Shown: positions 1-64,000 of the stretch, one piece after another
Numbering within the stretch: the first letter of the stretch is position 1
How the letters are laid out: each line of letters opens with the position of its first letter
IMG/VR virus record: IMGVR_UViG_3300031994_002305
Span: 165,073 to 229,072 of that record
Reading direction: 5' to 3' (one strand)
Origin: a virus
Lineage: Duplodnaviria; Heunggongvirae; Uroviricota; Caudoviricetes
DNA: 64,000 nt
Program-made: the position numbers and the translations under genes
Notes under the pieces: generated by a model
The model's input: the letters and a program-made list of their open reading frames with translations, nothing else
Database searches by the model: none
What the model was told of the DNA's origin: nothing

Positions 1-2
1 TT

Positions 3-3000
3 ATCAATGGAAAGAATATGGGAGTTGAACTTCCTAAAGATATATTAAAAGCAGTATATTCTGAAAGTATATATAATAATGTATTCAATGAATCATTATA
101 TAATGAAAAGCTTAAAGAATATATGATTAATTATATGACTTTAAGAGGTGAACGTGGTAATTTCAATTCTGCTATTAAATCTCTTAAATGGTTTGGATAT
201 GGTGATAAAATTTCAATATCTAAATTATTAAAGACTGATAATAATTTTATGTCACAATACATTAATGATTATTTTAGTATCTCAAATGATGTTATATATG
301 CATTTAAAAAATTCGTTTCAGATGCTTTAATATCATTACGTATAATGATTAATAAAGAAACTAATGAACAATATAAATTTGATTTAACAAATACTTTTTG
401 GGGTGAAAACAAACCTAAGATGCTTTCTTTATTAGATCATTATGAAAAAATCAAAATAGGTAATCATGATATGCCTATTGAGGATGATGATGAAAAATAT
501 TTTTATTACAAGCCTTATTTTGATTTTTCTTTTATTGAACTAGGAATTAAATTAATGTGTCTTAAAAACTATTATAAAAAGTATTTCTTACCATTACATT
601 TAAATATTCATTCGGCATCTTTAGGATATAAAGTATTTATGAATGATATTAAAATGACCACAACAATAGGTTATAATATGACACAACCTATAGTTATGAC
701 TAATGGCCATTCTGATGAAGTGGAATTCACGGGTAATGGTACACATTATTTTACAAAACAAATACACTATGTAGATGATTATTTTAATGAATATCAATTA
801 TTAGACATTAATACTGATTTAAGAAATTGGTATTCAATAAATGATACATGTGTAAATGTTCCTATTCATTTCATAAATAATGGATTTTATAACTGTGTTC
901 TTTTATTAGAAAACAAATTAACTAAACAATTAATGTATGAATCTCATTTTTCATTCATACAAAATGATTCATATCAATATAAAAACTTTATCATATATCC
1001 TAAAAAATTAAATGTATTTATAAATAAAGATAATAAGGACATAAAAGATATTCATTCAAACTATTTTGAATATTGGATTAATAAAGATTTTACTATAAAA
1101 TTGTTAGTAAATAACAAATGGTATGAATATGATTTTGAGTTAAAAATCAATAACCCAACATTAGATTTTGGTACATTAAGATATCGTTATTATTTAAATG
1201 AACATAATTATTTGATTAATAGAATTAGTAAAGAAGTAAATAATAAAGATATTCATTCATTAATGTTTATTGATGAGTCTGATGTTGATAAAATCAAAAA
1301 TATTTCAAATTCTAATGATTTAATATCAAATGCAAATGCAAGTAAAAACATAAATTTGATTAATGAATTATTATATGAAACATTAAACTTAAATACAAAT
1401 AAAAGTTTTATAAAAACATTTGATATATCTAATGAAAATATATATCAATATTTAGAATCAAATTATGACATATTATCACCATTTAAACAAATAAACAAAA
1501 TGGTAAATAATAAAATATCATTTAATGCATATATGCATAATGCAGAATTAGTTAATGTAAATAATATTGATTTTGATATTGACTTTTATAAAATATTAAA
1601 ATATCATTTAGATAGAAATTTAATGTATATTGATGGTACATTAATTAATAATGATTTTTATCAATATATTATTTATGAGAAGAATAATAACAAATATGAA
1701 ATAGTAATACAGAAAGATTTAATAGGATTTGATCTTAATATACCTGAAGAATATTTATACAAGTATTCTCAAATACTAGTATGTGCTTATAATGATGTAT
1801 TATATATTTTAACAGAAACTGGAGATAGTAATGAATCATATTATATAAACAATATTAGAGATGTTCGTAATTCAATCATATTAAGTGAAATGATTGATGA
1901 AAATGATAATCCAGTAGCATTAATATTTGATTCATTAAATTTACAATATGATAAATTATCAAATTCTTATTATGAAATAAAAAATGGTAAAAAAATTGAT
2001 TATCCAATTTATGATAAGTTATATTCTAATGTAGAATATATTCATGAAAAATATACTGCAAATATAAAATTGCCAAACATATCAAAATATAAAAATTCAT
2101 TACATTTATTTAATTTATATACTGAAGAAACTGAATACGTTAACATATTATTATTTCATAATGATATTAACATATATTTAAAAGGATTACATATTGAACA
2201 TAAAAAATATAATCAATATGATGACGATTCATTAAAGTTTACAATCAAAGGTAATTTAATTAATACAAATGATGAATATTCAAAATATGTTGATGTTTAT
2301 GGATTACATTGGATAAGTGATCAAAATATTACAATTAATACAGATGGAACAATAGAACACATTCAAAATGTACCAGTTGAAATAATAGATACATTAAATC
2401 AATATGGTATATATGTTAAACGTGATTATAGAAAATATTATGATACTAAAGAAATAAATAATATTTACGAATTAAATAATATTGAAGAATATGATGTAAA
2501 TGAATTTACATATTATACATCAGAAAAGAATTCATGTTTAGGATATAATGTGTATCGTACTTTAAATGATTTTTATCAAAACAATATTTTAGAATCAGAA
2601 ACTAATGGTGCAAATGTATTTATTAATGTTGAAGATAATAAAAAATATTTTTATTTTAAAGATTTCGATACTCGTGATTTAACTGATTTATCAAAAATGT
2701 ATATTAACAAATTATCATATAAATTAATATTCTATAATGATAATGATGAAGTTATTGAAGACATATCTCTAAATAATTTAAATAATGTAGACTATGCTTA
2801 CATTAAAGTTGAGTTCTATTATCATAAAAAATATATCGTAAGAAACCGTTTTTACTTATTAAGTGAATTTATTAGTTTAAATAATGATAAAAATATTTAT
2901 GTAGATACTAATAACAAAACAATTCAAATAAATGGGGTAGACTATAGTATCATTAAAATTAATAATAAGTTTACATATTATGATAAAGATTATAATCATA

Positions 3001-4217
3001 TTATAGTAAATCAAAACCCATCGATGTATTGGTATAATTTAGATAATAATGAAATTAATTCATTACCTGAATATCTTAATGAATTGGAAAGATACACTTA
3101 TGATAATAAAACAGAATCATTTAAAGATATTATATCTAAATTAGAAGAATATAAAACAATGTTTGAAAATAAAACATTAGATGATGCTGATGTTGTAAGA
3201 TATAATTATGTTAATTATTTATCTAAAGATTTAACTGGATTAGTTGGTGAATATGTTTTAAAAATTGAACAAATTAATTATAGTAAAAAAATTAGATTAT
3301 GTATGGATGTTATAAAAAATGATACTATAACAACATATATATCTAATGATAATAATAAAGTTATATTAGATGGTACAGAAGATAAAGTAACATTATATAT
3401 CCAATTTATACAAAACTTTGAATTAGATAATAATGCATCTATGTGGTTCATACCAAAATTATTAAAAGTCATAAAAACTGATAAACCATTAGAATATAAT
3501 GCAGAAGAATGTGGAAATGAAATAAGTGTAAACTTTTTAAATAAAGAATATAAATACGGAGACAATTCTAGTAAATTTGTTTATGACTTATATCAAAAAT
3601 TCTTTAAGTTAAAATTTAATATTTATGATAATTACATTAAAGATAACAAAATGTATACATATTTATTAAATAGTGTTTATGATTGCAGAGATGAATTAAA
3701 ATTAAATACATATCTTAACTATGATTTCTATTTGATGCATGATGATAAATATTGGTATTGCTTATACATATCACAACAAACTATTGACAATATTAGTAAA
3801 CAAACAGATTTAAAATTACCAAATGAATATAAAGAATTATCATTCATTGATAATGACATTAAATATAAATTAAAATATTCGCGTTCATCAGAAGAATATT
3901 TAATGAATAGATTAGAATTTATATCATCTAATGGATATAATCATTTTAAAGAAGATGATATTATTTGTTGTTATATGTTTAACAATGATAGGCTACCATT
4001 TAATCCTTATATAAGTTCAAAGTGGTCTGTTAAACCAATGTCTATTGGTTCAAAGAATGATTCATCATTTGATTCATCAGCTGAATTGACGATACTTTCA
4101 ATTCCTTCATCAATGAATAAATATGAAAAAGGATATTACAAAATAAATGTAAAATATTCATTGGATAGAGATGTACAACATCAATTTAAGAATACATCCA
4201 CAATATTAATTTCATAA
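3..4217 (+). CDS. 5'-partial giant N/Y/K-rich protein (1399+ aa), putative virion/tail-fibre-like structural protein
   Basis: The open frame runs from the window edge with no upstream stop, so the 5' end is missing. Composition is low-complexity Asn/Tyr/Lys-rich, typical of the other giant structural proteins here. It is followed by a hairpin terminator at 4221-4248. No catalytic motif was recognised. Confidence 0.55.
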   Translation: MNGKNMGVELPKDILKAVYSESIYNNVFNESLYNEKLKEYMINYMTLRGERGNFNSAIKSLKWFGYGDKISISKLLKTDNNFMSQYINDYFSISNDVIYAFKKFVSDALISLRIMINKETNEQYKFDLTNTFWGENKPKMLSLLDHYEKIKIGNHDMPIEDDDEKYFYYKPYFDFSFIELGIKLMCLKNYYKKYFLPLHLNIHSASLGYKVFMNDIKMTTTIGYNMTQPIVMTNGHSDEVEFTGNGTHYFTKQIHYVDDYFNEYQLLDINTDLRNWYSINDTCVNVPIHFINNGFYNCVLLLENKLTKQLMYESHFSFIQNDSYQYKNFIIYPKKLNVFINKDNKDIKDIHSNYFEYWINKDFTIKLLVNNKWYEYDFELKINNPTLDFGTLRYRYYLNEHNYLINRISKEVNNKDIHSLMFIDESDVDKIKNISNSNDLISNANASKNINLINELLYETLNLNTNKSFIKTFDISNENIYQYLESNYDILSPFKQINKMVNNKISFNAYMHNAELVNVNNIDFDIDFYKILKYHLDRNLMYIDGTLINNDFYQYIIYEKNNNKYEIVIQKDLIGFDLNIPEEYLYKYSQILVCAYNDVLYILTETGDSNESYYINNIRDVRNSIILSEMIDENDNPVALIFDSLNLQYDKLSNSYYEIKNGKKIDYPIYDKLYSNVEYIHEKYTANIKLPNISKYKNSLHLFNLYTEETEYVNILLFHNDINIYLKGLHIEHKKYNQYDDDSLKFTIKGNLINTNDEYSKYVDVYGLHWISDQNITINTDGTIEHIQNVPVEIIDTLNQYGIYVKRDYRKYYDTKEINNIYELNNIEEYDVNEFTYYTSEKNSCLGYNVYRTLNDFYQNNILESETNGANVFINVEDNKKYFYFKDFDTRDLTDLSKMYINKLSYKLIFYNDNDEVIEDISLNNLNNVDYAYIKVEFYYHKKYIVRNRFYLLSEFISLNNDKNIYVDTNNKTIQINGVDYSIIKINNKFTYYDKDYNHIIVNQNPSMYWYNLDNNEINSLPEYLNELERYTYDNKTESFKDIISKLEEYKTMFENKTLDDADVVRYNYVNYLSKDLTGLVGEYVLKIEQINYSKKIRLCMDVIKNDTITTYISNDNNKVILDGTEDKVTLYIQFIQNFELDNNASMWFIPKLLKVIKTDKPLEYNAEECGNEISVNFLNKEYKYGDNSSKFVYDLYQKFFKLKFNIYDNYIKDNKMYTYLLNSVYDCRDELKLNTYLNYDFYLMHDDKYWYCLYISQQTIDNISKQTDLKLPNEYKELSFIDNDIKYKLKYSRSSEEYLMNRLEFISSNGYNHFKEDDIICCYMFNNDRLPFNPYISSKWSVKPMSIGSKNDSSFDSSAELTILSIPSSMNKYEKGYYKINVKYSLDRDVQHQFKNTSTILIS

Positions 4218-4279
4218 TTTAAGGCAGTTCATACTGCCTTAATTTTATTATTAAATATAGAAAAAACATAAATAAAAAA

Positions 4280-4690
4280 ATGATACCATTATCACAGTAT
4301 ATTAAAGAAACAAAAGACGATTACTTAAATGGTTTTGTAATTTTAAAACCAGAATTTTTGGATCATTCAGATGAATGGCTAAAAATACTCCAAGATAATG
4401 AATGGGATATTCTTGATAAACAAACATTAACATTATCTGAGGAACAAGCAAAAGAACTTTATAAAATGCATAAAGATAAAGATTTTTATAATGATTTATG
4501 CAAATATATGAGTTCAGGAGAATGCTTATGTTGTAAATGTTATAAAGAATGTAATGATCCTATTGAAGAAATGAATAAAATCAAAGATGATATTCGCAAA
4601 AAATGGGGTAAGGATGATATGAAAAATGCTATGCATAGTTCTGATTCACTTCAAAACGCAAAAAGAGAATCAAATATAGTATTTAAGTAA
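4280..4690 (+). CDS. ndk: nucleoside diphosphate kinase-like protein
   Basis: N-terminus 'NGFVILKPEF' resembles the NDK 'ERTFxIIKPD' motif. 'SEEQAKELYKMHKDKDFYNDLCKYMSSGE' resembles NDK 'EQARGFYAEHxGKPFFxxLVEFMTSGP'. C-terminal 'NAMHSSDSLQNAKRESNIVF' resembles NDK 'NxxHGSDSVESAxREIxxFF' and keeps the catalytic His. The N-terminal 'SQYIKET' resembles the I-x-E tag seen at 19-26 kb. Confidence 0.55.
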   Translation: MIPLSQYIKETKDDYLNGFVILKPEFLDHSDEWLKILQDNEWDILDKQTLTLSEEQAKELYKMHKDKDFYNDLCKYMSSGECLCCKCYKECNDPIEEMNKIKDDIRKKWGKDDMKNAMHSSDSLQNAKRESNIVFK

Positions 4691-4691
4691 A

Positions 4692-4850
4692 ATGATTAAT
4701 ACGTGTGGAAATTGTAAATTTTTTAATGAATATAAAGAAATGGTAAACAAAAAAAATATATGTAATTATCATGGGTTTACCGTCAATCCATCAAATTTAG
4801 GATGCTATTTAATTCAATATAATAAAAGAATAGAAAAAAATTTAATATGA
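4692..4850 (+). CDS. small Cys-rich (CxxC ... C-x2-H) protein, 52 aa
   Basis: ATG lies directly after the NDK stop and the stop overlaps the next gene's ATG (ATATGA). It is below the ORF-track size cutoff. CGNC...CNYH suggests a zinc ribbon. Confidence 0.25.
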   Translation: MINTCGNCKFFNEYKEMVNKKNICNYHGFTVNPSNLGCYLIQYNKRIEKNLI

Positions 4851-5503
4851 AAAAACTATATGTTTTATTAGATAATGGACATGGTATTAATACGCTTGGA
4901 AAACGTAGTCCTAAATTATCAAATGGTCAACAATTTTTTGAATGGCAATTTTGTCGAGAAGTAGTAGATGCATTATATGAAAGATTAAAAACATACGAAC
5001 AATTTGTTCCTATTAAGATAACTCCAGAAGATACAGATATATCATTAACAACAAGAGTTAATCGTATTAACCAATATTGTAATAAATATGGAGCTTCTAA
5101 TTGTATTATGATATCTGTACATGTTAATGCTGCTGGAAATGGTACATGGATGACAGCTAGAGGTTGGTCAGCATGGACTACAAAGGGAACATCAATTTCT
5201 GATAAATTAGCAGAATGCTTATATGAAGGCGCTGATTATGTAATTGGTAAAGATAAATATTATTCAAAAACATTTAAAGGATCTGCTAAACCAATAAGAG
5301 AAGATAAATCAGATGGTGATAGAGATTGGGAATCGAACTTTCAAATTATTAAAGGTTCTAATTGTGCAGCAGTATTAACAGAAAATTTCTTTATGGATAA
5401 TAAGGATGATGTTAATTATCTAATGTCAGCACAAGGACTTAATGATACAATATGCATTCATTTTAAAGGAATTGAAAATTATTATAATAAATACAAAAAA
5501 TAA
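4847..5503 (+). CDS. N-acetylmuramoyl-L-alanine amidase (Amidase_3 / MurNAc-LAA family)
   Basis: 'VLLDNGHGINTLGKRSP' resembles the Amidase_3 N-terminal 'ID(P/A)GHGG' motif. 'DISLTTRVNRINQYCNKYGASNCIMISVHVNAAGNG' resembles Amidase_3 'DxxLxxRxxxAN...ADlFvSIHaNA'. Confidence 0.55.
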   Translation: MKKLYVLLDNGHGINTLGKRSPKLSNGQQFFEWQFCREVVDALYERLKTYEQFVPIKITPEDTDISLTTRVNRINQYCNKYGASNCIMISVHVNAAGNGTWMTARGWSAWTTKGTSISDKLAECLYEGADYVIGKDKYYSKTFKGSAKPIREDKSDGDRDWESNFQIIKGSNCAAVLTENFFMDNKDDVNYLMSAQGLNDTICIHFKGIENYYNKYKK

Positions 5504-5508
5504 ATAAA

Positions 5509-6186
5509 ATGAAAACTTTATTAGAAACTCTTAATACAGAATTATATACTGTTCTTTTAGAGGAGTTACAATCAGTTTGGAAAAAGACTCGTGAAACTGT
5601 AACTATTCAAGATAAGATCAAAAACTTCTGTACATCCATGAAAGGTCAAAAAGTATCTTTAGATAATAAACAAGAATTACGTAAAGTATTTAAAGAATTT
5701 ATATCTAAATTTACTTTTGGTAATGACGCTCAAAATAGAACTGTTCTTAAAAAATATGGATTAGCAACAGAAGAAGGATTTAGAAAATTTATTCTTGGAT
5801 CACACAATGAATTGGAAGAAAACAAATGTTATATTGACTGGATTAAGCAGTGGGATGAAACAGAAGCTGAAAAGGAATATAAAAAAGCTAAAGAAAATGG
5901 CGAAATTCCAAATACAGTTGAAGATGATGACGCAGATGACAGAGATTTAGTTATCTACGATAGATGGGATCCGCATACACATGCAGTATATGCATTTAGT
6001 GGCAAACGTGGAAAAGGAACAGATCACCAAGTTAATTTAATGCGTATGGACTTTAAATATGAATTTGGTGTTAAATATTATGATTGCTATCCAATATTGG
6101 CTAAGAACTATTATGGACATGAAGATGAACTTAAGAAACGTGCAGAATTACAATTAGGATATGATGATCCAAATGAATTCAAATAA
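5509..6186 (+). CDS. hypothetical protein
   Basis: Clean ORF with a typical TAAATGA junction with the previous gene. No motif recognised. Confidence 0.5.
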   Translation: MKTLLETLNTELYTVLLEELQSVWKKTRETVTIQDKIKNFCTSMKGQKVSLDNKQELRKVFKEFISKFTFGNDAQNRTVLKKYGLATEEGFRKFILGSHNELEENKCYIDWIKQWDETEAEKEYKKAKENGEIPNTVEDDDADDRDLVIYDRWDPHTHAVYAFSGKRGKGTDHQVNLMRMDFKYEFGVKYYDCYPILAKNYYGHEDELKKRAELQLGYDDPNEFK

Positions 6187-6213
6187 TTCATAATTTAAAT
6201 ATTATATAAAAAA

Positions 6214-6251
6214 ATCCAGAAATTTTCAATATTATTTGAATTTTTCTGGAT
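6214..6251 (+). terminator. rho-independent terminator hairpin (atccagaaa ... tttctggat) + T-run
   Basis: Perfect 9-bp stem at 6214-6222 / 6243-6251 followed by TTTTTT. The loop contains the TTTGAA element of the downstream promoter cassette. Confidence 0.5.
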
Positions 6252-6274
6252 TTTTTCTATATTATATTTGTAAA
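6229..6274 (+). promoter_or_regulatory. conserved promoter cassette class A: AATATTATTTGAATTTTT - N - CTATATTATATTTGTAAA (TTTG, 24 nt, TAtaTTTG)
   Basis: One of six near-identical cassettes (6229, 7891, 17812, 28042, 28478, 62678). Spacing between TTTG and TAnnTTTG is an invariant 24 nt. It ends 9 nt before ATG 6283. The Bacteroidetes sigma-A consensus is TTTG / TAnnTTTG. Confidence 0.55.
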
Positions 6275-6282
6275 TATTAAAT

Positions 6283-6666
6283 ATGAAAATTATGAATAAG
6301 ATTACAGAAATTCTTTCCACAGTGTTTAATGAGAAGCAGATTCAGGCTATGAAGGATGCTTGGAAGTACGGACAGTGGGGTGATACAGAACTTACGTTTG
6401 CTGATGGATCTAATGCTTGGGCATACGGAGCATGTACTAATGATATTAAGACCGGTGGCCGTTTTACTGGGCGACAGATTTCCGGTATTATGTCTGGTAT
6501 TTCAAAGAAGATTTCTGATACAAAGACTAATCTGGTTGAGAATATTCCTGATTGGTGGGAAGATGGTTCTGGTGATATGATCTTCTTCAATATCGGTGCT
6601 CTTGGATTGGATGATTCAAAAGATGCATGGGATGAGATGAATAAGTGGTCTAATTCAAATGATTAA
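6283..6666 (+). CDS. hypothetical protein (higher-GC, moron-like)
   Basis: GC is visibly higher (about 38%) than flanking genes. It has its own class-A promoter 9 nt upstream and a terminator/promoter cassette upstream. Confidence 0.5.
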   Translation: MKIMNKITEILSTVFNEKQIQAMKDAWKYGQWGDTELTFADGSNAWAYGACTNDIKTGGRFTGRQISGIMSGISKKISDTKTNLVENIPDWWEDGSGDMIFFNIGALGLDDSKDAWDEMNKWSNSND

Positions 6667-6767
6667 TATGAAATCTTATAAATTTGAACTAATTGAGATT
6701 GGTGTTAAAATCTTAATTTGTGCAGGGTTAATTATTTATCTTTTTACTGCATATTAAATAATTATTT

Positions 6768-7076
6768 ATGGGAGATACAGTTAATTATTGGAAAATTCCT
6801 AAGGAGCATATTATCAATAGACGTAATATGGGTTATATTTGGACTTATATAGGTCATTTTCCAATGTTTGAAGTTCGTAATAAAGCAAAAGAACTATATG
6901 AACAATATAAAAATGAATGGGAAGGTATTTTACTTCGTATAACTCGTACTAATGCATGGGATGAAACAATAAACTGTTATTACCTGTATTATAATGGAAA
7001 GAAATTTATAAAAGAACCTGATTACATCTTATTTGATAATAAGGATATTATGGAGTATCTTGAAGAAAATAAATAA
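6768..7076 (+). CDS. hypothetical protein
   Basis: ORF, 102 aa. Confidence 0.45.
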   Translation: MGDTVNYWKIPKEHIINRRNMGYIWTYIGHFPMFEVRNKAKELYEQYKNEWEGILLRITRTNAWDETINCYYLYYNGKKFIKEPDYILFDNKDIMEYLEENK

Positions 7077-7081
7077 AGAAT

Positions 7082-7720
7082 ATGGATAATAATTTTACTC
7101 ATCAAGAGATTGTTGATTTTATCAAGACCTATCTAAAGGGTTGTGGAATTACTGAATATGACGAATATACTCGCGAATATGAAGATCCAATAATTCAAGA
7201 TATCACGGCAAAGGGAGTATGTACAACATTATGTGAACTTCCTGCCCCATATAATTTCGGTCATATTAAGATTGATATTGTTGATGATTATGTTAGTCTT
7301 CGTCTTACGATGAATCAGGAAAAAGAACTTGATGAGCGTGGTCGTGAATTATATAAAACAAATATATTGAAGACATCTCAGGATATCTGGGTAATTGATG
7401 TTCCGGATAATAATAATTTGTCTGAGCGTTGGATTCATCATCGTACTGGATATAATTATGGTTTGCGATTCAATAAAAAGAATTTCTCACAGTTTATGAA
7501 ATTGTTTGATATTGTATTTACAACAGAATATAAGACAAACTATATCGTACAGTTGGCAGCAAGACATTATGAACAAGAAAGAATGTGGAATGAATTTGTC
7601 GAACTTGTTGCTAATGCATGGCATATGAACAAGAATCTTTGGTCTTGTGTAAATAAGTTCTCAACACAATGGAATGAACTTTCAAATATTTGGTTAATGA
7701 ATGAATTTAACTTAGATTAA
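7082..7720 (+). CDS. hypothetical protein
   Basis: ORF of 212 aa, 5 nt after the previous stop. Confidence 0.5.
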   Translation: MDNNFTHQEIVDFIKTYLKGCGITEYDEYTREYEDPIIQDITAKGVCTTLCELPAPYNFGHIKIDIVDDYVSLRLTMNQEKELDERGRELYKTNILKTSQDIWVIDVPDNNNLSERWIHHRTGYNYGLRFNKKNFSQFMKLFDIVFTTEYKTNYIVQLAARHYEQERMWNEFVELVANAWHMNKNLWSCVNKFSTQWNELSNIWLMNEFNLD

Positions 7721-7890
7721 CATGTTATCTAAATCTTATATTCAATCACGGAAAATTATATTGAGAAATTGGGTAATGAATAACACTTCATTACGAGGTA
7801 ATGATATAGAAATATTAGTTAATCACATATTTAATAAATACTATAAAATTATTTAATTATTTATGTATCTTAAATTTACATAAAAAATTT

Positions 7891-7936
7891 AATATTATTT
7901 GAATTTTTGATAATTTGTTCTATATTATATATGTAA
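7891..7936 (+). promoter_or_regulatory. promoter cassette class A (variant -7: TAtaTATG)
   Basis: AATATTATTTGAATTTTT + 24 nt spacing + CTATATTATATATGTAATC. Ends 17 nt before ATG 7954. Confidence 0.5.
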
Positions 7937-7953
7937 TCAAACAAATAATTAAT

Positions 7954-8253
7954 ATGAGCAAATTGAATTCTAATTTTATTATCGAATACGAAGTTACTAA
8001 GTTGGAGAATTTCTTTGATCTACCTGTTGGTTCTATTGTTTATGGTGCAGGTTTTAGGTCTATAGAATTTACTTATGATACTGGACATTGTAATACTTAC
8101 GACAGTATAGATGATATTAAAGATGAAGTTAAATATCTTAAAGGTCCTCACGAGTATTGCGGTGTAATAAAATATCCTTATTTAGAAGAAAACGGATTAA
8201 AAATTAGAATCAGAGAAATTAAAAGAAGTCTCGGAAAAGAAATTGCTTATTAA
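7954..8253 (+). CDS. hypothetical protein (start corrected from track 7915)
   Basis: The track start 7915 is a TTG inside the promoter cassette. The first ATG (MSKLNS...) at 7954 lies 17 nt downstream of the cassette. Confidence 0.45.
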   Translation: MSKLNSNFIIEYEVTKLENFFDLPVGSIVYGAGFRSIEFTYDTGHCNTYDSIDDIKDEVKYLKGPHEYCGVIKYPYLEENGLKIRIREIKRSLGKEIAY

Positions 8254-8266
8254 ATATTTATTAAAT

Positions 8267-8932
8267 ATGAACGCAAATAAATTTCTTACTATAACTTTCT
8301 GTTTATCAATATGTTATCAGTTATTCTGTAATAATATCGATGCAACTGAAAACAATACAAGTTATGTGAAAACTGATTCTATGTGTTCAATAAATCCGAT
8401 GTGTTCAGATATTATTGAACAAACTAAAAATATTGAACATCTGAATCATCCTAAGTCTTATCGTTTATCTAAGACAGGTAAGGATTATATTAAGTCACAT
8501 GAAACTTGTGTATTAGATGCTTATAATGATCCAGACCCAAATCGTCGTTCTGTTGGTTGGGGACATCAAATTCAACCAGGTGAATCTCTTGAACATATTA
8601 CACAAAAGAAAGCAGACGAATTATTTGAGAAAGATATTGAATGGGTTAATGATGCAATTAATAGATTACTTTCACAAACAGATAAGAGATTCATTTATAC
8701 TCAAGGGTTTATTGATGGTCTTGGTGATATGATTTATAATTGTGGTGAACGAGGTGTAACTCTTACTACATTCTGGGAACGACTTCAAAAATGTAGATAT
8801 GATAAAAATGAACCAGGATTTATTAATAAAAATGATTTAAATTATGCAATTGCTGGTGTTAAGACATCAAGAATTTCTGCTAAAGGACACATTGAACGTA
8901 GATATAATGCGCATAAAATGATGTTGAATTGA
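8267..8932 (+). CDS. T4-type lysozyme (GH24 muramidase) with N-terminal signal peptide/signal-anchor (SAR-endolysin-like)
   Basis: 'IKSHETCVLDAYNDPDPNRRSVGWGHQI' resembles T4 lysozyme '[25 protein letters not shown]' and keeps the catalytic Glu and Asp. The N-terminal 'MNANKFLTITFCLSICYQLFC' is hydrophobic. The start is moved from track TTG 8243 to ATG 8267, after the previous stop at 8253. Confidence 0.7.
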   Translation: MNANKFLTITFCLSICYQLFCNNIDATENNTSYVKTDSMCSINPMCSDIIEQTKNIEHLNHPKSYRLSKTGKDYIKSHETCVLDAYNDPDPNRRSVGWGHQIQPGESLEHITQKKADELFEKDIEWVNDAINRLLSQTDKRFIYTQGFIDGLGDMIYNCGERGVTLTTFWERLQKCRYDKNEPGFINKNDLNYAIAGVKTSRISAKGHIERRYNAHKMMLN

Positions 8933-8977
8933 TATGAATAAACCAGATTATATTATTTAAATTAAAGGAAATATAAT

Positions 8978-9319
8978 ATGAAAGATTTTTTTAATGGGTG
9001 TTTAACTGCATTTTTAACATTTGTAATTATTGTTAGTATAATTTATGGTGTTACATATTGTGCATTTGCAGTACTTGGACCAAATTATAAAGAGGGTATT
9101 TATACAATGACTTATAAAGTATATTATCCTGGTAACCCAAAGACTTATACAATTACAAATAATTTGCCAATTGGCATGTCATCATATAAGGGTACTAATA
9201 GAATTGATAAAACTGTTGATACACCCAATCTTGGTTTTAAAAATTGTTTTGGAACTGAAACAGTGTTTGAATCTTCTGCACCTATTGAAGTAGTAAGTTA
9301 TACATATAAAGAAAATTAA
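8978..9319 (+). CDS. membrane protein (single N-terminal TM; possible lysis-associated holin/spanin-like)
   Basis: TM segment 'LTAFLTFVIIVSIIYGVTYCAFAV'. It lies immediately downstream of the lysozyme gene. Confidence 0.35.
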   Translation: MKDFFNGCLTAFLTFVIIVSIIYGVTYCAFAVLGPNYKEGIYTMTYKVYYPGNPKTYTITNNLPIGMSSYKGTNRIDKTVDTPNLGFKNCFGTETVFESSAPIEVVSYTYKEN

Positions 9320-9412
9320 TATGAGTATTTGTTTTGACTTAAATATTAAGATTTCAGGTAGTTATTTAGACTATCGTCGTGTAAATCAAAAACCTAAAAG
9401 AAAAAAGAAGTA

Positions 9413-9595
9413 ATGGATATTAAGACCACAAAATCTATAACAATATATCGGGTAATGTGTTCAGATAATTATCAAAGAACAGAACCCGAAACTTCATGGC
9501 ATACATCTAAAGAATGGTGTGAAAATTATATTACAAAATCATACTATAAGCATTGCTTGAGGATTGAAAGTACAGAACTTATAATTGATGATTAA
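9413..9595 (+). CDS. hypothetical small protein
   Basis: ORF of 60 aa in a run of tightly packed small genes. Confidence 0.3.
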   Translation: MDIKTTKSITIYRVMCSDNYQRTEPETSWHTSKEWCENYITKSYYKHCLRIESTELIIDD

Positions 9596-9596
9596 T

Positions 9597-9830
9597 ATGA
9601 ATATTAAAGAGAAATCAGAAAGCTTTTATAAGATTTTTGAAAGTGATACTGATGAATTTAAGAGTATTCAAAAATCACTACAAATTGCATATCAACATGG
9701 TGGTGAATATGTAATTGACGAAATTGAAAAACGAGTTAAAGAATTATATGATAATCATCCAGGCATGGGAGATATGAGAACAGTTCTTTCTTGCGTATTG
9801 GTTAAACTTGAAATGCTTAAACATTATTAA
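9597..9830 (+). CDS. hypothetical small protein (start corrected)
   Basis: The track start 9585 is a TTG inside the previous gene. ATG 9597 directly follows the previous stop (TAATATG). Confidence 0.35.
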   Translation: MNIKEKSESFYKIFESDTDEFKSIQKSLQIAYQHGGEYVIDEIEKRVKELYDNHPGMGDMRTVLSCVLVKLEMLKHY

Positions 9831-9831
9831 T

Positions 9832-10095
9832 ATGCAATATAAAGTATTATTTGATGTTCAATATTTAAATGGTTCCTCAAGATTTGAGGAATCTAAATTT
9901 GAAACAAAGGGAAAGGGGAAGAAAGTTCTCCGTTCTCATCTAAAAGAGTGGATTCAAAATACTTTAGTTTATGAAAGAGAAGATAAACCAGTAAATATTA
10001 GAATAGTTAGAATTGAAAAAAATGAAGAATTAAATCCAAATAAAATTTGGGATAAGAAAGATAAAGAAAAATTTATTAACAAATACAATTATTAA
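9832..10095 (+). CDS. hypothetical small protein (start corrected)
   Basis: The track start 9808 is a TTG. ATG 9832 follows stop 9828-9830 (TAATATG). Confidence 0.35.
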   Translation: MQYKVLFDVQYLNGSSRFEESKFETKGKGKKVLRSHLKEWIQNTLVYEREDKPVNIRIVRIEKNEELNPNKIWDKKDKEKFINKYNY

Positions 10096-10096
10096 T

Positions 10097-10297
10097 ATGG
10101 AAAAACATTTATTTATTTGCGATAGATGTGGTAAAGAGACATCATTTGAAAATATTTATGTAATTAGTAGAAAATATACACAATCACATTATGACATAGT
10201 TGATGGTGAATATGAAGGAACAACTAGTGAAGAAGACAAATATCATATTTGTAAAAAATGTTTTGATAAAGTAAAGTCTGTAATTTTTAACAAATAA
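10097..10297 (+). CDS. zinc-ribbon protein (CxxC ... CxxC)
   Basis: 'CDRCGKE ... CKKCFDK' gives two CxxC pairs. Confidence 0.4.
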   Translation: MEKHLFICDRCGKETSFENIYVISRKYTQSHYDIVDGEYEGTTSEEDKYHICKKCFDKVKSVIFNK

Positions 10298-10300
10298 ATT

Positions 10301-10453
10301 ATGTGGTATATTAAGTATTTTTGGGTTAAATTGAATATTTGGGTTCTTACTCCTCTAGTTTGGATTGAGAATAAGTATAAAGAATATCAACATGCTCGTC
10401 TTGAAGCATATGTAAAATATCAGATTACAATGGATAATCAAATGAAAAAGTAA
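10301..10453 (+). CDS. small hydrophobic protein, 50 aa (not in track)
   Basis: The ATG fills an otherwise unexplained 158-nt gap. 'MWYIKYFWVKLNIWVLTPLVWI' is hydrophobic. Confidence 0.2.
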   Translation: MWYIKYFWVKLNIWVLTPLVWIENKYKEYQHARLEAYVKYQITMDNQMKK

Positions 10454-10455
10454 TT

Positions 10456-10668
10456 ATGGAAAAAAATATTAAAAATGCCAATTACATTGAAATGAATTCT
10501 GGTGATATTTATCGTCTTGAATTAATTGAATTAATTATCAAAAATACAAATAATGATAATTATACAATGATTTATAAAAATGATACACAAATTATTTTGA
10601 CACCAGATGAATATGAATTTATTAAGAATCTTTTAAAGAAATATTCAAATTCTTACAATATCTATTGA
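10456..10668 (+). CDS. hypothetical small protein
   Basis: ORF, 70 aa. Confidence 0.35.
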   Translation: MEKNIKNANYIEMNSGDIYRLELIELIIKNTNNDNYTMIYKNDTQIILTPDEYEFIKNLLKKYSNSYNIY

Positions 10669-10678
10669 ATTAGTAATT

Positions 10679-10933
10679 ATGAAAAAGAGTACATTTGAAG
10701 GTTTACTTCCATTATTTGATATTGTTAATTCTGTAGAAATATTAATGAATGAAAATAATGAATTAAAGGAAGAGAATAAAAAATTAAAAGAACGTATTAA
10801 ATGGTTTGAAGATTCACTTGAAAAGAACGCAAAAGCAAGTGGTGAAGCTGTTCATACTTTTATTTCTGCATGTTTGGATGGTAGAATTACTATTAATGAA
10901 GATACTAACGAAACAATTATAAAACATGAATAA
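10679..10933 (+). CDS. hypothetical coiled-coil protein
   Basis: ORF of 84 aa, 'ENNELKEENKKLKERIKWFEDSLEK'. Confidence 0.35.
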   Translation: MKKSTFEGLLPLFDIVNSVEILMNENNELKEENKKLKERIKWFEDSLEKNAKASGEAVHTFISACLDGRITINEDTNETIIKHE

Positions 10934-11324
10934 TATTTGGTTGTATATAATTATTGCATTAGTTATTTGCATAATTAGTTGTATTATTACAGCAAGTATA
11001 ACAAAATCTAATTGCAAATATAACAAAGAATTTCTTCAAAATAAAATAAATAATCTTGAACGTGATATTGAAGATATGAATTCTGGGAGAGAAAAAATTC
11101 CAGTTGTATTTGGTTGGCATACATATTTTGTTTATAAAGATGCGACAATGGAAGAGGTCGTTAAGACGATAGGTTCACCAACATTTATTAATTATAATGT
11201 TCGTGGTACAGGAGAACATAAATTGTCTTGGTATTATACTTGCGGCTTTGGCAATGTTCCTGACAATGATAAACTTGTAATTTTGTTCAAAAACAATAGA
11301 ATAAATTCAATTTCAAACAATTAA
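10926..11324 (+). CDS. putative lipoprotein / signal-anchored protein
   Basis: N-terminal 'MNNIWLYIIIALVICIISC' has a lipobox-like I-I-S-C. It overlaps the previous gene by 8 nt. Confidence 0.35.
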   Translation: MNNIWLYIIIALVICIISCIITASITKSNCKYNKEFLQNKINNLERDIEDMNSGREKIPVVFGWHTYFVYKDATMEEVVKTIGSPTFINYNVRGTGEHKLSWYYTCGFGNVPDNDKLVILFKNNRINSISNN

Positions 11325-11346
11325 TATATAATTTAAATTAATTATA

Positions 11347-11378
11347 AGACAGCTTCTTGAGAAGCTGTCTTTTGTTTT
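11347..11378 (+). terminator. rho-independent terminator (agacagcttc-ttga-gaagctgtct + TTTTGTTTT)
   Basis: Perfect 10-bp stem, 4-nt loop and a T-rich tail. Confidence 0.6.
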
Positions 11379-11429
11379 ATATTAAAAATTATTTTTATAT
11401 AATAGAAATATATGTAGTTAATTTAATTA

Positions 11430-13625
11430 ATGAAATCATTTCCAAGTACTGCTAATGAAGGTAAATTAATGTATAACAGTACTCAATCACAATCATATAA
11501 AGCAACATTCGATATTGAAAGAATTCGTGCATTAAATTTAAATTCAAGTGTTCCTGTTATTCAAGAAATGCTTAATGAAAATAATATTAATGCTGGTAAC
11601 TATCAAGCACAAACTCCTATGCATACAGTTAATCTAAACTATATGTTGGGAACTAAAAAAGATGATCAAATTTATTATGAAGATCCGTTACATTTACCAG
11701 CTGAATTAATTGCATTAGCAAAAGATTATGAATGGGTTTATAAATATCAAGCAAAAGCATTATTGGGATTAGGTGAAAAAAATGATAAATCAATTAAGTC
11801 AATATTAAGTCATACATCTATTGTTCCATCAATGTTTAATCCTATGTATGGCGTTAATGCATTAGGAATGATTCGTAATACACCTTTATTAAATGATATT
11901 GAAGATTCAGTATTAGATCCTAATATAGATGATTGTTCTATTCGTACTTTATGTACATTATCAAAAAATGCAAATTCATGTTTAGGAAATGCAAGATATA
12001 AATATGCAGATTTTATGTATTGTAAAGATTTAGGTAAAGTATCAAATAACCATTTAATTACATTACGTAAATTTGCTCACCCAGTTCCAGATCATATTTT
12101 TGAAGGTGCAACTCCACAATTTGCAGAAAGTGCAGGACCATTTTCTTGGAAAGGTGAAGGTGATGTTGGACGTTTAATATCTTGGTTTGGTACTGATGAC
12201 AATAAATTAGAAGATATATGTAATTTTAGTTATCATGCATCTTGGAAAGAATTAACTGCACAAATAGAAATCAAAGATAATAATGCTGATAACCCAAATT
12301 CAGGAATTATTGGAATGATATCTAATACAATGAATCCAGCATACAATAAAGGAGTTAATGTTAGTTCTGTTGGTACACATAGTATTTGGGGATGGCTTGG
12401 TGCAAAAATAACTCCATCTGTATTTCAAGGTATAGGGCAGAATAATGAATTATTAAGAAATTATGATAATAATAAAGTTTATGAACCAAAAAATACAGTA
12501 CAATCAAATCATATATATGAAGGTAAATTGGAGTTTTCACATGAATTTACTTTAAACTTTTCATATCAATTAAGAGGATATGATAATATTAATCCACGTT
12601 CTGCTTTTATTGATTTAATAGGTAATATATTGGAAGTAACTTATAGACGTGGTAAATTCTGGGGTGGATCTAGACGAACTATTGGTCCTGCACAAGATAC
12701 ATCAATGTATGATAAAACTAATGCATTTGTAGAAAAGGCGTTTGACTGGGTTGGTGGTCAGTTTTCACAATTAATGAATGGTGGTATTAATTTTAAACAA
12801 ATATTAGGACAAATTGGTTCTGTTGTTGGTGGTACTATCAATAAAATAATGAATGATGCTCAAAATGTCATTAAAGGTAATGAACAAGGTAAAGAAATTG
12901 TTGATAAAGAAAAAGAAAACATGATTAATTTATTTAAAGAATCAGGTTTTACTTTAGCTGCAAAAGGATATCTTAAAAACGCTTTAGGTAGACCACAATT
13001 ATTTGCTTGGCAATCATTATTAAGTGGTGATGACGTAGGACTTTGGCATGTTACTGTAGGTAACCCTAAAAACCCAATATTAGCAATTGGTAATTTAATT
13101 TTAACAAATGCAACAGTAACACAATCAGGACCTTTAGGAGTAGATGATTTCCCATCAGAATTAAAAGTATCAGTAACATTGAAACATGCTAGACCTCGTG
13201 ATGTAACAGAAATTGGTCGTATGTATACAAAAGGTACATCAGCTATTTATAATATTATGGCAGGACATGATATTAGTGATTTCTGGAGTTCAGAAGGTGG
13301 AAAAGGAAATAAACAAAATGAATCAACAGCTGATTCTGAAAAAACTACATCAGGAAATACAACAGATGCAATAACACAAACAAGAGGCAATATGGGTGGC
13401 ACAAGTTCGACTAATAATCCTAATGTTAATAATTCACAAAACGCAGCAGTCGCAAAAGAATCTGCTAAAGACGCATCTACATATAATAAACGTAATAATG
13501 CACAATCATGGGATAATTTAGTAATTCCTAATCCATTATTCTTAACTGATGATGAAACTAACTTAATGCGTAAAAACACATATAGTGATAGCATTTTTAG
13601 ATTAATGCTTGATGAAACAGCATAA
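11430..13625 (+). CDS. large hypothetical protein (731 aa), possibly virion-associated
   Basis: Long ORF with a Gly/Ser/Thr/Asn-rich C-terminus. A class-B (late-like) motif lies upstream at 11391-11407. It is followed by several cell-wall hydrolases. Confidence 0.5.
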   Translation: MKSFPSTANEGKLMYNSTQSQSYKATFDIERIRALNLNSSVPVIQEMLNENNINAGNYQAQTPMHTVNLNYMLGTKKDDQIYYEDPLHLPAELIALAKDYEWVYKYQAKALLGLGEKNDKSIKSILSHTSIVPSMFNPMYGVNALGMIRNTPLLNDIEDSVLDPNIDDCSIRTLCTLSKNANSCLGNARYKYADFMYCKDLGKVSNNHLITLRKFAHPVPDHIFEGATPQFAESAGPFSWKGEGDVGRLISWFGTDDNKLEDICNFSYHASWKELTAQIEIKDNNADNPNSGIIGMISNTMNPAYNKGVNVSSVGTHSIWGWLGAKITPSVFQGIGQNNELLRNYDNNKVYEPKNTVQSNHIYEGKLEFSHEFTLNFSYQLRGYDNINPRSAFIDLIGNILEVTYRRGKFWGGSRRTIGPAQDTSMYDKTNAFVEKAFDWVGGQFSQLMNGGINFKQILGQIGSVVGGTINKIMNDAQNVIKGNEQGKEIVDKEKENMINLFKESGFTLAAKGYLKNALGRPQLFAWQSLLSGDDVGLWHVTVGNPKNPILAIGNLILTNATVTQSGPLGVDDFPSELKVSVTLKHARPRDVTEIGRMYTKGTSAIYNIMAGHDISDFWSSEGGKGNKQNESTADSEKTTSGNTTDAITQTRGNMGGTSSTNNPNVNNSQNAAVAKESAKDASTYNKRNNAQSWDNLVIPNPLFLTDDETNLMRKNTYSDSIFRLMLDETA

Positions 13626-13705
13626 TAATTTAACAATATTTAAACAAATACATGTATTTGACTATTTTTATATATTAAATCAAATACATGTGTTTTTTAT
13701 ATTAA

Positions 13706-14761
13706 ATGAATAAACTTTTATATATAGGACTTAATGGTTTAGCAGGATCTGGTAAAGATACTGTGGCTAAAATGCTTAAGACTATTTTATCAAAAAATTG
13801 GGCTACATTAGAAGAATGTAAAACATATTATTTTTCTAAATACACAAATCCAACACAATCCGCAACATTTCCACCAACAATAGAAGATAAAAATTCACCA
13901 GTAATGTGCATAGCTTATGCAGATCAACTAAAAGAAATATGTGGAACAATGTTTGGTATTCCTGTACAAAGATTTTATCAAAATAAATCTAATGCATGGA
14001 TTTGTATTAATGATAAATTCCAATATACAGAAATTAAACCAGATGATGAAAGCATTGTAACAGCTGAAGAATATTACTATAACATCGGAAATACTGAATG
14101 TAATGAACATGTAAAATATTGGATGTCATTAAGAGAAATACTTGTTTATGTAGGTACATATGTATTACAACAATCAATTAATCGTCAAATATTTGTAAAT
14201 ATTGTTCGTAATAAGATTCGTGAAGCTCAATATCGTAATCATAATTTGAATTATGTTATTATAACAGATCATAGATTTGCACATGAATTAGAGTATATAC
14301 GCGAAAATAATGGTATTACTATAACAATTAATCGTAATTCAATTCAACAATTAGACAATATTGCTGAACATGATTTGGATGATGAAGAAGATTATGATTA
14401 TATAATTGATAATTCAGGTTCTTATGATGAATTATTTAAAACGATATGGGATATCATACATGAAGATATAGTTTTTGCAAATAAGACAATAGATTTATAT
14501 ACTCGTGATAATATTGATAATTATTTACGATTAGTAGAAACAAATGATCATGTAGATATATATCAATTGTGTTTACCACATAAAATACAAAAACTTTATC
14601 GTAATGATGGCAAGATAACAATGATAGACCCAATAGGCGGTCCACTAATTTGTGTAGGTCAACAGATTGAAGGAACAGATATAATACCAAATTATATTTC
14701 AATAGATGAACATGAAAATCATAATGAATTTTTAATTTGGGTAACTAAAGGAACTGAGTAA
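13706..14761 (+). CDS. P-loop kinase, T4 gp1-like deoxynucleoside-monophosphate kinase N-terminal domain + C-terminal extension
   Basis: 'LLYIGLNGLAGSGKDTVAKML' resembles T4 dNMP kinase 'KLIFLSGVKRSGKDTTADFI' (Walker A GxxGSGKDT). Confidence 0.45.
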   Translation: MNKLLYIGLNGLAGSGKDTVAKMLKTILSKNWATLEECKTYYFSKYTNPTQSATFPPTIEDKNSPVMCIAYADQLKEICGTMFGIPVQRFYQNKSNAWICINDKFQYTEIKPDDESIVTAEEYYYNIGNTECNEHVKYWMSLREILVYVGTYVLQQSINRQIFVNIVRNKIREAQYRNHNLNYVIITDHRFAHELEYIRENNGITITINRNSIQQLDNIAEHDLDDEEDYDYIIDNSGSYDELFKTIWDIIHEDIVFANKTIDLYTRDNIDNYLRLVETNDHVDIYQLCLPHKIQKLYRNDGKITMIDPIGGPLICVGQQIEGTDIIPNYISIDEHENHNEFLIWVTKGTE

Positions 14762-14775
14762 TCGGTTCCTTTTAT
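14750..14775 (+). terminator. weak hairpin terminator (ggaac ... gttcc + T-rich)
   Basis: 5-bp GC-containing stem overlapping the stop codon, followed by TTTTATTATTTTT. Confidence 0.3.
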
Positions 14776-14806
14776 TATTTTTATTTAAAGCTATTATTTT
14801 ATACAA

Positions 14807-15529
14807 ATGGATGCATCTGAAATATATGTTCAAGAATTATTAAGATCTGTTGTTAATTTATATAAATTATGTTTTGAAGAAATGGGATATGATTTAGGAC
14901 CAACAATTAATAAAATTGAATATAAAAATTATTTATATGATAATCCTTTACATTTAATGAATAATGATCCTGCATTTAATGGTGATCAACAATTTACTCC
15001 TTTATCTGAAGAAGATTTAGAATTCATTAAGAATTTAAATATACAGGATGGTGGAGAAGGTTTAGAACATACGGGTAAATTTTCTAATAAAGAAATATTT
15101 GTTAAGTCTATATTTAATGCATTTCTATCAAAGGGAGTTAATAAAATAGTTTCATTATGTATGACTGCACAAGCTGCATTAGAGTCAAGCTGGGGAACAT
15201 CACATTATGCGCATTTTTCAAACTATGGCGGTATAAATTATCATCAAGGAGCAGATTATAAAATACCTGGAAAAAGTGCGCACGGACATACAAAAGCAGG
15301 ATATAATAATTTAGGAAGATATGTTGAAGAAAAAATAGGCATAATGAATAGACTATATCCTGGTGCATTAGATTCAGATACTCCAGAAAAATATTTTAAT
15401 ATTATACAAGGTAATAATCCTAATCATTACAGCTATGGTGGTGAAACACCACAACAACGTGCAGATTATGGACGATTAGTTATGAGTGTTATTGGAATGG
15501 TTAAAAAATATTTAAATAGTAATGGATAA
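14807..15529 (+). CDS. peptidoglycan hydrolase, FlgJ-type N-acetylglucosaminidase domain
   Basis: 'SLCMTAQAALESSWGTSHYA' matches the glucosaminidase signature 'AAQAALESGWG'. Confidence 0.55.
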   Translation: MDASEIYVQELLRSVVNLYKLCFEEMGYDLGPTINKIEYKNYLYDNPLHLMNNDPAFNGDQQFTPLSEEDLEFIKNLNIQDGGEGLEHTGKFSNKEIFVKSIFNAFLSKGVNKIVSLCMTAQAALESSWGTSHYAHFSNYGGINYHQGADYKIPGKSAHGHTKAGYNNLGRYVEEKIGIMNRLYPGALDSDTPEKYFNIIQGNNPNHYSYGGETPQQRADYGRLVMSVIGMVKKYLNSNG

Positions 15530-16130
15530 CGTTAAAATAAATATTGACGGTGAAGGTAACCAATATTCTAATGAAAGTATTTTAAAAGGAATATTACATC
15601 ACACATGTTTTGATGGTGGATATGATCCTATTACAGGCGGTGGTATATATCATGTAGGTTCAGGATCTAGAAAAGAAATAATTAAAAAATTAGGATTTAG
15701 TGATAATCCGACAGCATCTGAATGTTGGAGTAAAATGACAACATTTACTTTAAATGCATATCCTAACTTTAAATTTACATTACATAAAGATTTAGTATCG
15801 GAAGTTCAAGAAATATATAATGAGTTAAAAGAATTAGGAGTTGAACTTAATAAATATCAAGGTCACTATTGTTTTAGACCAATTAATAATCCAAATAGAC
15901 CAGGTTCAAAAACATTATCTATGCATTCATTTGGTTGTGCAATTGATATAAATTATAATTTAAACCCATTTGTAAGAAATGGTGGTCCTTTATTAAGTGG
16001 GGACAATACAAAGGCAGGAATAGTACGAACATTAAATTCACCTATTGTAAAAGTATTTGCAAAACATGGATGGGGATGGGGTGGACATTATGGAGACTAT
16101 ATGCACTTTTCAAAAGCCAATGGTGGTTAA
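15522..16130 (+). CDS. peptidase M15 (VanY / L-alanyl-D-glutamate peptidase-like zinc peptidase)
   Basis: 'HSFGCAIDINYNLNPF' matches the HxxGxAxD motif. 'HGWGWGGHYGDYMHFS' matches the WxWGG...D-MHF motif. Confidence 0.6.
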   Translation: MDNVKINIDGEGNQYSNESILKGILHHTCFDGGYDPITGGGIYHVGSGSRKEIIKKLGFSDNPTASECWSKMTTFTLNAYPNFKFTLHKDLVSEVQEIYNELKELGVELNKYQGHYCFRPINNPNRPGSKTLSMHSFGCAIDINYNLNPFVRNGGPLLSGDNTKAGIVRTLNSPIVKVFAKHGWGWGGHYGDYMHFSKANGG

Positions 16131-16146
16131 ATACATATAAATTAAT

Positions 16147-17784
16147 ATGACAAATTTTTTAGGAGCAAATTGTTTAGGAGATTGTACTCCAGCACAAATT
16201 ATAACATTTACATATGCGTTTTCAAATAATTCAAATATTGAAATATATGGAATATGCGACAAATATTCAACAGATGTATTAGAGTATAGCTATAGTGTTG
16301 ATGGTTTATGCTGGACATCATATATGAATTATGATACATATCTATGTAATACTACAGAATTATCATCAGATTATTATCTTCGAATTCGTCTTAAAGGTGA
16401 TATATGTAAAATAACAATCGATGGAACAGATACATATGATTATAAAGCGCAAATAGAACAAGATTTTAATTTTAAATCTACAGTAACTGACAATACATAT
16501 AATCCTTATGCTAATTTAGATGCTGCATTAACTCTTCAACAAGAATTAGCAGAAAATGTATCAAATATTGTTGGTATTCCAATATATTATTTTAAGTTAA
16601 GCCCTAATGTTGGATCAAAAGATATTACATTTAAAGAATATGCTTTAATGGATGTTGAATCAGTTAAGCAATTAAAATTAGTTATAGCAGATGGGCAAAT
16701 GCCTTCATCACGCCCTGAATTTGCTGACTGGGGTATGGACTTTCAAACTGACTGGGAAACTGAAATAACAAAAGAATCATTTGCTACTGCTTTTGGTGTA
16801 ACTGCTCAACCTATGGAGGGTGACCTTATTTATATTCCATTAATGAAACGTATGTGGATGGTTAATTCTGCATATGAAGAAAAAAATGGAGCATTAATGT
16901 GGCAAGCAACAACATTTAAATTAATGCTTGTTAAATATCAAGAAAAAGGTTCAGTTGATTTAGGTGATACAGAATCATTGGTTAATTCATTTGTAAAAAA
17001 TAAATATGAAGATTTATTTGGTTCTGATGATGAAGGAAATATTGATTCTGGAGAACAATCATTAGAAGCACCTAAATATGCAGCAAATAATTTGTATCCT
17101 ATTTTTGAATCTGATGCTACTCGTAAGTTTATGACTTGTGATAGTATTGAAATTGAATCTAATGATTTATATTATAGAGGCACATTAATATCTGATTCAA
17201 AATATGAATTCTTACGTAATGATGTTGAATCACAAATTGTTTATCAAAAGAAAATATGTGGTTCTGAAATTACTACGTCATTTATAATATATCCTAAGAA
17301 TGGTTTTTATGATGGAATATTAATAGAGTTAGGCAATATAAAAATTAATATTCATCAAGAAGCAGATATATGTAATCTATTTATCAATATAAATAAAGAA
17401 GCTTCAATGCAACTTAATGCAAATAATTCATACTTATGCATATTTAGATACAGTAAATGTATGAACACTGTTAACTTTGAAGCACACGAATATACATATA
17501 ATAAAGACATACCAATGTATAAGTTAAGTAATATACATTATTGGTTTGAAATGAATGAATCATATTCAAAATATGTTGGTCAATATAATATTGAATATAA
17601 TATAGATAAAAATTCTGATGTAAAGATACATAACTTTGATGGATGTATAACAAATTTTAAATTATTTGATATTTATGAAGATCAACCTATGGAATTACTA
17701 CAAATGTATCCTACGCATCAACATTTAATAATTAATGATACAGCTCGTAAAGTTATTGGAAAATATGGAGTATCATTAAAATAA
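16147..17784 (+). CDS. hypothetical protein (545 aa)
   Basis: Long ORF with no recognised motif. Confidence 0.5.
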   Translation: MTNFLGANCLGDCTPAQIITFTYAFSNNSNIEIYGICDKYSTDVLEYSYSVDGLCWTSYMNYDTYLCNTTELSSDYYLRIRLKGDICKITIDGTDTYDYKAQIEQDFNFKSTVTDNTYNPYANLDAALTLQQELAENVSNIVGIPIYYFKLSPNVGSKDITFKEYALMDVESVKQLKLVIADGQMPSSRPEFADWGMDFQTDWETEITKESFATAFGVTAQPMEGDLIYIPLMKRMWMVNSAYEEKNGALMWQATTFKLMLVKYQEKGSVDLGDTESLVNSFVKNKYEDLFGSDDEGNIDSGEQSLEAPKYAANNLYPIFESDATRKFMTCDSIEIESNDLYYRGTLISDSKYEFLRNDVESQIVYQKKICGSEITTSFIIYPKNGFYDGILIELGNIKINIHQEADICNLFININKEASMQLNANNSYLCIFRYSKCMNTVNFEAHEYTYNKDIPMYKLSNIHYWFEMNESYSKYVGQYNIEYNIDKNSDVKIHNFDGCITNFKLFDIYEDQPMELLQMYPTHQHLIINDTARKVIGKYGVSLK

Positions 17785-17804
17785 TTTAAATAATATATAA
17801 AAAT

Positions 17805-17834
17805 ATCCTAGTATTTTGAAAAGAATGCTAGGAT
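17805..17834 (+). terminator. hairpin (atcctag ... ctaggat) embedded in promoter cassette
   Basis: 7-bp stem. The loop contains TTTGAA. It is immediately followed by TTTTCTATATTATATTG. Confidence 0.4.
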
Positions 17835-17854
17835 TTTCTATATTATATTGTAAA
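17812..17854 (+). promoter_or_regulatory. promoter cassette class A (TTTGAA - N - CTATATTATATTGTAAA)
   Basis: Conserved core. Ends 13 nt before ATG 17867. Confidence 0.5.
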
Positions 17855-17866
17855 TAAATAAAAGAA

Positions 17867-18421
17867 ATGACAATAATTTATTCAAATTTTTTAGACGATG
17901 ATTGTCGAATTCTTCAAAATATATGGAAAGGATTCGATAATGTTTGTGTTATTGAGATTACACCATCATCTGTTGACTATGAAGATATTATTGATAATGC
18001 AATATCTGAAGAGACAGATACTTTGATTATGTGTGGTCATGGAACTTCTTATGGTTTATTATTTCCAAATATATATCGTGGCGAATATATTATACATGAG
18101 AATAATGTTCATTTGATTAATGCTAAGAAAGTTATTTGCTCTTGGTGTTATGCATCAAATTTTTGTATCAATCATCCTGAATTAAAAAATTGCTTTGCTA
18201 CATCAATGTTTATAAGTAATGTTAATGAAGCTTATGATAATGGAATTTATGATTATACGCAAGATCAAATAAATAAAAATGCTGAACGTTTTGATACAGA
18301 GATAAATTGGTTATTAAAAAACAATATTCCACTTGATGAGTGGGTAATGAGATTAGGAGCCCACATGGATATTGAGAATGCAATAGATGTATTTAATAGA
18401 CAATGTTTAAATTATCAATAA
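17867..18421 (+). CDS. hypothetical protein
   Basis: ORF of 184 aa downstream of a class-A promoter. Confidence 0.5.
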   Translation: MTIIYSNFLDDDCRILQNIWKGFDNVCVIEITPSSVDYEDIIDNAISEETDTLIMCGHGTSYGLLFPNIYRGEYIIHENNVHLINAKKVICSWCYASNFCINHPELKNCFATSMFISNVNEAYDNGIYDYTQDQINKNAERFDTEINWLLKNNIPLDEWVMRLGAHMDIENAIDVFNRQCLNYQ

Positions 18422-18428
18422 TTTAATT

Positions 18429-18647
18429 ATGAGTATGTTTACAAAACGTCGTAAAGTAATACGACAAAAACAAGAAGAAGATAGAAAGCGTTGGCAAGAT
18501 AATATTGAAAAACAACAAAAAGCAATGAACAATATTATTAAAACAGCGAAGATTATTGAGCAAAAACACCCAGAATTTGAATCTTTAGGAGGCGATGAAC
18601 GAGTGGAATTGTTTGGTAAAATTTTTAATAAAGTAACTAAAGATTAG
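18429..18647 (+). CDS. hypothetical small basic protein
   Basis: ORF, 72 aa. Confidence 0.4.
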   Translation: MSMFTKRRKVIRQKQEEDRKRWQDNIEKQQKAMNNIIKTAKIIEQKHPEFESLGGDERVELFGKIFNKVTKD

Positions 18648-18649
18648 AT

Positions 18650-19027
18650 ATGAGAGATAAAAATTATAGACGTAAACAAGAGGCAAAACATTATAAGAAA
18701 AGATTGAATAATGCAATGTCTAAAGGTTATTATAAAGAACTAATTATTGATGATGAAGGCACGACAAAATTGTTGCCATTAAATCATTATAAAAATCATG
18801 AACCTTGGATTAATCAAACTGGAGAAAAGACAGCAATTGAAAAAAATCAATATAAGAGATGGAAATTTGCTTTAAAGAATGATTCAATGCCAAGTGATAT
18901 AAGTTCATGGTCAAAAAGATATTGTAGGAGAACTAGACGTCATTATCAAAAAATGGTTGATTATAAATTACCAGATAAAAAATGGCTTGTGAGGGCTCAA
19001 GTAATTTATCCTCGAGATATAGTATAA
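18650..19027 (+). CDS. hypothetical highly basic protein
   Basis: ORF of 125 aa, Lys/Arg-rich. Confidence 0.4.
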   Translation: MRDKNYRRKQEAKHYKKRLNNAMSKGYYKELIIDDEGTTKLLPLNHYKNHEPWINQTGEKTAIEKNQYKRWKFALKNDSMPSDISSWSKRYCRRTRRHYQKMVDYKLPDKKWLVRAQVIYPRDIV

Positions 19028-19065
19028 GTATATATATTTATTTTTATATATAAATTTATACTCTT

Positions 19066-19230
19066 ATGCTTATGGAATATAGAGGTATTAAGGCATCTGA
19101 GCTTATAAAAGAACTTAAAAAATACATGAAAGAGTTTGGTGATTTATATGTATGTAAAGAAAGAAATGGTGATACGCGACCAATTTATTTTATAACACAT
19201 TATCCAAATTCAGATTACTTTGAAATATAA
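19066..19230 (+). CDS. small hypothetical protein, 54 aa (not in track)
   Basis: ATG ORF filling the 19028-19231 gap. Its stop is immediately followed by ATG 19232. Confidence 0.2.
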   Translation: MLMEYRGIKASELIKELKKYMKEFGDLYVCKERNGDTRPIYFITHYPNSDYFEI

Positions 19231-19231
19231 T

Positions 19232-19480
19232 ATGAAAGATTTAGTAAAAACTATTTTAGAGAAACAGGCAGAAAAAACGATGCAATTACCTGATTATTGT
19301 GATGTTGTAAAAATATCACCTAATGATTTTGATGGTAGTATTTCATTTTTAACTGTTGCTGATATTAAAGAAGATAAAAAATTGGAAAAGGTATTGGAGC
19401 TTGAACCTTGGGAATCAACTGTAATAGATGAAGATATCTATGTAATGATTATTGACCCAGAAGCATTAAATGAAAAATAA
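19232..19480 (+). CDS. small protein with N-terminal capsid-targeting-like tag (MKDLVKTILEK)
   Basis: The track start 19220 is a TTG. ATG 19232 gives the 'MKDxxxxI-x-E' tag shared by the downstream genes. Confidence 0.4.
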   Translation: MKDLVKTILEKQAEKTMQLPDYCDVVKISPNDFDGSISFLTVADIKEDKKLEKVLELEPWESTVIDEDIYVMIIDPEALNEK

Positions 19481-19704
19481 TGAAAGATATTAAAGAATAT
19501 ATATTAGAATCTTCAAAGAAATATAAGCAATACCAAGTATATTATAATGGAAGTCTTGATAAAACATTTACTGAAAATAGTAAAAAATGGAAATCAGATC
19601 CAAAAATAGGACAAGGTTGGTATTGTGGTGGAACAGTATTTAAAATTGTTAAGATAGAAGACAATAAAGTATATGTTGAAGAAGATAAAAATTGTCATCC
19701 ATGA
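19480..19704 (+). CDS. small protein with N-terminal tag MKDIKEYILES
   Basis: Canonical member of the tag family. The start overlaps the previous stop (TAATG). Confidence 0.4.
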   Translation: MKDIKEYILESSKKYKQYQVYYNGSLDKTFTENSKKWKSDPKIGQGWYCGGTVFKIVKIEDNKVYVEEDKNCHP

Positions 19705-19722
19705 AATCATTAAATAAATTTT

Positions 19723-20367
19723 ATGAAACAAATAACATCATATATTTTTGAAAAAATAAAAGAACTACCAAATTCTGTTAAAGGATTAATAGTTTTTGAT
19801 ATTGACGATACATTATTAAAAGTTGATCCTGCTTTAATGGGTGTTTATAAAAAGGAACCAGGTAAACAAGAAATTAGATTAACTACTGATGAGTTTGCTA
19901 AAGATCCTGATGCAGAAGACCCATCAAAGAAAAAATGGTTTGATTTTAGAGACTTTCAGGATCCAATAAAAGTATATAATTCTATAATTTCAGGAACTCC
20001 ATTAATTAAAAACTTGAAAATTATGGATGATTATATTAAAGCTGGATATGATTTTTGTTTCCTTACAGCTCGTGGTTGTGAAGAAACAATTAAAAAAGCT
20101 ATTGGAGATTTCTTGAAATTTAGAGATGAAGATGGCGCATTAAAAGAACTTGGTGATTCGTTTAAGAAAACATTTTCACATGCAGTTAATGATGAAATTA
20201 AGCAATATCCAGGTTCTAATGATGCTGAAAAGAAAGCGAAGATATTAATAAAACTTTGTAAAAAATATGATAGAGTGGTATTTGTAGATGATGACAATAA
20301 AAACATAAGTGCTGCTCGTGATTTGAATATTAAAAATCTTAAAGTAATTAAAGCTTGGGAAGATTAA
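19723..20367 (+). CDS. HAD-superfamily phosphatase-like protein with N-terminal tag (MKQITSYIFEK)
   Basis: 'GLIVFDIDDTLLK' is HAD motif I (DxDxT). T4 Pnkp phosphatase uses the same motif. Confidence 0.5.
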   Translation: MKQITSYIFEKIKELPNSVKGLIVFDIDDTLLKVDPALMGVYKKEPGKQEIRLTTDEFAKDPDAEDPSKKKWFDFRDFQDPIKVYNSIISGTPLIKNLKIMDDYIKAGYDFCFLTARGCEETIKKAIGDFLKFRDEDGALKELGDSFKKTFSHAVNDEIKQYPGSNDAEKKAKILIKLCKKYDRVVFVDDDNKNISAARDLNIKNLKVIKAWED

Positions 20368-20402
20368 AATTAAATAGAAAAAATTTAAATAATATTTACA
20401 AA

Positions 20403-20432
20403 AGATCTATATATCAATATAGGTCTTTTTTA
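20403..20432 (+). terminator. rho-independent terminator (agatctatat-atca-atataggtct + TTTTTT)
   Basis: 10-bp stem with one G-U pair and a T6 tail. Confidence 0.5.
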
Positions 20433-20457
20433 TTTTTATATATATATTATATGAATC

Positions 20458-20838
20458 ATGAAGCATTTACAAGAATATATAATTGAAACTTCATTAGAAA
20501 TTAAACAACAAAAATTTAATGGTGGAGGAAGGTTTTATTGTAATAAAGGAGATTTAGATTATACTGATGAAATTGAAATATATCCAGTTAATCATAATAA
20601 TTGTTTTGAACTTACTAATTTAACAGCATTTGAAAAAAACAAAGGTGTTGGAACTTTGTTATTAAACAAAATGATAGAATATGCTAAATCTCAAAATAAA
20701 GACATAGTTTTATATGCATCTCCACTTGATGATAAAAATGAAGATGATTTAATCAAATTTTATAAAAAGTTTGGATTTATTGAAGATATTAAAGCTCACG
20801 ATAAACATTGTTTAATTCTCCAAATTAATAAAGCATGA
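20458..20838 (+). CDS. GNAT-family N-acetyltransferase-like protein with N-terminal tag (MKHLQEYIIET)
   Basis: 'AFEKNKGVGTLLLNKMIEYAK ... FYKKFGF' matches the GNAT motif A/B pattern. Confidence 0.45.
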   Translation: MKHLQEYIIETSLEIKQQKFNGGGRFYCNKGDLDYTDEIEIYPVNHNNCFELTNLTAFEKNKGVGTLLLNKMIEYAKSQNKDIVLYASPLDDKNEDDLIKFYKKFGFIEDIKAHDKHCLILQINKA

Positions 20839-21755
20839 AAAAAGTCAATATCTGTCTTGGAAGATTCCAGCCATTTACATTAGGTCATTATAAAATGATT
20901 GAATATGGTTTTAAAGAAAATGGATTAACAACAGTTATATTAATGATTCATAACAAGAAGATGGATTCTAAACATCCATTTGATGATGAATTAATTCAAA
21001 AGGAAATGGAACTTATAAAAAATTCATGTCCTAATATTGAAGATACTATATATGTTGATAATGCAGATTTAGTTAAATTTGGACAGAAACTTAAAGAAAA
21101 AGAATACGAAGCTCAACTTTGGATAACGGGCAGTGATAGATTGACTAGTTATAAAAGAATGGCCGAAAATTCAAAATATCAAGAGCAAGGCGGATATCCT
21201 TCATCATTTACGACATTAGAAGTTCCTCGTACAGATGAAGACATATCTGCAACCAAAGTTAGAGAAGCAATCAATAATGATGATATTGATACATTTAAAA
21301 AGATGATGCCTAAAGGTTCAGAAAAACTATTTAATGAATTTAAAGAACAATTATCAAACATTAAAGAAGGTATGATGGCATTAAAAGATTATATAATTGA
21401 ATCTATAAGAATTGATGATTCTGATTTTAGTATTGCTAAACGATATGCAATGACTCATAAAAAGAAATATAAAAACAAAAAATCAGAATCTCAAGACAAG
21501 TATTTTTCAGAACAAGAAAAAGGTGAAATAATGAAAGATATGTGGGATAAAGATGGTTTATTTTATAAGTTTATGAAAGATAAAGTAAATCATTTAACCA
21601 ATAATGAAATTGGTGATTATCTTTATAATCAATGTCTTAATGATGATAGATGTACTGCAGAATTTGCTTCATATATTGCTGAAGTAATCGGTAGAAATAA
21701 TTTCAATATTAAACAAGTGCAAAAATTTATAAATACAGAAGATCTTAAAGGATAA
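20835..21755 (+). CDS. NMN/NaMN adenylyltransferase-like (cytidylyltransferase-fold) protein with degenerate HxGH motif and extra C-terminal domain
   Basis: 'CLGRFQPFTLGH' resembles NadM/NadR NMNAT 'GRFQPFHxGH', with the first His replaced by Thr. 'ISATKVREA' resembles the ISSTxIR motif. An internal tag-like 'MMALKDYIIESIRID' occurs at about aa 176. Confidence 0.45.
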   Translation: MKKVNICLGRFQPFTLGHYKMIEYGFKENGLTTVILMIHNKKMDSKHPFDDELIQKEMELIKNSCPNIEDTIYVDNADLVKFGQKLKEKEYEAQLWITGSDRLTSYKRMAENSKYQEQGGYPSSFTTLEVPRTDEDISATKVREAINNDDIDTFKKMMPKGSEKLFNEFKEQLSNIKEGMMALKDYIIESIRIDDSDFSIAKRYAMTHKKKYKNKKSESQDKYFSEQEKGEIMKDMWDKDGLFYKFMKDKVNHLTNNEIGDYLYNQCLNDDRCTAEFASYIAEVIGRNNFNIKQVQKFINTEDLKG

Positions 21756-21796
21756 TAATGAAATTACTTAAATATATACATTAGAATTAATAAGAA

Positions 21797-22027
21797 ATGA
21801 AACAATTAGTTACAAAAATAAATGAAGTAAAGTCTAACGAATTTTCAATTTATTTTAATTATGATAAAAATTCAATAGCTATCCATAAATATGGAGATGG
21901 GAATGATATTGATAAAACTGGTTTTAAAACAATTGATGAAGCTGTAAAAGTTATATACAAAAAATATAATAAAGCTTATATTAATATTATACCAAGTGAA
22001 AAACTTATTGAATATATAATTAAATAA
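21797..22027 (+). CDS. small protein with N-terminal tag (MKQLVTKINEV)
   Basis: Member of the tag family. Confidence 0.4.
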   Translation: MKQLVTKINEVKSNEFSIYFNYDKNSIAIHKYGDGNDIDKTGFKTIDEAVKVIYKKYNKAYINIIPSEKLIEYIIK

Positions 22028-22028
22028 T

Positions 22029-22916
22029 ATGAAACATATATTAGATTATATTAAGGAATCACTTAATATATTTGAAGGAGGTAATGCAGTTAAATCAGAG
22101 CCAATTCCTGCAGTTATAGCTCCTAAAGTATATGATGAAATTGAAAAGAAAGTTCATGCTGTATCAAAATTTAAAGATATAGATATGGCAGCTTTAGGCA
22201 GCATTGGAAAAAAAGCAGATGATCAAACTAATGGTGATATTGATGTTGCTGTAAGAGTTGATACGAAAGATGAATTAAATGAAATTGTCGATACTTGTTT
22301 TAAAGATTGTGAAATCAATTATAATACAATGAAGACAATTACTTCATTTGGTTATCCATATAATATAGATGGATATAAAGGAATTGCTCAAGTTGATTTT
22401 ATGATAGTTCAAAAGATGGATTGGGCTAAAGCATATTATCATTCACCAAACCTTAAGACTGGTGAATCAAAATATAAAGGAGCTATTCGTACTGCCATGC
22501 TTGCTGATATAATTGCATGCATACCAGTTCCTGATGTTAAAGATGAATATTTTGAAGATGGTATTACAGTAAAACGTAAATGGAAACATACGTTTAATAC
22601 TGAAGGTGTATTTGTTCAATTAATAGATTACTGTGGAAAGAAAGGTGAGCCAGTTAAAAATGGCAAGAAATTAAAAGAATTTGAAAAACTTGTTACTAAT
22701 GATCCACTTAATATGGTGAGATTTATATTTGGTGAAAATGGAACATTAGCAGACATTAATTCAGCAGAATCATTATGGAAAGCAATTCATGATAATTCAA
22801 AATTTAAGTGGGGAGATGAAGTCTTATATAATACAGAAAAGAAAATTATAACAGATAAAATGCTTATTGAAAAAATCAATAAAGAAGATTTTAAATGTAC
22901 ACAATATAAAGAATAG
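22029..22916 (+). CDS. polymerase-beta-superfamily nucleotidyltransferase with N-terminal tag (MKHILDYIKES)
   Basis: 'ALGSIGKKADDQTNGDIDVAV ... QVDFMI' matches the hG[GS]x(9-13)DhD...D/E catalytic triad pattern of pol-beta NTases. The gene ends with TAG. Confidence 0.5.
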   Translation: MKHILDYIKESLNIFEGGNAVKSEPIPAVIAPKVYDEIEKKVHAVSKFKDIDMAALGSIGKKADDQTNGDIDVAVRVDTKDELNEIVDTCFKDCEINYNTMKTITSFGYPYNIDGYKGIAQVDFMIVQKMDWAKAYYHSPNLKTGESKYKGAIRTAMLADIIACIPVPDVKDEYFEDGITVKRKWKHTFNTEGVFVQLIDYCGKKGEPVKNGKKLKEFEKLVTNDPLNMVRFIFGENGTLADINSAESLWKAIHDNSKFKWGDEVLYNTEKKIITDKMLIEKINKEDFKCTQYKE

Positions 22917-22941
22917 TTATTTACTTAAAATTTAATTGAAT

Positions 22942-24330
22942 ATGGATCATTTGGTTGATAAATATCTTAAGAAACCTGAAGTAGTTAAAGAACTGTTTCA
23001 AAAAGAAGTTTCAATAAGTCTTAAAGTTGATGGTGCTGCTTTTCAGATATCTTGCGATAATAATAATATAACTTATCATAAGCGTGGTGGCAGTTCAAAA
23101 TCATTAGGTCCTATTATTGACGAATATACACAATTAATGAGAAAGAATGTAAATGATGCTATTGAATATTTTGAAGCTAAGAAAGATATATTAAAGAAAT
23201 ATAAATTCTATGCTATTGAAATGTTTAATGATTCTTACATTCTTTTAACTGTTATTGATAATAGCAATAATATAATAGATGATCCAAATGTTTTAAAAAA
23301 TATTGCTAAATCATTGGGTATTGATTGCGTTCCAATTTTATTTAATGGAGTTCTTAAATCTGAACAAATTGAATCATTAGTTTCAATGATGACATTAGCT
23401 CCCAGTACAACAGATAATGTTTATAAAAAATATTTAACAGATATTTTTGGAAAGGGAGAATATGAAAAGTTTTTAAATGGAGATGAAATTGAAGGTATTG
23501 TTTTAACATGGAATATAGATGATAAAATACAGCAATATAAAATTATCAACCCTGCATTCAAAACTCGTCACGATAAAGAAATTAAAGATGGAAATGAAGC
23601 ATTCAAAAAAGAAATAGAAGAGCTTACTGAATTGTTTGAATTCTTTTATGAATCATTAAATAAATATGGTTCATATCAATCAGATAATTGGATTACTAAC
23701 CTGAATAAGAATTTTATTAATATTATTAATAAAGAAGAATCTAAAATTAAAGAATTTGACAATAAAATTCAACCTAAATTTAAAGATTTCTTCACATTAC
23801 AAATTAATAAAGTTTCAACTGATATTAAAGAATTAATTGATAAATATGGAGATAATATGAAATTTTATTATGAAAAGTATTTGTTATTATTCAATAAACC
23901 TAAGAAACGTAATTTTACAATATCTAAAGAATTTCAAATCAAAGTAAATTCTTTAATAGAAAAACTACAAGATAAAAACGAATCATTAAAAACATATACA
24001 ATACGTAAGATGAAAACTATTAATGAATATATTAATGAAGAAAAAAAGACAACTGGTGCAGGTTGTGCTCAAATGATCCAAACAATTATAGATGAATTAA
24101 AAACTCATGATGATTGTAACTATGATAAAGAAAAAAATGAATGGACAGGAAAAGATGGCGAAATGTGGAAATCTGCTGGTCAATTCTTGTACGATTATTT
24201 GTCAGAATTAAATCAAAATGACTTTAGAAAAATTGTAGATTCAATGGGTTGGAAAAAATGGATTGCAGATATTGACGATATTAATCAAGCTGAAATTGGA
24301 TTATGTCTTGCATTAGAACTAAAAAATTAA
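22942..24330 (+). CDS. ATP-dependent RNA/DNA ligase-family protein (nucleotidyltransferase motifs I, IV, V)
   Basis: 'ISLKVDGAAF' is motif I (KxDG). 'DEIEGIVLTWN' is motif IV (EGhVh). 'QQYKIINPAFK' is motif V. The start is moved from track TTG 22936 to ATG 22942. Confidence 0.45.
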   Translation: MDHLVDKYLKKPEVVKELFQKEVSISLKVDGAAFQISCDNNNITYHKRGGSSKSLGPIIDEYTQLMRKNVNDAIEYFEAKKDILKKYKFYAIEMFNDSYILLTVIDNSNNIIDDPNVLKNIAKSLGIDCVPILFNGVLKSEQIESLVSMMTLAPSTTDNVYKKYLTDIFGKGEYEKFLNGDEIEGIVLTWNIDDKIQQYKIINPAFKTRHDKEIKDGNEAFKKEIEELTELFEFFYESLNKYGSYQSDNWITNLNKNFINIINKEESKIKEFDNKIQPKFKDFFTLQINKVSTDIKELIDKYGDNMKFYYEKYLLLFNKPKKRNFTISKEFQIKVNSLIEKLQDKNESLKTYTIRKMKTINEYINEEKKTTGAGCAQMIQTIIDELKTHDDCNYDKEKNEWTGKDGEMWKSAGQFLYDYLSELNQNDFRKIVDSMGWKKWIADIDDINQAEIGLCLALELKN

Positions 24331-24343
24331 TTATGAATATATT

Positions 24344-24580
24344 ATGAAAAATTTAATAGAAAAAATAAATGAAGGTGCTTCTTCAGAAGTTTATTTTAAT
24401 ATTACACTTCAATTTTTAAAAGAATTAAAGAAATTAGCTTCTACTAATCAAATTTATGATGAGGACCCAGATCACATAATTGTTGCTAATGTTAATTTAA
24501 AATTAAAAAATGATAAAGTAGAATCTATTGAAATTAAAGATGCTGATGAAGATAAATGGAAAGAAATAAAAGTATATTAA
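24344..24580 (+). CDS. small protein with N-terminal tag (MKNLIEKINEG)
   Basis: Tag family. Confidence 0.4.
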   Translation: MKNLIEKINEGASSEVYFNITLQFLKELKKLASTNQIYDEDPDHIIVANVNLKLKNDKVESIEIKDADEDKWKEIKVY

Positions 24581-24586
24581 TTTATT

Positions 24587-25018
24587 ATGAAAGATATTAT
24601 TGAAAAAATGAGATTTTCTCAAAATTCACTTAACCAATATATATTAGAATCAGAAAGTCAAAAGATTGATGAAGAAGCTTACGTAATTATTGAAATTTCA
24701 TTAAATGATATACAGAGCGATAATTATTTAAGTAAGTGCTTACATGAAACTTATAAAGATAGACTCATTATAATTAGAGGTGACATGGGTATTAGATATT
24801 ATATGTATATCTTAAAAGTTCGTGAAGTTAAAAACTGTTATGCAGAATATCCTTTTAGAAAAAATTGGCCAAATAGAAATTGTTGGTTAGTACCTGATGA
24901 ACTTAAAGATGCAGATGAGAAAACCATAAAAGAATATATTAAAAAGAATAGTGATAAGGTTGATTGGGATGATATTCTTAAGAAAGATAATAAAGTACAA
25001 ATAAATGTTATGCGATAA
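24587..25018 (+). CDS. protein with N-terminal tag (MKDIIEKM ... QYILESES)
   Basis: Tag family; the I-L-E motif is displaced to aa 19-21. Confidence 0.4.
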   Translation: MKDIIEKMRFSQNSLNQYILESESQKIDEEAYVIIEISLNDIQSDNYLSKCLHETYKDRLIIIRGDMGIRYYMYILKVREVKNCYAEYPFRKNWPNRNCWLVPDELKDADEKTIKEYIKKNSDKVDWDDILKKDNKVQINVMR

Positions 25019-25019
25019 T

Positions 25020-25331
25020 ATGAAAGACATTATATCAAAAATTAATGAATCAAAAGATTCTCCATTATATCTTAAAACATTAGCACTTATTGATGCCCTT
25101 AAAGATTGGGTTGATTATGGTATTTCACAAGATGCAAATAATTCAGATTCTCCATATATTAAAAAATTTAAAAAGGATATTGAAGATTTTATAAAGAATG
25201 CAATTATAAACATGGATTATACTGATGGTATTGTGGATAAATTAATTAAAGCATGTAATATAAAAGTTGACTCAGAAGATGATTGGAGTAAAATACAAGA
25301 TGCTTTTGTAAATTATATTACTAAGAAATAA
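25020..25331 (+). CDS. small protein with N-terminal tag MKDIISKINES (start corrected)
   Basis: The track start 25005 is an internal ATG of the previous gene. ATG 25020 follows its stop (TAATATG) and restores the tag. Confidence 0.4.
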   Translation: MKDIISKINESKDSPLYLKTLALIDALKDWVDYGISQDANNSDSPYIKKFKKDIEDFIKNAIINMDYTDGIVDKLIKACNIKVDSEDDWSKIQDAFVNYITKK

Positions 25332-25332
25332 T

Positions 25333-25806
25333 ATGAAAGACATTACATCATACATAACAGAATCACAAGAAAAAATGAGAATTGGTTCTGATAATTTATA
25401 TAAATCTGGATTGTATTATGAAGATACAAAGAATTATACTTATAGTCCAGATAATTTTGTAGAAGAATTTTCTAAAGCTTGGTATCCTGGTGAAGGAGAA
25501 AAAATGGGCGCATATTACATTGTCAATTTCTGTAAAAAGAATTATAATGTACGTATATATAGAGCAAGTATGATTGGTAATAGAGAAGGTAAAAATGACC
25601 ATTTTCAAATAGCTTGGCTTCCTATGGATTCAAAATTACGTACAGTAATACCTGAAGAACCAACTGAAGAAATAACAGAATATCGTACAAATGGAGGATT
25701 CCATGGTTCAGAAAAAAATATTATGTGGGTTGGTAATAAGATAAAATCTCGTAAGGATTTTGCAGAAATTGTATATAAGTATATAAAATCTATATTCGAA
25801 AAATAA
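25333..25806 (+). CDS. protein with N-terminal tag MKDITSYITES
   Basis: Tag family. Confidence 0.45.
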   Translation: MKDITSYITESQEKMRIGSDNLYKSGLYYEDTKNYTYSPDNFVEEFSKAWYPGEGEKMGAYYIVNFCKKNYNVRIYRASMIGNREGKNDHFQIAWLPMDSKLRTVIPEEPTEEITEYRTNGGFHGSEKNIMWVGNKIKSRKDFAEIVYKYIKSIFEK

Positions 25807-25823
25807 ATTTAAAAATATTAAAT

Positions 25824-26132
25824 ATGAAAGATATTAAAAAATTTATATTGGAATCATCAGAGTCTACTCAATCTGAAGATCTTCAGGAAGAAATTGGATT
25901 AGCTCTTAAAGAATTTGGCAATATCAGAAATGGATTTAAAATGACTCCAATTGATGATATTAAAGATGCAATGTATAAATTAGGTTTTGACTTTGATGAA
26001 GAAAATTCAGAGGATGATAAATTAGAATTTGTTGGTGAATATATTGATACTAAATATGAAGTAACTTTATATGCATCAGATCATGTAAAAGGTAAATTTA
26101 AAATTATAAATATTACAGTTTGTGAAGCATGA
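25824..26132 (+). CDS. acidic small protein with N-terminal tag MKDIKKFILES
   Basis: Tag family. Confidence 0.4.
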   Translation: MKDIKKFILESSESTQSEDLQEEIGLALKEFGNIRNGFKMTPIDDIKDAMYKLGFDFDEENSEDDKLEFVGEYIDTKYEVTLYASDHVKGKFKIINITVCEA

Positions 26133-26172
26133 AAGATTATTTTGATGATAAAAATAAATCAACACATAAATA

Positions 26173-26448
26173 ATGAAAGATTTAAAAACATATATTAATG
26201 AAGCTAACAAACAAACTGAATTAACTGGTGAATCATGGGTTGCTATTGAAGTTATAATGCCTAATGAAAATTCAGAAGATGGTGAAAAGGAAAAACGTTC
26301 AAAAAGAGTTGTTAGTTATAATACATATATGGATATGAAAAATAGTGGTAAAACATCAAGTGATAAAAGAATAATATCTGTTACTACTATTGGCCCATCA
26401 GTTGCTTCTAAAGAAAAAGCACAAGAATATATTTCAAATAAGAAATAA
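26173..26448 (+). CDS. small protein with N-terminal tag MKDLKTYINEA
   Basis: Tag family, last member of the run. Confidence 0.4.
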   Translation: MKDLKTYINEANKQTELTGESWVAIEVIMPNENSEDGEKEKRSKRVVSYNTYMDMKNSGKTSSDKRIISVTTIGPSVASKEKAQEYISNKK

Positions 26449-26513
26449 AAATTAATATAGCTTAATATTTATACCTAATACTTTCTATTTTTATATAAAA
26501 GACTATTTTATAT

Positions 26514-27662
26514 ATGAAGAAAGTATTAGGTATTTTTTATAATACAAATTTTAATGAAAATTCTTTTAATACTGGATGTGGTGGATCTGAAACATGGGTA
26601 ATTCAAATATCAAAAGAATTTGTTAAAAGAGGATATCATGTTATAGTGTTTTCACAATGGGAAGAATGGTTCTTTTTTAATAGTGGAGTAGAATATGTTC
26701 CAATATCATTATATGAGTCAAGAATAAAATATCAGCATTTTGATGAATTTGTATTTGTACGTTCATTAGATAATGCTTATGATTTATTTGTAAAATATAA
26801 TGATTGTGAAAACATTTATTTACAGTCTCACGATATGTTTATATGGAAAGATGGTCTATATAATGAAAAATTCAATTATTTAACTTATAATCGTTTTGAT
26901 AAAGTTAAAAAATTTATAGCATTAACTGAATTTCATAAATGGGAATTAATAACTTATAATTTTATTCCAGAAGATAAAATAGAAGTTATTGGCAATGGAT
27001 TAGATTCTGATATATTTACAAAAGTAGATGAAACTGAAAGACCAAAACCAGATCATTCTATTTTATGGACATCTGCATTTGGACGTGGTGGAGATATTTT
27101 AGTAAATTATATTATGCCATTAGTTCAAAAATCAATACCTGATTTTACAGTTCATATTTGTGGATATGGAGATGGAGTACCTGATGAAATAAAAAGTAAT
27201 GCAAGTGTAAGATTTTTAGGAACATTAACTAAAGAAGAATATTATAATGAATTTAGAAAACATGCATGCTGGTTCTTACCATGTGTAGTTGTTGAAGACT
27301 TTGGTATTTGTGCTGGAGAAGCTGCTATGTGTGATTGTGATATTATTTCACCATTTAAACATGGAATGAAAGATGTATGTTGGCCATTTGAATCTTTAAA
27401 AATGAAAAATGAATTTAAAGTGGTTAAATCTAATGATTATCATTATGGGACATATAAATTAGATATGACTGAAGAAGAATTTCAACATGCATGTTATGAA
27501 GCAGCATATAAGATAATTACTTCAATTACTAAATATAATGATGAAAACAGAATTAAGATTCGTAATATTTGCAAAGAATTTATTATGAAAGAACATACAT
27601 GGAAAAATGTTGTAAATAAATGGATTAATATGTTTGAAATAAATAATAAAAAATCTATATAA
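26514..27662 (+). CDS. GT-B glycosyltransferase (GT4-like)
   Basis: N-terminal 'FNTGCGGSETWVIQISKEF' resembles the GT4 'GG(A/S)E' start of the N-terminal Rossmann domain. Size (382 aa) fits a two-domain GT-B enzyme. Confidence 0.45.
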   Translation: MKKVLGIFYNTNFNENSFNTGCGGSETWVIQISKEFVKRGYHVIVFSQWEEWFFFNSGVEYVPISLYESRIKYQHFDEFVFVRSLDNAYDLFVKYNDCENIYLQSHDMFIWKDGLYNEKFNYLTYNRFDKVKKFIALTEFHKWELITYNFIPEDKIEVIGNGLDSDIFTKVDETERPKPDHSILWTSAFGRGGDILVNYIMPLVQKSIPDFTVHICGYGDGVPDEIKSNASVRFLGTLTKEEYYNEFRKHACWFLPCVVVEDFGICAGEAAMCDCDIISPFKHGMKDVCWPFESLKMKNEFKVVKSNDYHYGTYKLDMTEEEFQHACYEAAYKIITSITKYNDENRIKIRNICKEFIMKEHTWKNVVNKWINMFEINNKKSI

Positions 27663-27684
27663 TATATACTAAAATTTATATTAT

Positions 27685-28032
27685 ATGGAGATTAAAGATT
27701 ATTTAATTGTTTATGGACATGATTCCATACGAGGTGGTGCTTATTATAAAGAAAGTATAATTGATTGTAATGATCTTATTAAGTTTAATGATATCATAAA
27801 AACAATCATAGATAATCAAGATAAACAATGTAATTGGGCATGGGGAATTGATTTAATAAAAAATAATGATCCAAATATTCCATACGCATATTTTGGTAGA
27901 GATAGACTTTTAGAAATGTATCCTAATTTATCTCCAAGTCTATTAAGAGAATTTAGTCATTATTTACCTAGTGGAATTACAAAAATAGAATCAATTAAAG
28001 TTTTTTGTGGAGAAAAAATAAAAATAATCTAA
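27685..28032 (+). CDS. hypothetical protein
   Basis: ORF, 115 aa. Confidence 0.4.
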   Translation: MEIKDYLIVYGHDSIRGGAYYKESIIDCNDLIKFNDIIKTIIDNQDKQCNWAWGIDLIKNNDPNIPYAYFGRDRLLEMYPNLSPSLLREFSHYLPSGITKIESIKVFCGEKIKII

Positions 28033-28041
28033 AATTTTTCT

Positions 28042-28087
28042 AATATTATTTGAATTTTATTTTAAAGGTACTATATTATAATTGTAA
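28042..28087 (+). promoter_or_regulatory. promoter cassette class A variant (AATATTATTTGAATTTT - N - CTATATTATAATTGTAA)
   Basis: Same 24-nt TTTG to TAtaATTG spacing. Lies upstream of the higher-GC gene 28122. Confidence 0.4.
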
Positions 28088-28121
28088 TTAATTAAACAAA
28101 TAATAAATAAAAATTCAAATT

Positions 28122-28430
28122 ATGAAGACAAACACTTTTAATTTCGAGATGTTCAAAAACGGTGCAAAGGCTCAGACTAAGCTTGGTAATCCTGTAAAAT
28201 TCATCTGTCTTGTTGGTGATAAGATGTTGGTTACTGTTAACCATCGTTCACGAGTATTCGGAAATTTTGAGAAGGTTGTTGCTCCGGCGTTTGGCGGTTC
28301 TAATGAGAAGTACAATCTCAACGGAAAAAAATACTCCGGAACTGATACAATGTATGATCTGGAGATGGTAGAAAGTTACAATGTAGGTCCTGCTCGTGAT
28401 GCAAGGGGTCGTTTCATCAAGACTAAGTAA
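28122..28430 (+). CDS. hypothetical protein (higher-GC moron-like)
   Basis: Elevated GC. Flanked by its own promoter variant and the terminator at 28443. Confidence 0.45.
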   Translation: MKTNTFNFEMFKNGAKAQTKLGNPVKFICLVGDKMLVTVNHRSRVFGNFEKVVAPAFGGSNEKYNLNGKKYSGTDTMYDLEMVESYNVGPARDARGRFIKTK

Positions 28431-28442
28431 TAAACATTATAA

Positions 28443-28477
28443 GGGTAAGAGGAATCTGTATAAGAATCTTCTTACCC
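28443..28477 (+). terminator. hairpin (gggtaaga ... tcttaccc) preceding promoter cassette
   Basis: 8-9-bp GC-containing stem with a 19-nt loop. Directly followed by TTTGAATATTTTTTATTTTTTT. Confidence 0.45.
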
Positions 28478-28519
28478 ATTTGAATATTTTTTATTTTTTT
28501 CTATATTATATTTTGTAAA
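28478..28519 (+). promoter_or_regulatory. promoter cassette class A (TTTGAA - 24 nt - TAtaTTTTG; core CTATATTATATTTTGTAAA)
   Basis: Conserved core. Ends about 19 nt before ATG 28539. Confidence 0.5.
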
Positions 28520-28538
28520 ATCAAATAAACAAACATAT

Positions 28539-29156
28539 ATGAATACTTTTGTAATTAGTGAAGTAGTAGACCTTAATGAAGATAATTCATTTTCATTGGT
28601 TAATCCTGAGATGGAAAATAAAGGTACAGTAGTCATTAAAGATGGTAAGATTACTTTGTACTGGGAGAATGGAGATAAGGAGATTCAGTTCAATAATGAT
28701 TATGAATCATTGGTTGATTATGTTAATGATTGTGATCTGAAGTTTATTAAGCTACGTAATGGTAATCGTCGTTGGCATGAGTTTAATCCTAATCCAAAGT
28801 CAAGGAATATTGGAGACTGTACTCTTCGTGCATACTGTGCGGCATTCGATATTGATTGGAATAAAGCATTCGATATTGCTTCTCAGATTTCTAAGGAGAA
28901 TTCGTCTATGATTCAATATATGTTTAAGAAGATTATGACTGAACATTTTGGGTGTGAGGAAGATCCTGATTACAATAAGAAGAAGGTGAAGAATAAGGAC
29001 CGTATTACTGTTAATACATTTGCTATGACTCATCCTTATGGAACATATGTATTGGGTGTTCGTCAACATGCGGTAACAGTTAAGAATGGCGAGTATTGGG
29101 ATTCATGGGATTCTGGGGATAAGAAAGTAGATACTGTTTATATTGTTAAAAAGTAA
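28539..29156 (+). CDS. CHAP-domain-like cysteine/histidine peptidase (putative peptidoglycan hydrolase)
   Basis: 'RNIGDCTLRAYCAAF' supplies the Cys. 'VRQHAVTVKNGEYWDSWDSG' supplies the His with a downstream Glu/Asp, resembling the CHAP 'H-vaiV...g...v.E.N' motif. Confidence 0.35.
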   Translation: MNTFVISEVVDLNEDNSFSLVNPEMENKGTVVIKDGKITLYWENGDKEIQFNNDYESLVDYVNDCDLKFIKLRNGNRRWHEFNPNPKSRNIGDCTLRAYCAAFDIDWNKAFDIASQISKENSSMIQYMFKKIMTEHFGCEEDPDYNKKKVKNKDRITVNTFAMTHPYGTYVLGVRQHAVTVKNGEYWDSWDSGDKKVDTVYIVKK

Positions 29157-29262
29157 ATAACATGGAGTGATACAAAAATTAGAAAAACTCAAATAATATA
29201 TTTGTGATGAAGTAATTATTAATAATGATATTATAATCAGAATTTCCTGAAGAAGATTAACA

Positions 29263-29757
29263 ATGGCAGATAATTTTAGAAATAAGCAATGGTTTAAGAA
29301 TATGTCTCAAGAACGTAAAGATGAGATATGCAAGAACTTTGATATTGATGAAAAGACTTTACGTAAATGTGGTCGTGAGACTGATGACGGACGTATTGTA
29401 ATTGATTTACTACGAATTGACCATTTAATTCATTATCCTGAAGAATGGGATATTGTAAATAATGCCATTAAAGATCATATCTTAGATTATAAAGATTTGT
29501 TAAAGGAATGTTCCCCAGCTGATGATCTTATTGGTATTTTTGAAAATCTTTATAATCTTTTTGGGGAACATTCCTATTTAAAGTATAAGGATACTTTACA
29601 TAATAAAGTCCTGATGGATCAAACATATAAATGTTTGGTTAATGATATTGATGGATATATAGAATGTGATGAAGATAATTATAAAGCATATTTTGCTCAT
29701 AAGATTTATACACATTTGAAAGTTCTTTTGAAAACAGATTTGAATATAATTAAGTAG
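29263..29757 (+). CDS. hypothetical protein
   Basis: ORF, 164 aa. Confidence 0.45.
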   Translation: MADNFRNKQWFKNMSQERKDEICKNFDIDEKTLRKCGRETDDGRIVIDLLRIDHLIHYPEEWDIVNNAIKDHILDYKDLLKECSPADDLIGIFENLYNLFGEHSYLKYKDTLHNKVLMDQTYKCLVNDIDGYIECDEDNYKAYFAHKIYTHLKVLLKTDLNIIK

Positions 29758-29788
29758 ATTTCTATTTATTTATTTAATAAAATTTATA

Positions 29789-30016
29789 ATGAATTTTGAT
29801 AAAATAAAATATAGTGTAGTAGTTTATCCAAAATATGGAACATCTCCAGATGTAGGATCATATAATTCACCAGAAGATATAATTTTAAATATATATTATA
29901 TTCATTTTTATAATGATATTGATGAATTGTTAAAAAAGATAGAAAATTTAAAAAAAGGTGAAAGTATATTTGACAAACGCAAAGAACATTTTATAATTAT
30001 TACAAAAATTAATTAA
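29789..30016 (+). CDS. hypothetical small protein
   Basis: ORF, 75 aa. Confidence 0.3.
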   Translation: MNFDKIKYSVVVYPKYGTSPDVGSYNSPEDIILNIYYIHFYNDIDELLKKIENLKKGESIFDKRKEHFIIITKIN

Positions 30017-30021
30017 CTTAT

Positions 30022-30561
30022 ATGGCTTGGTATACAATAATTTTTTTGGCAACATTTGCTTTATTCACAGTTAAACTTTTGTTATCATGGTTTGCTGGTG
30101 ATATTGATATGGATGTAGATTTTGATGGTGATAGTGATTTTGATGCATCAAGTGCATTTTCATTTAAAGGCATTTTACATTTTCTTTTAGGATTTAGTTC
30201 TTATTTGTTCTTACGTGCTAATATGTCAGCTGTTGATAAAATTGGTGATGTAGCACAGTTTGGAATAATTGATTATATGTTTGCTACTATTATTGGTGTA
30301 ATTTTAATGTTTCTATTATTTTATGGATATAAACTTGCACTTAAAGCAAATAATGAAACAAAAAATCCTCAAGATTTAATTGATAATTCAAAAGGAACAA
30401 TCTATATTAATTTAGGTAATGGACAGTATTCTGTTCAGGCTCATACATTGGCCGGTACTGTTAATGTAACTGCATTTTATTCAGGAGATGATTTGGAAGT
30501 AGGCACAGAAGTTTCATTAATTAAAGAAGGCAATCAAATTTTAATAAATAAAGAAGATTAA
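30022..30561 (+). CDS. NfeD-like membrane protein (short form: N-terminal TM helices + C-terminal OB-fold)
   Basis: It has three hydrophobic segments. The C-terminal beta-rich 'GTVNVTAFYSGDDLEVGTEVSLIKEGNQILINKED' is typical of the NfeD/YuaF C-domain. It lies immediately upstream of a flotillin gene, as in yuaF-floT operons. Confidence 0.45.
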   Translation: MAWYTIIFLATFALFTVKLLLSWFAGDIDMDVDFDGDSDFDASSAFSFKGILHFLLGFSSYLFLRANMSAVDKIGDVAQFGIIDYMFATIIGVILMFLLFYGYKLALKANNETKNPQDLIDNSKGTIYINLGNGQYSVQAHTLAGTVNVTAFYSGDDLEVGTEVSLIKEGNQILINKED

Positions 30562-30731
30562 TGAAAATTAAGGATATTTTTTGGAATAATACTGTTAAGT
30601 ATACTGCTTTAGGCATTGGCGCGGTTGGAGCCATTTTGATAGGTGGAAAATTATTATATGATTATTCAATGTATAGTAATTTGAAATATGTAAAGAAACA
30701 GATAAAGAAAATTAACGATGAAGATAACTGA
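30561..30731 (+). CDS. small membrane protein, 56 aa (not in track)
   Basis: Its ATG overlaps the NfeD stop. TM segment 'YTALGIGAVGAILIGGKLL'. It overlaps the alternative small ORF 30718-30909 by 14 nt. Confidence 0.2.
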   Translation: MKIKDIFWNNTVKYTALGIGAVGAILIGGKLLYDYSMYSNLKYVKKQIKKINDEDN

Positions 30732-30909
30732 ATTAATTAAATTTTTATGGGATGGTGTAGATATACCAATTACCAAAGAAGAAATTCAACATTCGGTTAA
30801 TGTACTTACTTTTGGTCTTAAAGAAGAGATTCAAAATGATAATGACTTACAAAATGTGAATATTAGATATAAACATAATTGTGATAACGAATATTTTATA
30901 GAAGAATAA
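30718..30909 (+). CDS. hypothetical small protein
   Basis: Track ORF, 63 aa. Confidence 0.25.
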   Translation: MKITELIKFLWDGVDIPITKEEIQHSVNVLTFGLKEEIQNDNDLQNVNIRYKHNCDNEYFIEE

Positions 30910-30940
30910 TTTTATTAACTTTTAATTTAAACATTAATTT

Positions 30941-33067
30941 ATGACAGGAACAATTTTAACATTGTGTTTAATTGGTGGTGGTGTACTTTTGTTTGTACTC
31001 ACAATTTGGGGAATTCTTTCACGTTATCGCCGTTCAGCACCTGATGAACTTTTGGTTGTGTTCGGTAAATCTGGAAAGATTACAATTCAGGAAAAGGTAT
31101 TTGATAATCCTGAAGATCCTACAAAGTTTAAGATGGTTGACAAGACCGTAACAGTACCTTCTAAGATTATTCAGGGTGGTGGTACATTTGTTTGGCCTAT
31201 TATTCAGGATTGGAAGAAAATGTCAATGAAGCCATTACAGATTAGTATTACTGTTGATGGTATTGATTCTCAAGCTATTCCTATGCACTTGCCTGTAGTA
31301 TTGACTACTGCTATCGCAAGAGATAAGGAGATTCAACAAAATGCCGCAACACGTTTCTTAAGCGTAACAGCTGCTGAAGCACAATCGCAAATTTCTGAAA
31401 TCCTTAAGGGTGAGACTCGTGCAATTATGGCCACAATGACCATTGAACAGATTAACGCTGACCGTACGATTTTCCTTGGTAAGGTTCGTGAATCTCTTGA
31501 ACAGGAATTAGCAAAGGTTGGTTATGAATTAACTAACATTAATATTTCGGAAATTACTGATGACGCTAACTATATTAAGAACTTAGGTCAGAAGGCTGCT
31601 ACTAAGGCTCAGGCATCTGCTGAAGCAGATATTGCTGAACAGAAGAAACAAGGAAATATTAAAATTGCAAATACTAAGAAGGAAGAGGAGATTGCTGTAG
31701 CAGATGCTGAACGTGAGAAGCAGGTTACTGTAAGTCAAACTCGTCAGGAACAGGAAGTAAAGGTTGCTGCAATTGAGAGGGATAAGCAAATTCAATTGGC
31801 TGAAGCAGAAAAGGAACGTGAATCTGGAATTGCTTCTCAAGAAGCTGAAAAGGCTGCTAATATTGCTGAGGCTCAAGCAATGGCAGAATCTAAGAAAGCT
31901 GAAGCTAAGGCAAAACAGGTAGCAAATGTATCTGCTGCTGATGCTGATGCTGCATCTAAACAAGCTGAGGCTGATGCTCGTAAGGTAGCTGCTGTGGCTG
32001 CTCGTAAGGCAGAAGCCGAATCTAATAAGGCAAAATCTGAAGCTGACCAGGCTAAGGCTGTTGCTACTGCACAAGCTGATGCTGAGGCAACTGAGAATGA
32101 GCAGGAAGCTTTGAAGCAGACTCGTATTGCTCAGGCTAACCAACAGAAGGAAGCTGAAATTATCAAGGCTACCCAAGAGAAGGAAGCTAAGCAGGCTGAG
32201 TATGAATCTAATAAGAGACAGAAAAAAGCTGAACAAGACAAGAAGGCTGGTGTCGCAGAGCAGATGTCAAAGATTGAAGTAGCACAAGCTCGTGCTAAGG
32301 CTGCACAGGCTGAAGCTGATGCTGTAAAGGTCGGTGAGACTGCTAAGGTTGAAGCTGAGATGTCAGTTAAGAAAACACAGCAGGAACGTCAGTTGGAAGT
32401 TAATGAAGCTGAGGCTAAGGCTAATGAAGCTAAGTTGAATGCTACTGAAATTATTCCTGCACAGAAGGCTAAGGAACGTGTAGTTATTGAGGCTCAGGCC
32501 ACAAAGCAGCAAGCTGAACTTGAAGCTGAAGCTATTAAGGCAAAGATTCTTCGTGAGGCTGAGGCTGAAGCAGAAAAGATTCGTTTGGCAAAGAATGCTG
32601 AAGCTGAAGGTGAAAAGAATATTTTGATGGCTCAGGCTGAAGGTAAGAGAGCTTCCCTATTGGCTGAGGCTGAGGCAGAACAGCAGAAAGCATTGGCTCC
32701 TGCTATGGCTCTTGAACGAATGGTTGCAGCTGTAGGTGGTAATCCTGATTTGGTTGTACAATATAAGATGGTTGACCAGTATAAGGGTATTGCTGAGGCT
32801 CAGGCTAAGGTACTTGAACATGTACAACTCGGTAATGTTACTGTTTACGGTGATAAGAATACGGGTGCTGACTTTGCTAAGAGCTTCGTATCTAATTTCG
32901 CTCCTGCATTGAGTATGATTAATGATGGTGTTAAGGATCAATTCAAGGGTCTATTCGGAATTGGTCAAAACAAACAGGAAACACTTCCTACACCTGAGGA
33001 ACCAAAATCAACAAAGGATAAGAAAAAGACAACAAAGAAGGATACTGACTTCGAAGATGTAGAGTAA
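30941..33067 (+). CDS. flotillin-like SPFH/band-7 protein with very long Ala/Glu/Lys-rich coiled-coil region
   Basis: N-terminus has a TM segment followed by 'SRYRRSAPDELLVVFGKSGK', the flotillin YqiK/FloT signature ('RY..a.P.e.lvv.G'). The SPFH domain is followed by roughly 400 aa of EA-repeat coiled coil. GC is markedly higher (about 45%) than the surroundings. Confidence 0.6.
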   Translation: MTGTILTLCLIGGGVLLFVLTIWGILSRYRRSAPDELLVVFGKSGKITIQEKVFDNPEDPTKFKMVDKTVTVPSKIIQGGGTFVWPIIQDWKKMSMKPLQISITVDGIDSQAIPMHLPVVLTTAIARDKEIQQNAATRFLSVTAAEAQSQISEILKGETRAIMATMTIEQINADRTIFLGKVRESLEQELAKVGYELTNINISEITDDANYIKNLGQKAATKAQASAEADIAEQKKQGNIKIANTKKEEEIAVADAEREKQVTVSQTRQEQEVKVAAIERDKQIQLAEAEKERESGIASQEAEKAANIAEAQAMAESKKAEAKAKQVANVSAADADAASKQAEADARKVAAVAARKAEAESNKAKSEADQAKAVATAQADAEATENEQEALKQTRIAQANQQKEAEIIKATQEKEAKQAEYESNKRQKKAEQDKKAGVAEQMSKIEVAQARAKAAQAEADAVKVGETAKVEAEMSVKKTQQERQLEVNEAEAKANEAKLNATEIIPAQKAKERVVIEAQATKQQAELEAEAIKAKILREAEAEAEKIRLAKNAEAEGEKNILMAQAEGKRASLLAEAEAEQQKALAPAMALERMVAAVGGNPDLVVQYKMVDQYKGIAEAQAKVLEHVQLGNVTVYGDKNTGADFAKSFVSNFAPALSMINDGVKDQFKGLFGIGQNKQETLPTPEEPKSTKDKKKTTKKDTDFEDVE
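31560..32700 (+). repeat. low-complexity GCT/GAA-rich coding repeats (flotillin EA-rich coiled coil)
   Basis: Repeated 'gctgaagct / aaggct' units. They cause the spurious antisense ORFs 31583-32236 and 32657-32941. Confidence 0.5.
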
Positions 33068-33087
33068 TATCTATATATATTTATGAG

Positions 33088-33118
33088 AAGGTTACTGATT
33101 AGTTTCAGTAACCTTTTT
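33088..33118 (+). terminator. rho-independent terminator (aaggttactga-ttagtt-tcagtaacctt + TTTTT)
   Basis: Perfect 11-bp stem with a T5 tail, directly after the flotillin gene. Confidence 0.65.
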
Positions 33119-33186
33119 GTTGTTTATAACATTGATTCATAATTTTTTATTTTATTTTTACTAAATAATATATGATAATTTAAATT

Positions 33187-33852
33187 ATGAATTATGAAGG
33201 AAAATTTGGTACAGTAGATCCACAAGAAGAAGGTAATGCTTTAGATAATTTATTTATAAAAAGTGATGCTCCAGATTTGGCTGATACTGATGAAGCTTTA
33301 GAAACTCCAATATTAGTTATAGATATGGATGATTTAGATAAACGTACATTAGCACGTGCAACTGATATAACTAATAAATTGGCAGCTTATTATTTTGATC
33401 AAAGATATATTGACAACCATCCTTATGTTACCTCAAAAATTACACAAGAAATTGATAATATAAGAAGATTATTAAAGATGCTTTCAGTTAATGAAAAAGC
33501 ACAAGATTCGTTAATATTATCAATTACTTCTAATGCCGCTAAAGGTACTCTTTATACATCATTGACATCTTTACAAAATTCAATGCTTTCAATGCAAGCA
33601 CAGTTGAATTCTTTAACAGAAAAATTAGAAAATATCTTTAAGGAAATGCAAGAAAATTGCGATAAAACATTCCAAGAAAAAGAAAAAGAACAATCAGAAG
33701 ATGGTTCAATGGTTGTTCGTGGTTCACGTGACTTTATTAAGCAAATTGAACAATCTTTAATTGCAGCATCTAAAGAAACTAAAAAAGATGAAAATAAACC
33801 AATGACTGATGAACAATTAGATGCAATTGAATATGCAAAAATCGTTGGTTAA
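33187..33852 (+). CDS. acidic coiled-coil protein
   Basis: ORF of 221 aa, Asp/Glu-rich with predicted coiled coil. Confidence 0.45.
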   Translation: MNYEGKFGTVDPQEEGNALDNLFIKSDAPDLADTDEALETPILVIDMDDLDKRTLARATDITNKLAAYYFDQRYIDNHPYVTSKITQEIDNIRRLLKMLSVNEKAQDSLILSITSNAAKGTLYTSLTSLQNSMLSMQAQLNSLTEKLENIFKEMQENCDKTFQEKEKEQSEDGSMVVRGSRDFIKQIEQSLIAASKETKKDENKPMTDEQLDAIEYAKIVG

Positions 33853-33894
33853 TAATATTATTTTTAATAAATAAGAAATAAGTTTATATTAAAT

Positions 33895-36800
33895 ATGGCA
33901 AATTATGTCGATAATGATGTTAATTTTACTGGTATAAAAAATCCAAAAATTCAAATTGGTGGAATAATAGGAGTTGATAAATATAGTACTGATGCAATTG
34001 GAAATATCGTACAAAATGTTCCAGTAATTAATGCTATTGACATTGATTGGAATAATGCTTCAGCTAATGGTATTGGACCTATTAAAACAACTGGTGATTT
34101 AATTAAAGCCATAGCAAATGGTGGTGGAGGAGATCCAAATTCCATACCAATTTATGATACTGATACAGTAGAAAATTTACGAACAAATAACCAATTACCT
34201 AATAAATTTATTAGTGTTGATAATTCTTTAGATTCAAACAACAGTTTAAATATGATTCATTATTTATTATCTGTTGTTAATGGATTACAACAAGAAATAT
34301 CAAAAATCAAGAATACATTTAATAAAGGTATATATTCGTATAATGGAGAAGCTACATATATGTCAACAACAGTTGCACAATATGGGGATGACGAAGAACC
34401 ATTATGGGCAATTGATGAATCAGAATTAGATGAAATTGAAGGATTTGAATTTGATTATGAAAATAATAATAATTTTGAAGATAATGGATTATTAGCTAAT
34501 CAAAAAGAAAATAGAATGTATGCTTATATTACATCTTCTTCAAATATTAATATTGTATTAAGATCAAAAACTAATAATATATTTGAATTTAATTTAACGG
34601 ATTATATTACATGTGATAAATGTAATATAATGATATTAATTAGTCGTAAGCCAGAAAATAAAGAATATCCTATTAATTTTATTTACATAGATGTTACTGA
34701 TTATGTAACAAATAAAAAACTATTATCGGGATATATTAATAATGATAAACAAATAATCATAAATGAAACTGAAGTAGGATCAAATTATTATTTTAGTAAT
34801 ATTAATTTACTTAGTGGAAATTATGAAAAGTTTAACATATATGTTCAAAATAGATCTTTTGGTAATGAAATAGTTCCAGTTACACCAGATGAAGATGAAA
34901 CTTCATATAGAGTTGCTCACATAGCAATAAGAACTGTTAAAAACGCCAATATATTAAAGAAAATAAGAGAACAACTTGTTAATGGCGAATTTATTGTTAA
35001 TGAAGAAACAGAAAAATTATATTTAAAGATAAATAATAAAATTATAAATATAGGTGCTGCAAGTGGTGGTGATGACATGAACACAGATCCTGTTAACCCA
35101 GATCCTGACACACCAGACGATACAGATAATATGGAAAATTACGAAATTATTAAAGCTCTTGAAACACAAGGAGTATTATCACTTATATTCAAGAATGCTT
35201 CAATTGTTGACATATCACAAAAATATGATCCTTCCAATATTGAATCATATAAACTTAATAGTATTGGTTCTGTAAGATTTACTCACGAAGATACTGGTAA
35301 AACATATGAATATAAAACTAATGCTTATGGTGAACTGGAAAGTAAGTTAATTGAAGATTCAACAACACTTGCTGAAAAATTACAAGGAACTACATTATTC
35401 AGTGATTTTAAATCATCAAGAGGATTCGTTGGTCAATTAGGTCATGAATTAGCACAACGTGATGGTAAATCATTATCATATAATGCAGATTATGGTTTAT
35501 ATGCTGACCGTATAAAGATTGCATCAATTTATGGACCACTTGATACTGATGTAACTTATGGATGTTCACATGCATTTATTGAATTAGAAAATACAAGTAA
35601 TATTGATTTTAATTTACAAGGATGTCAATTGCATTATATTAAAAAATCAGATGAATCTAATTATTATGTTAAATATTCATTAGATTTAACTGGTATTATT
35701 CCTGCAGGAAGTACTTATTTGATAAGAGGTAAAAAGTATATTAAAAACGATGAAGATTCAAATTGTTTTATTCATGTTAATAACTATGACCAAGAATGGT
35801 ATATTAATGGAGAATTATTAGATTTAACAATGAATAAGAATAATGGGTCATATGTTTTAATTATGTCATATCATGGAAAAATTAAAACAGCAAATTCATA
35901 TATTGATTTCTTGTCTCCTACAGATATGTTATATAAATTAGGTTTAGATATTAATGAATCTACAATTGCAGCAAATACAGATTTAGGATTATATTTAGGT
36001 ACAACAGAAAAGAAAGGAAGTTTAACAATATGTGCACCTAATGATGGTGAAACAAAAATAGGTGAAATTATTTGTCAGGATGCAAACGATAAAGCTATTA
36101 AAAATGCACCATTAGTTTATGCTAAAGGTTTTATTGATGCATTAGCATTTAATAAAACTGCATTCGGTATTACATCAGCATTTGATAGCTTATCATCTAA
36201 CACAATATGTCGTGGCACATATGTATTAGATCCAGCAAAGCAAGCTTATAACTCTTTTACAATGAGAGATAGTTCTAGAAACAGATGGGCTAAAAAGGGT
36301 AATGACTATCAATATTTAAAATTAGAAAAAAGATATATAGAATTTCCTAAGACTATAACAACTCGTGATGTTGATTATTATGCACCTAAAGCTTCTTTTG
36401 AACATAAAAATGTAATAACAGATAAAACACATTTTGATAAGAAAAAACCTAATGCAGTAACAGTATCTTATGGTGCAAATGTTTATACAACTAGATGTTT
36501 TAACTGGTTATCAGCCGCTAATTTAGATGAATATGTTTGGATATATGATTCTAATGGAAATCAATTAGGAGTATTTGAATCATATAAGAAAGTAGATACT
36601 GCTATAACACAATCTAATTCATTCCCACGTAGAAAAGAATTTTCAGTAGATGTTAATAATATTGTCTATTGTGATTATAGAATTAATGATGTTATAGATA
36701 GAAGTAATAAAAACAAAGATGTAACATACAAAAAGTATGCAACAGCTCCACGTGCATGTGGTATATTCGCAGGATCAAATGATTTCTTTGTATCTCATAA

Positions 36801-38739
36801 ATGTATTATAGATATTGTTGAAAATCCTGTTAATGAAGAAACAACATACTCATATATTGTCGGTCAAGCTGATAAGAATAAAAAACCTTTAGAAGGATAT
36901 TGTTCTGAAAGAAGATACTTTACATTATATCCTGATACATATACACCAGTTATATATCAAATAACAGACCAGCAAGGATTCCATTGGATTGAATATCAAG
37001 TTTGGGCTGCTGCTGCTGAAAGTTTAAATCAAAAGATTATTTATGAAATGGATGCGGCACGTGATGGAAATGGACATGGTATTATGCCTATCATTATTAA
37101 TACTGGTGATGCTACACAATCAGGTTCTCGTATTAATGAATGGTTAGATTATTTTATTGCTGGTGATTGCTTATTTAATCATTTTGAACAAAATAATATT
37201 GTTGGTAATAATGACTTAAATGGTACTGATATTCAGGCATTAGGTACGGGTGATGACCCAGGTAAATCAAATGCTTATTATTATTACTTATTTAATTGTA
37301 ATGAAGTCAATAATTTCTTTGGTGGTGATGTAAATCCACATTATCCAATTGTAAATAATACTTATGTACCATCATTATATTATTTAGACACTAATAATTT
37401 TAGATTAGTAATGTGTAATTCTGAATTAACTCCTATTAACTGTCGTGATTGGTTTAATTTAAGATGTACTCCATATGAAGGTGATAATACAGAATATACA
37501 ATTAATATTTATACAGGATTTAATTTAGTTGGTAGTAAAACAGATAGTCCTGAAAAATATGTGGCTGATGCATTTGGATTTACACCTATTTATACATTAT
37601 TATGGCATGCATTTAATAAATTAGAAAATGGTAATCGTAAATGCATAGCAGCTTGTCATGAAATGCCATTTACAGTTGTAACAAATGCATGTTGTTCAGA
37701 ACCAAATCAATTAGAAAGATTTAGAAGTATGTCTGATGCTGCATCTCCAGGTAAATTAATTGGTAGTCATATGAATCAAATGGAGCCAACAGAAAATGGA
37801 GCAGGTGTTTATTGGTTTAGTAGATTACTTGAAAGTATGGGAGTTAAATTATGTATTGGTGGTCATAAACATACATACGCAATATCATACCCAGTTAGAG
37901 AATATTATAAATATTATAAAAATGGTACTTTAGTTAGTAGTTTAACAGATGGTCCAATGCAAATGGATGAAACATTGGCATTCGAAGAACGTGATTCAAT
38001 AAACGATTATAAAGTTCTTTGGAAATGGAAAGCTTCAGCTCCAACAAATAATCGTAATGTAGAATACCCTTGGTGTGAAACTGCATTAAAGGATAGTAAG
38101 GAAAAACTTTATTTAGATGGTGATAAGAATACATCTGAAACAACAGGTATGATTAACTGGTCTAAATTACCAATAACATATATGGAAAATACAATAAATT
38201 CAGATCTTTTACCAATTAATAAATTTTATCCTTCTAAACCATTATACGTAGATGACGGATATCGTGATAGTGCAGTTACTTATATAATGTGTCAAGCAAC
38301 TGGATATAAATTAACATCAAATAAAGAATTACCTACTCCTAACCAAAAATTCTCAAGAATTATACCAGTAACAAGTAATGGTTCTGATGGAACAGATACG
38401 CCAGATAATAACCAAAAATTCCCAATGTATATTAAATATGTTGTAGATAATTTAGGACAATGCAATGTATATTTAGCAAGAGCAAAAAATATATTTAATG
38501 GTAAGTATAAATTTACACAAATTGCTTATGGAACTAAAGATATTGAATGGACATATTTAATTGATAAAGCTCAATATGTTAAGAGTTCTGATGAATCAAA
38601 ATTGGATGTAGTTTCAAAATATAATGATTCAACAACACAAGCAGAAATAGATGAAGTTAAACTAAGTGCTGAAACTTACGATAACTATGGATTATGGTTA
38701 AAATCTGAAAAGAAAATGATTCCAACAATTAATATTTAA
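33895..38739 (+). CDS. giant virion structural protein (1614 aa), putative tail fibre/baseplate-associated
   Basis: Very long N/Y/T-rich ORF. It is terminated by a strong hairpin at 38762 and sits next to a 2830-aa ORF and the capsid/tail module. No enzymatic motif found. Confidence 0.55.
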   Translation: MANYVDNDVNFTGIKNPKIQIGGIIGVDKYSTDAIGNIVQNVPVINAIDIDWNNASANGIGPIKTTGDLIKAIANGGGGDPNSIPIYDTDTVENLRTNNQLPNKFISVDNSLDSNNSLNMIHYLLSVVNGLQQEISKIKNTFNKGIYSYNGEATYMSTTVAQYGDDEEPLWAIDESELDEIEGFEFDYENNNNFEDNGLLANQKENRMYAYITSSSNINIVLRSKTNNIFEFNLTDYITCDKCNIMILISRKPENKEYPINFIYIDVTDYVTNKKLLSGYINNDKQIIINETEVGSNYYFSNINLLSGNYEKFNIYVQNRSFGNEIVPVTPDEDETSYRVAHIAIRTVKNANILKKIREQLVNGEFIVNEETEKLYLKINNKIINIGAASGGDDMNTDPVNPDPDTPDDTDNMENYEIIKALETQGVLSLIFKNASIVDISQKYDPSNIESYKLNSIGSVRFTHEDTGKTYEYKTNAYGELESKLIEDSTTLAEKLQGTTLFSDFKSSRGFVGQLGHELAQRDGKSLSYNADYGLYADRIKIASIYGPLDTDVTYGCSHAFIELENTSNIDFNLQGCQLHYIKKSDESNYYVKYSLDLTGIIPAGSTYLIRGKKYIKNDEDSNCFIHVNNYDQEWYINGELLDLTMNKNNGSYVLIMSYHGKIKTANSYIDFLSPTDMLYKLGLDINESTIAANTDLGLYLGTTEKKGSLTICAPNDGETKIGEIICQDANDKAIKNAPLVYAKGFIDALAFNKTAFGITSAFDSLSSNTICRGTYVLDPAKQAYNSFTMRDSSRNRWAKKGNDYQYLKLEKRYIEFPKTITTRDVDYYAPKASFEHKNVITDKTHFDKKKPNAVTVSYGANVYTTRCFNWLSAANLDEYVWIYDSNGNQLGVFESYKKVDTAITQSNSFPRRKEFSVDVNNIVYCDYRINDVIDRSNKNKDVTYKKYATAPRACGIFAGSNDFFVSHKCIIDIVENPVNEETTYSYIVGQADKNKKPLEGYCSERRYFTLYPDTYTPVIYQITDQQGFHWIEYQVWAAAAESLNQKIIYEMDAARDGNGHGIMPIIINTGDATQSGSRINEWLDYFIAGDCLFNHFEQNNIVGNNDLNGTDIQALGTGDDPGKSNAYYYYLFNCNEVNNFFGGDVNPHYPIVNNTYVPSLYYLDTNNFRLVMCNSELTPINCRDWFNLRCTPYEGDNTEYTINIYTGFNLVGSKTDSPEKYVADAFGFTPIYTLLWHAFNKLENGNRKCIAACHEMPFTVVTNACCSEPNQLERFRSMSDAASPGKLIGSHMNQMEPTENGAGVYWFSRLLESMGVKLCIGGHKHTYAISYPVREYYKYYKNGTLVSSLTDGPMQMDETLAFEERDSINDYKVLWKWKASAPTNNRNVEYPWCETALKDSKEKLYLDGDKNTSETTGMINWSKLPITYMENTINSDLLPINKFYPSKPLYVDDGYRDSAVTYIMCQATGYKLTSNKELPTPNQKFSRIIPVTSNGSDGTDTPDNNQKFPMYIKYVVDNLGQCNVYLARAKNIFNGKYKFTQIAYGTKDIEWTYLIDKAQYVKSSDESKLDVVSKYNDSTTQAEIDEVKLSAETYDNYGLWLKSEKKMIPTINI

Positions 38740-38761
38740 ATCAATTTTTATTGATAAAAAA

Positions 38762-38798
38762 AGAACCTATTAAAATATAATAATAGGTTCTTTTTTAT
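38762..38798 (+). terminator. rho-independent terminator (agaacctatta-aaatataa-taataggttct + TTTTTTATTTTT)
   Basis: Perfect 11-bp stem with a T-rich tail. Confidence 0.6.
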
Positions 38799-38833
38799 TT
38801 TTAATTATATAAGAAATTAACATATATTTTATA

Positions 38834-41800
38834 ATGAAATTACATAATAACGAAAATGATTCATTTATAATAACATCAAATGACATATTAGTAAATGGTG
38901 ATAAATCTGATGTTTTAACTAACGTTATTAATAAGCAAGAAGATAAGTTAACAAGTTTAGAACGAAATATCAAATGGCTTTATAAATATGGAGGTACAGG
39001 ATCAAAAGGTTCTGGATCATCTAATGGTGTTTCGTTTAGTGTAGATGCAAATGTATTATTTGGTAATATAATTATTCAAAAATCTATTAATCAAAAATTA
39101 ATATTATCAAATAGTAATAAAAAATATGAAACATTATCAATAAGTTTAAATAAAACAAACATATTGAATATTTATCAAGCTAGAATTACTGGTACTGGAT
39201 TTTCACAAAGTAAATGGTATGATTTAACACAAGATAATGATTATGGATTATCATTCAATGTACCTGTTGATGATACTGGAACAATAAAAATAGAAATTAA
39301 AGGTACAAGTACATTAACTGGTGATAACGATAATGCAACATATTTATTTACATATATCAAAAATCCTTATGTATTTAATTTATCATTAATAGATAATAAT
39401 GATAAAAACATATTAGATGGAGATAATTTATATGTTAATGAAGCAATAGAAAAGGGAGTAAACTTATTTATTGATTATAACATAGTTTCATCAAAACAAA
39501 TATCATATGAAATAACATGTGACGAAACTATGTTAACTAATTATGAAGGAATAATTAATGATAGTGAACATGGTGTAGGTTTAGGTAATTTGTCTATTCC
39601 TTTTAATTCATCATTTATATCAAATGACAATAATTATGGATCTCATACAATTAACATTAAATTTAAAATAGATCCTGATGAGTCATTAGGAATATCAAAT
39701 GGACAGATTATTACTAAGAATATATCATTTACATATATTCCTAATAATCAAATATTCTTTAAAATAGAATCAACAAATAATAAAGCAAAAATATATAAAT
39801 ACTCAGAAACAAATTATAATAATGCAATTATTCAATTTAATTTATATAAAAGTTATTATGAGTATTTTAAAATTCTTGAAAATGAACAAGAATTAGACCC
39901 AGTTATTCGTGAAGGTTTGATTAATACATTAGTAGATGAATCATTAAGACCTTCAATAACAGATAATCAATTAAAAGATGTAATTGAAAATAAATTAAAC
40001 GAAATTGAATCAGAACTTTATATATTTAATGTAGGATCTTTACAATTATATTTACAAGCATATTTAGGATCAAATACATTAAATACGGTAGATGTTTCAT
40101 ATATTTTAGATGATGGTGAAAATATAATTGATAATGAATTATTAAGTTCATTACAATATAGAAAACGTCAAATGATTAATATACCAGTTCAAGAAGAAGG
40201 TGTATATAAATTATGTATTTATTCGAAGAATCAAACTGAGCAACAACGTATTTATTACTATTTTGCTGCATTTGATAAAAATAGTGGAATTAACTGGTAT
40301 AATGCTGATGTTGAATTTAATGAAATTGATTTATTCTTTAAAGAAGGAAAAATAGGAACACATCATGAAACTAATTTAAGTCTTAATTGTTTAAATACAA
40401 TTAAAAATTATGAAAGTGTTCAAAAGATTCAAAAATATGCTAATGGAGAACCTTCACAATTATTTGATATTAGTAATGAATTAAATTTATTAGCTCAACC
40501 AGATTGTGACATAATGTTATCATTTGGTATTCAATATTCATATATTAATAGTGATAATGTAAAGTTAATGTCAATTTTAACAAATAACAATAATAGCTCA
40601 TTAAATCTTGACATATATCAAAATAGAATTAATGAATATAATTCATCAAATACATTAGCAAAAATATTCATACCAAAGGAACATAATTATGCTCCTTCAA
40701 ATAATGAAAACTATCATTTATTAACATTATATAAAAGATATGTTTATGAAACAAATTCACCTTATTATGAAATAATAATTTATATTGATGGATGTCCTGA
40801 AGCAGCATTTAAAAACTTTGTTAAAGATTCATCATGTTGGTCTTCAGTATATTTAAATAACTCAAATTTTTCATTGAACTTTTTTGAGTTAGCATATTTT
40901 CAACATAATAAAAATAGTTTAAAAAGATTTGACAAAAATGAAACATCAGGAACAGTTACACAAAATAAAGTAACATATCTTGATGATATAGCAATATCTG
41001 AATATTATTATAAGTATATAAGTACACATAAATCTTTAGGTAATATTATTTCATTACTTGCTAATCTTCGTAATTTCAAAGAAACAGATTATGGAATGAT
41101 AGAAGTTGCTTCAAGAAATGATATTGATTCAATTGCAAATGGTATTGATATTCCAGTTTTACTTTTAGAATATACAGATCAATCTGATAATGAATTTGTT
41201 AATTGGTTTACTAAATCATATAAAGAAACCGAATTAACAAAAGATAAAAAGAAATTAGATTACATATATTATTCAAGTGGTTTAAATAAACTTTCACAAA
41301 TTGATTTACCCGATGAATTAGCTGGTTCATATTGGTATGCTGCATTGCAAGGTTCTTCTACAGGTGAATTATTTGATAAAAACTTAACATTAGGTATTAA
41401 TAACCAAACACCTGGTCGTATGGGTATATTTACACCTAATTTCTATGACGTTAATGAAACTTTATTTAACAGTAATAATTTAACAGAAGAAGAACAAACA
41501 ATTGTATCAAAGGCAAAAAATTCATTCTTACCAGAAACTGCATATACATTAAAGGCAGACGTTGTTGACTCTTCACATAGTAACAATACTGCTGTTGGTG
41601 CATTCGTTAATGCAAATACAACACAATTTAATATATTATTTGATGGTGGTAATACAAATAAAGGTAATAATAAATATGTTAATTATATTAAAAACTGTTT
41701 GTTAGGTTTCCCTGTATTAGTATTTGCTAATGTTAACAGAAATGGTAAATCAACATATTATTTTCTTGGTATATACAATTTCAACTTAGGTCGTGATTCA

Positions 41801-44800
41801 TATTTTAATATGGGTTATTATAGTCCACGTATTTTACAAGAACAGAATCAAATTTCATCTGCATTAAATAATGCATCAGGTAAAGATTTCATTGTAACAT
41901 ATGTAGAATTTACTAACTTAGATATGAAAACATTACCTGTTGATGATGGTGTTATTGTTGCAGAAATTCAAGGTGGTAAAGAATATTTCGATTTTTCACA
42001 ATATCATTCAACAATGTTATTACCACAGGATGTACAACAAGGCACCGATAATGGATGTATGTTTGGTGATTTTGTTCCAAAATATGATCCATCTAAACAA
42101 TCAAATGCAGATTTACGTATAAGATATCATATACCTAGATTAGTTGAAGCAATTTCTAAAGCAGGTGGTTATTTATTTGATAATGTATTACATAAACATT
42201 TAGGTGAATACAAATATGGATATAATAAGTATATTGATAGAGGATATGGTTCATCTATATTTGATTCAGCAAACCAAGTTCCAAATTATAAATTACAATA
42301 TGTAAGAGCACCTCAAGAAAGTGATACTGATTTACAATATTTAATTCATAATTTCCAAAAAGATGAACGTGGTCAAATTATTTTAAATTCAAATGGACAA
42401 CCATCAATTGACCCATCATATTATGCTGATGATTATGCAGTTGGACGTTTATTAGATACACATATTGATGAAGGTTTTGATCCTTATCAACGTGGTAATG
42501 ATCCTATATTAGATTATACAAGTGCAACTGAATATTATACTGCATGTATGGGATTTGGTCTTGTTGACTCAGTAATGAAAAACCTTAATGTTAAATCATG
42601 GAATGCAACGTATGTTGAAGGTGCGGATAATTATAAAAATGGTAAATGGTATGTAGCATTTTATGATATGGATACATCATTTGGTAGAGATAATGGTGGT
42701 GCAAAAACTTCTTATTTTGCATTCTCAGATTATTGGAAAACAGGAAAAACTACTGAATTAGAAGAACCAACAATATATAGAGATTTCTATCCAATGTCAG
42801 ATCCAGAAAATCCTAATGTCGTTGGACAATCAATGGCAGAATCTGGATTTGATATACCTTCATCATATTTATTTGCTGTTGCTAAATATGCCCATTTATT
42901 AAATGATGAAAAATCTGATTCATTATTAGTACCAAAAGGTTCAATACCTCACAATATATGGGCTAGATGGAGATGTATCTCAAACAATATAGGAGATATA
43001 TCAGGTCCTGGAACAGGTGAATTAAGATCTGCAGATTATTTCATACAAAAATATTTCATTAGAAATTTAGATAATATCCCTGAACAAATTTGGGCATTAA
43101 ACTATAGACTTAAATATTTAAAACGTATTTCACCAGATTCAACAAATAAATATAACTATACATATAATACTGATGAAAATGGCTCATTTGAAAACCTTAA
43201 TTACATTCCATTCCATGGAAAAGGCATTAATGAGTTACATGAATGGTTAGGTGGTCGTTTACATATATTAGATTCATATTTTAATTTAGAAGGTAATGAT
43301 AAATTAAATATTAAGTATCTTGAATATACTGAAAATGAATCTAATGAAAATAATCCTAAATTTACACCTATAATAAGATTAGATAGTGTACAAGGTTATA
43401 AATATAATGATATTGATACTCCTAATGCAGATAGTAATGGTAATTATAAATGGTTATCATCATCTTATAATGATAAAATTCCAGATATAACTCCTGATGT
43501 ATTAGGTTCAAATAAAGATATTGAAATATTAAAGGATATATTTTCAATAAATGGAAATGGTGCACGTTATTCGCAACCTATTGATATTTATATAAAATCA
43601 CAAGAATTTTCACCATTTAACATTACAACAGCTATGGGTGAAAAATATAAATATTTATTGGAAGATCCTGACACCGAATATCACATATCATATAAACCTA
43701 GAGGATTAGTTATCACAAAATTTGGTGGTTCGACTCTTTGGACATATATTAGAAATCTTAATACAGTAATTAATGAAAATACATTAACATTAAATACTGA
43801 AAACTTAGATCAAATTGTATTAACAAAAGGTAAATGTAGTACTTATAATATATCAGCGATGAAATCATTAAAAATTGTAAGTATTATTAAGGATTTATAT
43901 GATAATGATTCACAGTTTACTGGAACTTTAACATTTGCATTAGATGCGAATAATACTGACCCATATCCTGATTTAACAATAATTGAATTAATAAGAACAG
44001 AAATAACATTAACATGTAATGGTGTTGGTGTATCAGTAATTAATTTATCTAATACACAATCAACCGACACAAAAATTATAAACTGTAAAAACTTAGAATC
44101 AGTTAACTTATCAGGATTTACTGCTCCTTCTTTGGATATTATGCCAGGATGGTCAAATGATATGGAAATTAATTTATCAAAAGTTAATAAGATAAAAATT
44201 AGTCCTAAAGATAAAACAGCTAACGAACGTAAAATTTCTATTAAAAATGACTTAAAATTAACAACAGTCATATTGGAAGATTTTACTCATATTTCTTTAG
44301 CATATTGTCCTAACTTATATAATATTTGCATATTAAATCCTGAACATGTAGAATCTTTAGAGATAATAAAATGTAATACTGATTCAAAAGCTAATCATAA
44401 TTTACATATTTATTTTAATGAATTAGATGAATCATCAGAAAATGATTCAACAACAATTGACTTAAAACAATTAACAAATATTCGTTCATTTAAATTTAAT
44501 GGTACAGGTGGATTCAATACATTAGATGCATCAGAATCAGATGGTGAACAAATTACTATTAATGGAAATACATATAACTGTTTAAAATTATATGGAGATG
44601 CCTTCTCAGGAACATCTTTAGAAAGAATAATAACTAAACCTAATGTATATTTATATATTAATAGTGATAATATCAATGGAACTACTGGAACATTTAATGA
44701 TTCAAATTATGGATCATATCCTAATAAAATGATTATTGGTAAAAATGTTAAAAAATTAGATTCATTATTTAAACATGATTTGGGTGGTACTTTAACTTCA

Positions 44801-47326
44801 TCACCTCATATAGATAGTGGTTTTGTTGCTGATTTTATTAATTGTAATGAAGATTTGGTAATATTTGAAAATATTGATAATATTGTTTCATTAAATGGAT
44901 TATTCTATGGACAAACACGTGTCGCTAATAGTAAAACTAATCATCCATTTACATTAAATAAATTTAAGAATGTAAATGATATTAGCTATTTATTCTTCGG
45001 TACAAGTATATTTACATATAATAAAGATATATTTGGTACTGATGATAACTATTGTGGTATGAATGTTATACAGAACAATGGAGAATTTAAGTTAGATAAC
45101 TTTATACCTTCTGGTTCAAATATTGACGTAAATTTATTTGATTATTACATCAATAATATTAAATGTTTAATTTCTGATAATGATTATATCCAAGTTAGAT
45201 TAAATATTTATAATGATGGTGATGTTGTACAAATTAAAAATTTATTTAGTAATTTAAATTATGATACAAATATTTTAGAATCATTTGAAGGATTTGTTAT
45301 TAATGATATGGATGGTGTTGATTATGCCGACTTGTTATATGACCATACAACTAATAAATTTAAATTCCCTAAGTTAAAATCAATTAAAAACTCATTTAAT
45401 AACTTAAATAAGTATAGTATTAATTTTAATAGAATTGGATTGTATGAATATGATATGTCAAAATTAACATTATATAATTCATTTAATTTCTCTAACGAAA
45501 ATATCGAAAAAATGAACATTACGCAAATAATTAATTTTGATACATTTGCAAATAATTCACTATTACCTTGGCATGATAGTATTTATTCATTAAATGGTGC
45601 AAAGGAAATATATGAATCTGATTTATTAATATTATTAAAGAAGTTAAACACTAAAAAATGCATTACATTAAATAACTTATTTAAAAATACAAATATTATT
45701 ATTGATGATGATAAAGTAAATAAAAATGAATTAATATTACATTCATCAGATATAGTTGAACCTTATATATTTAGAGCATGTAACGGATTATTTAAAAATG
45801 CAAAATTAGTAGATAGAAATAATGTAGAATATGGCATAGAAATTACATCTAATACTTTAAGTAAGTTTACTAATGTTGAAACATGGACAGAAGCATTTAT
45901 GGGATGTACATTACATAAGAATTTGCCATTAAATATGTTTAATTTAAAAACGGGATTAGGTGATTATAAAATTGACTATTATACAGAAAAACATAAAAAC
46001 TTATCATTAATGTTTGCTGATGTCAAATTAGATTCAAATGAATCTTGGTTTAATTATAATTGGACTCCTGAAGATTATACAAAATATAATAATGGCATAG
46101 AATTAAATGGATCATATAGAAAAAATATTACTACATTAGAAGGTACAGTAATTTCAAATTATGAATGTAAAGATAATTATGTACAAAATGGCATTACTGT
46201 TTATGGAGAACATATTGTTAAAAACTTAATATTACCTTGGGATATATTTTATGGTTGTACATCAAATTGTAATATTGATGGCTTCATTGCAAATTCTGAA
46301 TTTGAAGGAATATTACCTACAAATCTATTCCCTAAAAATACTAAGTTATATAATTTAAGTTTTTCAAATACATTTAAAGATGTATTAGTAATTCCTAATT
46401 TTGTAAATGATATAATTATTGAATATGTAAATAAATCACTTGCAAATACTGTATGTTATGTTAAGTGTCCAGGATATGTATTTATACCTGAATATTTCAC
46501 AAATTCTACTGATTTAACATGTTCATTTAACTTTAAAATGTTATTACCTAACAGTGAATCTTTAGATAGAGTTAATTCTGATAAAATACATAATATTCCT
46601 AATAATGGTATTAATAAGACAATAGATAACGTTGATTCAATTGAATTGTATTTTGTATTACAAGATAATTCAGTTAGCTTTGGTAATTTAACATCTATTA
46701 AAGACTTTTTACCTTATGATAATGTTATTACATTATATGATGAACTTAATCAAACAACAATTGAAAAATCATTGCATACTTTAGATACTAGTATTAGAGC
46801 AAATCAAGATAATATATTTAATGCAAGAACTGATTATGGAATTCATTATTATATGTATTTAAATAAAGAATTATTATCAACATCAGATTCTTCATATCCT
46901 TGGGTTGAAGTAATTATTAAAGATTCTACTGATAATGATGTTACAATATATGAAGCATTTAATAAAGATGAAACTGATACAGGATTACCAATTGTTAATA
47001 ATACAAAATTATTATATGATTCAATATTTAATGATGATATAATATCATTTACTTATGGAAATATCATTACACGTGGTTTTAATCTATATAATGTTCAACC
47101 AATTAGTGGATCTAGTCCATTTATTAATATAAGTGCTATATGGTCTGATTTTGGAAAGAATATTATATTACCTTTAAATGAAAGAGGTGCAGGAGTATAT
47201 TATGATAATGTATTTAATTTAGGTAGCAATTTAGTTAAGCATATTAGCATAGATAATATCGACCGTAAACAACAAACATCATTAGATAACTATGCTGAAC
47301 ATAGATTAATTGATATTGATTATTAA
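38834..47326 (+). CDS. giant protein (2830 aa), putative virion structural protein (fibre/baseplate/ejected protein)
   Basis: Uninterrupted 8.5-kb ORF, N/Y/S/T-rich, followed by the terminator at 47341. No catalytic motif was found; the canonical two-barrel RNAP DxDGD box is absent. Confidence 0.55.
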   Translation: MKLHNNENDSFIITSNDILVNGDKSDVLTNVINKQEDKLTSLERNIKWLYKYGGTGSKGSGSSNGVSFSVDANVLFGNIIIQKSINQKLILSNSNKKYETLSISLNKTNILNIYQARITGTGFSQSKWYDLTQDNDYGLSFNVPVDDTGTIKIEIKGTSTLTGDNDNATYLFTYIKNPYVFNLSLIDNNDKNILDGDNLYVNEAIEKGVNLFIDYNIVSSKQISYEITCDETMLTNYEGIINDSEHGVGLGNLSIPFNSSFISNDNNYGSHTINIKFKIDPDESLGISNGQIITKNISFTYIPNNQIFFKIESTNNKAKIYKYSETNYNNAIIQFNLYKSYYEYFKILENEQELDPVIREGLINTLVDESLRPSITDNQLKDVIENKLNEIESELYIFNVGSLQLYLQAYLGSNTLNTVDVSYILDDGENIIDNELLSSLQYRKRQMINIPVQEEGVYKLCIYSKNQTEQQRIYYYFAAFDKNSGINWYNADVEFNEIDLFFKEGKIGTHHETNLSLNCLNTIKNYESVQKIQKYANGEPSQLFDISNELNLLAQPDCDIMLSFGIQYSYINSDNVKLMSILTNNNNSSLNLDIYQNRINEYNSSNTLAKIFIPKEHNYAPSNNENYHLLTLYKRYVYETNSPYYEIIIYIDGCPEAAFKNFVKDSSCWSSVYLNNSNFSLNFFELAYFQHNKNSLKRFDKNETSGTVTQNKVTYLDDIAISEYYYKYISTHKSLGNIISLLANLRNFKETDYGMIEVASRNDIDSIANGIDIPVLLLEYTDQSDNEFVNWFTKSYKETELTKDKKKLDYIYYSSGLNKLSQIDLPDELAGSYWYAALQGSSTGELFDKNLTLGINNQTPGRMGIFTPNFYDVNETLFNSNNLTEEEQTIVSKAKNSFLPETAYTLKADVVDSSHSNNTAVGAFVNANTTQFNILFDGGNTNKGNNKYVNYIKNCLLGFPVLVFANVNRNGKSTYYFLGIYNFNLGRDSYFNMGYYSPRILQEQNQISSALNNASGKDFIVTYVEFTNLDMKTLPVDDGVIVAEIQGGKEYFDFSQYHSTMLLPQDVQQGTDNGCMFGDFVPKYDPSKQSNADLRIRYHIPRLVEAISKAGGYLFDNVLHKHLGEYKYGYNKYIDRGYGSSIFDSANQVPNYKLQYVRAPQESDTDLQYLIHNFQKDERGQIILNSNGQPSIDPSYYADDYAVGRLLDTHIDEGFDPYQRGNDPILDYTSATEYYTACMGFGLVDSVMKNLNVKSWNATYVEGADNYKNGKWYVAFYDMDTSFGRDNGGAKTSYFAFSDYWKTGKTTELEEPTIYRDFYPMSDPENPNVVGQSMAESGFDIPSSYLFAVAKYAHLLNDEKSDSLLVPKGSIPHNIWARWRCISNNIGDISGPGTGELRSADYFIQKYFIRNLDNIPEQIWALNYRLKYLKRISPDSTNKYNYTYNTDENGSFENLNYIPFHGKGINELHEWLGGRLHILDSYFNLEGNDKLNIKYLEYTENESNENNPKFTPIIRLDSVQGYKYNDIDTPNADSNGNYKWLSSSYNDKIPDITPDVLGSNKDIEILKDIFSINGNGARYSQPIDIYIKSQEFSPFNITTAMGEKYKYLLEDPDTEYHISYKPRGLVITKFGGSTLWTYIRNLNTVINENTLTLNTENLDQIVLTKGKCSTYNISAMKSLKIVSIIKDLYDNDSQFTGTLTFALDANNTDPYPDLTIIELIRTEITLTCNGVGVSVINLSNTQSTDTKIINCKNLESVNLSGFTAPSLDIMPGWSNDMEINLSKVNKIKISPKDKTANERKISIKNDLKLTTVILEDFTHISLAYCPNLYNICILNPEHVESLEIIKCNTDSKANHNLHIYFNELDESSENDSTTIDLKQLTNIRSFKFNGTGGFNTLDASESDGEQITINGNTYNCLKLYGDAFSGTSLERIITKPNVYLYINSDNINGTTGTFNDSNYGSYPNKMIIGKNVKKLDSLFKHDLGGTLTSSPHIDSGFVADFINCNEDLVIFENIDNIVSLNGLFYGQTRVANSKTNHPFTLNKFKNVNDISYLFFGTSIFTYNKDIFGTDDNYCGMNVIQNNGEFKLDNFIPSGSNIDVNLFDYYINNIKCLISDNDYIQVRLNIYNDGDVVQIKNLFSNLNYDTNILESFEGFVINDMDGVDYADLLYDHTTNKFKFPKLKSIKNSFNNLNKYSINFNRIGLYEYDMSKLTLYNSFNFSNENIEKMNITQIINFDTFANNSLLPWHDSIYSLNGAKEIYESDLLILLKKLNTKKCITLNNLFKNTNIIIDDDKVNKNELILHSSDIVEPYIFRACNGLFKNAKLVDRNNVEYGIEITSNTLSKFTNVETWTEAFMGCTLHKNLPLNMFNLKTGLGDYKIDYYTEKHKNLSLMFADVKLDSNESWFNYNWTPEDYTKYNNGIELNGSYRKNITTLEGTVISNYECKDNYVQNGITVYGEHIVKNLILPWDIFYGCTSNCNIDGFIANSEFEGILPTNLFPKNTKLYNLSFSNTFKDVLVIPNFVNDIIIEYVNKSLANTVCYVKCPGYVFIPEYFTNSTDLTCSFNFKMLLPNSESLDRVNSDKIHNIPNNGINKTIDNVDSIELYFVLQDNSVSFGNLTSIKDFLPYDNVITLYDELNQTTIEKSLHTLDTSIRANQDNIFNARTDYGIHYYMYLNKELLSTSDSSYPWVEVIIKDSTDNDVTIYEAFNKDETDTGLPIVNNTKLLYDSIFNDDIISFTYGNIITRGFNLYNVQPISGSSPFINISAIWSDFGKNIILPLNERGAGVYYDNVFNLGSNLVKHISIDNIDRKQQTSLDNYAEHRLIDIDY

Positions 47327-47340
47327 TTATTATAAAGTAT

Positions 47341-47370
47341 AAAATGGTATTTCTTATGCCATTTTATACT
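47341..47370 (+). terminator. rho-independent terminator (aaaatggtat-ttctt-atgccatttt + T-rich)
   Basis: 10-bp stem with one G-U pair, followed by TTATACTTTTTATT. Confidence 0.55.
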
Positions 47371-47381
47371 TTTTATTATAT

Positions 47382-47406
47382 AAATTTTTATTTTTATTTA
47401 AATATG
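47382..47406 (+). promoter_or_regulatory. class-B (late-like) promoter motif AAATTTTTATTTTTATTTAAAT
   Basis: Near-identical 22-mers lie upstream of the protease/scaffold (47382), MCP (49115) and sheath (51101) genes. The tube gene (54283) has a related motif. It contains a TATAAAT-like box. Confidence 0.45.
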
Positions 47407-47479
47407 TTAACATAATAACAGTAAGTTATTTATTTTTATTTGATATTTATTTATAACAAAAATATTGGAATACAATAAT

Positions 47480-49093
47480 ATGACAAATAAACGTTGCTTG
47501 ATCTATGAAACATTGGGTGAAGTTAAACAATTACAAGTTTCTGAAGCAGCAGCGCCTAAAGGTATGATGAGACTTGAAGGTGTATTTGGCGTATGTGGTA
47601 TTAAGAATCAAAATAATCGTGTTTATGATAAAGAAAACTACCGTCAAATGGTAGAATCTTTACAAGCAGTTATTAAAGAATCTGGTTGTCCTGGTGAATT
47701 GGAACATCCAAATTCAATGAATATCAATCTTGAAAATGTTTCACACAAGATTGAAGATATTCAAATGAATGAAGATGGAACTATCACAGGTACAATTCTT
47801 TTATTAAATACCCCTAAAGGTCAAATAGCTCAAGCCATTGTAGAAGGTGGTCTTCCACTTTATATTTCATCTCGTGGTGCTGGTACTATTACTAATGAAG
47901 GTAAAGTTACTTTATCTACAATCAAAACTTATGACTTAGTTGGTACACCTGGTTTCAGTCAAGCCAAATTAACTCTTAAGCAAAATCAAACTTTAGAATG
48001 TTTAAATGAATCTGCTGAAGAAGGTAATGTTATTTATGCTATTGTTGAAGGTGAAGAATCTAAAACAGATGATAACGAAGATCCTAAAAAAGAAGATTCT
48101 AAAAAAGAAGACGATAACAAAAATAAAGATAATGGTAAAGTAGATATGAAAGAACTTAAAGAAGCTATCGATAAGCTTACTGAGAAGGTTACTTCTCTTG
48201 AGGCTGAACTTCATGTAGCTCAAGAATCTTTAAATGAAGCAAAATCTATCAAACCAACTAATTATGATGCTATTCAACAATGGGTAACTGAAGAATTCTG
48301 GCCTGCATATAAGAATCAGATCCAAATTCCTGAAGGTGTATCTATGGAAGATATTGAAACAATGGTTGATGCTAAATTAAGTGAATCAATTAATACAATA
48401 GCTGAAGGTGTTGAAAGTTGGGTTGTTGAAGAATTTGCCCCAGAAGTACAGAACTGGGTAGTTGAAGAATTTGCTCCAGAAGTACAGAATTGGGTAGTTG
48501 AAGAATTCGCTCCAGAAGTTCAGAACTGGGTAGTTGAAGAATTTGCTCCAGAAGTTCAAAATTGGATTGTTGAAGAATATTCACCAGAAGTACAAGGTTG
48601 GATTACTGAAGAATTTGCACCAGTTGTTGAAGGTTGGATTAATGAAGAATTCGCTCCTGAACACAAACAACAAATTGAAGAAGCTGTAAATGCTAATGTA
48701 TCTGCATTTATGGAATCACAAAAGGCTGGTCGTCTTGATGAAATTGATAGTTTATTAGAATCAATTGCTCAAGATGGTAATAATGATGTTAATAAGATTG
48801 TTGCTGAACAACAAAAAGAAAACAAGTACAAAGGAATTTATGTAGTAGAAAGCATGCCTGCTGAATATACTGCATCTTGGGAATTACTTGATGAAGCTCG
48901 TCAACAAGAAATTATTCGCACTTCTAAGATGTATGACTTCACAAAAGAAGGAGTACTTGAATCATTCTGGGCTAATGTAGATTTTAATAAGACTACAAAA
49001 ACTGAAAGAATCAACGAAAATAATAACCCAGTTGATAACTATCAAATGAATATTGTTAACAGAATGAGATCACTTCGTGGTTTATATGCTTAA
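47480..49093 (+). CDS. prohead protease (HK97/T4 gp21-like) fused to acidic scaffold-like domain with 13-aa tandem repeats
   Basis: The N-terminal approx. 170 aa ('RLEGVFGVCGIKNQNNRVYDKENY ... GELEHP') resemble HK97-family prohead protease motifs. The remainder is an acidic coiled coil with 7 x 'W(V/I)VEEFAPEVQN'. It lies directly upstream of the MCP. The start is moved from track TTG 47465 to ATG 47480. Confidence 0.45.
   Translation: MTNKRCLIYETLGEVKQLQVSEAAAPKGMMRLEGVFGVCGIKNQNNRVYDKENYRQMVESLQAVIKESGCPGELEHPNSMNINLENVSHKIEDIQMNEDGTITGTILLLNTPKGQIAQAIVEGGLPLYISSRGAGTITNEGKVTLSTIKTYDLVGTPGFSQAKLTLKQNQTLECLNESAEEGNVIYAIVEGEESKTDDNEDPKKEDSKKEDDNKNKDNGKVDMKELKEAIDKLTEKVTSLEAELHVAQESLNEAKSIKPTNYDAIQQWVTEEFWPAYKNQIQIPEGVSMEDIETMVDAKLSESINTIAEGVESWVVEEFAPEVQNWVVEEFAPEVQNWVVEEFAPEVQNWVVEEFAPEVQNWIVEEYSPEVQGWITEEFAPVVEGWINEEFAPEHKQQIEEAVNANVSAFMESQKAGRLDEIDSLLESIAQDGNNDVNKIVAEQQKENKYKGIYVVESMPAEYTASWELLDEARQQEIIRTSKMYDFTKEGVLESFWANVDFNKTTKTERINENNNPVDNYQMNIVNRMRSLRGLYA
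48419..48691 (+). repeat. 7 tandem copies of a 39-bp repeat encoding W(V/I)xEE(F/Y)(A/S)PEVQ(N/G)
   Basis: Copies start at 48419, 48458, 48497, 48536, 48575, 48614 and 48653. The first four are nearly identical at the DNA level. Confidence 0.8.
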
Positions 49094-49114
49094 ATAATAT
49101 TCTATCTGAAAAGA

Positions 49115-49138
49115 AAATTTTTATTTTTATATAAATTT
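49115..49138 (+). promoter_or_regulatory. class-B (late-like) promoter motif AAATTTTTATTTTTATATAAATTT
   Basis: Matches the 47382 and 51101 motifs. Lies 53 nt upstream of the MCP ATG. Confidence 0.45.
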
Positions 49139-49190
49139 AATATATAATTCTCAAAAGAGAAATAACAAATAAATTTTGATTATAAATAAT

Positions 49191-50951
49191 ATGTATAATG
49201 AACAAAATGGCGCAGTTACATGGGAAAAAATGTTGAAAGAAAACTTCAACGTTAATGACCAGGAAAAACTTAACTGGGTTTCTCAATATGCTGCTATTCA
49301 CGAAATTCATGAATCTCAATTAGGTATTAACGGTGGTAATGTAGTTCCATCTGCAGCTCATCCTGGAGTTAACCCATTATATGCTACACCAATGAATACT
49401 CTTGGTATTGGCAATCCTACAGCTCCAAGTCAATTAGATCCAATGAGCACAGCACCTTATAATGCTGCAAATCCTACAGGTTCATTCTGGGGACAAACTC
49501 CTGGTTCTGGTGATATTCCAGTATCAACACTTCCAATGGCTCTTAATATTGCTTTATTAACTATTGGTCTTGAACTTGTTCCTGTTATCCCTTCAAAGGG
49601 TCCTTGGGCTATGTTAACATATATGGACTTCCCTTACGCTGGTGGTAAACTTGGTCGTATCAATGAAACTTCATTTGATGGTAAAGGCGAAGGTAACGAA
49701 AACAAGCCTATTTATATTAAGATTAAGGGTCTTACTCTTACTCAAATCGCTGGTATCCGTGAAAAGATGGAAGACGGCACAGTTAAAGCTGATACTGCTG
49801 TTGAAGTAGGTGATTTCAAAGGTAAGTTCATTTCTCTTGGTCGTATGGATGCTTGCCCACTTGTTAAAGTTGTAGAAAGTGGTTCTAAATCAATCCGTGA
49901 AGCTTTTGCTACTGCAACTGCTGTTAAGTTAGGTACATATACAATCACATTAGCTGAAGCTGCTGAAGGTAAAGCTGCTCAAGCTGTTGAAGCTGACTTC
50001 GTACAAACTTCTGTAGATCTTGTTGATGGTTTTGCTAACTTCTTCGATGGTGGTAAGAATCCTATGACACGTGCTCAGAACGAAACTGGTACAGGTAATG
50101 TAATTGGTCTTCGTTTATTCAGCAAGTGGATCCAAATGGGTTCATACGAAGTAACTGGTACTGTTACACGTCAACAATTACAAGATCTTCCATTATATGG
50201 TGTTGATGCCGTATCTAAAGTTATGGAAGCTCTTCAAAACGAAATTACACAACACATCAACCAACGTATCCTTGAAAGAGTATTTGCTCTTGGTGTTACT
50301 AACGCTGTTCAACAAAAGGCTCGTCAAGGTGTAGACCTTAACTTATGGATGGGTGCTCATGGTGATACTGCATTCGCTACAGCTTTCGCTGGTGTACCTC
50401 ACTTCACAGATATCTATGGTCATGATCATAAGGCAACTTGGGGTAATGTTAAGAATGCTGAAGTTAATACTTCTGCTGAAAATCTTGCAACACGTCAACG
50501 TCGTATCATGTCTAAGGTTCTTGCTGCTGCTAACTTGATTCAATTAGTAGGTCGTCGTGGTCGTCCAACATGGATCGTAACAAACGGTCAAGTTGCTACT
50601 GCTTTACAAGACGTATCTGGTTATGTTGTAGCTCCAATGCTTAACACAATGTCTCAAGCTAATACACAGAACTTATACCACGCAGGTACTGTTGCTGGTC
50701 TTCAAGTTTACGTAGATCCTTACATGGACTGGAATGATACTCGTATCTGTATCGGTCGTAAGGGTGATGGTAATTCACCTGGTGTAATCTTCATGCCTTA
50801 TATCCTTGCTGATACAGTTTCTATTACTGCAGAAGGTACAATGGCTCCTAAGATGTTAGTTAACAGCCGTTACACTATTGCTGAAGCTGGTTTCTATCCA
50901 GAATTACAATATCTTACAATTGCTGTTGGCTCAGAATTCGGAATTATCTAA
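49191..50951 (+). CDS. putative major capsid protein
   Basis: Position directly after the protease/scaffold gene and before the tail sheath. The codon usage is GC-richer, as for highly expressed genes. It is Ala/Gly/Val/Thr-rich and about 586 aa. The N-terminal 'AAIHEIHESQ' has I-x-E sites consistent with T4-like propeptide processing. Followed by a very strong terminator. The start is moved from TTG 49176 to ATG 49191. Confidence 0.5.
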   Translation: MYNEQNGAVTWEKMLKENFNVNDQEKLNWVSQYAAIHEIHESQLGINGGNVVPSAAHPGVNPLYATPMNTLGIGNPTAPSQLDPMSTAPYNAANPTGSFWGQTPGSGDIPVSTLPMALNIALLTIGLELVPVIPSKGPWAMLTYMDFPYAGGKLGRINETSFDGKGEGNENKPIYIKIKGLTLTQIAGIREKMEDGTVKADTAVEVGDFKGKFISLGRMDACPLVKVVESGSKSIREAFATATAVKLGTYTITLAEAAEGKAAQAVEADFVQTSVDLVDGFANFFDGGKNPMTRAQNETGTGNVIGLRLFSKWIQMGSYEVTGTVTRQQLQDLPLYGVDAVSKVMEALQNEITQHINQRILERVFALGVTNAVQQKARQGVDLNLWMGAHGDTAFATAFAGVPHFTDIYGHDHKATWGNVKNAEVNTSAENLATRQRRIMSKVLAAANLIQLVGRRGRPTWIVTNGQVATALQDVSGYVVAPMLNTMSQANTQNLYHAGTVAGLQVYVDPYMDWNDTRICIGRKGDGNSPGVIFMPYILADTVSITAEGTMAPKMLVNSRYTIAEAGFYPELQYLTIAVGSEFGII

Positions 50952-51012
50952 ACAATATAAGAGACAATATCTCGCCTCTATATATTAATCCGATTCGTAA
51001 GAATCAAAAAAT

Positions 51013-51039
51013 GGACAGTTCGTGAGAACTGTCCTTTTT
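51013..51039 (+). terminator. rho-independent terminator (ggacagttc-gtga-gaactgtcc + TTTTT)
   Basis: Perfect 9-bp GC-rich stem, a GTGA tetraloop and a T5 tail, directly after the MCP gene. Confidence 0.7.
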
Positions 51040-51100
51040 AGTTTATTTCTTATTATCTATAATAATAAACAGGAATAAAGTTTTTTCAATTAGATCATAA

Positions 51101-51123
51101 AAATTTTATTTTTATTTAAATTG
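51101..51123 (+). promoter_or_regulatory. class-B (late-like) promoter motif AAATTTTATTTTTATTTAAATTG
   Basis: Conserved with the motifs at 47382 and 49115. Lies 75 nt upstream of the sheath ATG. Confidence 0.45.
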
Positions 51124-51197
51124 TATTTACTAAATAGGCTAATAAGCTTTAATAAATTACAATTAAGAATATAATAAATATAAAAAGATATACAAAT

Positions 51198-54100
51198 ATG
51201 GCAATTCCAGTACATTTGCAACAATTTAAAGCCGCAGGTATTTACCGTGTTGTTTTTGATCATTCTGCTGTTTTAAACCAAGATACTCAAATGCTTAGAT
51301 TAGTTGTTGGCTATTCTGAGGTTGGTCCTTTTAATGTACCAGTTTTGGTTAAAGACTCAACAGAATTTATCGCTTTATTCGGTAATATATCTAAAAAGCT
51401 TGAAAAACGTGGTATTTATTTCCACCGTTTAGCTTTACAGATGTTACAAGTAAGTCCAATTCTTTGTCTTAATCTTAAGAAATTTGATGGTGAAACAGTT
51501 CAAGGTGCTACAATCAGCACAGACTTTAATCCAAAGTTCACACCAATTGACACTGTTACTCTCAATGTAGAAGACATTTACGATACAACTCGTTTCTGGA
51601 CACTTGACGCATTAAAGCTTAATGGATTACGTTCTGTTGAAGGTGCATTAATGGATCAATACATTAATATATCTGCTACAAACGTAAAAGCAACATCTGC
51701 TACATATTTTATTCGTAAAGCTAGTGGCACAAAAGTTGCAGGCTATAACATTACAGTTAATGATTGGTATTCTGATGAAGAAATGCCTGAGTTCTTAGAA
51801 AAATATAAGAACAATTTAATTTCTGACTTCTTTGCAGAAATATATGTATTTAAAGGAAAATTTGAAGCTAAACAGGTTCTTGCATCTAATACATTAAAGA
51901 ATTATTTTATTGTAACAAATGAACTTGATGAAGATGGTAATCAAATACTTAAACTTCGCGATAAAGTAATTAATGCTTTCGGTGAATCTGTTGATACACT
52001 TGATGCATTATACAAAGATGAAACATCAGGAGCTTTAGGTCACTATGTTGGTTCAATTATTCCTTACTTCAAGAATAAGCAAGGTGCATATGCATGTCTT
52101 GATGTTATTTTCAATAGCGACCAAGAAACTCACAATATGATGCTTGCTTTCAATAATGATTTACTTGAAGAAGAAAATGCTGCTAATTTAGATCTTTCAG
52201 GTCGTTTATTAATTCCTACAGCAGCTAATCCTAATAAAGCAAATACATCATTAAGTCTTAAAAAGATTTATGAAGGTAATGCTACTACAACAGTTTTAGG
52301 TAATGTTGGTGCACCAGTTATTGCTGATGTTATTACATTCCATACAAACGTATATGATCCTGAAACACAAACTGCTGTACAAGACATATTCATTGGTAAA
52401 ACACGTATTGCTGGTACACTTTATGTTAAGGGTATTCTTAATGATTTAGATGTTGCTGCTGGTAAAGCTGGTCAAATCAAGCTTGCTCAAGTAGGTACAG
52501 AACAAGAAATTGTTATGACATTCTTCAATAACGTTGGAGAAGCAAACAAGACTATTGAAGCTGCTAAGAAACTTGGTGTTGAATTTGATAAAGATGGTAA
52601 TCCAATAGAAGGAAAAGGTACATATTGGCCTGCTGGAGATGCATTCCTTAATGCTAATGATCCACTTGCTGGTCCTCAAAAGGTTATTACTGCTCTTTCA
52701 CGTCTTGAAAATAAAGCTGAAGATGGCCAAGTTTATACTGATATTGATGAAAACATGAAACCTTCATTAAAAGCAGTTGAAGTTATGACAAATGCAAAAT
52801 TTGTAAATACTAATACTGTTGGAGCTGAATCTGTTTATGGTTCATCTGTTTCATTCATCGATTACACAGATAATAACTGGACATACGTCGAAGATGCTGA
52901 AATTATTAAGGGTGTTAAACAAGCTGCACTTATAGGTACTGCTGAATATGATACATCACTTATTAATGTTCTCCAAAAGGGCGATTGTATTTTAGCTAAA
53001 GATAATACAGTTGATTATAATGATAATGGAGAAGACGACGATACTGATGGATATGAAGACAATGTATATGTTCAAGATTTTGGTACAGTATATAATGAAG
53101 ATGGTTCATTCAAATTCTATTATGTACTTCTTTCTGCAGAACCATATCTTTACGAAATACGTGATGAAGAAACTGGTGCTTTACTTAACCAAAGCTTAGT
53201 TCGTGTAGATGCAGCTCTTAACCAAGAAATTGGTACAATGGTTCCTCAATATCTTGAAGGTTATACATATAAGAACGATCGTCCACTTGGAACTGGTATG
53301 TATGCTAAAGTTAAATGGCAAGAATTTATTTTCAAAGCATTAACTGATTATAAAGGTCTTCGTACAGGTCTTCTTAATAAGTCTGAAATTGATTATCGTT
53401 ATGTAATTGATACATTCGAATCATTCCCTGTAACAAATCTTAAGAGTGTTCTTTCATTCTTATGTAAAGAAAAACAATCTGCATTCTGTATTGCAAACTT
53501 CCCATCAGTACAAAACTTTATCAAGTGTCCTTACACTTCATTTACTGATAGCAAGGGTGTATTCAATGTAGAATATGTTGTTAAAGGTTTCAATAAGAAG
53601 AAAGCTGCTTCAATGATGTTCAGCTTACCAAGTGAAAATGATGGTGCTAGCTTCGTAGCATTCTATTCTCCATTAAAGTTCTCTGATGGTTATCTAGATA
53701 CAATAGTTCCATCTGCAGGTCTTGTATCTAACTTATTCGTTAATAAGTATATGACACGTCAACCATACTATATCGTTGCAGGTCCTAACTTCGGTAGTAT
53801 TACTGCATCTGGTCTTATTGGTCCTGACTACAAGTACTCACAAGATGAATTACAAATCATTGAACCATTTGGTGTTAACGTAATGGTATACCGTCCAAAC
53901 TTCGGTACATTCATTAATGCTAACCAAACAGCTAAGCAATCTCCAGTTTCAGCATTATCTAAGGTTAATGTTCGTGAACTTGTTATTTACTTACAAGATG
54001 AAATTGAAAAGGTTCTTCAACAATATCAATGGGAATTCAATAACCAACGTACACGTAATGCTATTCTTGATAGAGCTAATCAAATCTGCGCAATAATTGC

Positions 54101-54284
54101 AGCTAATGGTGGTATTCAAGCTTACAAGAATATCATGGATGAATCTAATAATGGTCCTGAAATCATTGATAACGAAATGGCTGTTATTACAACTCACATC
54201 GAACCAGGTATGGGTTGCGGTAAGATGGTACAAGAATTACACATCTGGAGAACTGGTCAGATGGCAGCAAATATTTCAGAATAA
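51198..54284 (+). CDS. tail sheath protein (contractile tail)
   Basis: The N-terminus 'AAGIYRVVFDHS ... LRLVVGYSEVGPFNVPVLVKDSTEFIALFG' follows the conserved sheath N-terminal pattern (PGVYxxExD ... vG ... GP-N-P-LV-S---F---FG). The gene is large (1028 aa) and immediately followed by a tube-sized gene. Confidence 0.55.
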   Translation: MAIPVHLQQFKAAGIYRVVFDHSAVLNQDTQMLRLVVGYSEVGPFNVPVLVKDSTEFIALFGNISKKLEKRGIYFHRLALQMLQVSPILCLNLKKFDGETVQGATISTDFNPKFTPIDTVTLNVEDIYDTTRFWTLDALKLNGLRSVEGALMDQYINISATNVKATSATYFIRKASGTKVAGYNITVNDWYSDEEMPEFLEKYKNNLISDFFAEIYVFKGKFEAKQVLASNTLKNYFIVTNELDEDGNQILKLRDKVINAFGESVDTLDALYKDETSGALGHYVGSIIPYFKNKQGAYACLDVIFNSDQETHNMMLAFNNDLLEEENAANLDLSGRLLIPTAANPNKANTSLSLKKIYEGNATTTVLGNVGAPVIADVITFHTNVYDPETQTAVQDIFIGKTRIAGTLYVKGILNDLDVAAGKAGQIKLAQVGTEQEIVMTFFNNVGEANKTIEAAKKLGVEFDKDGNPIEGKGTYWPAGDAFLNANDPLAGPQKVITALSRLENKAEDGQVYTDIDENMKPSLKAVEVMTNAKFVNTNTVGAESVYGSSVSFIDYTDNNWTYVEDAEIIKGVKQAALIGTAEYDTSLINVLQKGDCILAKDNTVDYNDNGEDDDTDGYEDNVYVQDFGTVYNEDGSFKFYYVLLSAEPYLYEIRDEETGALLNQSLVRVDAALNQEIGTMVPQYLEGYTYKNDRPLGTGMYAKVKWQEFIFKALTDYKGLRTGLLNKSEIDYRYVIDTFESFPVTNLKSVLSFLCKEKQSAFCIANFPSVQNFIKCPYTSFTDSKGVFNVEYVVKGFNKKKAASMMFSLPSENDGASFVAFYSPLKFSDGYLDTIVPSAGLVSNLFVNKYMTRQPYYIVAGPNFGSITASGLIGPDYKYSQDELQIIEPFGVNVMVYRPNFGTFINANQTAKQSPVSALSKVNVRELVIYLQDEIEKVLQQYQWEFNNQRTRNAILDRANQICAIIAANGGIQAYKNIMDESNNGPEIIDNEMAVITTHIEPGMGCGKMVQELHIWRTGQMAANISE

Positions 54285-54302
54285 TTTATTTTTATATAAA
54301 AG
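54283..54302 (+). promoter_or_regulatory. class-B-like motif AATTTATTTTTATATAAAAG
   Basis: Lies upstream of the tail tube gene and contains TATAAAA. Confidence 0.35.
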
Positions 54303-54334
54303 ATTGGGTATTCATAGTAATATCCAATCTTTAT
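54301..54334 (+). terminator. hairpin (agattgg ... ccaatct) after sheath gene
   Basis: 7-bp stem extendable to 10 with one mismatch, followed by TTTATAAAAAG. Probably a partial terminator. Confidence 0.35.
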
Positions 54335-54382
54335 AAAAAGTTTGAAAACGTTTTAAAAAATATATATTCATGAATATAATTT

Positions 54383-54967
54383 ATGGCTAATAATTTAACA
54401 CACTTACCTCATATATTGAATGTTGAATCAGGACGTATGAAATATGATCCAGTTCACAAGTCAATATTTGAAGTATATTTCACATTGCCAGCAGCTATCC
54501 AATCACAATTTGCAGCAGAAGAACTTATACTTACTGAACAAGTAACTACAGTATCTGGTCTTGATGTTCTTCAGAAGACAACTCCAGCATCTGCACAAAA
54601 CTTCTATGGTGTAACTGTATCTTACTTAAATCCTGTATTTGATACAACAGCTGCAGATATTACTATTAACTTCAACCTTAACCTTAAGAACGTAACAGAT
54701 AACTTCGTATTGAAAGTATTCCGTGCTTGGGAAAATATTTCATATAATCTTGCAGACGGTACTCGTTCAATTAAGACAGGTTATATTACAGATAACTTAC
54801 GTATAGCTGAAGCTAACCGTAATGGTGATATTTGGAGAAGCTATATCTTCCACCATGTAATGCTTACTGGTGTTACAGGTCTTGAAGATTTGGACTATAT
54901 GTCAAATGATGCTCGTCAACTTACTGCAACATTCCGTTGCGACTATTGGGAAGACGAATTATCTTAA
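54383..54967 (+). CDS. tail tube protein
   Basis: Protein of 194 aa immediately downstream of the sheath gene, in T4 gp18-gp19 order. Beta-rich composition. Followed by a bidirectional terminator. Confidence 0.5.
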   Translation: MANNLTHLPHILNVESGRMKYDPVHKSIFEVYFTLPAAIQSQFAAEELILTEQVTTVSGLDVLQKTTPASAQNFYGVTVSYLNPVFDTTAADITINFNLNLKNVTDNFVLKVFRAWENISYNLADGTRSIKTGYITDNLRIAEANRNGDIWRSYIFHHVMLTGVTGLEDLDYMSNDARQLTATFRCDYWEDELS

Positions 54968-54987
54968 TCGTAAATTTATAGGCGAAA

Positions 54988-55019
54988 TAAAAAGCTGGTA
55001 CTTAAGTACCAGCTTTTAT
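54988..55019. terminator. bidirectional terminator, perfect palindrome aaaagctggtac-ttaa-gtaccagctttt
   Basis: 10-bp stem flanked by A-run and T-run on both strands, between the convergent genes ending at 54967 (+) and 55016 (-). Confidence 0.7.
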
Positions 55020-55378
55020 TGTTTAAATATAATATCTGAAAAATATTTACCAAGTTTATCATCATATTCAATAAATTGTTTAAACATAACAATAAATTCT
55101 TGAACAGATATTTCATATAATTCATCCCAATTTGTTAGTTCTATTTCATTTAAATGTTCTTTTAAATACATCTTTTTATTGTAATCATTATAAACAATCA
55201 ATTTATAACTTCTATCAGAACTATATTTAATTGGAAATTTTTCATTAGTTATTTCATCAATCTTATAAATAAAATACTCAATATATTCATTAAACTTACG
55301 TTTCATAAATATATACTTATTTTTCATTCCTATTCCGCCATATATATTAAATTTTGGATTATTAAAAATTTTCTCCAT
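55016..55378 (-). CDS. hypothetical protein, isolated reverse-oriented gene inside structural module
   Basis: ORF of 120 aa on the opposite strand, bounded by the bidirectional terminator and an intergenic promoter region. Confidence 0.4.
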   Translation of the reverse strand: MEKIFNNPKFNIYGGIGMKNKYIFMKRKFNEYIEYFIYKIDEITNEKFPIKYSSDRSYKLIVYNDYNKKMYLKEHLNEIELTNWDELYEISVQEFIVMFKQFIEYDDKLGKYFSDIIFKQ

Positions 55379-55441
55379 ACTTTTCTATATTAAATTTATA
55401 ATTTTTTAAATCATTTATTAATTTATATTAAATAATAAAAA

Positions 55442-56281
55442 ATGGCAAAGAAAGAAAGAAAACAAATGACAGAAGAACAGAAGCGTGAACGTAAGCTTCA
55501 AAAATTGTATATCTATTATGCCAAAGCAGATTCAGAATTAGGATTGTCCGGTAAAGACGTTAACATTCAAGTGCAAAATCTTGTAACAGCTTGTTTGGAT
55601 ATACAATGTGAAATATGTAAGTCTTCAGACTCTATTAAGATTGATGACTTAACAAGAATTAAAGATATTACAAATATTGATAAAAAGACATATATGGATT
55701 TTGTTAATATTTGTAGATTGAAGAATAATGATAAACTTAAGGACAAGGCGATTCAAAAGTTTGAAACTGATTTTGAAAATAGATTAGTTAATGCTAATTT
55801 ACGACATGCATTCTTGGAGTCATATATGTCAGGTAATGAACTTAAAATTACTGATGGCGATAATTATGAATATAAGCCATTTAGTGATTATAGATCTGAA
55901 GAGTTTGAAAAAATTATGGAGGATTCTGCTAAGAAACGCGAGTACATTAATAAAGTTCTTTATGGACAATACAAGACATATGCAAAGGCAGCAGAATATA
56001 TTACTAAGCTTGAATTAACTTATGGAAAGTTTAAGCAATTAGTAGATTGGGAATATTATAAGGATGGTGGATATCCTACACCAACAACTCCTGCTAAGCT
56101 ATGGTCAATATTTAATCGTTTTAATGAATCATTACGATTAATTGATAAATATGGATTCACTCAACATGAAGCACTTAAAAAGGAATTTGGTCTTAATATT
56201 GAATTAACAAATCCTGCTCCTGTTCGTCATCCTTGGATGGTAGAAGATCCAACTATTGATAATGTAGATGAGGAAGAATAA
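55442..56281 (+). CDS. hypothetical protein (N-terminal Lys/Arg/Glu-rich)
   Basis: ORF, 279 aa. Confidence 0.5.
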   Translation: MAKKERKQMTEEQKRERKLQKLYIYYAKADSELGLSGKDVNIQVQNLVTACLDIQCEICKSSDSIKIDDLTRIKDITNIDKKTYMDFVNICRLKNNDKLKDKAIQKFETDFENRLVNANLRHAFLESYMSGNELKITDGDNYEYKPFSDYRSEEFEKIMEDSAKKREYINKVLYGQYKTYAKAAEYITKLELTYGKFKQLVDWEYYKDGGYPTPTTPAKLWSIFNRFNESLRLIDKYGFTQHEALKKEFGLNIELTNPAPVRHPWMVEDPTIDNVDEEE

Positions 56282-57086
56282 TATTGAAGTTGCATTATTT
56301 GGAGCATGTAGAAATGAAAATTTATATATTGAAGAATGGATTAACCATTATTTGAACTTAGGAGTAGATCACATATATTTAGTAGATAATAGCTCTGATA
56401 ATAGTTTAGAATCAATATGTAATAATTATAAAGAAAATGTTTCAATAATTGATTTACGTCAAAAAGAAAAGATGTATAGATTTGTAGATTACCAACCTAC
56501 ATTATATACATCTTTATATAATATATATCAAATAAAATATGATTGGTTATGTTTTTTTGATATTGATGAATTTTTGATGTTAAATAAAGATAATAATATA
56601 AAAGATTATTTAAATAGGGATATATTTAGTAATATAGACCAAATACATGTTACTTGGTTAACATTTGGTGATAATGAAAATATTTATTACGAAAACAAAC
56701 CCGTTGTTGAAAGATTTACTTCCATATCTAACAAGTATTATGATATATATAAAGAACATGCATTTGGAGTTAAAACAATATTGCATAATGGATTAGATTT
56801 ACATTTTCAAACTTGTCATACTGCAGTTTCAAATACTGATATACCATTAAGAACTTCAGATGGTACTGGATATTTATATGATCAATCGTATAGCACTCAT
56901 GATTATGGTGGGTATGAATTATCACAGTTAAATCATTATGAAACAAAATCAACTGAAGAATTCATTAACAAAAATGTTGTAGATAATATTGATTCATCAA
57001 TACAAAAATACTTTCAAATTAATGAATATTCAGATGAAAAACAAGCAATTTTAAATAAAATGCATGAAATTTATAATAAACCTTAA
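56268..57086 (+). CDS. glycosyltransferase, GT92/DUF23-like (GT-A)
   Basis: 'ENLYIEEWINHYLNLGVDHIYLVDNSSDNS' resembles the GT92 signature (l-EWIEYH---GV-HFYIYDN-S-D). Confidence 0.4.
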   Translation: MRKNNIEVALFGACRNENLYIEEWINHYLNLGVDHIYLVDNSSDNSLESICNNYKENVSIIDLRQKEKMYRFVDYQPTLYTSLYNIYQIKYDWLCFFDIDEFLMLNKDNNIKDYLNRDIFSNIDQIHVTWLTFGDNENIYYENKPVVERFTSISNKYYDIYKEHAFGVKTILHNGLDLHFQTCHTAVSNTDIPLRTSDGTGYLYDQSYSTHDYGGYELSQLNHYETKSTEEFINKNVVDNIDSSIQKYFQINEYSDEKQAILNKMHEIYNKP

Positions 57087-57087
57087 T

Positions 57088-57163
57088 AAAGACATCTAAA
57101 GCTCTAAAATTCTTTTTATAATTAATTTAATATAAATTGAATTTTAGAGCTTTAGATGTCTCT
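57088..57163. terminator. long perfect inverted repeat (23 bp arms, 26-nt AT loop) between convergent genes; adjacent 16-bp palindrome tctagatatatctaga
   Basis: Left arm 57088-57112 ('aaagacatctaaagctctaaaattc'), right arm 57139-57163. The second palindrome is at 57164-57179. Confidence 0.5.
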
Positions 57164-57207
57164 CTAGATATATCTAGAACGATATTTTATTTATTAATAT
57201 ATTTTAA

Positions 57208-57549
57208 CTATTTTTTATCTTTATTTTCAGATGATTCTATTGATTTATTATGTTTCATTAGATTAATAGATATGACGTCATTTAATGTATAACCTAAATC
57301 GGTTGCAATATTAGTGATATCAAATAATATGTCACCTAATGATATTATTGTTTTAAATTTATCTTCCTGTTCAAATGATCCATGTTTATCTAGTAAAACT
57401 TTATTTAATTTCTCAGATAGTTTTCCAATATTACTTTGTAATGTCATAATTACAGTAAAAGGACCAATTTCTGTAGGATAGTCTTTATATTTTAAAATTT
57501 GATTTTGATAATCATTAACCTCCATATTTGTTACCAAAATATTTTTCAA
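57208..57549 (-). CDS. MazG-like all-alpha NTP pyrophosphohydrolase (small)
   Basis: 'LSEKLNKVLLDKHGSFEQEDKFKTIISLGDILFDITNIATDLGYTLNDV' follows the MazG/HisE pattern (E..EL.....e....EL.D.L..l..la..lg.dl..). An alternative start (MEVNDY) lies 24 nt in. Confidence 0.35.
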   Translation of the reverse strand: MKNILVTNMEVNDYQNQILKYKDYPTEIGPFTVIMTLQSNIGKLSEKLNKVLLDKHGSFEQEDKFKTIISLGDILFDITNIATDLGYTLNDVISINLMKHNKSIESSENKDKK

Positions 57550-57886
57550 TATTATTTCCTAATTCATCAAACTGTTCATCTGACATATTAGGAAATGAAT
57601 TTTTATCAATTGTTATCGTTATTTGTTTTAGTGGTTTATTAAATATAACTGTTGAATTGATAATTAATTCATTTTTATTAATTTTATATTCTATTTTATT
57701 ATCTATTGAGTGTATGTTTCCTTCTTTACTTATTTTTTCTTGTAAGAATTTTGCAACAGCATCTTTCCAAATTTCACTATTATTGAATTTATCTTGTATC
57801 TTTTGTTCAAATGAAATATTATTTAATGCTTCATTTATTTTTGATTCAATATAACCTTCAATATTATTAACTAATCTAGTTTCCAT
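57515..57886 (-). CDS. hypothetical protein
   Basis: ORF, 123 aa. Confidence 0.4.
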   Translation of the reverse strand: METRLVNNIEGYIESKINEALNNISFEQKIQDKFNNSEIWKDAVAKFLQEKISKEGNIHSIDNKIEYKINKNELIINSTVIFNKPLKQITITIDKNSFPNMSDEQFDELGNNIEKYFGNKYGG

Positions 57887-57889
57887 GAT

Positions 57890-58633
57890 TTATTCACATA
57901 TAATTGGTATTAATTCTGCTCGTCTTTCTAGAAGTAAATCCCCATTAATTTCACACATATAATATGGTAATCCAGATACATTGTCATGTATATTTTCAAT
58001 TAATTCTTTTGTTTTTGATTCATCATTTAATTTGATTAAAAGTCCGCCGTCTAGTCTACCTAATCCCATAAATTTACCGTCATATTCAAATTGTTCATTA
58101 TGATCTTTTAATATAATATGAACATCTTTCTTATGAGAATATAATAATTTATAACTTATTTTCTTTAATGAATCAAAATCTCCTAATAATTTAATAATTG
58201 AACGTGGTGTTTTAGATTCTATGTAATTATTTGAATATTCTGGAAAATCAGCATCATATCCTTCTGAAAGTATATCTTCATGATTATTGAAATCTATAGG
58301 TCTACTTTCTTCTCTATTATCTCCAGTGCCATGTACAGTATTTGTTTCTTGACGTTCTTTAACTTTTTTCATACCGATATGCATTACATCTTCTAATGTA
58401 TGATTCATATCATCAGCAGTCGCCCATATATACCAAAGAACATCAGCTAATTCTTTCAATAAATCTTGTTTAATGTGTTCATCAAATTCTCCATTATTAT
58501 CACGTAAACATTTCTTTACCTTTTCAGCTGCTTCACCAGCTTCACCATTCATACCCAATATAGGATAAATAATTGGTAATTTACTATATACTTTTGAAGT
58601 AGACATAAAGTCTCCATATTCTTTAACTTCCAT
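57890..58633 (-). CDS. MazG-like NTP pyrophosphohydrolase domain protein with C-terminal extension
   Basis: 'GMNGEAGEAAEKVKKCLRDNNGEFDEHIKQDLLKELADVLWYIWATADDMNHTLEDV' matches the MazG 'EE(A/V)GEL-E--K------E-----EELGDVLwy-l-lA--lgidlE-v' motif. Confidence 0.5.
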   Translation of the reverse strand: MEVKEYGDFMSTSKVYSKLPIIYPILGMNGEAGEAAEKVKKCLRDNNGEFDEHIKQDLLKELADVLWYIWATADDMNHTLEDVMHIGMKKVKERQETNTVHGTGDNREESRPIDFNNHEDILSEGYDADFPEYSNNYIESKTPRSIIKLLGDFDSLKKISYKLLYSHKKDVHIILKDHNEQFEYDGKFMGLGRLDGGLLIKLNDESKTKELIENIHDNVSGLPYYMCEINGDLLLERRAELIPIICE

Positions 58634-58639
58634 ATGTCT

Positions 58640-60439
58640 TTATATGTTTTTATTTATAACTTTATAAGGATAACTTTCTGCATCATAAATTTTTGTTTTA
58701 GCTAATCCTTGCAGATATATTTTGTTTGATATGATTTTTCTATCAAAACAGTCAATTATATCATATAATATGAATTCATCCTTTAAATCTGAAAGACCTA
58801 ATCCACGACCAATTGATTGCATATTAATTACTTCAGACTTAAATGATTCAAATAATATGCCATAGCATAAATTAGCTAATGTAATACCAGTTGATAATGT
58901 TCCATAAGATGCAATCAAAATACAATCATTATTATCTTTAAGCATTTGTTTTATTTCATCACGTTTCTTCGGTGACACTGCTCCAGTAATTGTATCTATA
59001 TGACGGTTAGGATAATATTTCTTAATAATATCTGTTATATAATGTATGTACTCAGTATGATGTGCAAGTATTAATGTATTCTTATCACATGTTGGTAAAA
59101 TTGTGTTACATAAATAATCAATACGTTCTGTCATAAAATGAGTCATCATACGTTCAATTACTAACAAGTTAGTTGATTCTGACATTTTAACATATGTCTT
59201 TAATGAATTACACCATGTTTCATATGTTGAAGGATCATTAGGATTAAAGAACTGTAATCGTAGTTCATTAATACCCATAGGTAATTGCTTCTTATATTGT
59301 AATTGAAATTCAGGATTATCTAATTTTATTTTTTCTTGAACTTTTCTACCATTACGATTAATACGATCTGTAGTTACAAATTCAGATAAACCATATTCCG
59401 CACATTTAATGAATATCTTCTTTTGTTTTTCAATATCATGATAATGTAATCTAACTTGCGTTATATTAACTTTTGATATGTATCCTTCATCCATTAAGTA
59501 CTTTGGTTTAATTTGCTGAATAGTTGCACCTAATAATGATTTAAGACAATAATAGTCAATTGTATGTTTTGGTGGAATTGTTCCAGTCATACCGAAAGCG
59601 ATTTTCGTATCTTTCATAAATGGCTGACTAATAATTGTTTTTGTTTGAGATGCAGTTGCTCTATGAGTTTCATCAACAAAAACAATATCATATCCATCAA
59701 AGAAATGTGGATTATATTTTGGGTTAGGCAATCCTTTTGGTGTCTTTCGTTCCAAAAATTTAATTAATGATTGGAATGTACCTATAGTTAGATTAGCTGA
59801 TTCTACTAATTTACCACCACCCCATACACATTCAGTCTTGAAAAATTCTGCATATTCATTAAAATCATTAAAACCTTGTGTAACTAACTGAATAGAAGGC
59901 ACAATCATTAATATTCTTTTTGCTCCTAAATATTCAGAACAATATCTAAATATCATATAAGCTATTAATGTTTTGCCTGCACGTGTAGCTAATTCTGATA
60001 CAGATTGTCTCCATTGTAATATTTGGTATGCTGCTTCATATTGATAAGGACGTGGTTTAAACGCTAATCCCCAACTATCAACAATAACTTTAAATTCTTC
60101 AAATGTATGTTTCATTTCACGTTTGAACATATGTTGGTTTTCCATAAGTCCATCAAATGGAACATTATTATCTTTGAAGAATTTATATATCTCTTGCCAT
60201 AATCCTATAGCACAATAATATATTGTTTGTCCAGATGGTTGATTATACTTAAATAAAAAATCTTGCGTAAATGGGGGCCCTTTATACTGAGGTCTATAAC
60301 ATAAAGGATCAACCAAATTTAAATGATCTGTTAGGTTAGGGTGTTTCTTATTAGATGCTAACCAAAGTTCATCATATTCTGAATCATATTTTATAAATAA
60401 ATATCGTCTATCTTGTTCTGAAAAAATAAAATGTATCAT
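58640..60439 (-). CDS. superfamily-2 DExH helicase (UvsW-like)
   Basis: Motif I 'ATRAGKTLIAYMI' (GxGKT). Motif II 'IVFVDETHRA' (DExH). Motif III 'GMTGT'. Motif VI 'QSIGRGLG'. Confidence 0.65.
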   Translation of the reverse strand: MIHFIFSEQDRRYLFIKYDSEYDELWLASNKKHPNLTDHLNLVDPLCYRPQYKGPPFTQDFLFKYNQPSGQTIYYCAIGLWQEIYKFFKDNNVPFDGLMENQHMFKREMKHTFEEFKVIVDSWGLAFKPRPYQYEAAYQILQWRQSVSELATRAGKTLIAYMIFRYCSEYLGAKRILMIVPSIQLVTQGFNDFNEYAEFFKTECVWGGGKLVESANLTIGTFQSLIKFLERKTPKGLPNPKYNPHFFDGYDIVFVDETHRATASQTKTIISQPFMKDTKIAFGMTGTIPPKHTIDYYCLKSLLGATIQQIKPKYLMDEGYISKVNITQVRLHYHDIEKQKKIFIKCAEYGLSEFVTTDRINRNGRKVQEKIKLDNPEFQLQYKKQLPMGINELRLQFFNPNDPSTYETWCNSLKTYVKMSESTNLLVIERMMTHFMTERIDYLCNTILPTCDKNTLILAHHTEYIHYITDIIKKYYPNRHIDTITGAVSPKKRDEIKQMLKDNNDCILIASYGTLSTGITLANLCYGILFESFKSEVINMQSIGRGLGLSDLKDEFILYDIIDCFDRKIISNKIYLQGLAKTKIYDAESYPYKVINKNI

Positions 60440-60441
60440 AT

Positions 60442-60675
60442 TTAAATAATAGGTTCTTCTAATTTATAAGCCAAATCAAATCTATATCTAAATAATGAAT
60501 GGGGCCAATTTTTTAAATATTTGGTACATTTATCATTATAGTTTTTATATGTATTTTCCCAAGGACACCATCCATTATTTTTTCTTTGATAAAAACAACA
60601 ATTATAACAAATTTTTAGTTTATCATTATATCCTAATTTAGATTTTGGTTCTAATTGATATTTCTTTTTGCTCAA
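60442..60675 (-). CDS. small Cys-rich protein
   Basis: 77 aa, 'CYNCCFYQRKNNGWCPW ... DKC'. Abuts the helicase gene. Confidence 0.35.
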   Translation of the reverse strand: MSKKKYQLEPKSKLGYNDKLKICYNCCFYQRKNNGWCPWENTYKNYNDKCTKYLKNWPHSLFRYRFDLAYKLEEPII

Positions 60676-61530
60676 TTATATTACTTCATTATTTTTCTTT
60701 GATTGTTTTAATGATACATCATATTTTTGATTCATAAAGATTGTATCATCATATTCTGGAAAATTGTTTGTATGAATATCTCCATTATCTCTTTCAGGAA
60801 AATCTCCATAGATATAAGGATTAATTGTTACATATTTTTCCAATAAAATATTATCATTATTATTCAATATATTTTCTTCAATATATAATTTATTCATATA
60901 TGCTTCATCAGGAAAACGAGGAATCCATCTAAGATTATCCATGTCTCTACCAAGCATATAATAAATTTTATCATCAAAATATTTTATTATGTCATATTTA
61001 CCAGCAAAGAAGCTAGTCATAATATAAGAACGATGTACATTAATATAATTTGCATCAATATATCCTATGCTTTGTTGATTTGAAACTATAAATGGTTCAA
61101 AAAAATCTCTATCTGGTGTATATAGATAATGTGGATGTAACGTCATTAACAATTTGCCAGTATCCATTTTTGATTTTAATGATTCCCAAAATTCATTAGT
61201 TTTTTCTAAGAATATTGTGTCTGAATCAAAATTCATTATATAATCAAAATTGAATTCTTTTGCATATCTTGTTACAAATCTAAACTTACAGCATGGTAAA
61301 AATGGATAAGGAAGATCTACCACATCTTTAACATATATTTTTGTATCATTAATTGTTTGTTCATTATATTCTTGTAACCCATCACTAATAACAATTAATG
61401 TCTTATTATCATTTGGAAATAAAAATTTAAGTGAGTCTAAAAAATTAGGAAAATAATTTTTATAGACTGATGTTGCCATATATACTAATCCAATATTCTT
61501 CATATTAAACAATAATGGACTATCTAACAA
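60676..61530 (-). CDS. putative GT-A-fold glycosyltransferase (DxD motif 'NFDSDTIF')
   Basis: The N-terminal Rossmann-like 'IGLVYMATSVYKNYFPNFLDSL ... TLIVISDG' and a 'DSD' motif about 100 aa in are consistent with a nucleotide-sugar transferase. Family assignment is uncertain. Confidence 0.3.
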   Translation of the reverse strand: MLDSPLLFNMKNIGLVYMATSVYKNYFPNFLDSLKFLFPNDNKTLIVISDGLQEYNEQTINDTKIYVKDVVDLPYPFLPCCKFRFVTRYAKEFNFDYIMNFDSDTIFLEKTNEFWESLKSKMDTGKLLMTLHPHYLYTPDRDFFEPFIVSNQQSIGYIDANYINVHRSYIMTSFFAGKYDIIKYFDDKIYYMLGRDMDNLRWIPRFPDEAYMNKLYIEENILNNNDNILLEKYVTINPYIYGDFPERDNGDIHTNNFPEYDDTIFMNQKYDVSLKQSKKNNEVI

Positions 61531-61559
61531 TCAATTATATTAGATAGTCCATATAATTT

Positions 61560-62069
61560 TTATTTATTTTCTTCTGACTTAGGATTTTTAATATTATCCA
61601 TTGCTTGCATAACAGCCTGATGTTGAGAAGCAATAAAATAAGTCTTATCAGTTGCACCTACATAATCATTATGAAGTGGTTCAAAATACTTATTGATTGC
61701 TACAACAGCAGCCCACTCATCATAACCAGTAAATTGCATTTGACCTAATGTACGAAGTATTGCATCTAATTGTGCAAATGGGATCTTCTTTACTTTCTTT
61801 TCAGGATTCCAAAAATCATAAAGACCAACAAGACCTAATGTATATTGCCATTGAACTGTTTGCTTATTCAATAACATTCGAATACCTTCAGCTACTGTCT
61901 TGTAATTATCTTTAGGTAAATCAAATTCAAGTTTAGATACTTTTTGATCATTTTCATCTGCTTGTGCAATTAATTCTGATTCAATCTTTTCTAATTCTTC
62001 AAGTGTTTTTCCTTTAAGAGATTCAGTGTATTCAGCTAATTGCTTTTGTCTTTCCTCTATATTAACCAT
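61560..62069 (-). CDS. hypothetical protein
   Basis: ORF, 169 aa. Confidence 0.45.
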   Translation of the reverse strand: MVNIEERQKQLAEYTESLKGKTLEELEKIESELIAQADENDQKVSKLEFDLPKDNYKTVAEGIRMLLNKQTVQWQYTLGLVGLYDFWNPEKKVKKIPFAQLDAILRTLGQMQFTGYDEWAAVVAINKYFEPLHNDYVGATDKTYFIASQHQAVMQAMDNIKNPKSEENK

Positions 62070-62087
62070 TAATCTTATAAGATATAT

Positions 62088-62606
62088 TTATATAAAAAGT
62101 AATATTACTATTGCTATAATTGCATATATTAATCCATGCAATAGCATTTTCTTTAATTCTTTAGTAAATTCTTTACGTGATACAATATCAAATATTAATA
62201 AATAATTATCTGCATTTTTTGGACCAACATGTTTAAATTGCAAATCTATAAAATGATAAAGGTTTTCAATTTTAAATACTTCACCAATTATAGTTAATTG
62301 CTTATAAGTCCAATGCTTAACATATTCATTATTATTTGTATTTTCATCATCAAATTCTATTATGGTTTTAGTGATATCAAATCTTCCTTCTTCATTAATA
62401 TTTGGATTGATAACACCATATAAACGTCCTATCCAGTCTTTACGGATGTCAACATTAAGATATTCTTTTAAAACTAACTTAAATGCATCACTATATAAAG
62501 TATCAGAAATATATTCATAATCCTTTAGATAGTTATATCCATATTTAATTGTATTATAAACTTTACCTATAAAAGTTTTGAAAAATAAGTTTCTTAAGAA
62601 TTTCAA
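62088..62606 (-). CDS. tail-anchored membrane protein (C-terminal TM 'LLHGLIYAIIAIVILLFI')
   Basis: ORF of 172 aa, first gene of the leftward operon. Confidence 0.45.
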   Translation of the reverse strand: MKFLRNLFFKTFIGKVYNTIKYGYNYLKDYEYISDTLYSDAFKLVLKEYLNVDIRKDWIGRLYGVINPNINEEGRFDITKTIIEFDDENTNNNEYVKHWTYKQLTIIGEVFKIENLYHFIDLQFKHVGPKNADNYLLIFDIVSRKEFTKELKKMLLHGLIYAIIAIVILLFI

Positions 62607-62677
62607 AATTCATTTATAATATATTTGATTTAAAAATAGTAAAAGAAAGTTAATAAGTTCAATATAATTAATATAAA

Positions 62678-62719
62678 ATTTGAAATATTTATATTTATTT
62701 CTATATTATATTTGTATTA
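62678..62719 (+). promoter_or_regulatory. promoter cassette class A (TTTGAA - 24 nt - CTATATTATATTTGTATTAATC) in divergent intergenic region
   Basis: Conserved core. Downstream lies only a 4-codon ORF, then about 190 nt of leader before the ATG at 62915. Confidence 0.45.
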
Positions 62720-62914
62720 ATCAAACAGGAATAAATATGTATGTTACTTAAAGTTCATTAATGTAAATAATCACTGATATTATTATTTATTTTTAATAAA
62801 TCTATTTAGGATAATTGAGACATTAACATTATTTAACGGAAATAATTTTTATATATAAAATATTTTGGTTAATTTTGTACTGTCAAAGTTAATAAAAAAT
62901 TAATTAAATAAATT

Positions 62915-64000
62915 ATGAAAAAAATTACAGAAGGAGCAAGTAAAGTAAATTTTGAAGTACAAAAAAATACAATTAACTACATCAGTGAAGCAGATCTTAA
63001 AAAGTATTTGGACGTAGCTGGTAATTTCTTGTCTGAAGAAACAAAGGAATTAGTTCAATGGCTTATTGTGAATAATAAGACATACATTTCTGATTTGTCA
63101 ACTGATGATGATGAAAATGCTCTTGCAGGATTTTATAAAGCAGGAGTTCCTAAGAAGGAAAACCTTAAAGAGCTTTATAAGTTAATGGGTGTAATCATTA
63201 AGAGTGGTCGTACTCTTGAAATTCCTGTTTTCCAAACAAAGGATCAATTTGAAAAAATTATTAATAAACAAATTGCTCCAGATAAAATATTTTTAGATTT
63301 GGATTCTAAAAAAGGTCGTGAAGCTGTAACTAAAAAATATGAACCACTTGCACATCGTGTTGCTAGACAATGGCTAGGTAAGATTAATCTTCCTTATGAC
63401 GATATTTTAAGTTGTTGTTATGAAGGTCTTACTTATGCAATGAATACTTATGGTAAAAAGAATAAGAAATCTAAGGCAGATGATGAAGCAGTAAAAAGTT
63501 ATACATTCGGCCAATATGCTGCATATTGTATGCTTAACCACATTAGAGGTTATGGTGTTTATTATTCTCATATCGTAAAAATTCCTAATGCTGAACAAAA
63601 GAAAGAACGTGAGGAAAAAGGTCATAATACAAAAACACTTTCAGTATCTGGTGATAAAGTAGTAGGTCACAATGATGAAGGCAATAAAACAATATTTGAT
63701 TTTATTAGTTCATCAAATGATGCTGAATCTGGTGTTAATGCTGAAGATCGTAAAAAATTGTATGATGATATTTTGAAGATTCTTTTGGGAGAATTTGATA
63801 AAAAAATTATTGATATCTGGTGTAGTTATTGGGGTGTATATGATCATAAGAAATTAATGAATAAAGATATTGCTAAAAAATATAATGTAGCAAATTCTAA
63901 CATTACATATTATTGTCAAAAGGTAAATAATTTTATTCGTAAAAATAAAAAGATTCTTGGATTATTTAATGAACTTTATGAACTACTTAAAGAATCAATT
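62915..64000 (+). CDS. sigma-70-family RNA polymerase sigma factor-like protein (3'-partial, runs off window)
   Basis: Open from ATG 62915 to the window end (362 codons, no stop). 'DDILSCCYEGLTYAMNTYG ... YTFGQYAAYCMLNHIRGYGVYYSHIVKIPNA' resembles sigma region 2 ('DLIQEGNIGLMKAVDKF ... YKFSTYATWWIRQAITR ... RTIRIPVH'). 'KLMNKDIAKKYNVANSNITYYCQKVNNFIRKNKK' resembles the region 4.2 HTH. Confidence 0.5.
   Translation, partial: MKKITEGASKVNFEVQKNTINYISEADLKKYLDVAGNFLSEETKELVQWLIVNNKTYISDLSTDDDENALAGFYKAGVPKKENLKELYKLMGVIIKSGRTLEIPVFQTKDQFEKIINKQIAPDKIFLDLDSKKGREAVTKKYEPLAHRVARQWLGKINLPYDDILSCCYEGLTYAMNTYGKKNKKSKADDEAVKSYTFGQYAAYCMLNHIRGYGVYYSHIVKIPNAEQKKEREEKGHNTKTLSVSGDKVVGHNDEGNKTIFDFISSSNDAESGVNAEDRKKLYDDILKILLGEFDKKIIDIWCSYWGVYDHKKLMNKDIAKKYNVANSNITYYCQKVNNFIRKNKKILGLFNELYELLKESI

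Follow-up and report, generated by a model that had tools for sequence, protein, structure and literature searches.

The 64,000-nucleotide stretch of phage DNA analyzed here (the window) carries an AT-rich motif, class B, that is oriented, lies between genes, recurs before orthologous genes of relatives and is specific to one phage clade, and a sigma factor gene is present as well. Judged from its sequence and distribution, the motif is very probably an ordinary sort of phage-specific promoter and not a late promoter of the T4 type, with its TATAAATA box. This promoter class is probably read by the host core RNA polymerase together with a phage specificity factor, for which a 386-aa sigma-70-family protein is the likeliest candidate. 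Promoter function, timing and the identity of the reading factor are what we infer from the observations below.

The class B consensus is aaaawtTTATTTTTAwwTAAAt, or in short form TTATTTTTAwwTAAAT, and the information in it comes from the 9-mer TTATTTTTA with wwTAAAt after it rather than from a TATAAAT box. The 22-mer AAATTTTTATTTTTATWTAAAT is exact before the protease and capsid genes and has one mismatch before the sheath gene; at up to 3 mismatches the pattern matches four times, a number reached by 0 of 100 dinucleotide shuffles. The products were identified by PHROGs and Pfam as a Peptidase_S77 protease, a Gp23 capsid protein, a tail sheath and a tail tube. Near-identical 22-mers had been reported 53-80 nt upstream of the first three genes; they were found again, with 54-76 nt between 3' end and ATG, the sheath copy starting at 51100 and not 51101, one base off register. 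The related copies listed with them, before the tube gene and at 11391, 14771, 19036, 20426, 26485 and 38791, all exist: TTATTTTTA cores start at 54286, 11389, 14775, 19038, 20430 and 38795, and 26486 has CTATTTTTA instead. Absent from that list were the copies at 33152, 33858, 47430 and 62787. Close outside the window are two others, of which one precedes a gp13-like neck gene (L022:3690) and one follows the sigma gene (L020:11238). The copies in the window are as follows.

11383-11405, plus strand: class B copy preceding a 731-aa ORF (11430)
14769-14791, plus strand: class B copy preceding an operon (14807-17784) of 240-aa glucosaminidase-like, peptidase_M15-like and head-closure-like ORFs
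19032-19054, plus strand: class B copy preceding a 54-aa ORF (19066)
20424-20446, plus strand: class B copy preceding acetyltransferase/cytidylyltransferase genes (20458-21755), with a hairpin directly 5'
26480-26502, plus strand: one-mismatch class B copy CTATTTTTATATAAAAG preceding a glycosyltransferase gene (26514); PWM score 8.7
33146-33168, plus strand: class B copy preceding a 221-aa ORF (33187)
33852-33874, plus strand: class B copy preceding a 1614-aa ORF (33895)
38789-38811, plus strand: class B copy preceding a 2830-aa ORF (38834), with a hairpin directly 5'
47382-47403, plus strand: class B copy AAATTTTTATTTTTATTTAAAT, exact 22-mer, 76 nt upstream of the protease ATG (47480) and 10 nt past a terminator-like hairpin; PWM score 14.0
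47424-47444, plus strand: proximal second copy in the protease leader, TTATTTTTATTTGAT, without the TAAAT part; PWM score 10.8
49115-49136, plus strand: class B copy AAATTTTTATTTTTATATAAAT, exact 22-mer, 54 nt upstream of the capsid ATG (49191), with no upstream hairpin; PWM score 13.6
51100-51121, plus strand: class B copy AAAATTTTATTTTTATTTAAAT, one mismatch to the 22-mer, 76 nt upstream of the sheath ATG (51198); PWM score 14.5
54280-54302, plus strand: class B copy TTATTTTTATATAAAAG across the sheath stop codon, 97 nt upstream of the tube ATG, with a hairpin directly 3'; PWM score 15.3
62781-62803, plus strand: class B copy 128 nt upstream of the sigma gene and 3' of a class A promoter at about 62675-62720

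Counted over 3.8 kb of padded intergenic DNA, TTATTTTTA has 13 co-oriented intergenic copies in the window, with one in the opposite sense and two in coding DNA, which makes up 95% of the window; in 2000 first-order Markov resamples the expected number of co-oriented copies was 1.5 ± 1.3, with a maximum of 7. Over the window and 16 related loci the core occurs 72 times co-oriented in intergenic DNA, 6 times anti-oriented and 23 times in coding DNA, and permuted 9-mers of the same composition that do not overlap the motif reach only 3-27 co-oriented intergenic copies in the same 17 sequences. Of the window sites picked out by a PWM trained on the relatives only, 12 were co-oriented and intergenic and 3 lay elsewhere; with the threshold relaxed, 15 were co-oriented and 9 coding, and none was anti-oriented. 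In the aligned class B instances, information content is limited to about -8 to +16 of the core, and there is no -35-like partner. A sigma-70 consensus scan of the window returned fewer promoter-like sites than shuffles and is thus uninformative in such AT-rich DNA. Nothing relevant to the motif sequence turned up in the literature, and megablast of 47300-54400 against GenBank phages gave no match.

These counts bear on the view that there is no discrete signal at all, the copies being generic AT-rich or UP-like tracts or the U-tracts of intrinsic terminators. An intergenic A+T content of 84% would suit this view, as would the placement of about half of the copies 0-40 nt past a hairpin, two of them abutting its T-run. 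It is nevertheless scarcely credible and already largely refuted. In co-oriented intergenic DNA the motif outnumbers 9-mers of the same composition by a factor of 3-20, the Markov resamples fall far short of the observed number, the strand bias is 13:1, the capsid copy lacks an upstream hairpin yet is the best conserved, and class A promoters do not have the class B motif as an upstream element. The generic AT-rich UP element against which the original prediction had asked to be weighed is thus disfavored by the resamples, the control 9-mers and the relatives-only PWM.

Conservation points the same way. In relatives whose proteins are about 50-90% identical, the protease, capsid, sheath and p221 genes still have the exact core in front of them, while the intergenic DNA around it can no longer be aligned. 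Orthologues of the protease copy occur in L001-L010, L012, L013 and L016, and the proximal copy in the protease leader is kept at -52/-53 in L001, L002, L003 and L005. The core upstream of the capsid gene is exact in 13 of the 16 relatives, and the sheath copy is kept in L001-L009 and L012. The 221-aa ORF lies directly 5' of the protease gene in several relatives, and its orthologues in L004, L006 and L009 are also preceded by class B copies. The tube copy (54286) is absent from L001-L005, the closest relatives; in L006, L007, L009 and L011 a motif copy lies instead 3' of the hairpin. In the L011/L014 lineage the three virion genes all have the variant form TTATTATTATTTATAA, which fits sites co-evolving with one reader. 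Unlike the present clade, phage pT24 and LR756500, the nearest database phages, lack the class B motif upstream of the capsid gene; the motif is confined to the rumen/gut clade L001-L016 with L033-L038. That even distant relatives carry it before the same genes makes it very probably a phage-specific promoter.

Many copies stand after terminator-like hairpins and before genes. The hairpins around the virion genes are these.

47334-47372, plus strand: terminator-like hairpin after the 2830-aa gene, directly 5' of the protease motif
51013-51034, no strand assigned: bidirectional terminator-like hairpin after the capsid gene
54300-54331, plus strand: hairpin after the sheath stop (aagattgg...ccaatctt), inter-cistronic and without a U-tract
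54990-55017, plus strand: terminator-like hairpin after the tube gene

Where an upstream hairpin exists, 4 to 71 nt separate it from the core; the capsid copy is an exception to this placement, and the copies at 19038, 33858 and 26486 likewise lack the upstream hairpin that an intrinsic terminator would have. The hairpin 3' of the sheath stop is found in every relative with an unrelated stem sequence, so the structure is conserved. Hairpins also trail several copies within 5-30 nt, as would be expected if the motif worked in RNA, as a processing or stabilizing site or as the site of a phage RNA-binding protein in polycistronic transcripts, together with the hairpins downstream. The long leaders of the three main genes hold other conserved elements, e.g., ATAACAAA, and the protease-capsid interval has no terminator, which would also agree with such a role. 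The distance to hairpins and start codons is variable, however (28 to 128 nt), and many copies lie directly 3' of terminator-like hairpins, where few transcripts from upstream would be expected. The window matches no Rfam family, and the motif has no conserved pairing partner; an RNA-level element is very unlikely on these grounds. Three short JGI contigs, L026 (exactly protease and capsid), L018 (exactly sheath and tube) and L031 (capsid), start 10-26 nt past the motif, and contig L030 reads through it. Taken as stand-ins for transcript starts, these 5' ends are only suggestive; assembly breaks at the repeated 22-mer could explain them equally well.

T4 late promoters consist of the 8-bp box TATAAATA, some 10 bp 5' of the start site, and are read via gp55, gp33 and the gp45 clamp. 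The original prediction had seen a T4-like TATAAAT box as the conserved element of class B, a comparison that the counts do not bear out. In the 17 sequences, TATAAATA occurs equally in both orientations in intergenic DNA (19 copies each, co-oriented and anti-oriented), with another 107 copies in coding sequence, and therefore carries no signal; the single co-oriented copy in the window lies off the class B sites. TATAAAT and TTTAAAT likewise show no orientation or intergenic signal, TATAAAT is found within only 2 of 13 class B copies of the window, and the invariant block is TTATTTTTA. The supposed restriction to structural genes was not found either. Class B precedes the virion genes for protease, capsid, sheath, tube, gp13-like and head-closure-like proteins, and also the glycosyltransferase gene, the acetyltransferase/cytidylyltransferase operon, small ORFs of unknown function and the sigma gene; weaker variants precede nucleotide-metabolism genes. 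Some of these genes are not obviously late, which speaks against a middle/late class, as does the tube copy, unconserved in the nearest relatives.

The phage sigma-like protein at 62915, which had been named as a possible reader, with a gp55/gp33-like pair as the other option, was confirmed to be of the sigma-70 family, and gp55 had no match in the window and flanks. T4 gp55 in tblastn against the window, flanks and related loci gave no match below E = 1, over about 75 kb of a genome of possibly 376-442 kb. No late-sigma PHROG was hit among window ORFs of at least 100 aa, the sole sigma match being the 386-aa protein, and neither a gp33 co-activator nor a gp45 sliding-clamp activator is annotated in the window. 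A T4-type late promoter would need a minimal gp55-like sigma, a gp33-like co-activator and a sliding clamp encoded elsewhere in the genome, and a site diverged from TATAAATA. The partial coverage of the genome would allow for this, and group 2 jumbo phages, including the Bacteroidota megaphages nearest to the present phage, are all reported to have minimal sigmas and gp33 orthologues (Iyer et al., PMC7824862). The head module is T4-like by Pfam (Peptidase_S77, Gp23, gp13), the motif precedes virion genes, and the single block without a -35 element is like that of T4 (PMC2988020). Four T4-related phages are reported to keep a T4-like late consensus, with -13/-12 changed in one (PMC2988020), so that a complete change would be unusual. 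With TATAAATA unbiased, TATAAAT rare, TTATTTTTA invariant and no gp55 or late sigma in the DNA examined, we consider this alternative unlikely; a head module of the T4 type is no proof of a T4-type TATAAATA late promoter.

Could the host primary sigma alone read the motif? Bacteroidota housekeeping promoters have TTTG at -33 and TAnnTTTG at -7. Both elements are absent from the class B copies, as originally described, and class B stands as a second motif class, oriented, intergenic and conserved before the main virion genes. Class A is a distinct two-box type that coexists in the same genome and resembles the Bacteroidota promoter type. TAnnTTTG by itself was rejected as a class A marker, the word being too common in this DNA. 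The nearest database relatives of the capsid protein are those of pT24, PAU and Lak phages (30-38% identity); the host is presumably a member of the Bacteroidota, a view based solely on its closest cultured relatives and on the lack of Shine-Dalgarno words. A host sigma would recognize class B as an AT-rich extended -10-type promoter, constitutive or early, and class B would form no separate temporal class. TAAATT does keep the A(-11)/T(-7) of a -10 hexamer, and the occurrence before non-structural genes, with weak variants at nucleotide-metabolism genes, would agree with this. Such a reading is quite unlikely all the same: the TTTG and TAnnTTTG elements expected of a Bacteroidota host are missing, whereas pT24 has them before its structural genes; the motif is clade-specific and absent before the capsid genes of pT24 and LR756500; the two-box class A, nearer to host consensus types, occurs in the same genome; and the coordinated L011/L014 variant points to a phage-borne reader.

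The candidate for such a reader, within a phage-specific promoter class, is encoded at the end of the window.

62915-64000, plus strand: phage sigma-70-family gene (386 aa), extending 75 nt beyond the window end; candidate specificity factor for the motif

The product matches the sigma factors of PHROG 351 (E = 4.6e-13), a profile of 20 homologues matches SigA/FliA regions 2-4 in PDB (E of about 6e-5), sigma factors make up all of the top 50 Foldseek matches to the AF2 model, and Pfam Sigma70_r2 is present in some homologues. Single-sequence searches gave no match in Pfam or PDB and none by tblastn in GenBank phages, so that the homologue profile was needed. Exact TTATTTTTA stands upstream of sigma orthologues with 43-72% identity in five further lineages (L033/L034, L035, L036, L037 and L038); in the 21 kb of L032, whose sigma is 53% identical, TTATTTTTA is missing from the intergenic DNA. 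The sigma gene is preceded by both a class A promoter and a class B copy, and the argument for assigning the sigma to class B is therefore symmetrical. Region 4 of sigma factors usually reads a -35 box. The 386-aa protein has region 4, according to the profile and structure-model matches, and class B offers no upstream box for it; since class A has two boxes and class B does not, the assignment could be reversed. Single-block sigma promoters without a -35 element are known as exceptions. The -10-like A(-11)/T(-7) pattern fits TAAATT at the capsid and sheath copies, with TAAATA at the protease copy, in a register not fixed by a start site. No RNA polymerase gene was seen in the inspected part of the genome, and jumbo phages with gp23-type capsids are reported to have no RNA polymerase of their own and to encode sigma factors (PMC7824862). 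We infer the link between the 386-aa sigma and the class B motif.

We thus propose that class B is a promoter class of an uncultivated AT-rich clade of giant myophages with a T4-type head module. All information would lie in a single block of about 16-22 bp that spans roughly -25 to -7, with no -35/-33 element; the 3' TAAAT(T) would probably be the -10-like element that melts, and TTATTTTTA would provide an extended contact upstream of it. Recognition would probably fall to the host core RNA polymerase equipped with a specificity factor from the phage, most likely the sigma encoded at 62915. A host-type class A promoter at the sigma gene may provide early expression, followed by positive feedback through the class B copy. 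The most abundant virion genes (protease, capsid and sheath) would be transcribed, via 55-75-nt leaders, from the best matches, which have an upstream A-tract, and other middle/late genes from the weaker copies. More tentatively, and with the odds somewhat against it, the rumen/gut clade, probably infecting Bacteroidota, may have evolved its own single-block code TTATTTTTAwwTAAAT, read without a -35 element by a divergent full-length sigma with a 130-aa N-terminal extension, whose gene would serve as an early-to-late positive-feedback switch through a host-type class A and a self-type class B promoter. If so, a T4-like head-gene program would be run by a non-gp55 sigma. The motif also offers a usable promoter model for an uncultivated giant-phage clade with genomes of up to about 440 kb, allowing operons to be defined and genes of unknown function to be sorted into a probable temporal class.

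The combination of a phage-specific promoter class and a phage sigma is a kind of system already well known. The gp36 protein of coliphage phiEco32 is a phage sigma that uses a single -10-like element. Phage-sigma systems have a host-type promoter at the sigma gene and a phage-only consensus at later genes, the arrangement proposed here, although the present protein differs from known phage sigmas in its N-terminal extension and in the lack of a Pfam domain by single-sequence search. In Bacillus phage SPO1, gp28 and gp33/34 redirect the host RNA polymerase to middle and late promoters. This switch to phage sigmas (PMC13401047) is of the same kind, with an unrelated motif sequence. Group 2.2 jumbo/mega-phages (Lak, PAU and pT24; Iyer et al. 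2021) share with the present phage a gp23-type capsid and a sigma factor. Bacteroidota housekeeping promoters are AT-rich like class B, which has neither TTTG element nor an upstream box. T4 late promoters are likewise compact AT-rich blocks near -10, without a -35 element, before head and tail genes (PMC2988020), and the gp21/gp23/gp13-type head module is common to both phages. T4, however, conserves TATAAATA, whereas the present phage conserves TTATTTTTA plus TAAAT with the T4 box unenriched, and T4 gp55 has 185 aa, against 386 aa for the sole sigma seen here, a full-length member of the sigma-70 family.

On sequence grounds, the class B motif (consensus TTATTTTTAwwTAAAT) is a real, oriented, conserved and clade-specific element of promoter-like character. 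Its strongest copies precede head and tail genes of the following module:

ATG at 47480, + strand: T4 gp21-type prohead protease (Peptidase_S77)
49191-50951, + strand: gp23-type major capsid protein, gene identity confirmed
51198-54284, + strand: tail sheath, 1028 aa, gene identity confirmed
54383-54967, + strand: tail tube, gene identity confirmed

The near-identical 22-mers that the original prediction placed before the protease, capsid and sheath genes are present: the copies at 47382 and 49115 are exact, and the one at 51100 has a single mismatch. Their 3' ends lie 76, 54 and 76 nt from the respective ATG, and no shuffle matched the observed 22-mer count. The weaker copies listed there were all recovered, together with overlooked ones at 33152, 33858, 47430 and 62787 and two just outside the window, one of which precedes a gp13-like neck gene. 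Common to them is an invariant 9-mer, TTATTTTTA; in most copies two A/T positions and TAAA(T) come next, and in the three strongest an A-tract precedes it. In a window that is 95% coding, the 9-mer occurs 16 times: 13 copies are intergenic and point towards the next gene (co-oriented), one is intergenic and anti-oriented, and two are coding. A first-order Markov model of the same intergenic segments (2000 trials) yields 1.5 +/- 1.3 copies and never more than 7, versus the 13 co-oriented copies observed, and the reverse complement occurs once in the intergenic DNA of the window.

Among 16 related IMG/VR loci (48-93% capsid identity, contigs up to 435 kb), 13 have exact TTATTTTTA in front of the capsid gene, and most have it before the protease and sheath genes; the orthologue of p221 (a 221-aa ORF at 33187) is preceded by it wherever that gene is present. 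The intergenic DNA around this core is otherwise unalignable. Over the window and the 16 loci, 72 copies are co-oriented intergenic, 6 anti-oriented and 23 coding, whereas 33 same-composition permutations without motif overlap gave 3-27 co-oriented copies. When a weight matrix is derived from just eight relatives, with the window and its near kin left out, 12 co-oriented intergenic sites are recovered in the window, as are 3 sites elsewhere; softening the pseudocounts and setting the threshold at 8 gives 15 co-oriented, 0 anti-oriented and 9 coding sites. The tube copy (54286), lying across the sheath stop codon and followed by a hairpin, is of uncertain status: it has no counterpart in the closest relatives (L001-L005), and in L006, L007, L009 and L011 a copy is placed after this hairpin instead. 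In the L011/L014 lineage, TTATTATTATTTATAA takes the place of the consensus at the protease, at the capsid and at the sheath gene, as would be expected if the sites co-evolve with a single reader; with this natural promoter-variant set, co-evolution with the reader protein could be tested. The motif was not found before the capsid gene of pT24 or LR756500, the former having TAnnTTTG-like elements upstream instead, and is by this comparison clade-specific.

Aligned instances carry no information beyond about 8 bp upstream or 16 bp downstream of the core start; hence, there is no -35/-33 box. Several copies come 4-71 nt after terminator-like hairpins, which within the module are as follows:

47334-47372: terminator-like hairpin after the 2830-aa gene
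51013-51034: terminator-like hairpin after the capsid gene
54990-55017: terminator-like hairpin after the tube gene

That the motif is a terminator U-tract is ruled out, since the capsid copy, the best conserved of all, has no hairpin upstream. The arrangement suggests two predicted units, motif-protease-motif-capsid-terminator and motif-sheath-hairpin-tube-terminator.

The leaders contain further elements. The sequence ATAACAAA(T/A)A(A)AT occurs at 47453-47465 and 49162-49176 in the protease and capsid leaders and, in L001-L014, about 20-35 nt before the ATG of both genes, at a nearly fixed distance to the start codon that is independent of the distance to the class B motif (30 co-oriented intergenic and 7 anti-oriented copies across loci). 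In a phage without Shine-Dalgarno sites, it may serve translation initiation or stability. A small hairpin in the capsid leader (49148-49161, ttctc aaaa gagaa) has equivalents in L001-L014; its position shifts among lineages and its stems differ (ttatc/gataa, tgtag/ctaca, cttc/gaag, ttcttg/caagaa), as seen by comparing stems. The sheath-tube spacer holds a strong hairpin (54300-54331), 10-25 nt after the sheath stop in every relative (L001-L013), whose stems are unrelated in sequence and which usually lacks a U-tract; it is a structure-conserved inter-cistronic hairpin, perhaps serving as a partial terminator or RNA stabiliser.

Some short contigs begin where transcripts might. In JGI sample 3300024486, a 3554-nt contig corresponds to 47421-50976: it begins in the protease leader and extends 25 nt beyond the capsid stop. 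A second begins at 51147, in the sheath leader; another short contig (L031) begins at the capsid leader hairpin. All three starts lie 10-26 nt downstream of the motif, as those of transcripts would, and sample 3300024486 has no record of two further genes of this genome. The starts could also be assembly breaks, which assemblers make at repeats such as the 22-mer, and contig L030 runs through the motif. These starts would be transcript evidence only if the samples are metatranscriptomes, and they are suggestive at most. The second contig of sample 3300024486 (L018) is identical to the window over sheath and tube, diverges 29 nt before the tube stop and then carries an array of five tRNA genes (Pro, Glu, Leu, Ile, Gln; its positions 3793-4870); the window has no tRNA genes, and this junction reflects a chimeric assembly or else a variant arrangement of the genome.

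Recognisable genes behind the motif are mostly virion (gp13-like neck protein, protease, capsid, sheath, tube, head-closure-like protein) or lysis genes, the latter glucosaminidase/peptidase_M15-like. The proposed restriction to structural genes proved too narrow, because a glycosyltransferase gene, an acetyltransferase/cytidylyltransferase operon and the sigma gene are also preceded by it, and weak variants stand before NDK and dNMP-kinase genes and a - strand helicase/MazG operon. A phage middle/late class, strongest at virion genes, would fit better.

The window (20-35% G+C) consists almost entirely of + strand coding sequence as far as about 57 kb. It is included in a 156-kb metagenomic contig, and proteins identical to its own are found on contigs of 0.2-1 Mb. 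Its capsid protein is 30-38% identical to those of the nearest database phages: an uncultured 462-kb phage, Tenacibaculum phages pT24, PTm1 and PTm5, Sphingomonas phage PAU and Prevotella Lak megaphages. A Shine-Dalgarno-like word (GGAG, GAGG, AGGA or AAGG at -20 to -4) occurs in 1 of 72 ORFs, which indicates Shine-Dalgarno-independent initiation and, together with the nearest relatives, suggests a Bacteroidota host. ORF upstream regions are A-rich throughout the window, with peaks at -3, -4 and -7. Three giant ORFs (1614 aa, 33895-38739; 2830 aa, 38834-47326; 1603 aa in L022, from left of the window to 4217) have no PHROG match and no Pfam match above the gathering threshold; for the 1614-aa ORF, Pfam gave weak matches to LTD and NUMOD1 and nothing more. 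The gene next upstream of the protease, that of 2830 aa, can be recognised in just 1 of 16 relatives (L008) and is by this distribution a variable insertion in the head module. Just upstream of that module, 30941-33067 encodes a 708-aa SPFH/Band 7 domain protein, with no class B motif found in front.

The sigma-like protein noticed at 62915 gained support as a sigma-70-family member. This 386-aa ORF, complete in L017 and L020, matches PHROG 351 ('RNA polymerase sigma factor', E = 4.6e-13); single-sequence Pfam and PDB searches gave no match. With a profile of 20 homologues, SigA is matched in region 2 and FliA aligned across regions 2-4 (E about 6e-5), and the top 50 Foldseek matches of its AlphaFold model (mean pLDDT 73) are all sigma factors. 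PHROG, profile and fold search thus identify a predicted full-length sigma-70-family protein whose N terminus is extended by roughly 130 aa. Upstream of its gene lie a class A promoter (about 62675-62720) and the class B copy at 62787. Exact TTATTTTTA precedes the orthologue in five further lineages (43-72% identity), where it and a class A-like element come in either order; it was not found upstream of the L032 orthologue. Class A promoters, sharing TTTGAA ... (C)TATATTATAwT, also occur at about 6225-6275, 17805-17855, 28040-28085 and 28470-28520 and at L004:3878, L009:15799 and L011:11889. Two readings are possible: TTGAAw-N16-TATATT, with canonical sigma-70 spacing, and the Bacteroidota-like TTTG-N19-TAtaTTAT. 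TAnnTTTG alone was rejected as a diagnostic word, being too common in this DNA.

Class B is most likely a single-block promoter that host core polymerase would recognise through a phage specificity factor, for which the 386-aa sigma is the favoured candidate. Host-type class A and self-type class B promoters at the sigma gene would then form a feed-forward switch; the reverse assignment of the two classes to this reader is conceivable. A gp55/gp33-type system encoded elsewhere is another possible reader: T4 gp55 had no match in the window or related loci searched, and no window ORF of at least 100 aa matched a late-sigma PHROG, so the gp55 once envisaged did not appear in the roughly 75 kb covered of a much larger genome. 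Iyer et al. report that group 2 jumbo phages have minimal sigmas and gp33 orthologues (PMC7824862).

The proposed likeness to T4 late promoters holds in part. The 8-bp sequence of the T4 late promoter is TATAAATA, which here has no orientation or intergenic bias (19 co-oriented, 19 anti-oriented, 107 coding), and TATAAAT is contained in only 2 of 13 window copies; the invariant part of class B is instead TTATTTTTA. T4 late promoters have a tightly conserved TATA box at about -10 and no -35 element and are read by gp55 together with gp33 and the gp45 clamp (PMC2988020). Class B resembles them in lacking a -35 box. This kind of system is well known; the motif sequence and the clade are new.

Follow-up and report, generated by a model that had tools for sequence, protein, structure and literature searches.

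The sigma factors gp28 of the Bacillus phage SPO1 and gp36 of the coliphage phiEco32 take the place of the host sigma on the core RNA polymerase of the host and shift transcription to a class of phage promoters. Both are proteins of about 200-220 aa without an extra domain, and both come from phages unrelated to the one described here. The late sigma gp55 of phage T4 (~185 aa) possesses a sigma2-like part only and no sigma4. Closer to the present phage, the 'group 2.2' of Iyer et al. comprises phages with a T4-type core that lack an RNA polymerase of their own (PMC7824862). The sigmas encoded in this group are of a minimal gp55-like type and of an RpoD-like type, and are accompanied by a gp33 homologue (PMC7824862). 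Sigma factors have also been mentioned for Lak phages (PMC6784885) and, in a 2026 review, for jumbo phages without RNA polymerase in general (PMC13282480).

We analyzed a window of 64,000 nucleotides, i.e., the whole stretch of DNA under study, from an uncultivated myovirus of about 376 kb and 26% GC that is a distant relative of the Lak, PTm1, and PAU phages and belongs to group 2.2. The initial annotation had read the last ORF of this window as a sigma-70-family factor, against the premise that T4-like giant phages rely on small non-sigma factors plus gp55. This premise is outdated and too narrow, as RNAP-less group 2 phages have been reported to usually carry sigmas, including RpoD-like ones (PMC7824862, PMC13282480, PMC6784885), and the presence of a sigma in this phage is therefore expected. 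A polymerase-less giant phage that brings its own sigma is a principle already in the literature; our finding thus extends known biology and does not change it. What is distinctive is a private N-terminal domain and a clean association with a lineage-specific promoter class. As a whole, the locus is best explained as coding for a functional initiation factor of the sigma-70 family in a giant myovirus that lacks its own RNAP, a reading that we hold with moderate confidence.

Gene and domain organization

The gene starts with the ATG at 62915-62917, from which a frame of 362 codons runs without a stop up to position 64000, the end of the window. Retrieval of the full gene from beyond the window had been proposed, and a protein database search provided it as P0001, a protein of 386 aa that is 100% identical across the window part and extends it by 24 aa. 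P0001 is encoded on the 376 kb contig and also on ENA contig k141_359463 (locus L001, 10001-11161). The gene and its parts are as follows.

62915..64000, + strand: sigma factor gene, codons 1-362 of 386; the gene ends outside the window, which lacks the final 24 codons and the stop
62915..63316, + strand: N-terminal domain (aa 1-134), lineage-specific, predicted to be all-helical
63062..63136, + strand: best-conserved motif of the whole protein, LIVNNxTYISDLSTDDDENALAGFY, with an acidic patch; invariant or near-invariant columns
63317..63619, + strand: sigma2 domain (aa 135-235)
63338-63454, + strand: regions 2.1-2.2 within sigma2, core-binding motif
63455-63493, + strand: 13-aa basic/acidic insert (aa 181-193) between regions 2.2 and 2.3
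63494-63550, + strand: regions 2.3-2.4 within sigma2 (YTFGQYAAY)
63500-63544, + strand: Y-T-F-G-Q-Y-A-A-Y-C-M-L-N-H-I (aa 196-210), the motif pointed out by the initial annotation
63575-63592, + strand: VKIPNA (aa 221-226)
63641..63706, + strand: region-3.2-like motif SVSGDKVVG...KTIFDFI in the short linker (aa 236-274), aligned with VSLETPIGEEDDSHLGDFI, the region-3.2 end motif of SigA
63737..63949, + strand: sigma4 domain (aa 275-345)
63743-63835, + strand: region 4.1 within sigma4
63860-63946, + strand: region 4.2 helix-turn-helix within sigma4 (aa 316-344)
63950..64000, + strand: C-terminal helix and acidic tail (aa 346-386), continuing past the window

Two reverse-strand ORFs at 63407-63625 and 63713-63847 were taken as spurious because they are short and lie inside the conserved sigma gene.

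The order of parts is thus N-terminal domain, sigma2, region-3.2-like linker, sigma4, and acidic tail. Both the profile alignment and the predicted structure show no sigma3 domain between sigma2 and the linker. Only about 20 residues separate the RIP box (aa 222-224) from the 3.2-like motif (aa 243), with one short helix (aa 225-235) followed by a disordered stretch and low pLDDT at 240-273. The description as a full two-domain sigma-70 homologue hence holds for the presence of sigma2 plus sigma4, but sigma3 is absent and an unrelated N-terminal domain of 134 aa has been added.

Modelled alone, this N-terminal domain is compact and helical (pLDDT 82). It matched neither any sigma region nor any other relative in sequence or fold, and its profile retrieved noise only from the PDB sequences (E 0.4 or worse). 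A search of 1.84 billion representative proteins with the same profile returned 87 clusters, and all full-length clusters, bar one marginal match, also carry the sigma part. The near-constant company of the sigma part identifies the domain as a private, obligatory extension of this sigma family. A function as an analogue of region 1.1 was considered and is unsupported; with 21 acidic and 21 basic residues, the domain is neutral overall and thus not an obvious counterpart of that region. We infer that it probably makes a lineage-specific protein contact, e.g., with the host polymerase, the host sigma, or a phage partner.

Affiliation with the sigma-70 family

Family membership was assessed with an alignment (A1) of 44 relatives that share 45-87% identity. 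TIGR02937, the model of the sigma-70 superfamily, matched 43 of the 44 members (best 1.2e-14), the SigF model 36, RpoD_Cterm 26, and Pfam Sigma70_r2 16 (best 1.5e-7), with RpoS and SigK also among the best-scoring models. The window protein itself was matched by PHROG 351, 'RNA polymerase sigma factor', over aa 105-336 (E 5.3e-13). On TIGR02937 it aligned in one stretch to model positions 3-162 of 165 and scored 23.7 bits, which is under the curated cutoff of 42.9, and a Pfam search with this single protein gave no significant match. The profile search suggested by the initial annotation therefore succeeded for part of the family with Sigma70_r2, but not for the window protein alone. As the single sequence remains below the curated threshold, membership rests on family-level and fold evidence.

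Nearly all matches of the 44-sequence profile to PDB sequences were sigma factors, and so were all of the top 50 Foldseek matches in the PDB. The profile placed aa 135-230 on regions 2.1-2.4 of SigA in the structures from B. subtilis, T. aquaticus, and M. tuberculosis (E 1.7e-5 to 1e-4), in agreement with the region 2 that had been read from the sequence. In this alignment to SigA, the core-binding motif DLIQEGNxGLxKAVEKF is matched by DDILSCCYEGLTYAMNTY, DDILSCCYEGLTYAMNTYG is aligned with DLIQEGNMGLMKAVEKFD in the core-binding motif of region 2.2, and YTFGQYAAY is aligned with YKFSTYATW in the melting motif of region 2.3. The proposed equivalence of VKIPNA and the RIPVH box likewise held, with the family consensus 'vRIP' aligning with '(I)RIPVH'. 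A sigma2 fold with the region 2.2 core-binding motif and the region 2.3 aromatics was found, and the expected region 4.2-like element turned out to be the helix-turn-helix of a sigma4 domain. Every computable feature of the sigma-70 family was thus present except a single-sequence score above threshold. The IMG database already labels some family members as 'RNA polymerase sigma factor (sigma-70 family)'.

Residues of both DNA-contacting domains are strongly conserved in the family. G155, K156, A175, F198, and A202 are invariant, Q200 and A203 are conserved in at least 90% of the sequences, and the region 2.3 aromatics Y196, F198, Y201, and Y204 occupy the positions of Y425, F427, Y430, and W433 of sigma70. 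In the recognition helix of region 4.2, S328 is invariant, and Y332, Y333, and K336 reach at least 90%. The -35-contact residues R584, E585, and R588 of sigma70 are replaced by N, S, and T in a by-eye alignment, which is uninformative on the target sequence. The replacement of all residues at these positions in our own alignment would suit a sigma-like protein that does not initiate transcription, i.e., a decoy that would silence host genes by occupying the core polymerase, or, in line with a proposal for sporulation-type phage sigmas, a factor that would steer the polymerase to genes of the host; the N-terminal domain and the acidic C-terminal tail could serve such functions besides promoter recognition. 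We consider this improbable, as the conservation of the melting residues in region 2.3 and of the recognition-helix residues in region 4.2 argues for retained DNA binding, and the highly conserved, phage-specific promoters of this lineage (see below) need a reader.

Comparison with described sigma factors

The RpoD-like sigmas of RNAP-less group 2 jumbo phages (PMC7824862) and of Lak phages (PMC6784885) come from the same broad lineage of giant myoviruses as the present phage. Like these, the present protein is of the sigma-70 family and a presumed recruiter of the host core polymerase to phage promoters. It differs from them by the absence of sigma3, by its unique N-terminal domain, and by having no detectable orthologue among 50,697 deposited phage genomes. 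Searches of these genomes with tblastn and megablast found no relative of the protein; with E values up to 10 admitted, tblastn gave a single match, the sigma of Xanthomonas phage XaC1 (E 0.7).

The build of sigma2 plus sigma4 is shared with SPO1 gp28 and phiEco32 gp36, and no sequence match of the present protein to either of them was obtained. It is also shared with the ECF (group 4) sigmas, which have the same two domains joined by a short linker. In sequence, however, the present family is nearer to the group 3 and group 1 models, by which more of its members are matched than by ECF models (Sig70_bacteroi1 in only 7 of the 44 members), and the protein has a RIP box and a region-3.2-like motif, which are typical of groups 1-3, in addition to its 134-aa N-terminal domain. 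The region 1.1/1.2 and sigma3 that define an RpoD-type primary sigma (group 1) are missing, and the possession of sigma4 sets the protein apart from the gp55 type.

Phage context and host

Besides the sigma, the window contains genes for a tail sheath, a major capsid protein, a prohead protease, a head-closure protein, a helicase, and a MazG-like protein; those for the sheath, major capsid protein, and prohead protease lie just upstream of the sigma gene. With 30-38% identity, the capsid protein resembles those of LR756500 (an uncultured phage of 462 kb), the Tenacibaculum phages pT24 and PTm1, the Sphingomonas phage PAU, and the Prevotella Lak megaphages. A PHROG search gave no match for three proteins of 1399, 1614, and 2830 aa that might hide a phage polymerase, by which the absence of such an enzyme is not proven. 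No tRNA genes were found in the window.

Relatives of the sigma are encoded on contigs of 376-465 kb, and the family comprises about 250 clusters at 90% identity, most of them unlabelled in metagenomes. At a divergent junction, the sigma gene is always the first in a rightward array of small ORFs; the adjoining ORFs are unannotated and, in a shallow search, showed no recognized anti-sigma domain. The 5' leader of the sigma gene contains no Rfam family and no predicted terminator. Local HMM searches of LR756500 and PTm1 for the sigma family gave only one weak match, and no sigma factor appears in the annotation of PTm1.

A scan of 185,579 species genomes recovered relatives only on two short contigs, which are binned in 'uncultured Romboutsia' MAGs. 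Together with the missing Pfam match and the low TIGR02937 score of the single sequence, these two contigs might suggest that there is no phage sigma, and that the resemblance arose by chance or the gene is a bacterial one on a chimeric or mis-binned contig. The Romboutsia-binned contigs, however, are only 5-7 kb long, have 29% GC, and are devoid of Shine-Dalgarno sites, which makes binning by base composition the likelier source of their assignment. Moreover, the sigma gene is syntenic in at least 10 phage contigs of up to 465 kb, where it adjoins structural genes, and the family-level profile and fold evidence is consistent and domain-specific. We therefore regard a bacterial or chance origin as highly improbable. 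The resemblance to sigma-70 in profile and predicted fold is well beyond chance, and at this level of evidence the ORF at the window end is confirmed as a sigma-70-family factor encoded by an uncultivated giant phage.

Shine-Dalgarno-like sites precede only 1 of the 63 genes in the window and about 4% of the genes in its relatives. Lack of such sites is the pattern of Bacteroidota (PMC6847099), and their scarcity thus suggests a Bacteroidota-like host, in line with the hosts of related phages. The -7 box of Bacteroidota promoters is TAnnTTTG, in which T-6 and G-5 are near-invariant in Flavobacterium (PMC6847099). The canonical Bacteroidota promoter, TTTG-N19-21-TAHHTTTG, was not enriched in the window (7 vs 5.3 expected), upstream of genes (11 sense vs 18 antisense), or across nine sigma-bearing phages (12 vs 7.4 expected), and neither were TTGACA/TATAAT-type sites in these nine phages (18 vs 19 expected). 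PTm1, whose Bacteroidota host is known, showed enrichment of the canonical promoter (34 vs 8.8 expected).

Two promoter-like motif classes

The initial annotation had pointed to two conserved promoter-like motif classes in the window, and both proved to be strongly enriched over expectation. Class A is TTGAA-N16/17-CTATATT, with the extended form TTTGAA-N16-CTATATTATATTTGTA in the window phage. Six exact copies occur in the window (0.18 expected), at 6236, 7899, 17816, 28050, 28480, and 62680, all on the + strand and intergenic. In all but the copy at the sigma gene, the distance to the following start codon is 20-50 nt. In 224 kb of sequence from nine sigma-bearing phages, we counted 20 copies (0.8 expected). 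Class A is not enriched in relatives without this sigma, i.e., LR756500 (3 vs 1.3 expected) and PTm1 (1 vs 0.5 expected), a co-occurrence that is based on two comparison genomes only, which may simply have other hosts. It is the sole recurrent two-block motif found and dominates the arrays of small, early-looking genes; no other candidate for an early promoter class was detected. Among the genes behind class-A promoters, Pfam and PHROG identified only a lysozyme (8243-8932), the helicase, and the MazG-like protein.

Class B, TTATTTTTATWTAAA, also written TTATTTTTAT[AT]TAAA, consists of one block of about 15 nt, lacks a conserved -35 partner, and recalls the T4 late box TATAAATA. It is located directly before the genes for the protease (47388), capsid protein (49121), and sheath (51106), as well as at 54286, 14775, and other sites. 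Eight exact copies were present across the nine sigma-bearing phages, with about none expected. Elements of both classes occur around the divergent junction at the sigma gene.

62633..62662, - strand: leftward class-A-like variant TTGAAC-N17-CTATTTT, 27 nt before a divergent gene for a 172-aa protein (62606..62088)
62679..62716, + strand: class-A element TTTGAA-N16-CTATATTATATTTGTA, putative promoter, 208 nt upstream of the sigma ATG
62787..62800, + strand: variant of class B, TTATTTTTAATAAA, within the sigma leader; conserved in position in loci L003, L008, and L012
62843..62859, + strand: second class-B-like box, TAATTTTTATATATAAA
62870..62877, + strand: TAATTTTG, 38 nt upstream of the sigma ATG, fully matching TAnnTTTG, the -7 box of Bacteroidota

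The class-A cassette that had been noted in this divergent region is thus real and is repeated upstream of the orthologous genes in other phages, but it lies 208 nt from the ATG with class-B-like boxes in between. At about 8 of 10 loci (L003, L004-L006, L009, L010, L011, L012), a class-A element lies upstream of the sigma gene; the element is degenerate at L007 and L008. L003 and L008 have retained the ACTATTTTTAA part of the leftward variant. At 6 of the 10 loci, the sigma leader has a conserved box of the class-B type, and the variant TTATTTTTAATAAA recurs just past the sigma gene (L001, 11238). Transcription might start in a host-dependent way from the TAATTTTG box at 62870-62877, but with conservation limited to close relatives, the evidence for such a promoter is weak.

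Candidate promoters of the phage sigma

Of the two classes, we favour class A as the one that the phage sigma reads, at about even odds. The rigid spacing of the two class-A blocks suits a sigma2-sigma4 factor with a short linker, while class B, as a single block that lacks a -35 partner, is better suited to a gp55-type factor. Further points for class A are that, among the genomes examined, its enrichment was confined to sigma-bearing phages, that neither canonical Bacteroidota promoters nor TTGACA/TATAAT-type sites are enriched in these phages, unlike the canonical promoters in PTm1, and that it deviates at T-6 and G-5 from the Bacteroidota -7 box. Counting against class A as the target, on the other hand, the sigma gene itself and arrays of small, early-looking genes lie behind it. 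In SPO1 or T4, such a pattern of early genes would mark early promoters that are read by the host. Class A moreover agrees with the generic sigma-70 consensus at 10 of 12 positions and, although it is without T-6 and G-5, has a Bacteroidota-like geometry (TTTG-N19-TAnnTT), by which a host sigma could read it.

These observations are accommodated by a classical cascade, in which the host primary sigma would read class A early and the phage sigma would then take over the core polymerase to read class B with its variant TTATTTTTAATAAA, or an unseen middle class. A phage without a virion polymerase needs promoters that its host can read, and class A, with its match to the consensus, is the only recurrent two-block motif on offer; in about 8 of 10 lineages it is found ahead of the sigma gene, the leading gene of arrays of small, early-type ORFs where class A occurs again. 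By analogy, SPO1 gp28 and phiEco32 gp36 operate in this way, and the class-B-type box in the sigma leader would fit autoregulation by a sigma that reads class B. Such a cascade is possible, yet we think it rather unlikely. The single block of class B favours a gp55-type factor as its reader, and a gp55-like minimal sigma together with gp33 has been reported for this phage group (PMC7824862). If the host is a member of the Bacteroidota, class A would deviate from its -7 box at the two near-invariant positions, T-6 and G-5, and PTm1, a relative with a known host in this phylum, uses canonical host promoters.

At the other extreme, the phage sigma and class A could form an orthogonal pair, in which the private N-terminal domain would help to capture the core or displace the host sigma and class A would be read efficiently by this factor only. 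This is a doubtful proposition. If true, most non-late transcription of the phage would be independent of the host primary sigma, and the host, probably a member of the Bacteroidota, would have different-looking promoters of its own.

A mixed scheme, in which class A fires weakly with the host sigma or transcription starts at the TAATTTTG box and the phage sigma then amplifies, fits all observations. Our reading of the protein as an initiation factor for class A would proceed along these lines. A first round of transcription would be carried out by the host holoenzyme, either through the host-like geometry of class A or from the TAATTTTG box at 62870. The sigma protein so produced would bind the host core RNA polymerase, presumably by contacts of sigma2 with the beta-prime coiled coil and of sigma4 with the beta flap, and the sigma-bound host polymerase would be directed to phage promoters. 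Amplification of class A by the phage sigma would include the copy upstream of its own gene, which would create a positive feedback loop. In this manner, class A would serve not only the sigma gene but also the small-gene arrays, the cluster with the helicase and MazG genes, and individual genes dispersed within the structural module, and the leftward class-A-like variant (62662-62633) would serve the divergent cluster. Class B, with its likeness to T4 late promoters, would be left to a gp55-type late factor.

Significance

The present analysis provides a firm annotation for a sigma family whose members are mostly unlabelled in metagenomes, and links it to two sharply delimited promoter classes of a giant-phage lineage that has no cultivated member. 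With the sigma and its candidate promoters, the temporal programme of these phages can be tested in vitro, with no need to cultivate them. The pair might also be of use as an orthogonal sigma-promoter part in hosts such as Bacteroidota.

Host signals and database relatives

Of the window's 63 genes, one has a Shine-Dalgarno-like motif, as do about 4% of genes in the loci of relatives carrying the sigma gene (L003-L014). This near absence suggests that the host is of the Bacteroidota type, yet neither the whole window nor L003-L014 showed enrichment of the canonical Bacteroidota promoter. By contrast, it was enriched (34 versus 8.8 expected) in Tenacibaculum phage PTm1, a distant relative by capsid protein that has a Bacteroidota host and lacks this sigma factor. 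Two relatives of the sigma gene with 40% identity, L013 (CALFLM010000083.1) and L014 (CALESE010000062.1), lie on contigs of 5-7 kb that are assigned to 'uncultured Romboutsia' MAGs; these are probably phage contigs that were mis-binned owing to their low GC content.

Small ORFs and structural module

Many small ORFs open with the near-identical N-terminus MK(D/S/H/N)I(K/T)EYI(L/I)ES, both in the window and in L001 (ENA contig k141_359463), which encodes the identical sigma protein and reaches beyond the window end.

Small ORFs with the common N-terminus
Window: 19480, 20458, 25333, 25824, 26173
L001: 11269, 12004, 12365, 12744, 13758

The DNA around their start codons is also alike (repeat families D4, D9, D10, and D13). 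These ORFs may form a paralogous family, or the common N-terminus may reflect a constraint acting where translation begins, in a genome that lacks Shine-Dalgarno sites.

Three giant ORFs, none with a PHROG match, lie in or beside the structural module, the first in DNA of only 20% GC.

Giant ORFs and lysozyme gene (window)
18-4217: giant ORF, 1399 aa
33895-38739: giant ORF, 1614 aa
38834-47326: giant ORF, 2830 aa
8243-8932: phage lysozyme gene (Pfam Phage_lysozyme, E 5e-12)

The prohead protease/scaffold ORF (47465-49093) contains about six tandem 36-nt repeats (48365-48661) encoding VQNWVVEEFAPE. Within the structural region, a class-A promoter (TTGAA-N16/17-CTATATT) is followed by a small ORF and the lysozyme gene (7899-8932).

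Class-A cassettes and surroundings of the sigma gene

Class-A promoters are housed in terminator-promoter cassettes (window 6205-6263, 17800-17844, and 28440-28507). In class-A cassettes the -35 box is enclosed by the hairpins ATCCAGAAA...TTTCTGGAT and ATCCTAG...CTAGGAT, and a GC-rich hairpin at 28445-28477 ends directly at the -35 box. Promoter use might therefore be coupled to folding of the upstream transcript's terminator.

Just past the window end (L001 11162-11268), a strong hairpin terminator, AAGGAGATTG...CAATCTCCTTTTT, comes after the sigma gene itself; CTATATATTG and a TTATTTTTAATAAA box follow, ahead of the next small gene. On the other side of the sigma gene, two genes diverge from it.

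Genes diverging from the sigma gene (window)
62088-62606, - strand: 172 aa
61560-62069, - strand: 169 aa

Neither gene matched a known family. Every long contig examined (L009-L012) keeps the two as a pair beside the sigma gene, and their products are candidate functional partners.
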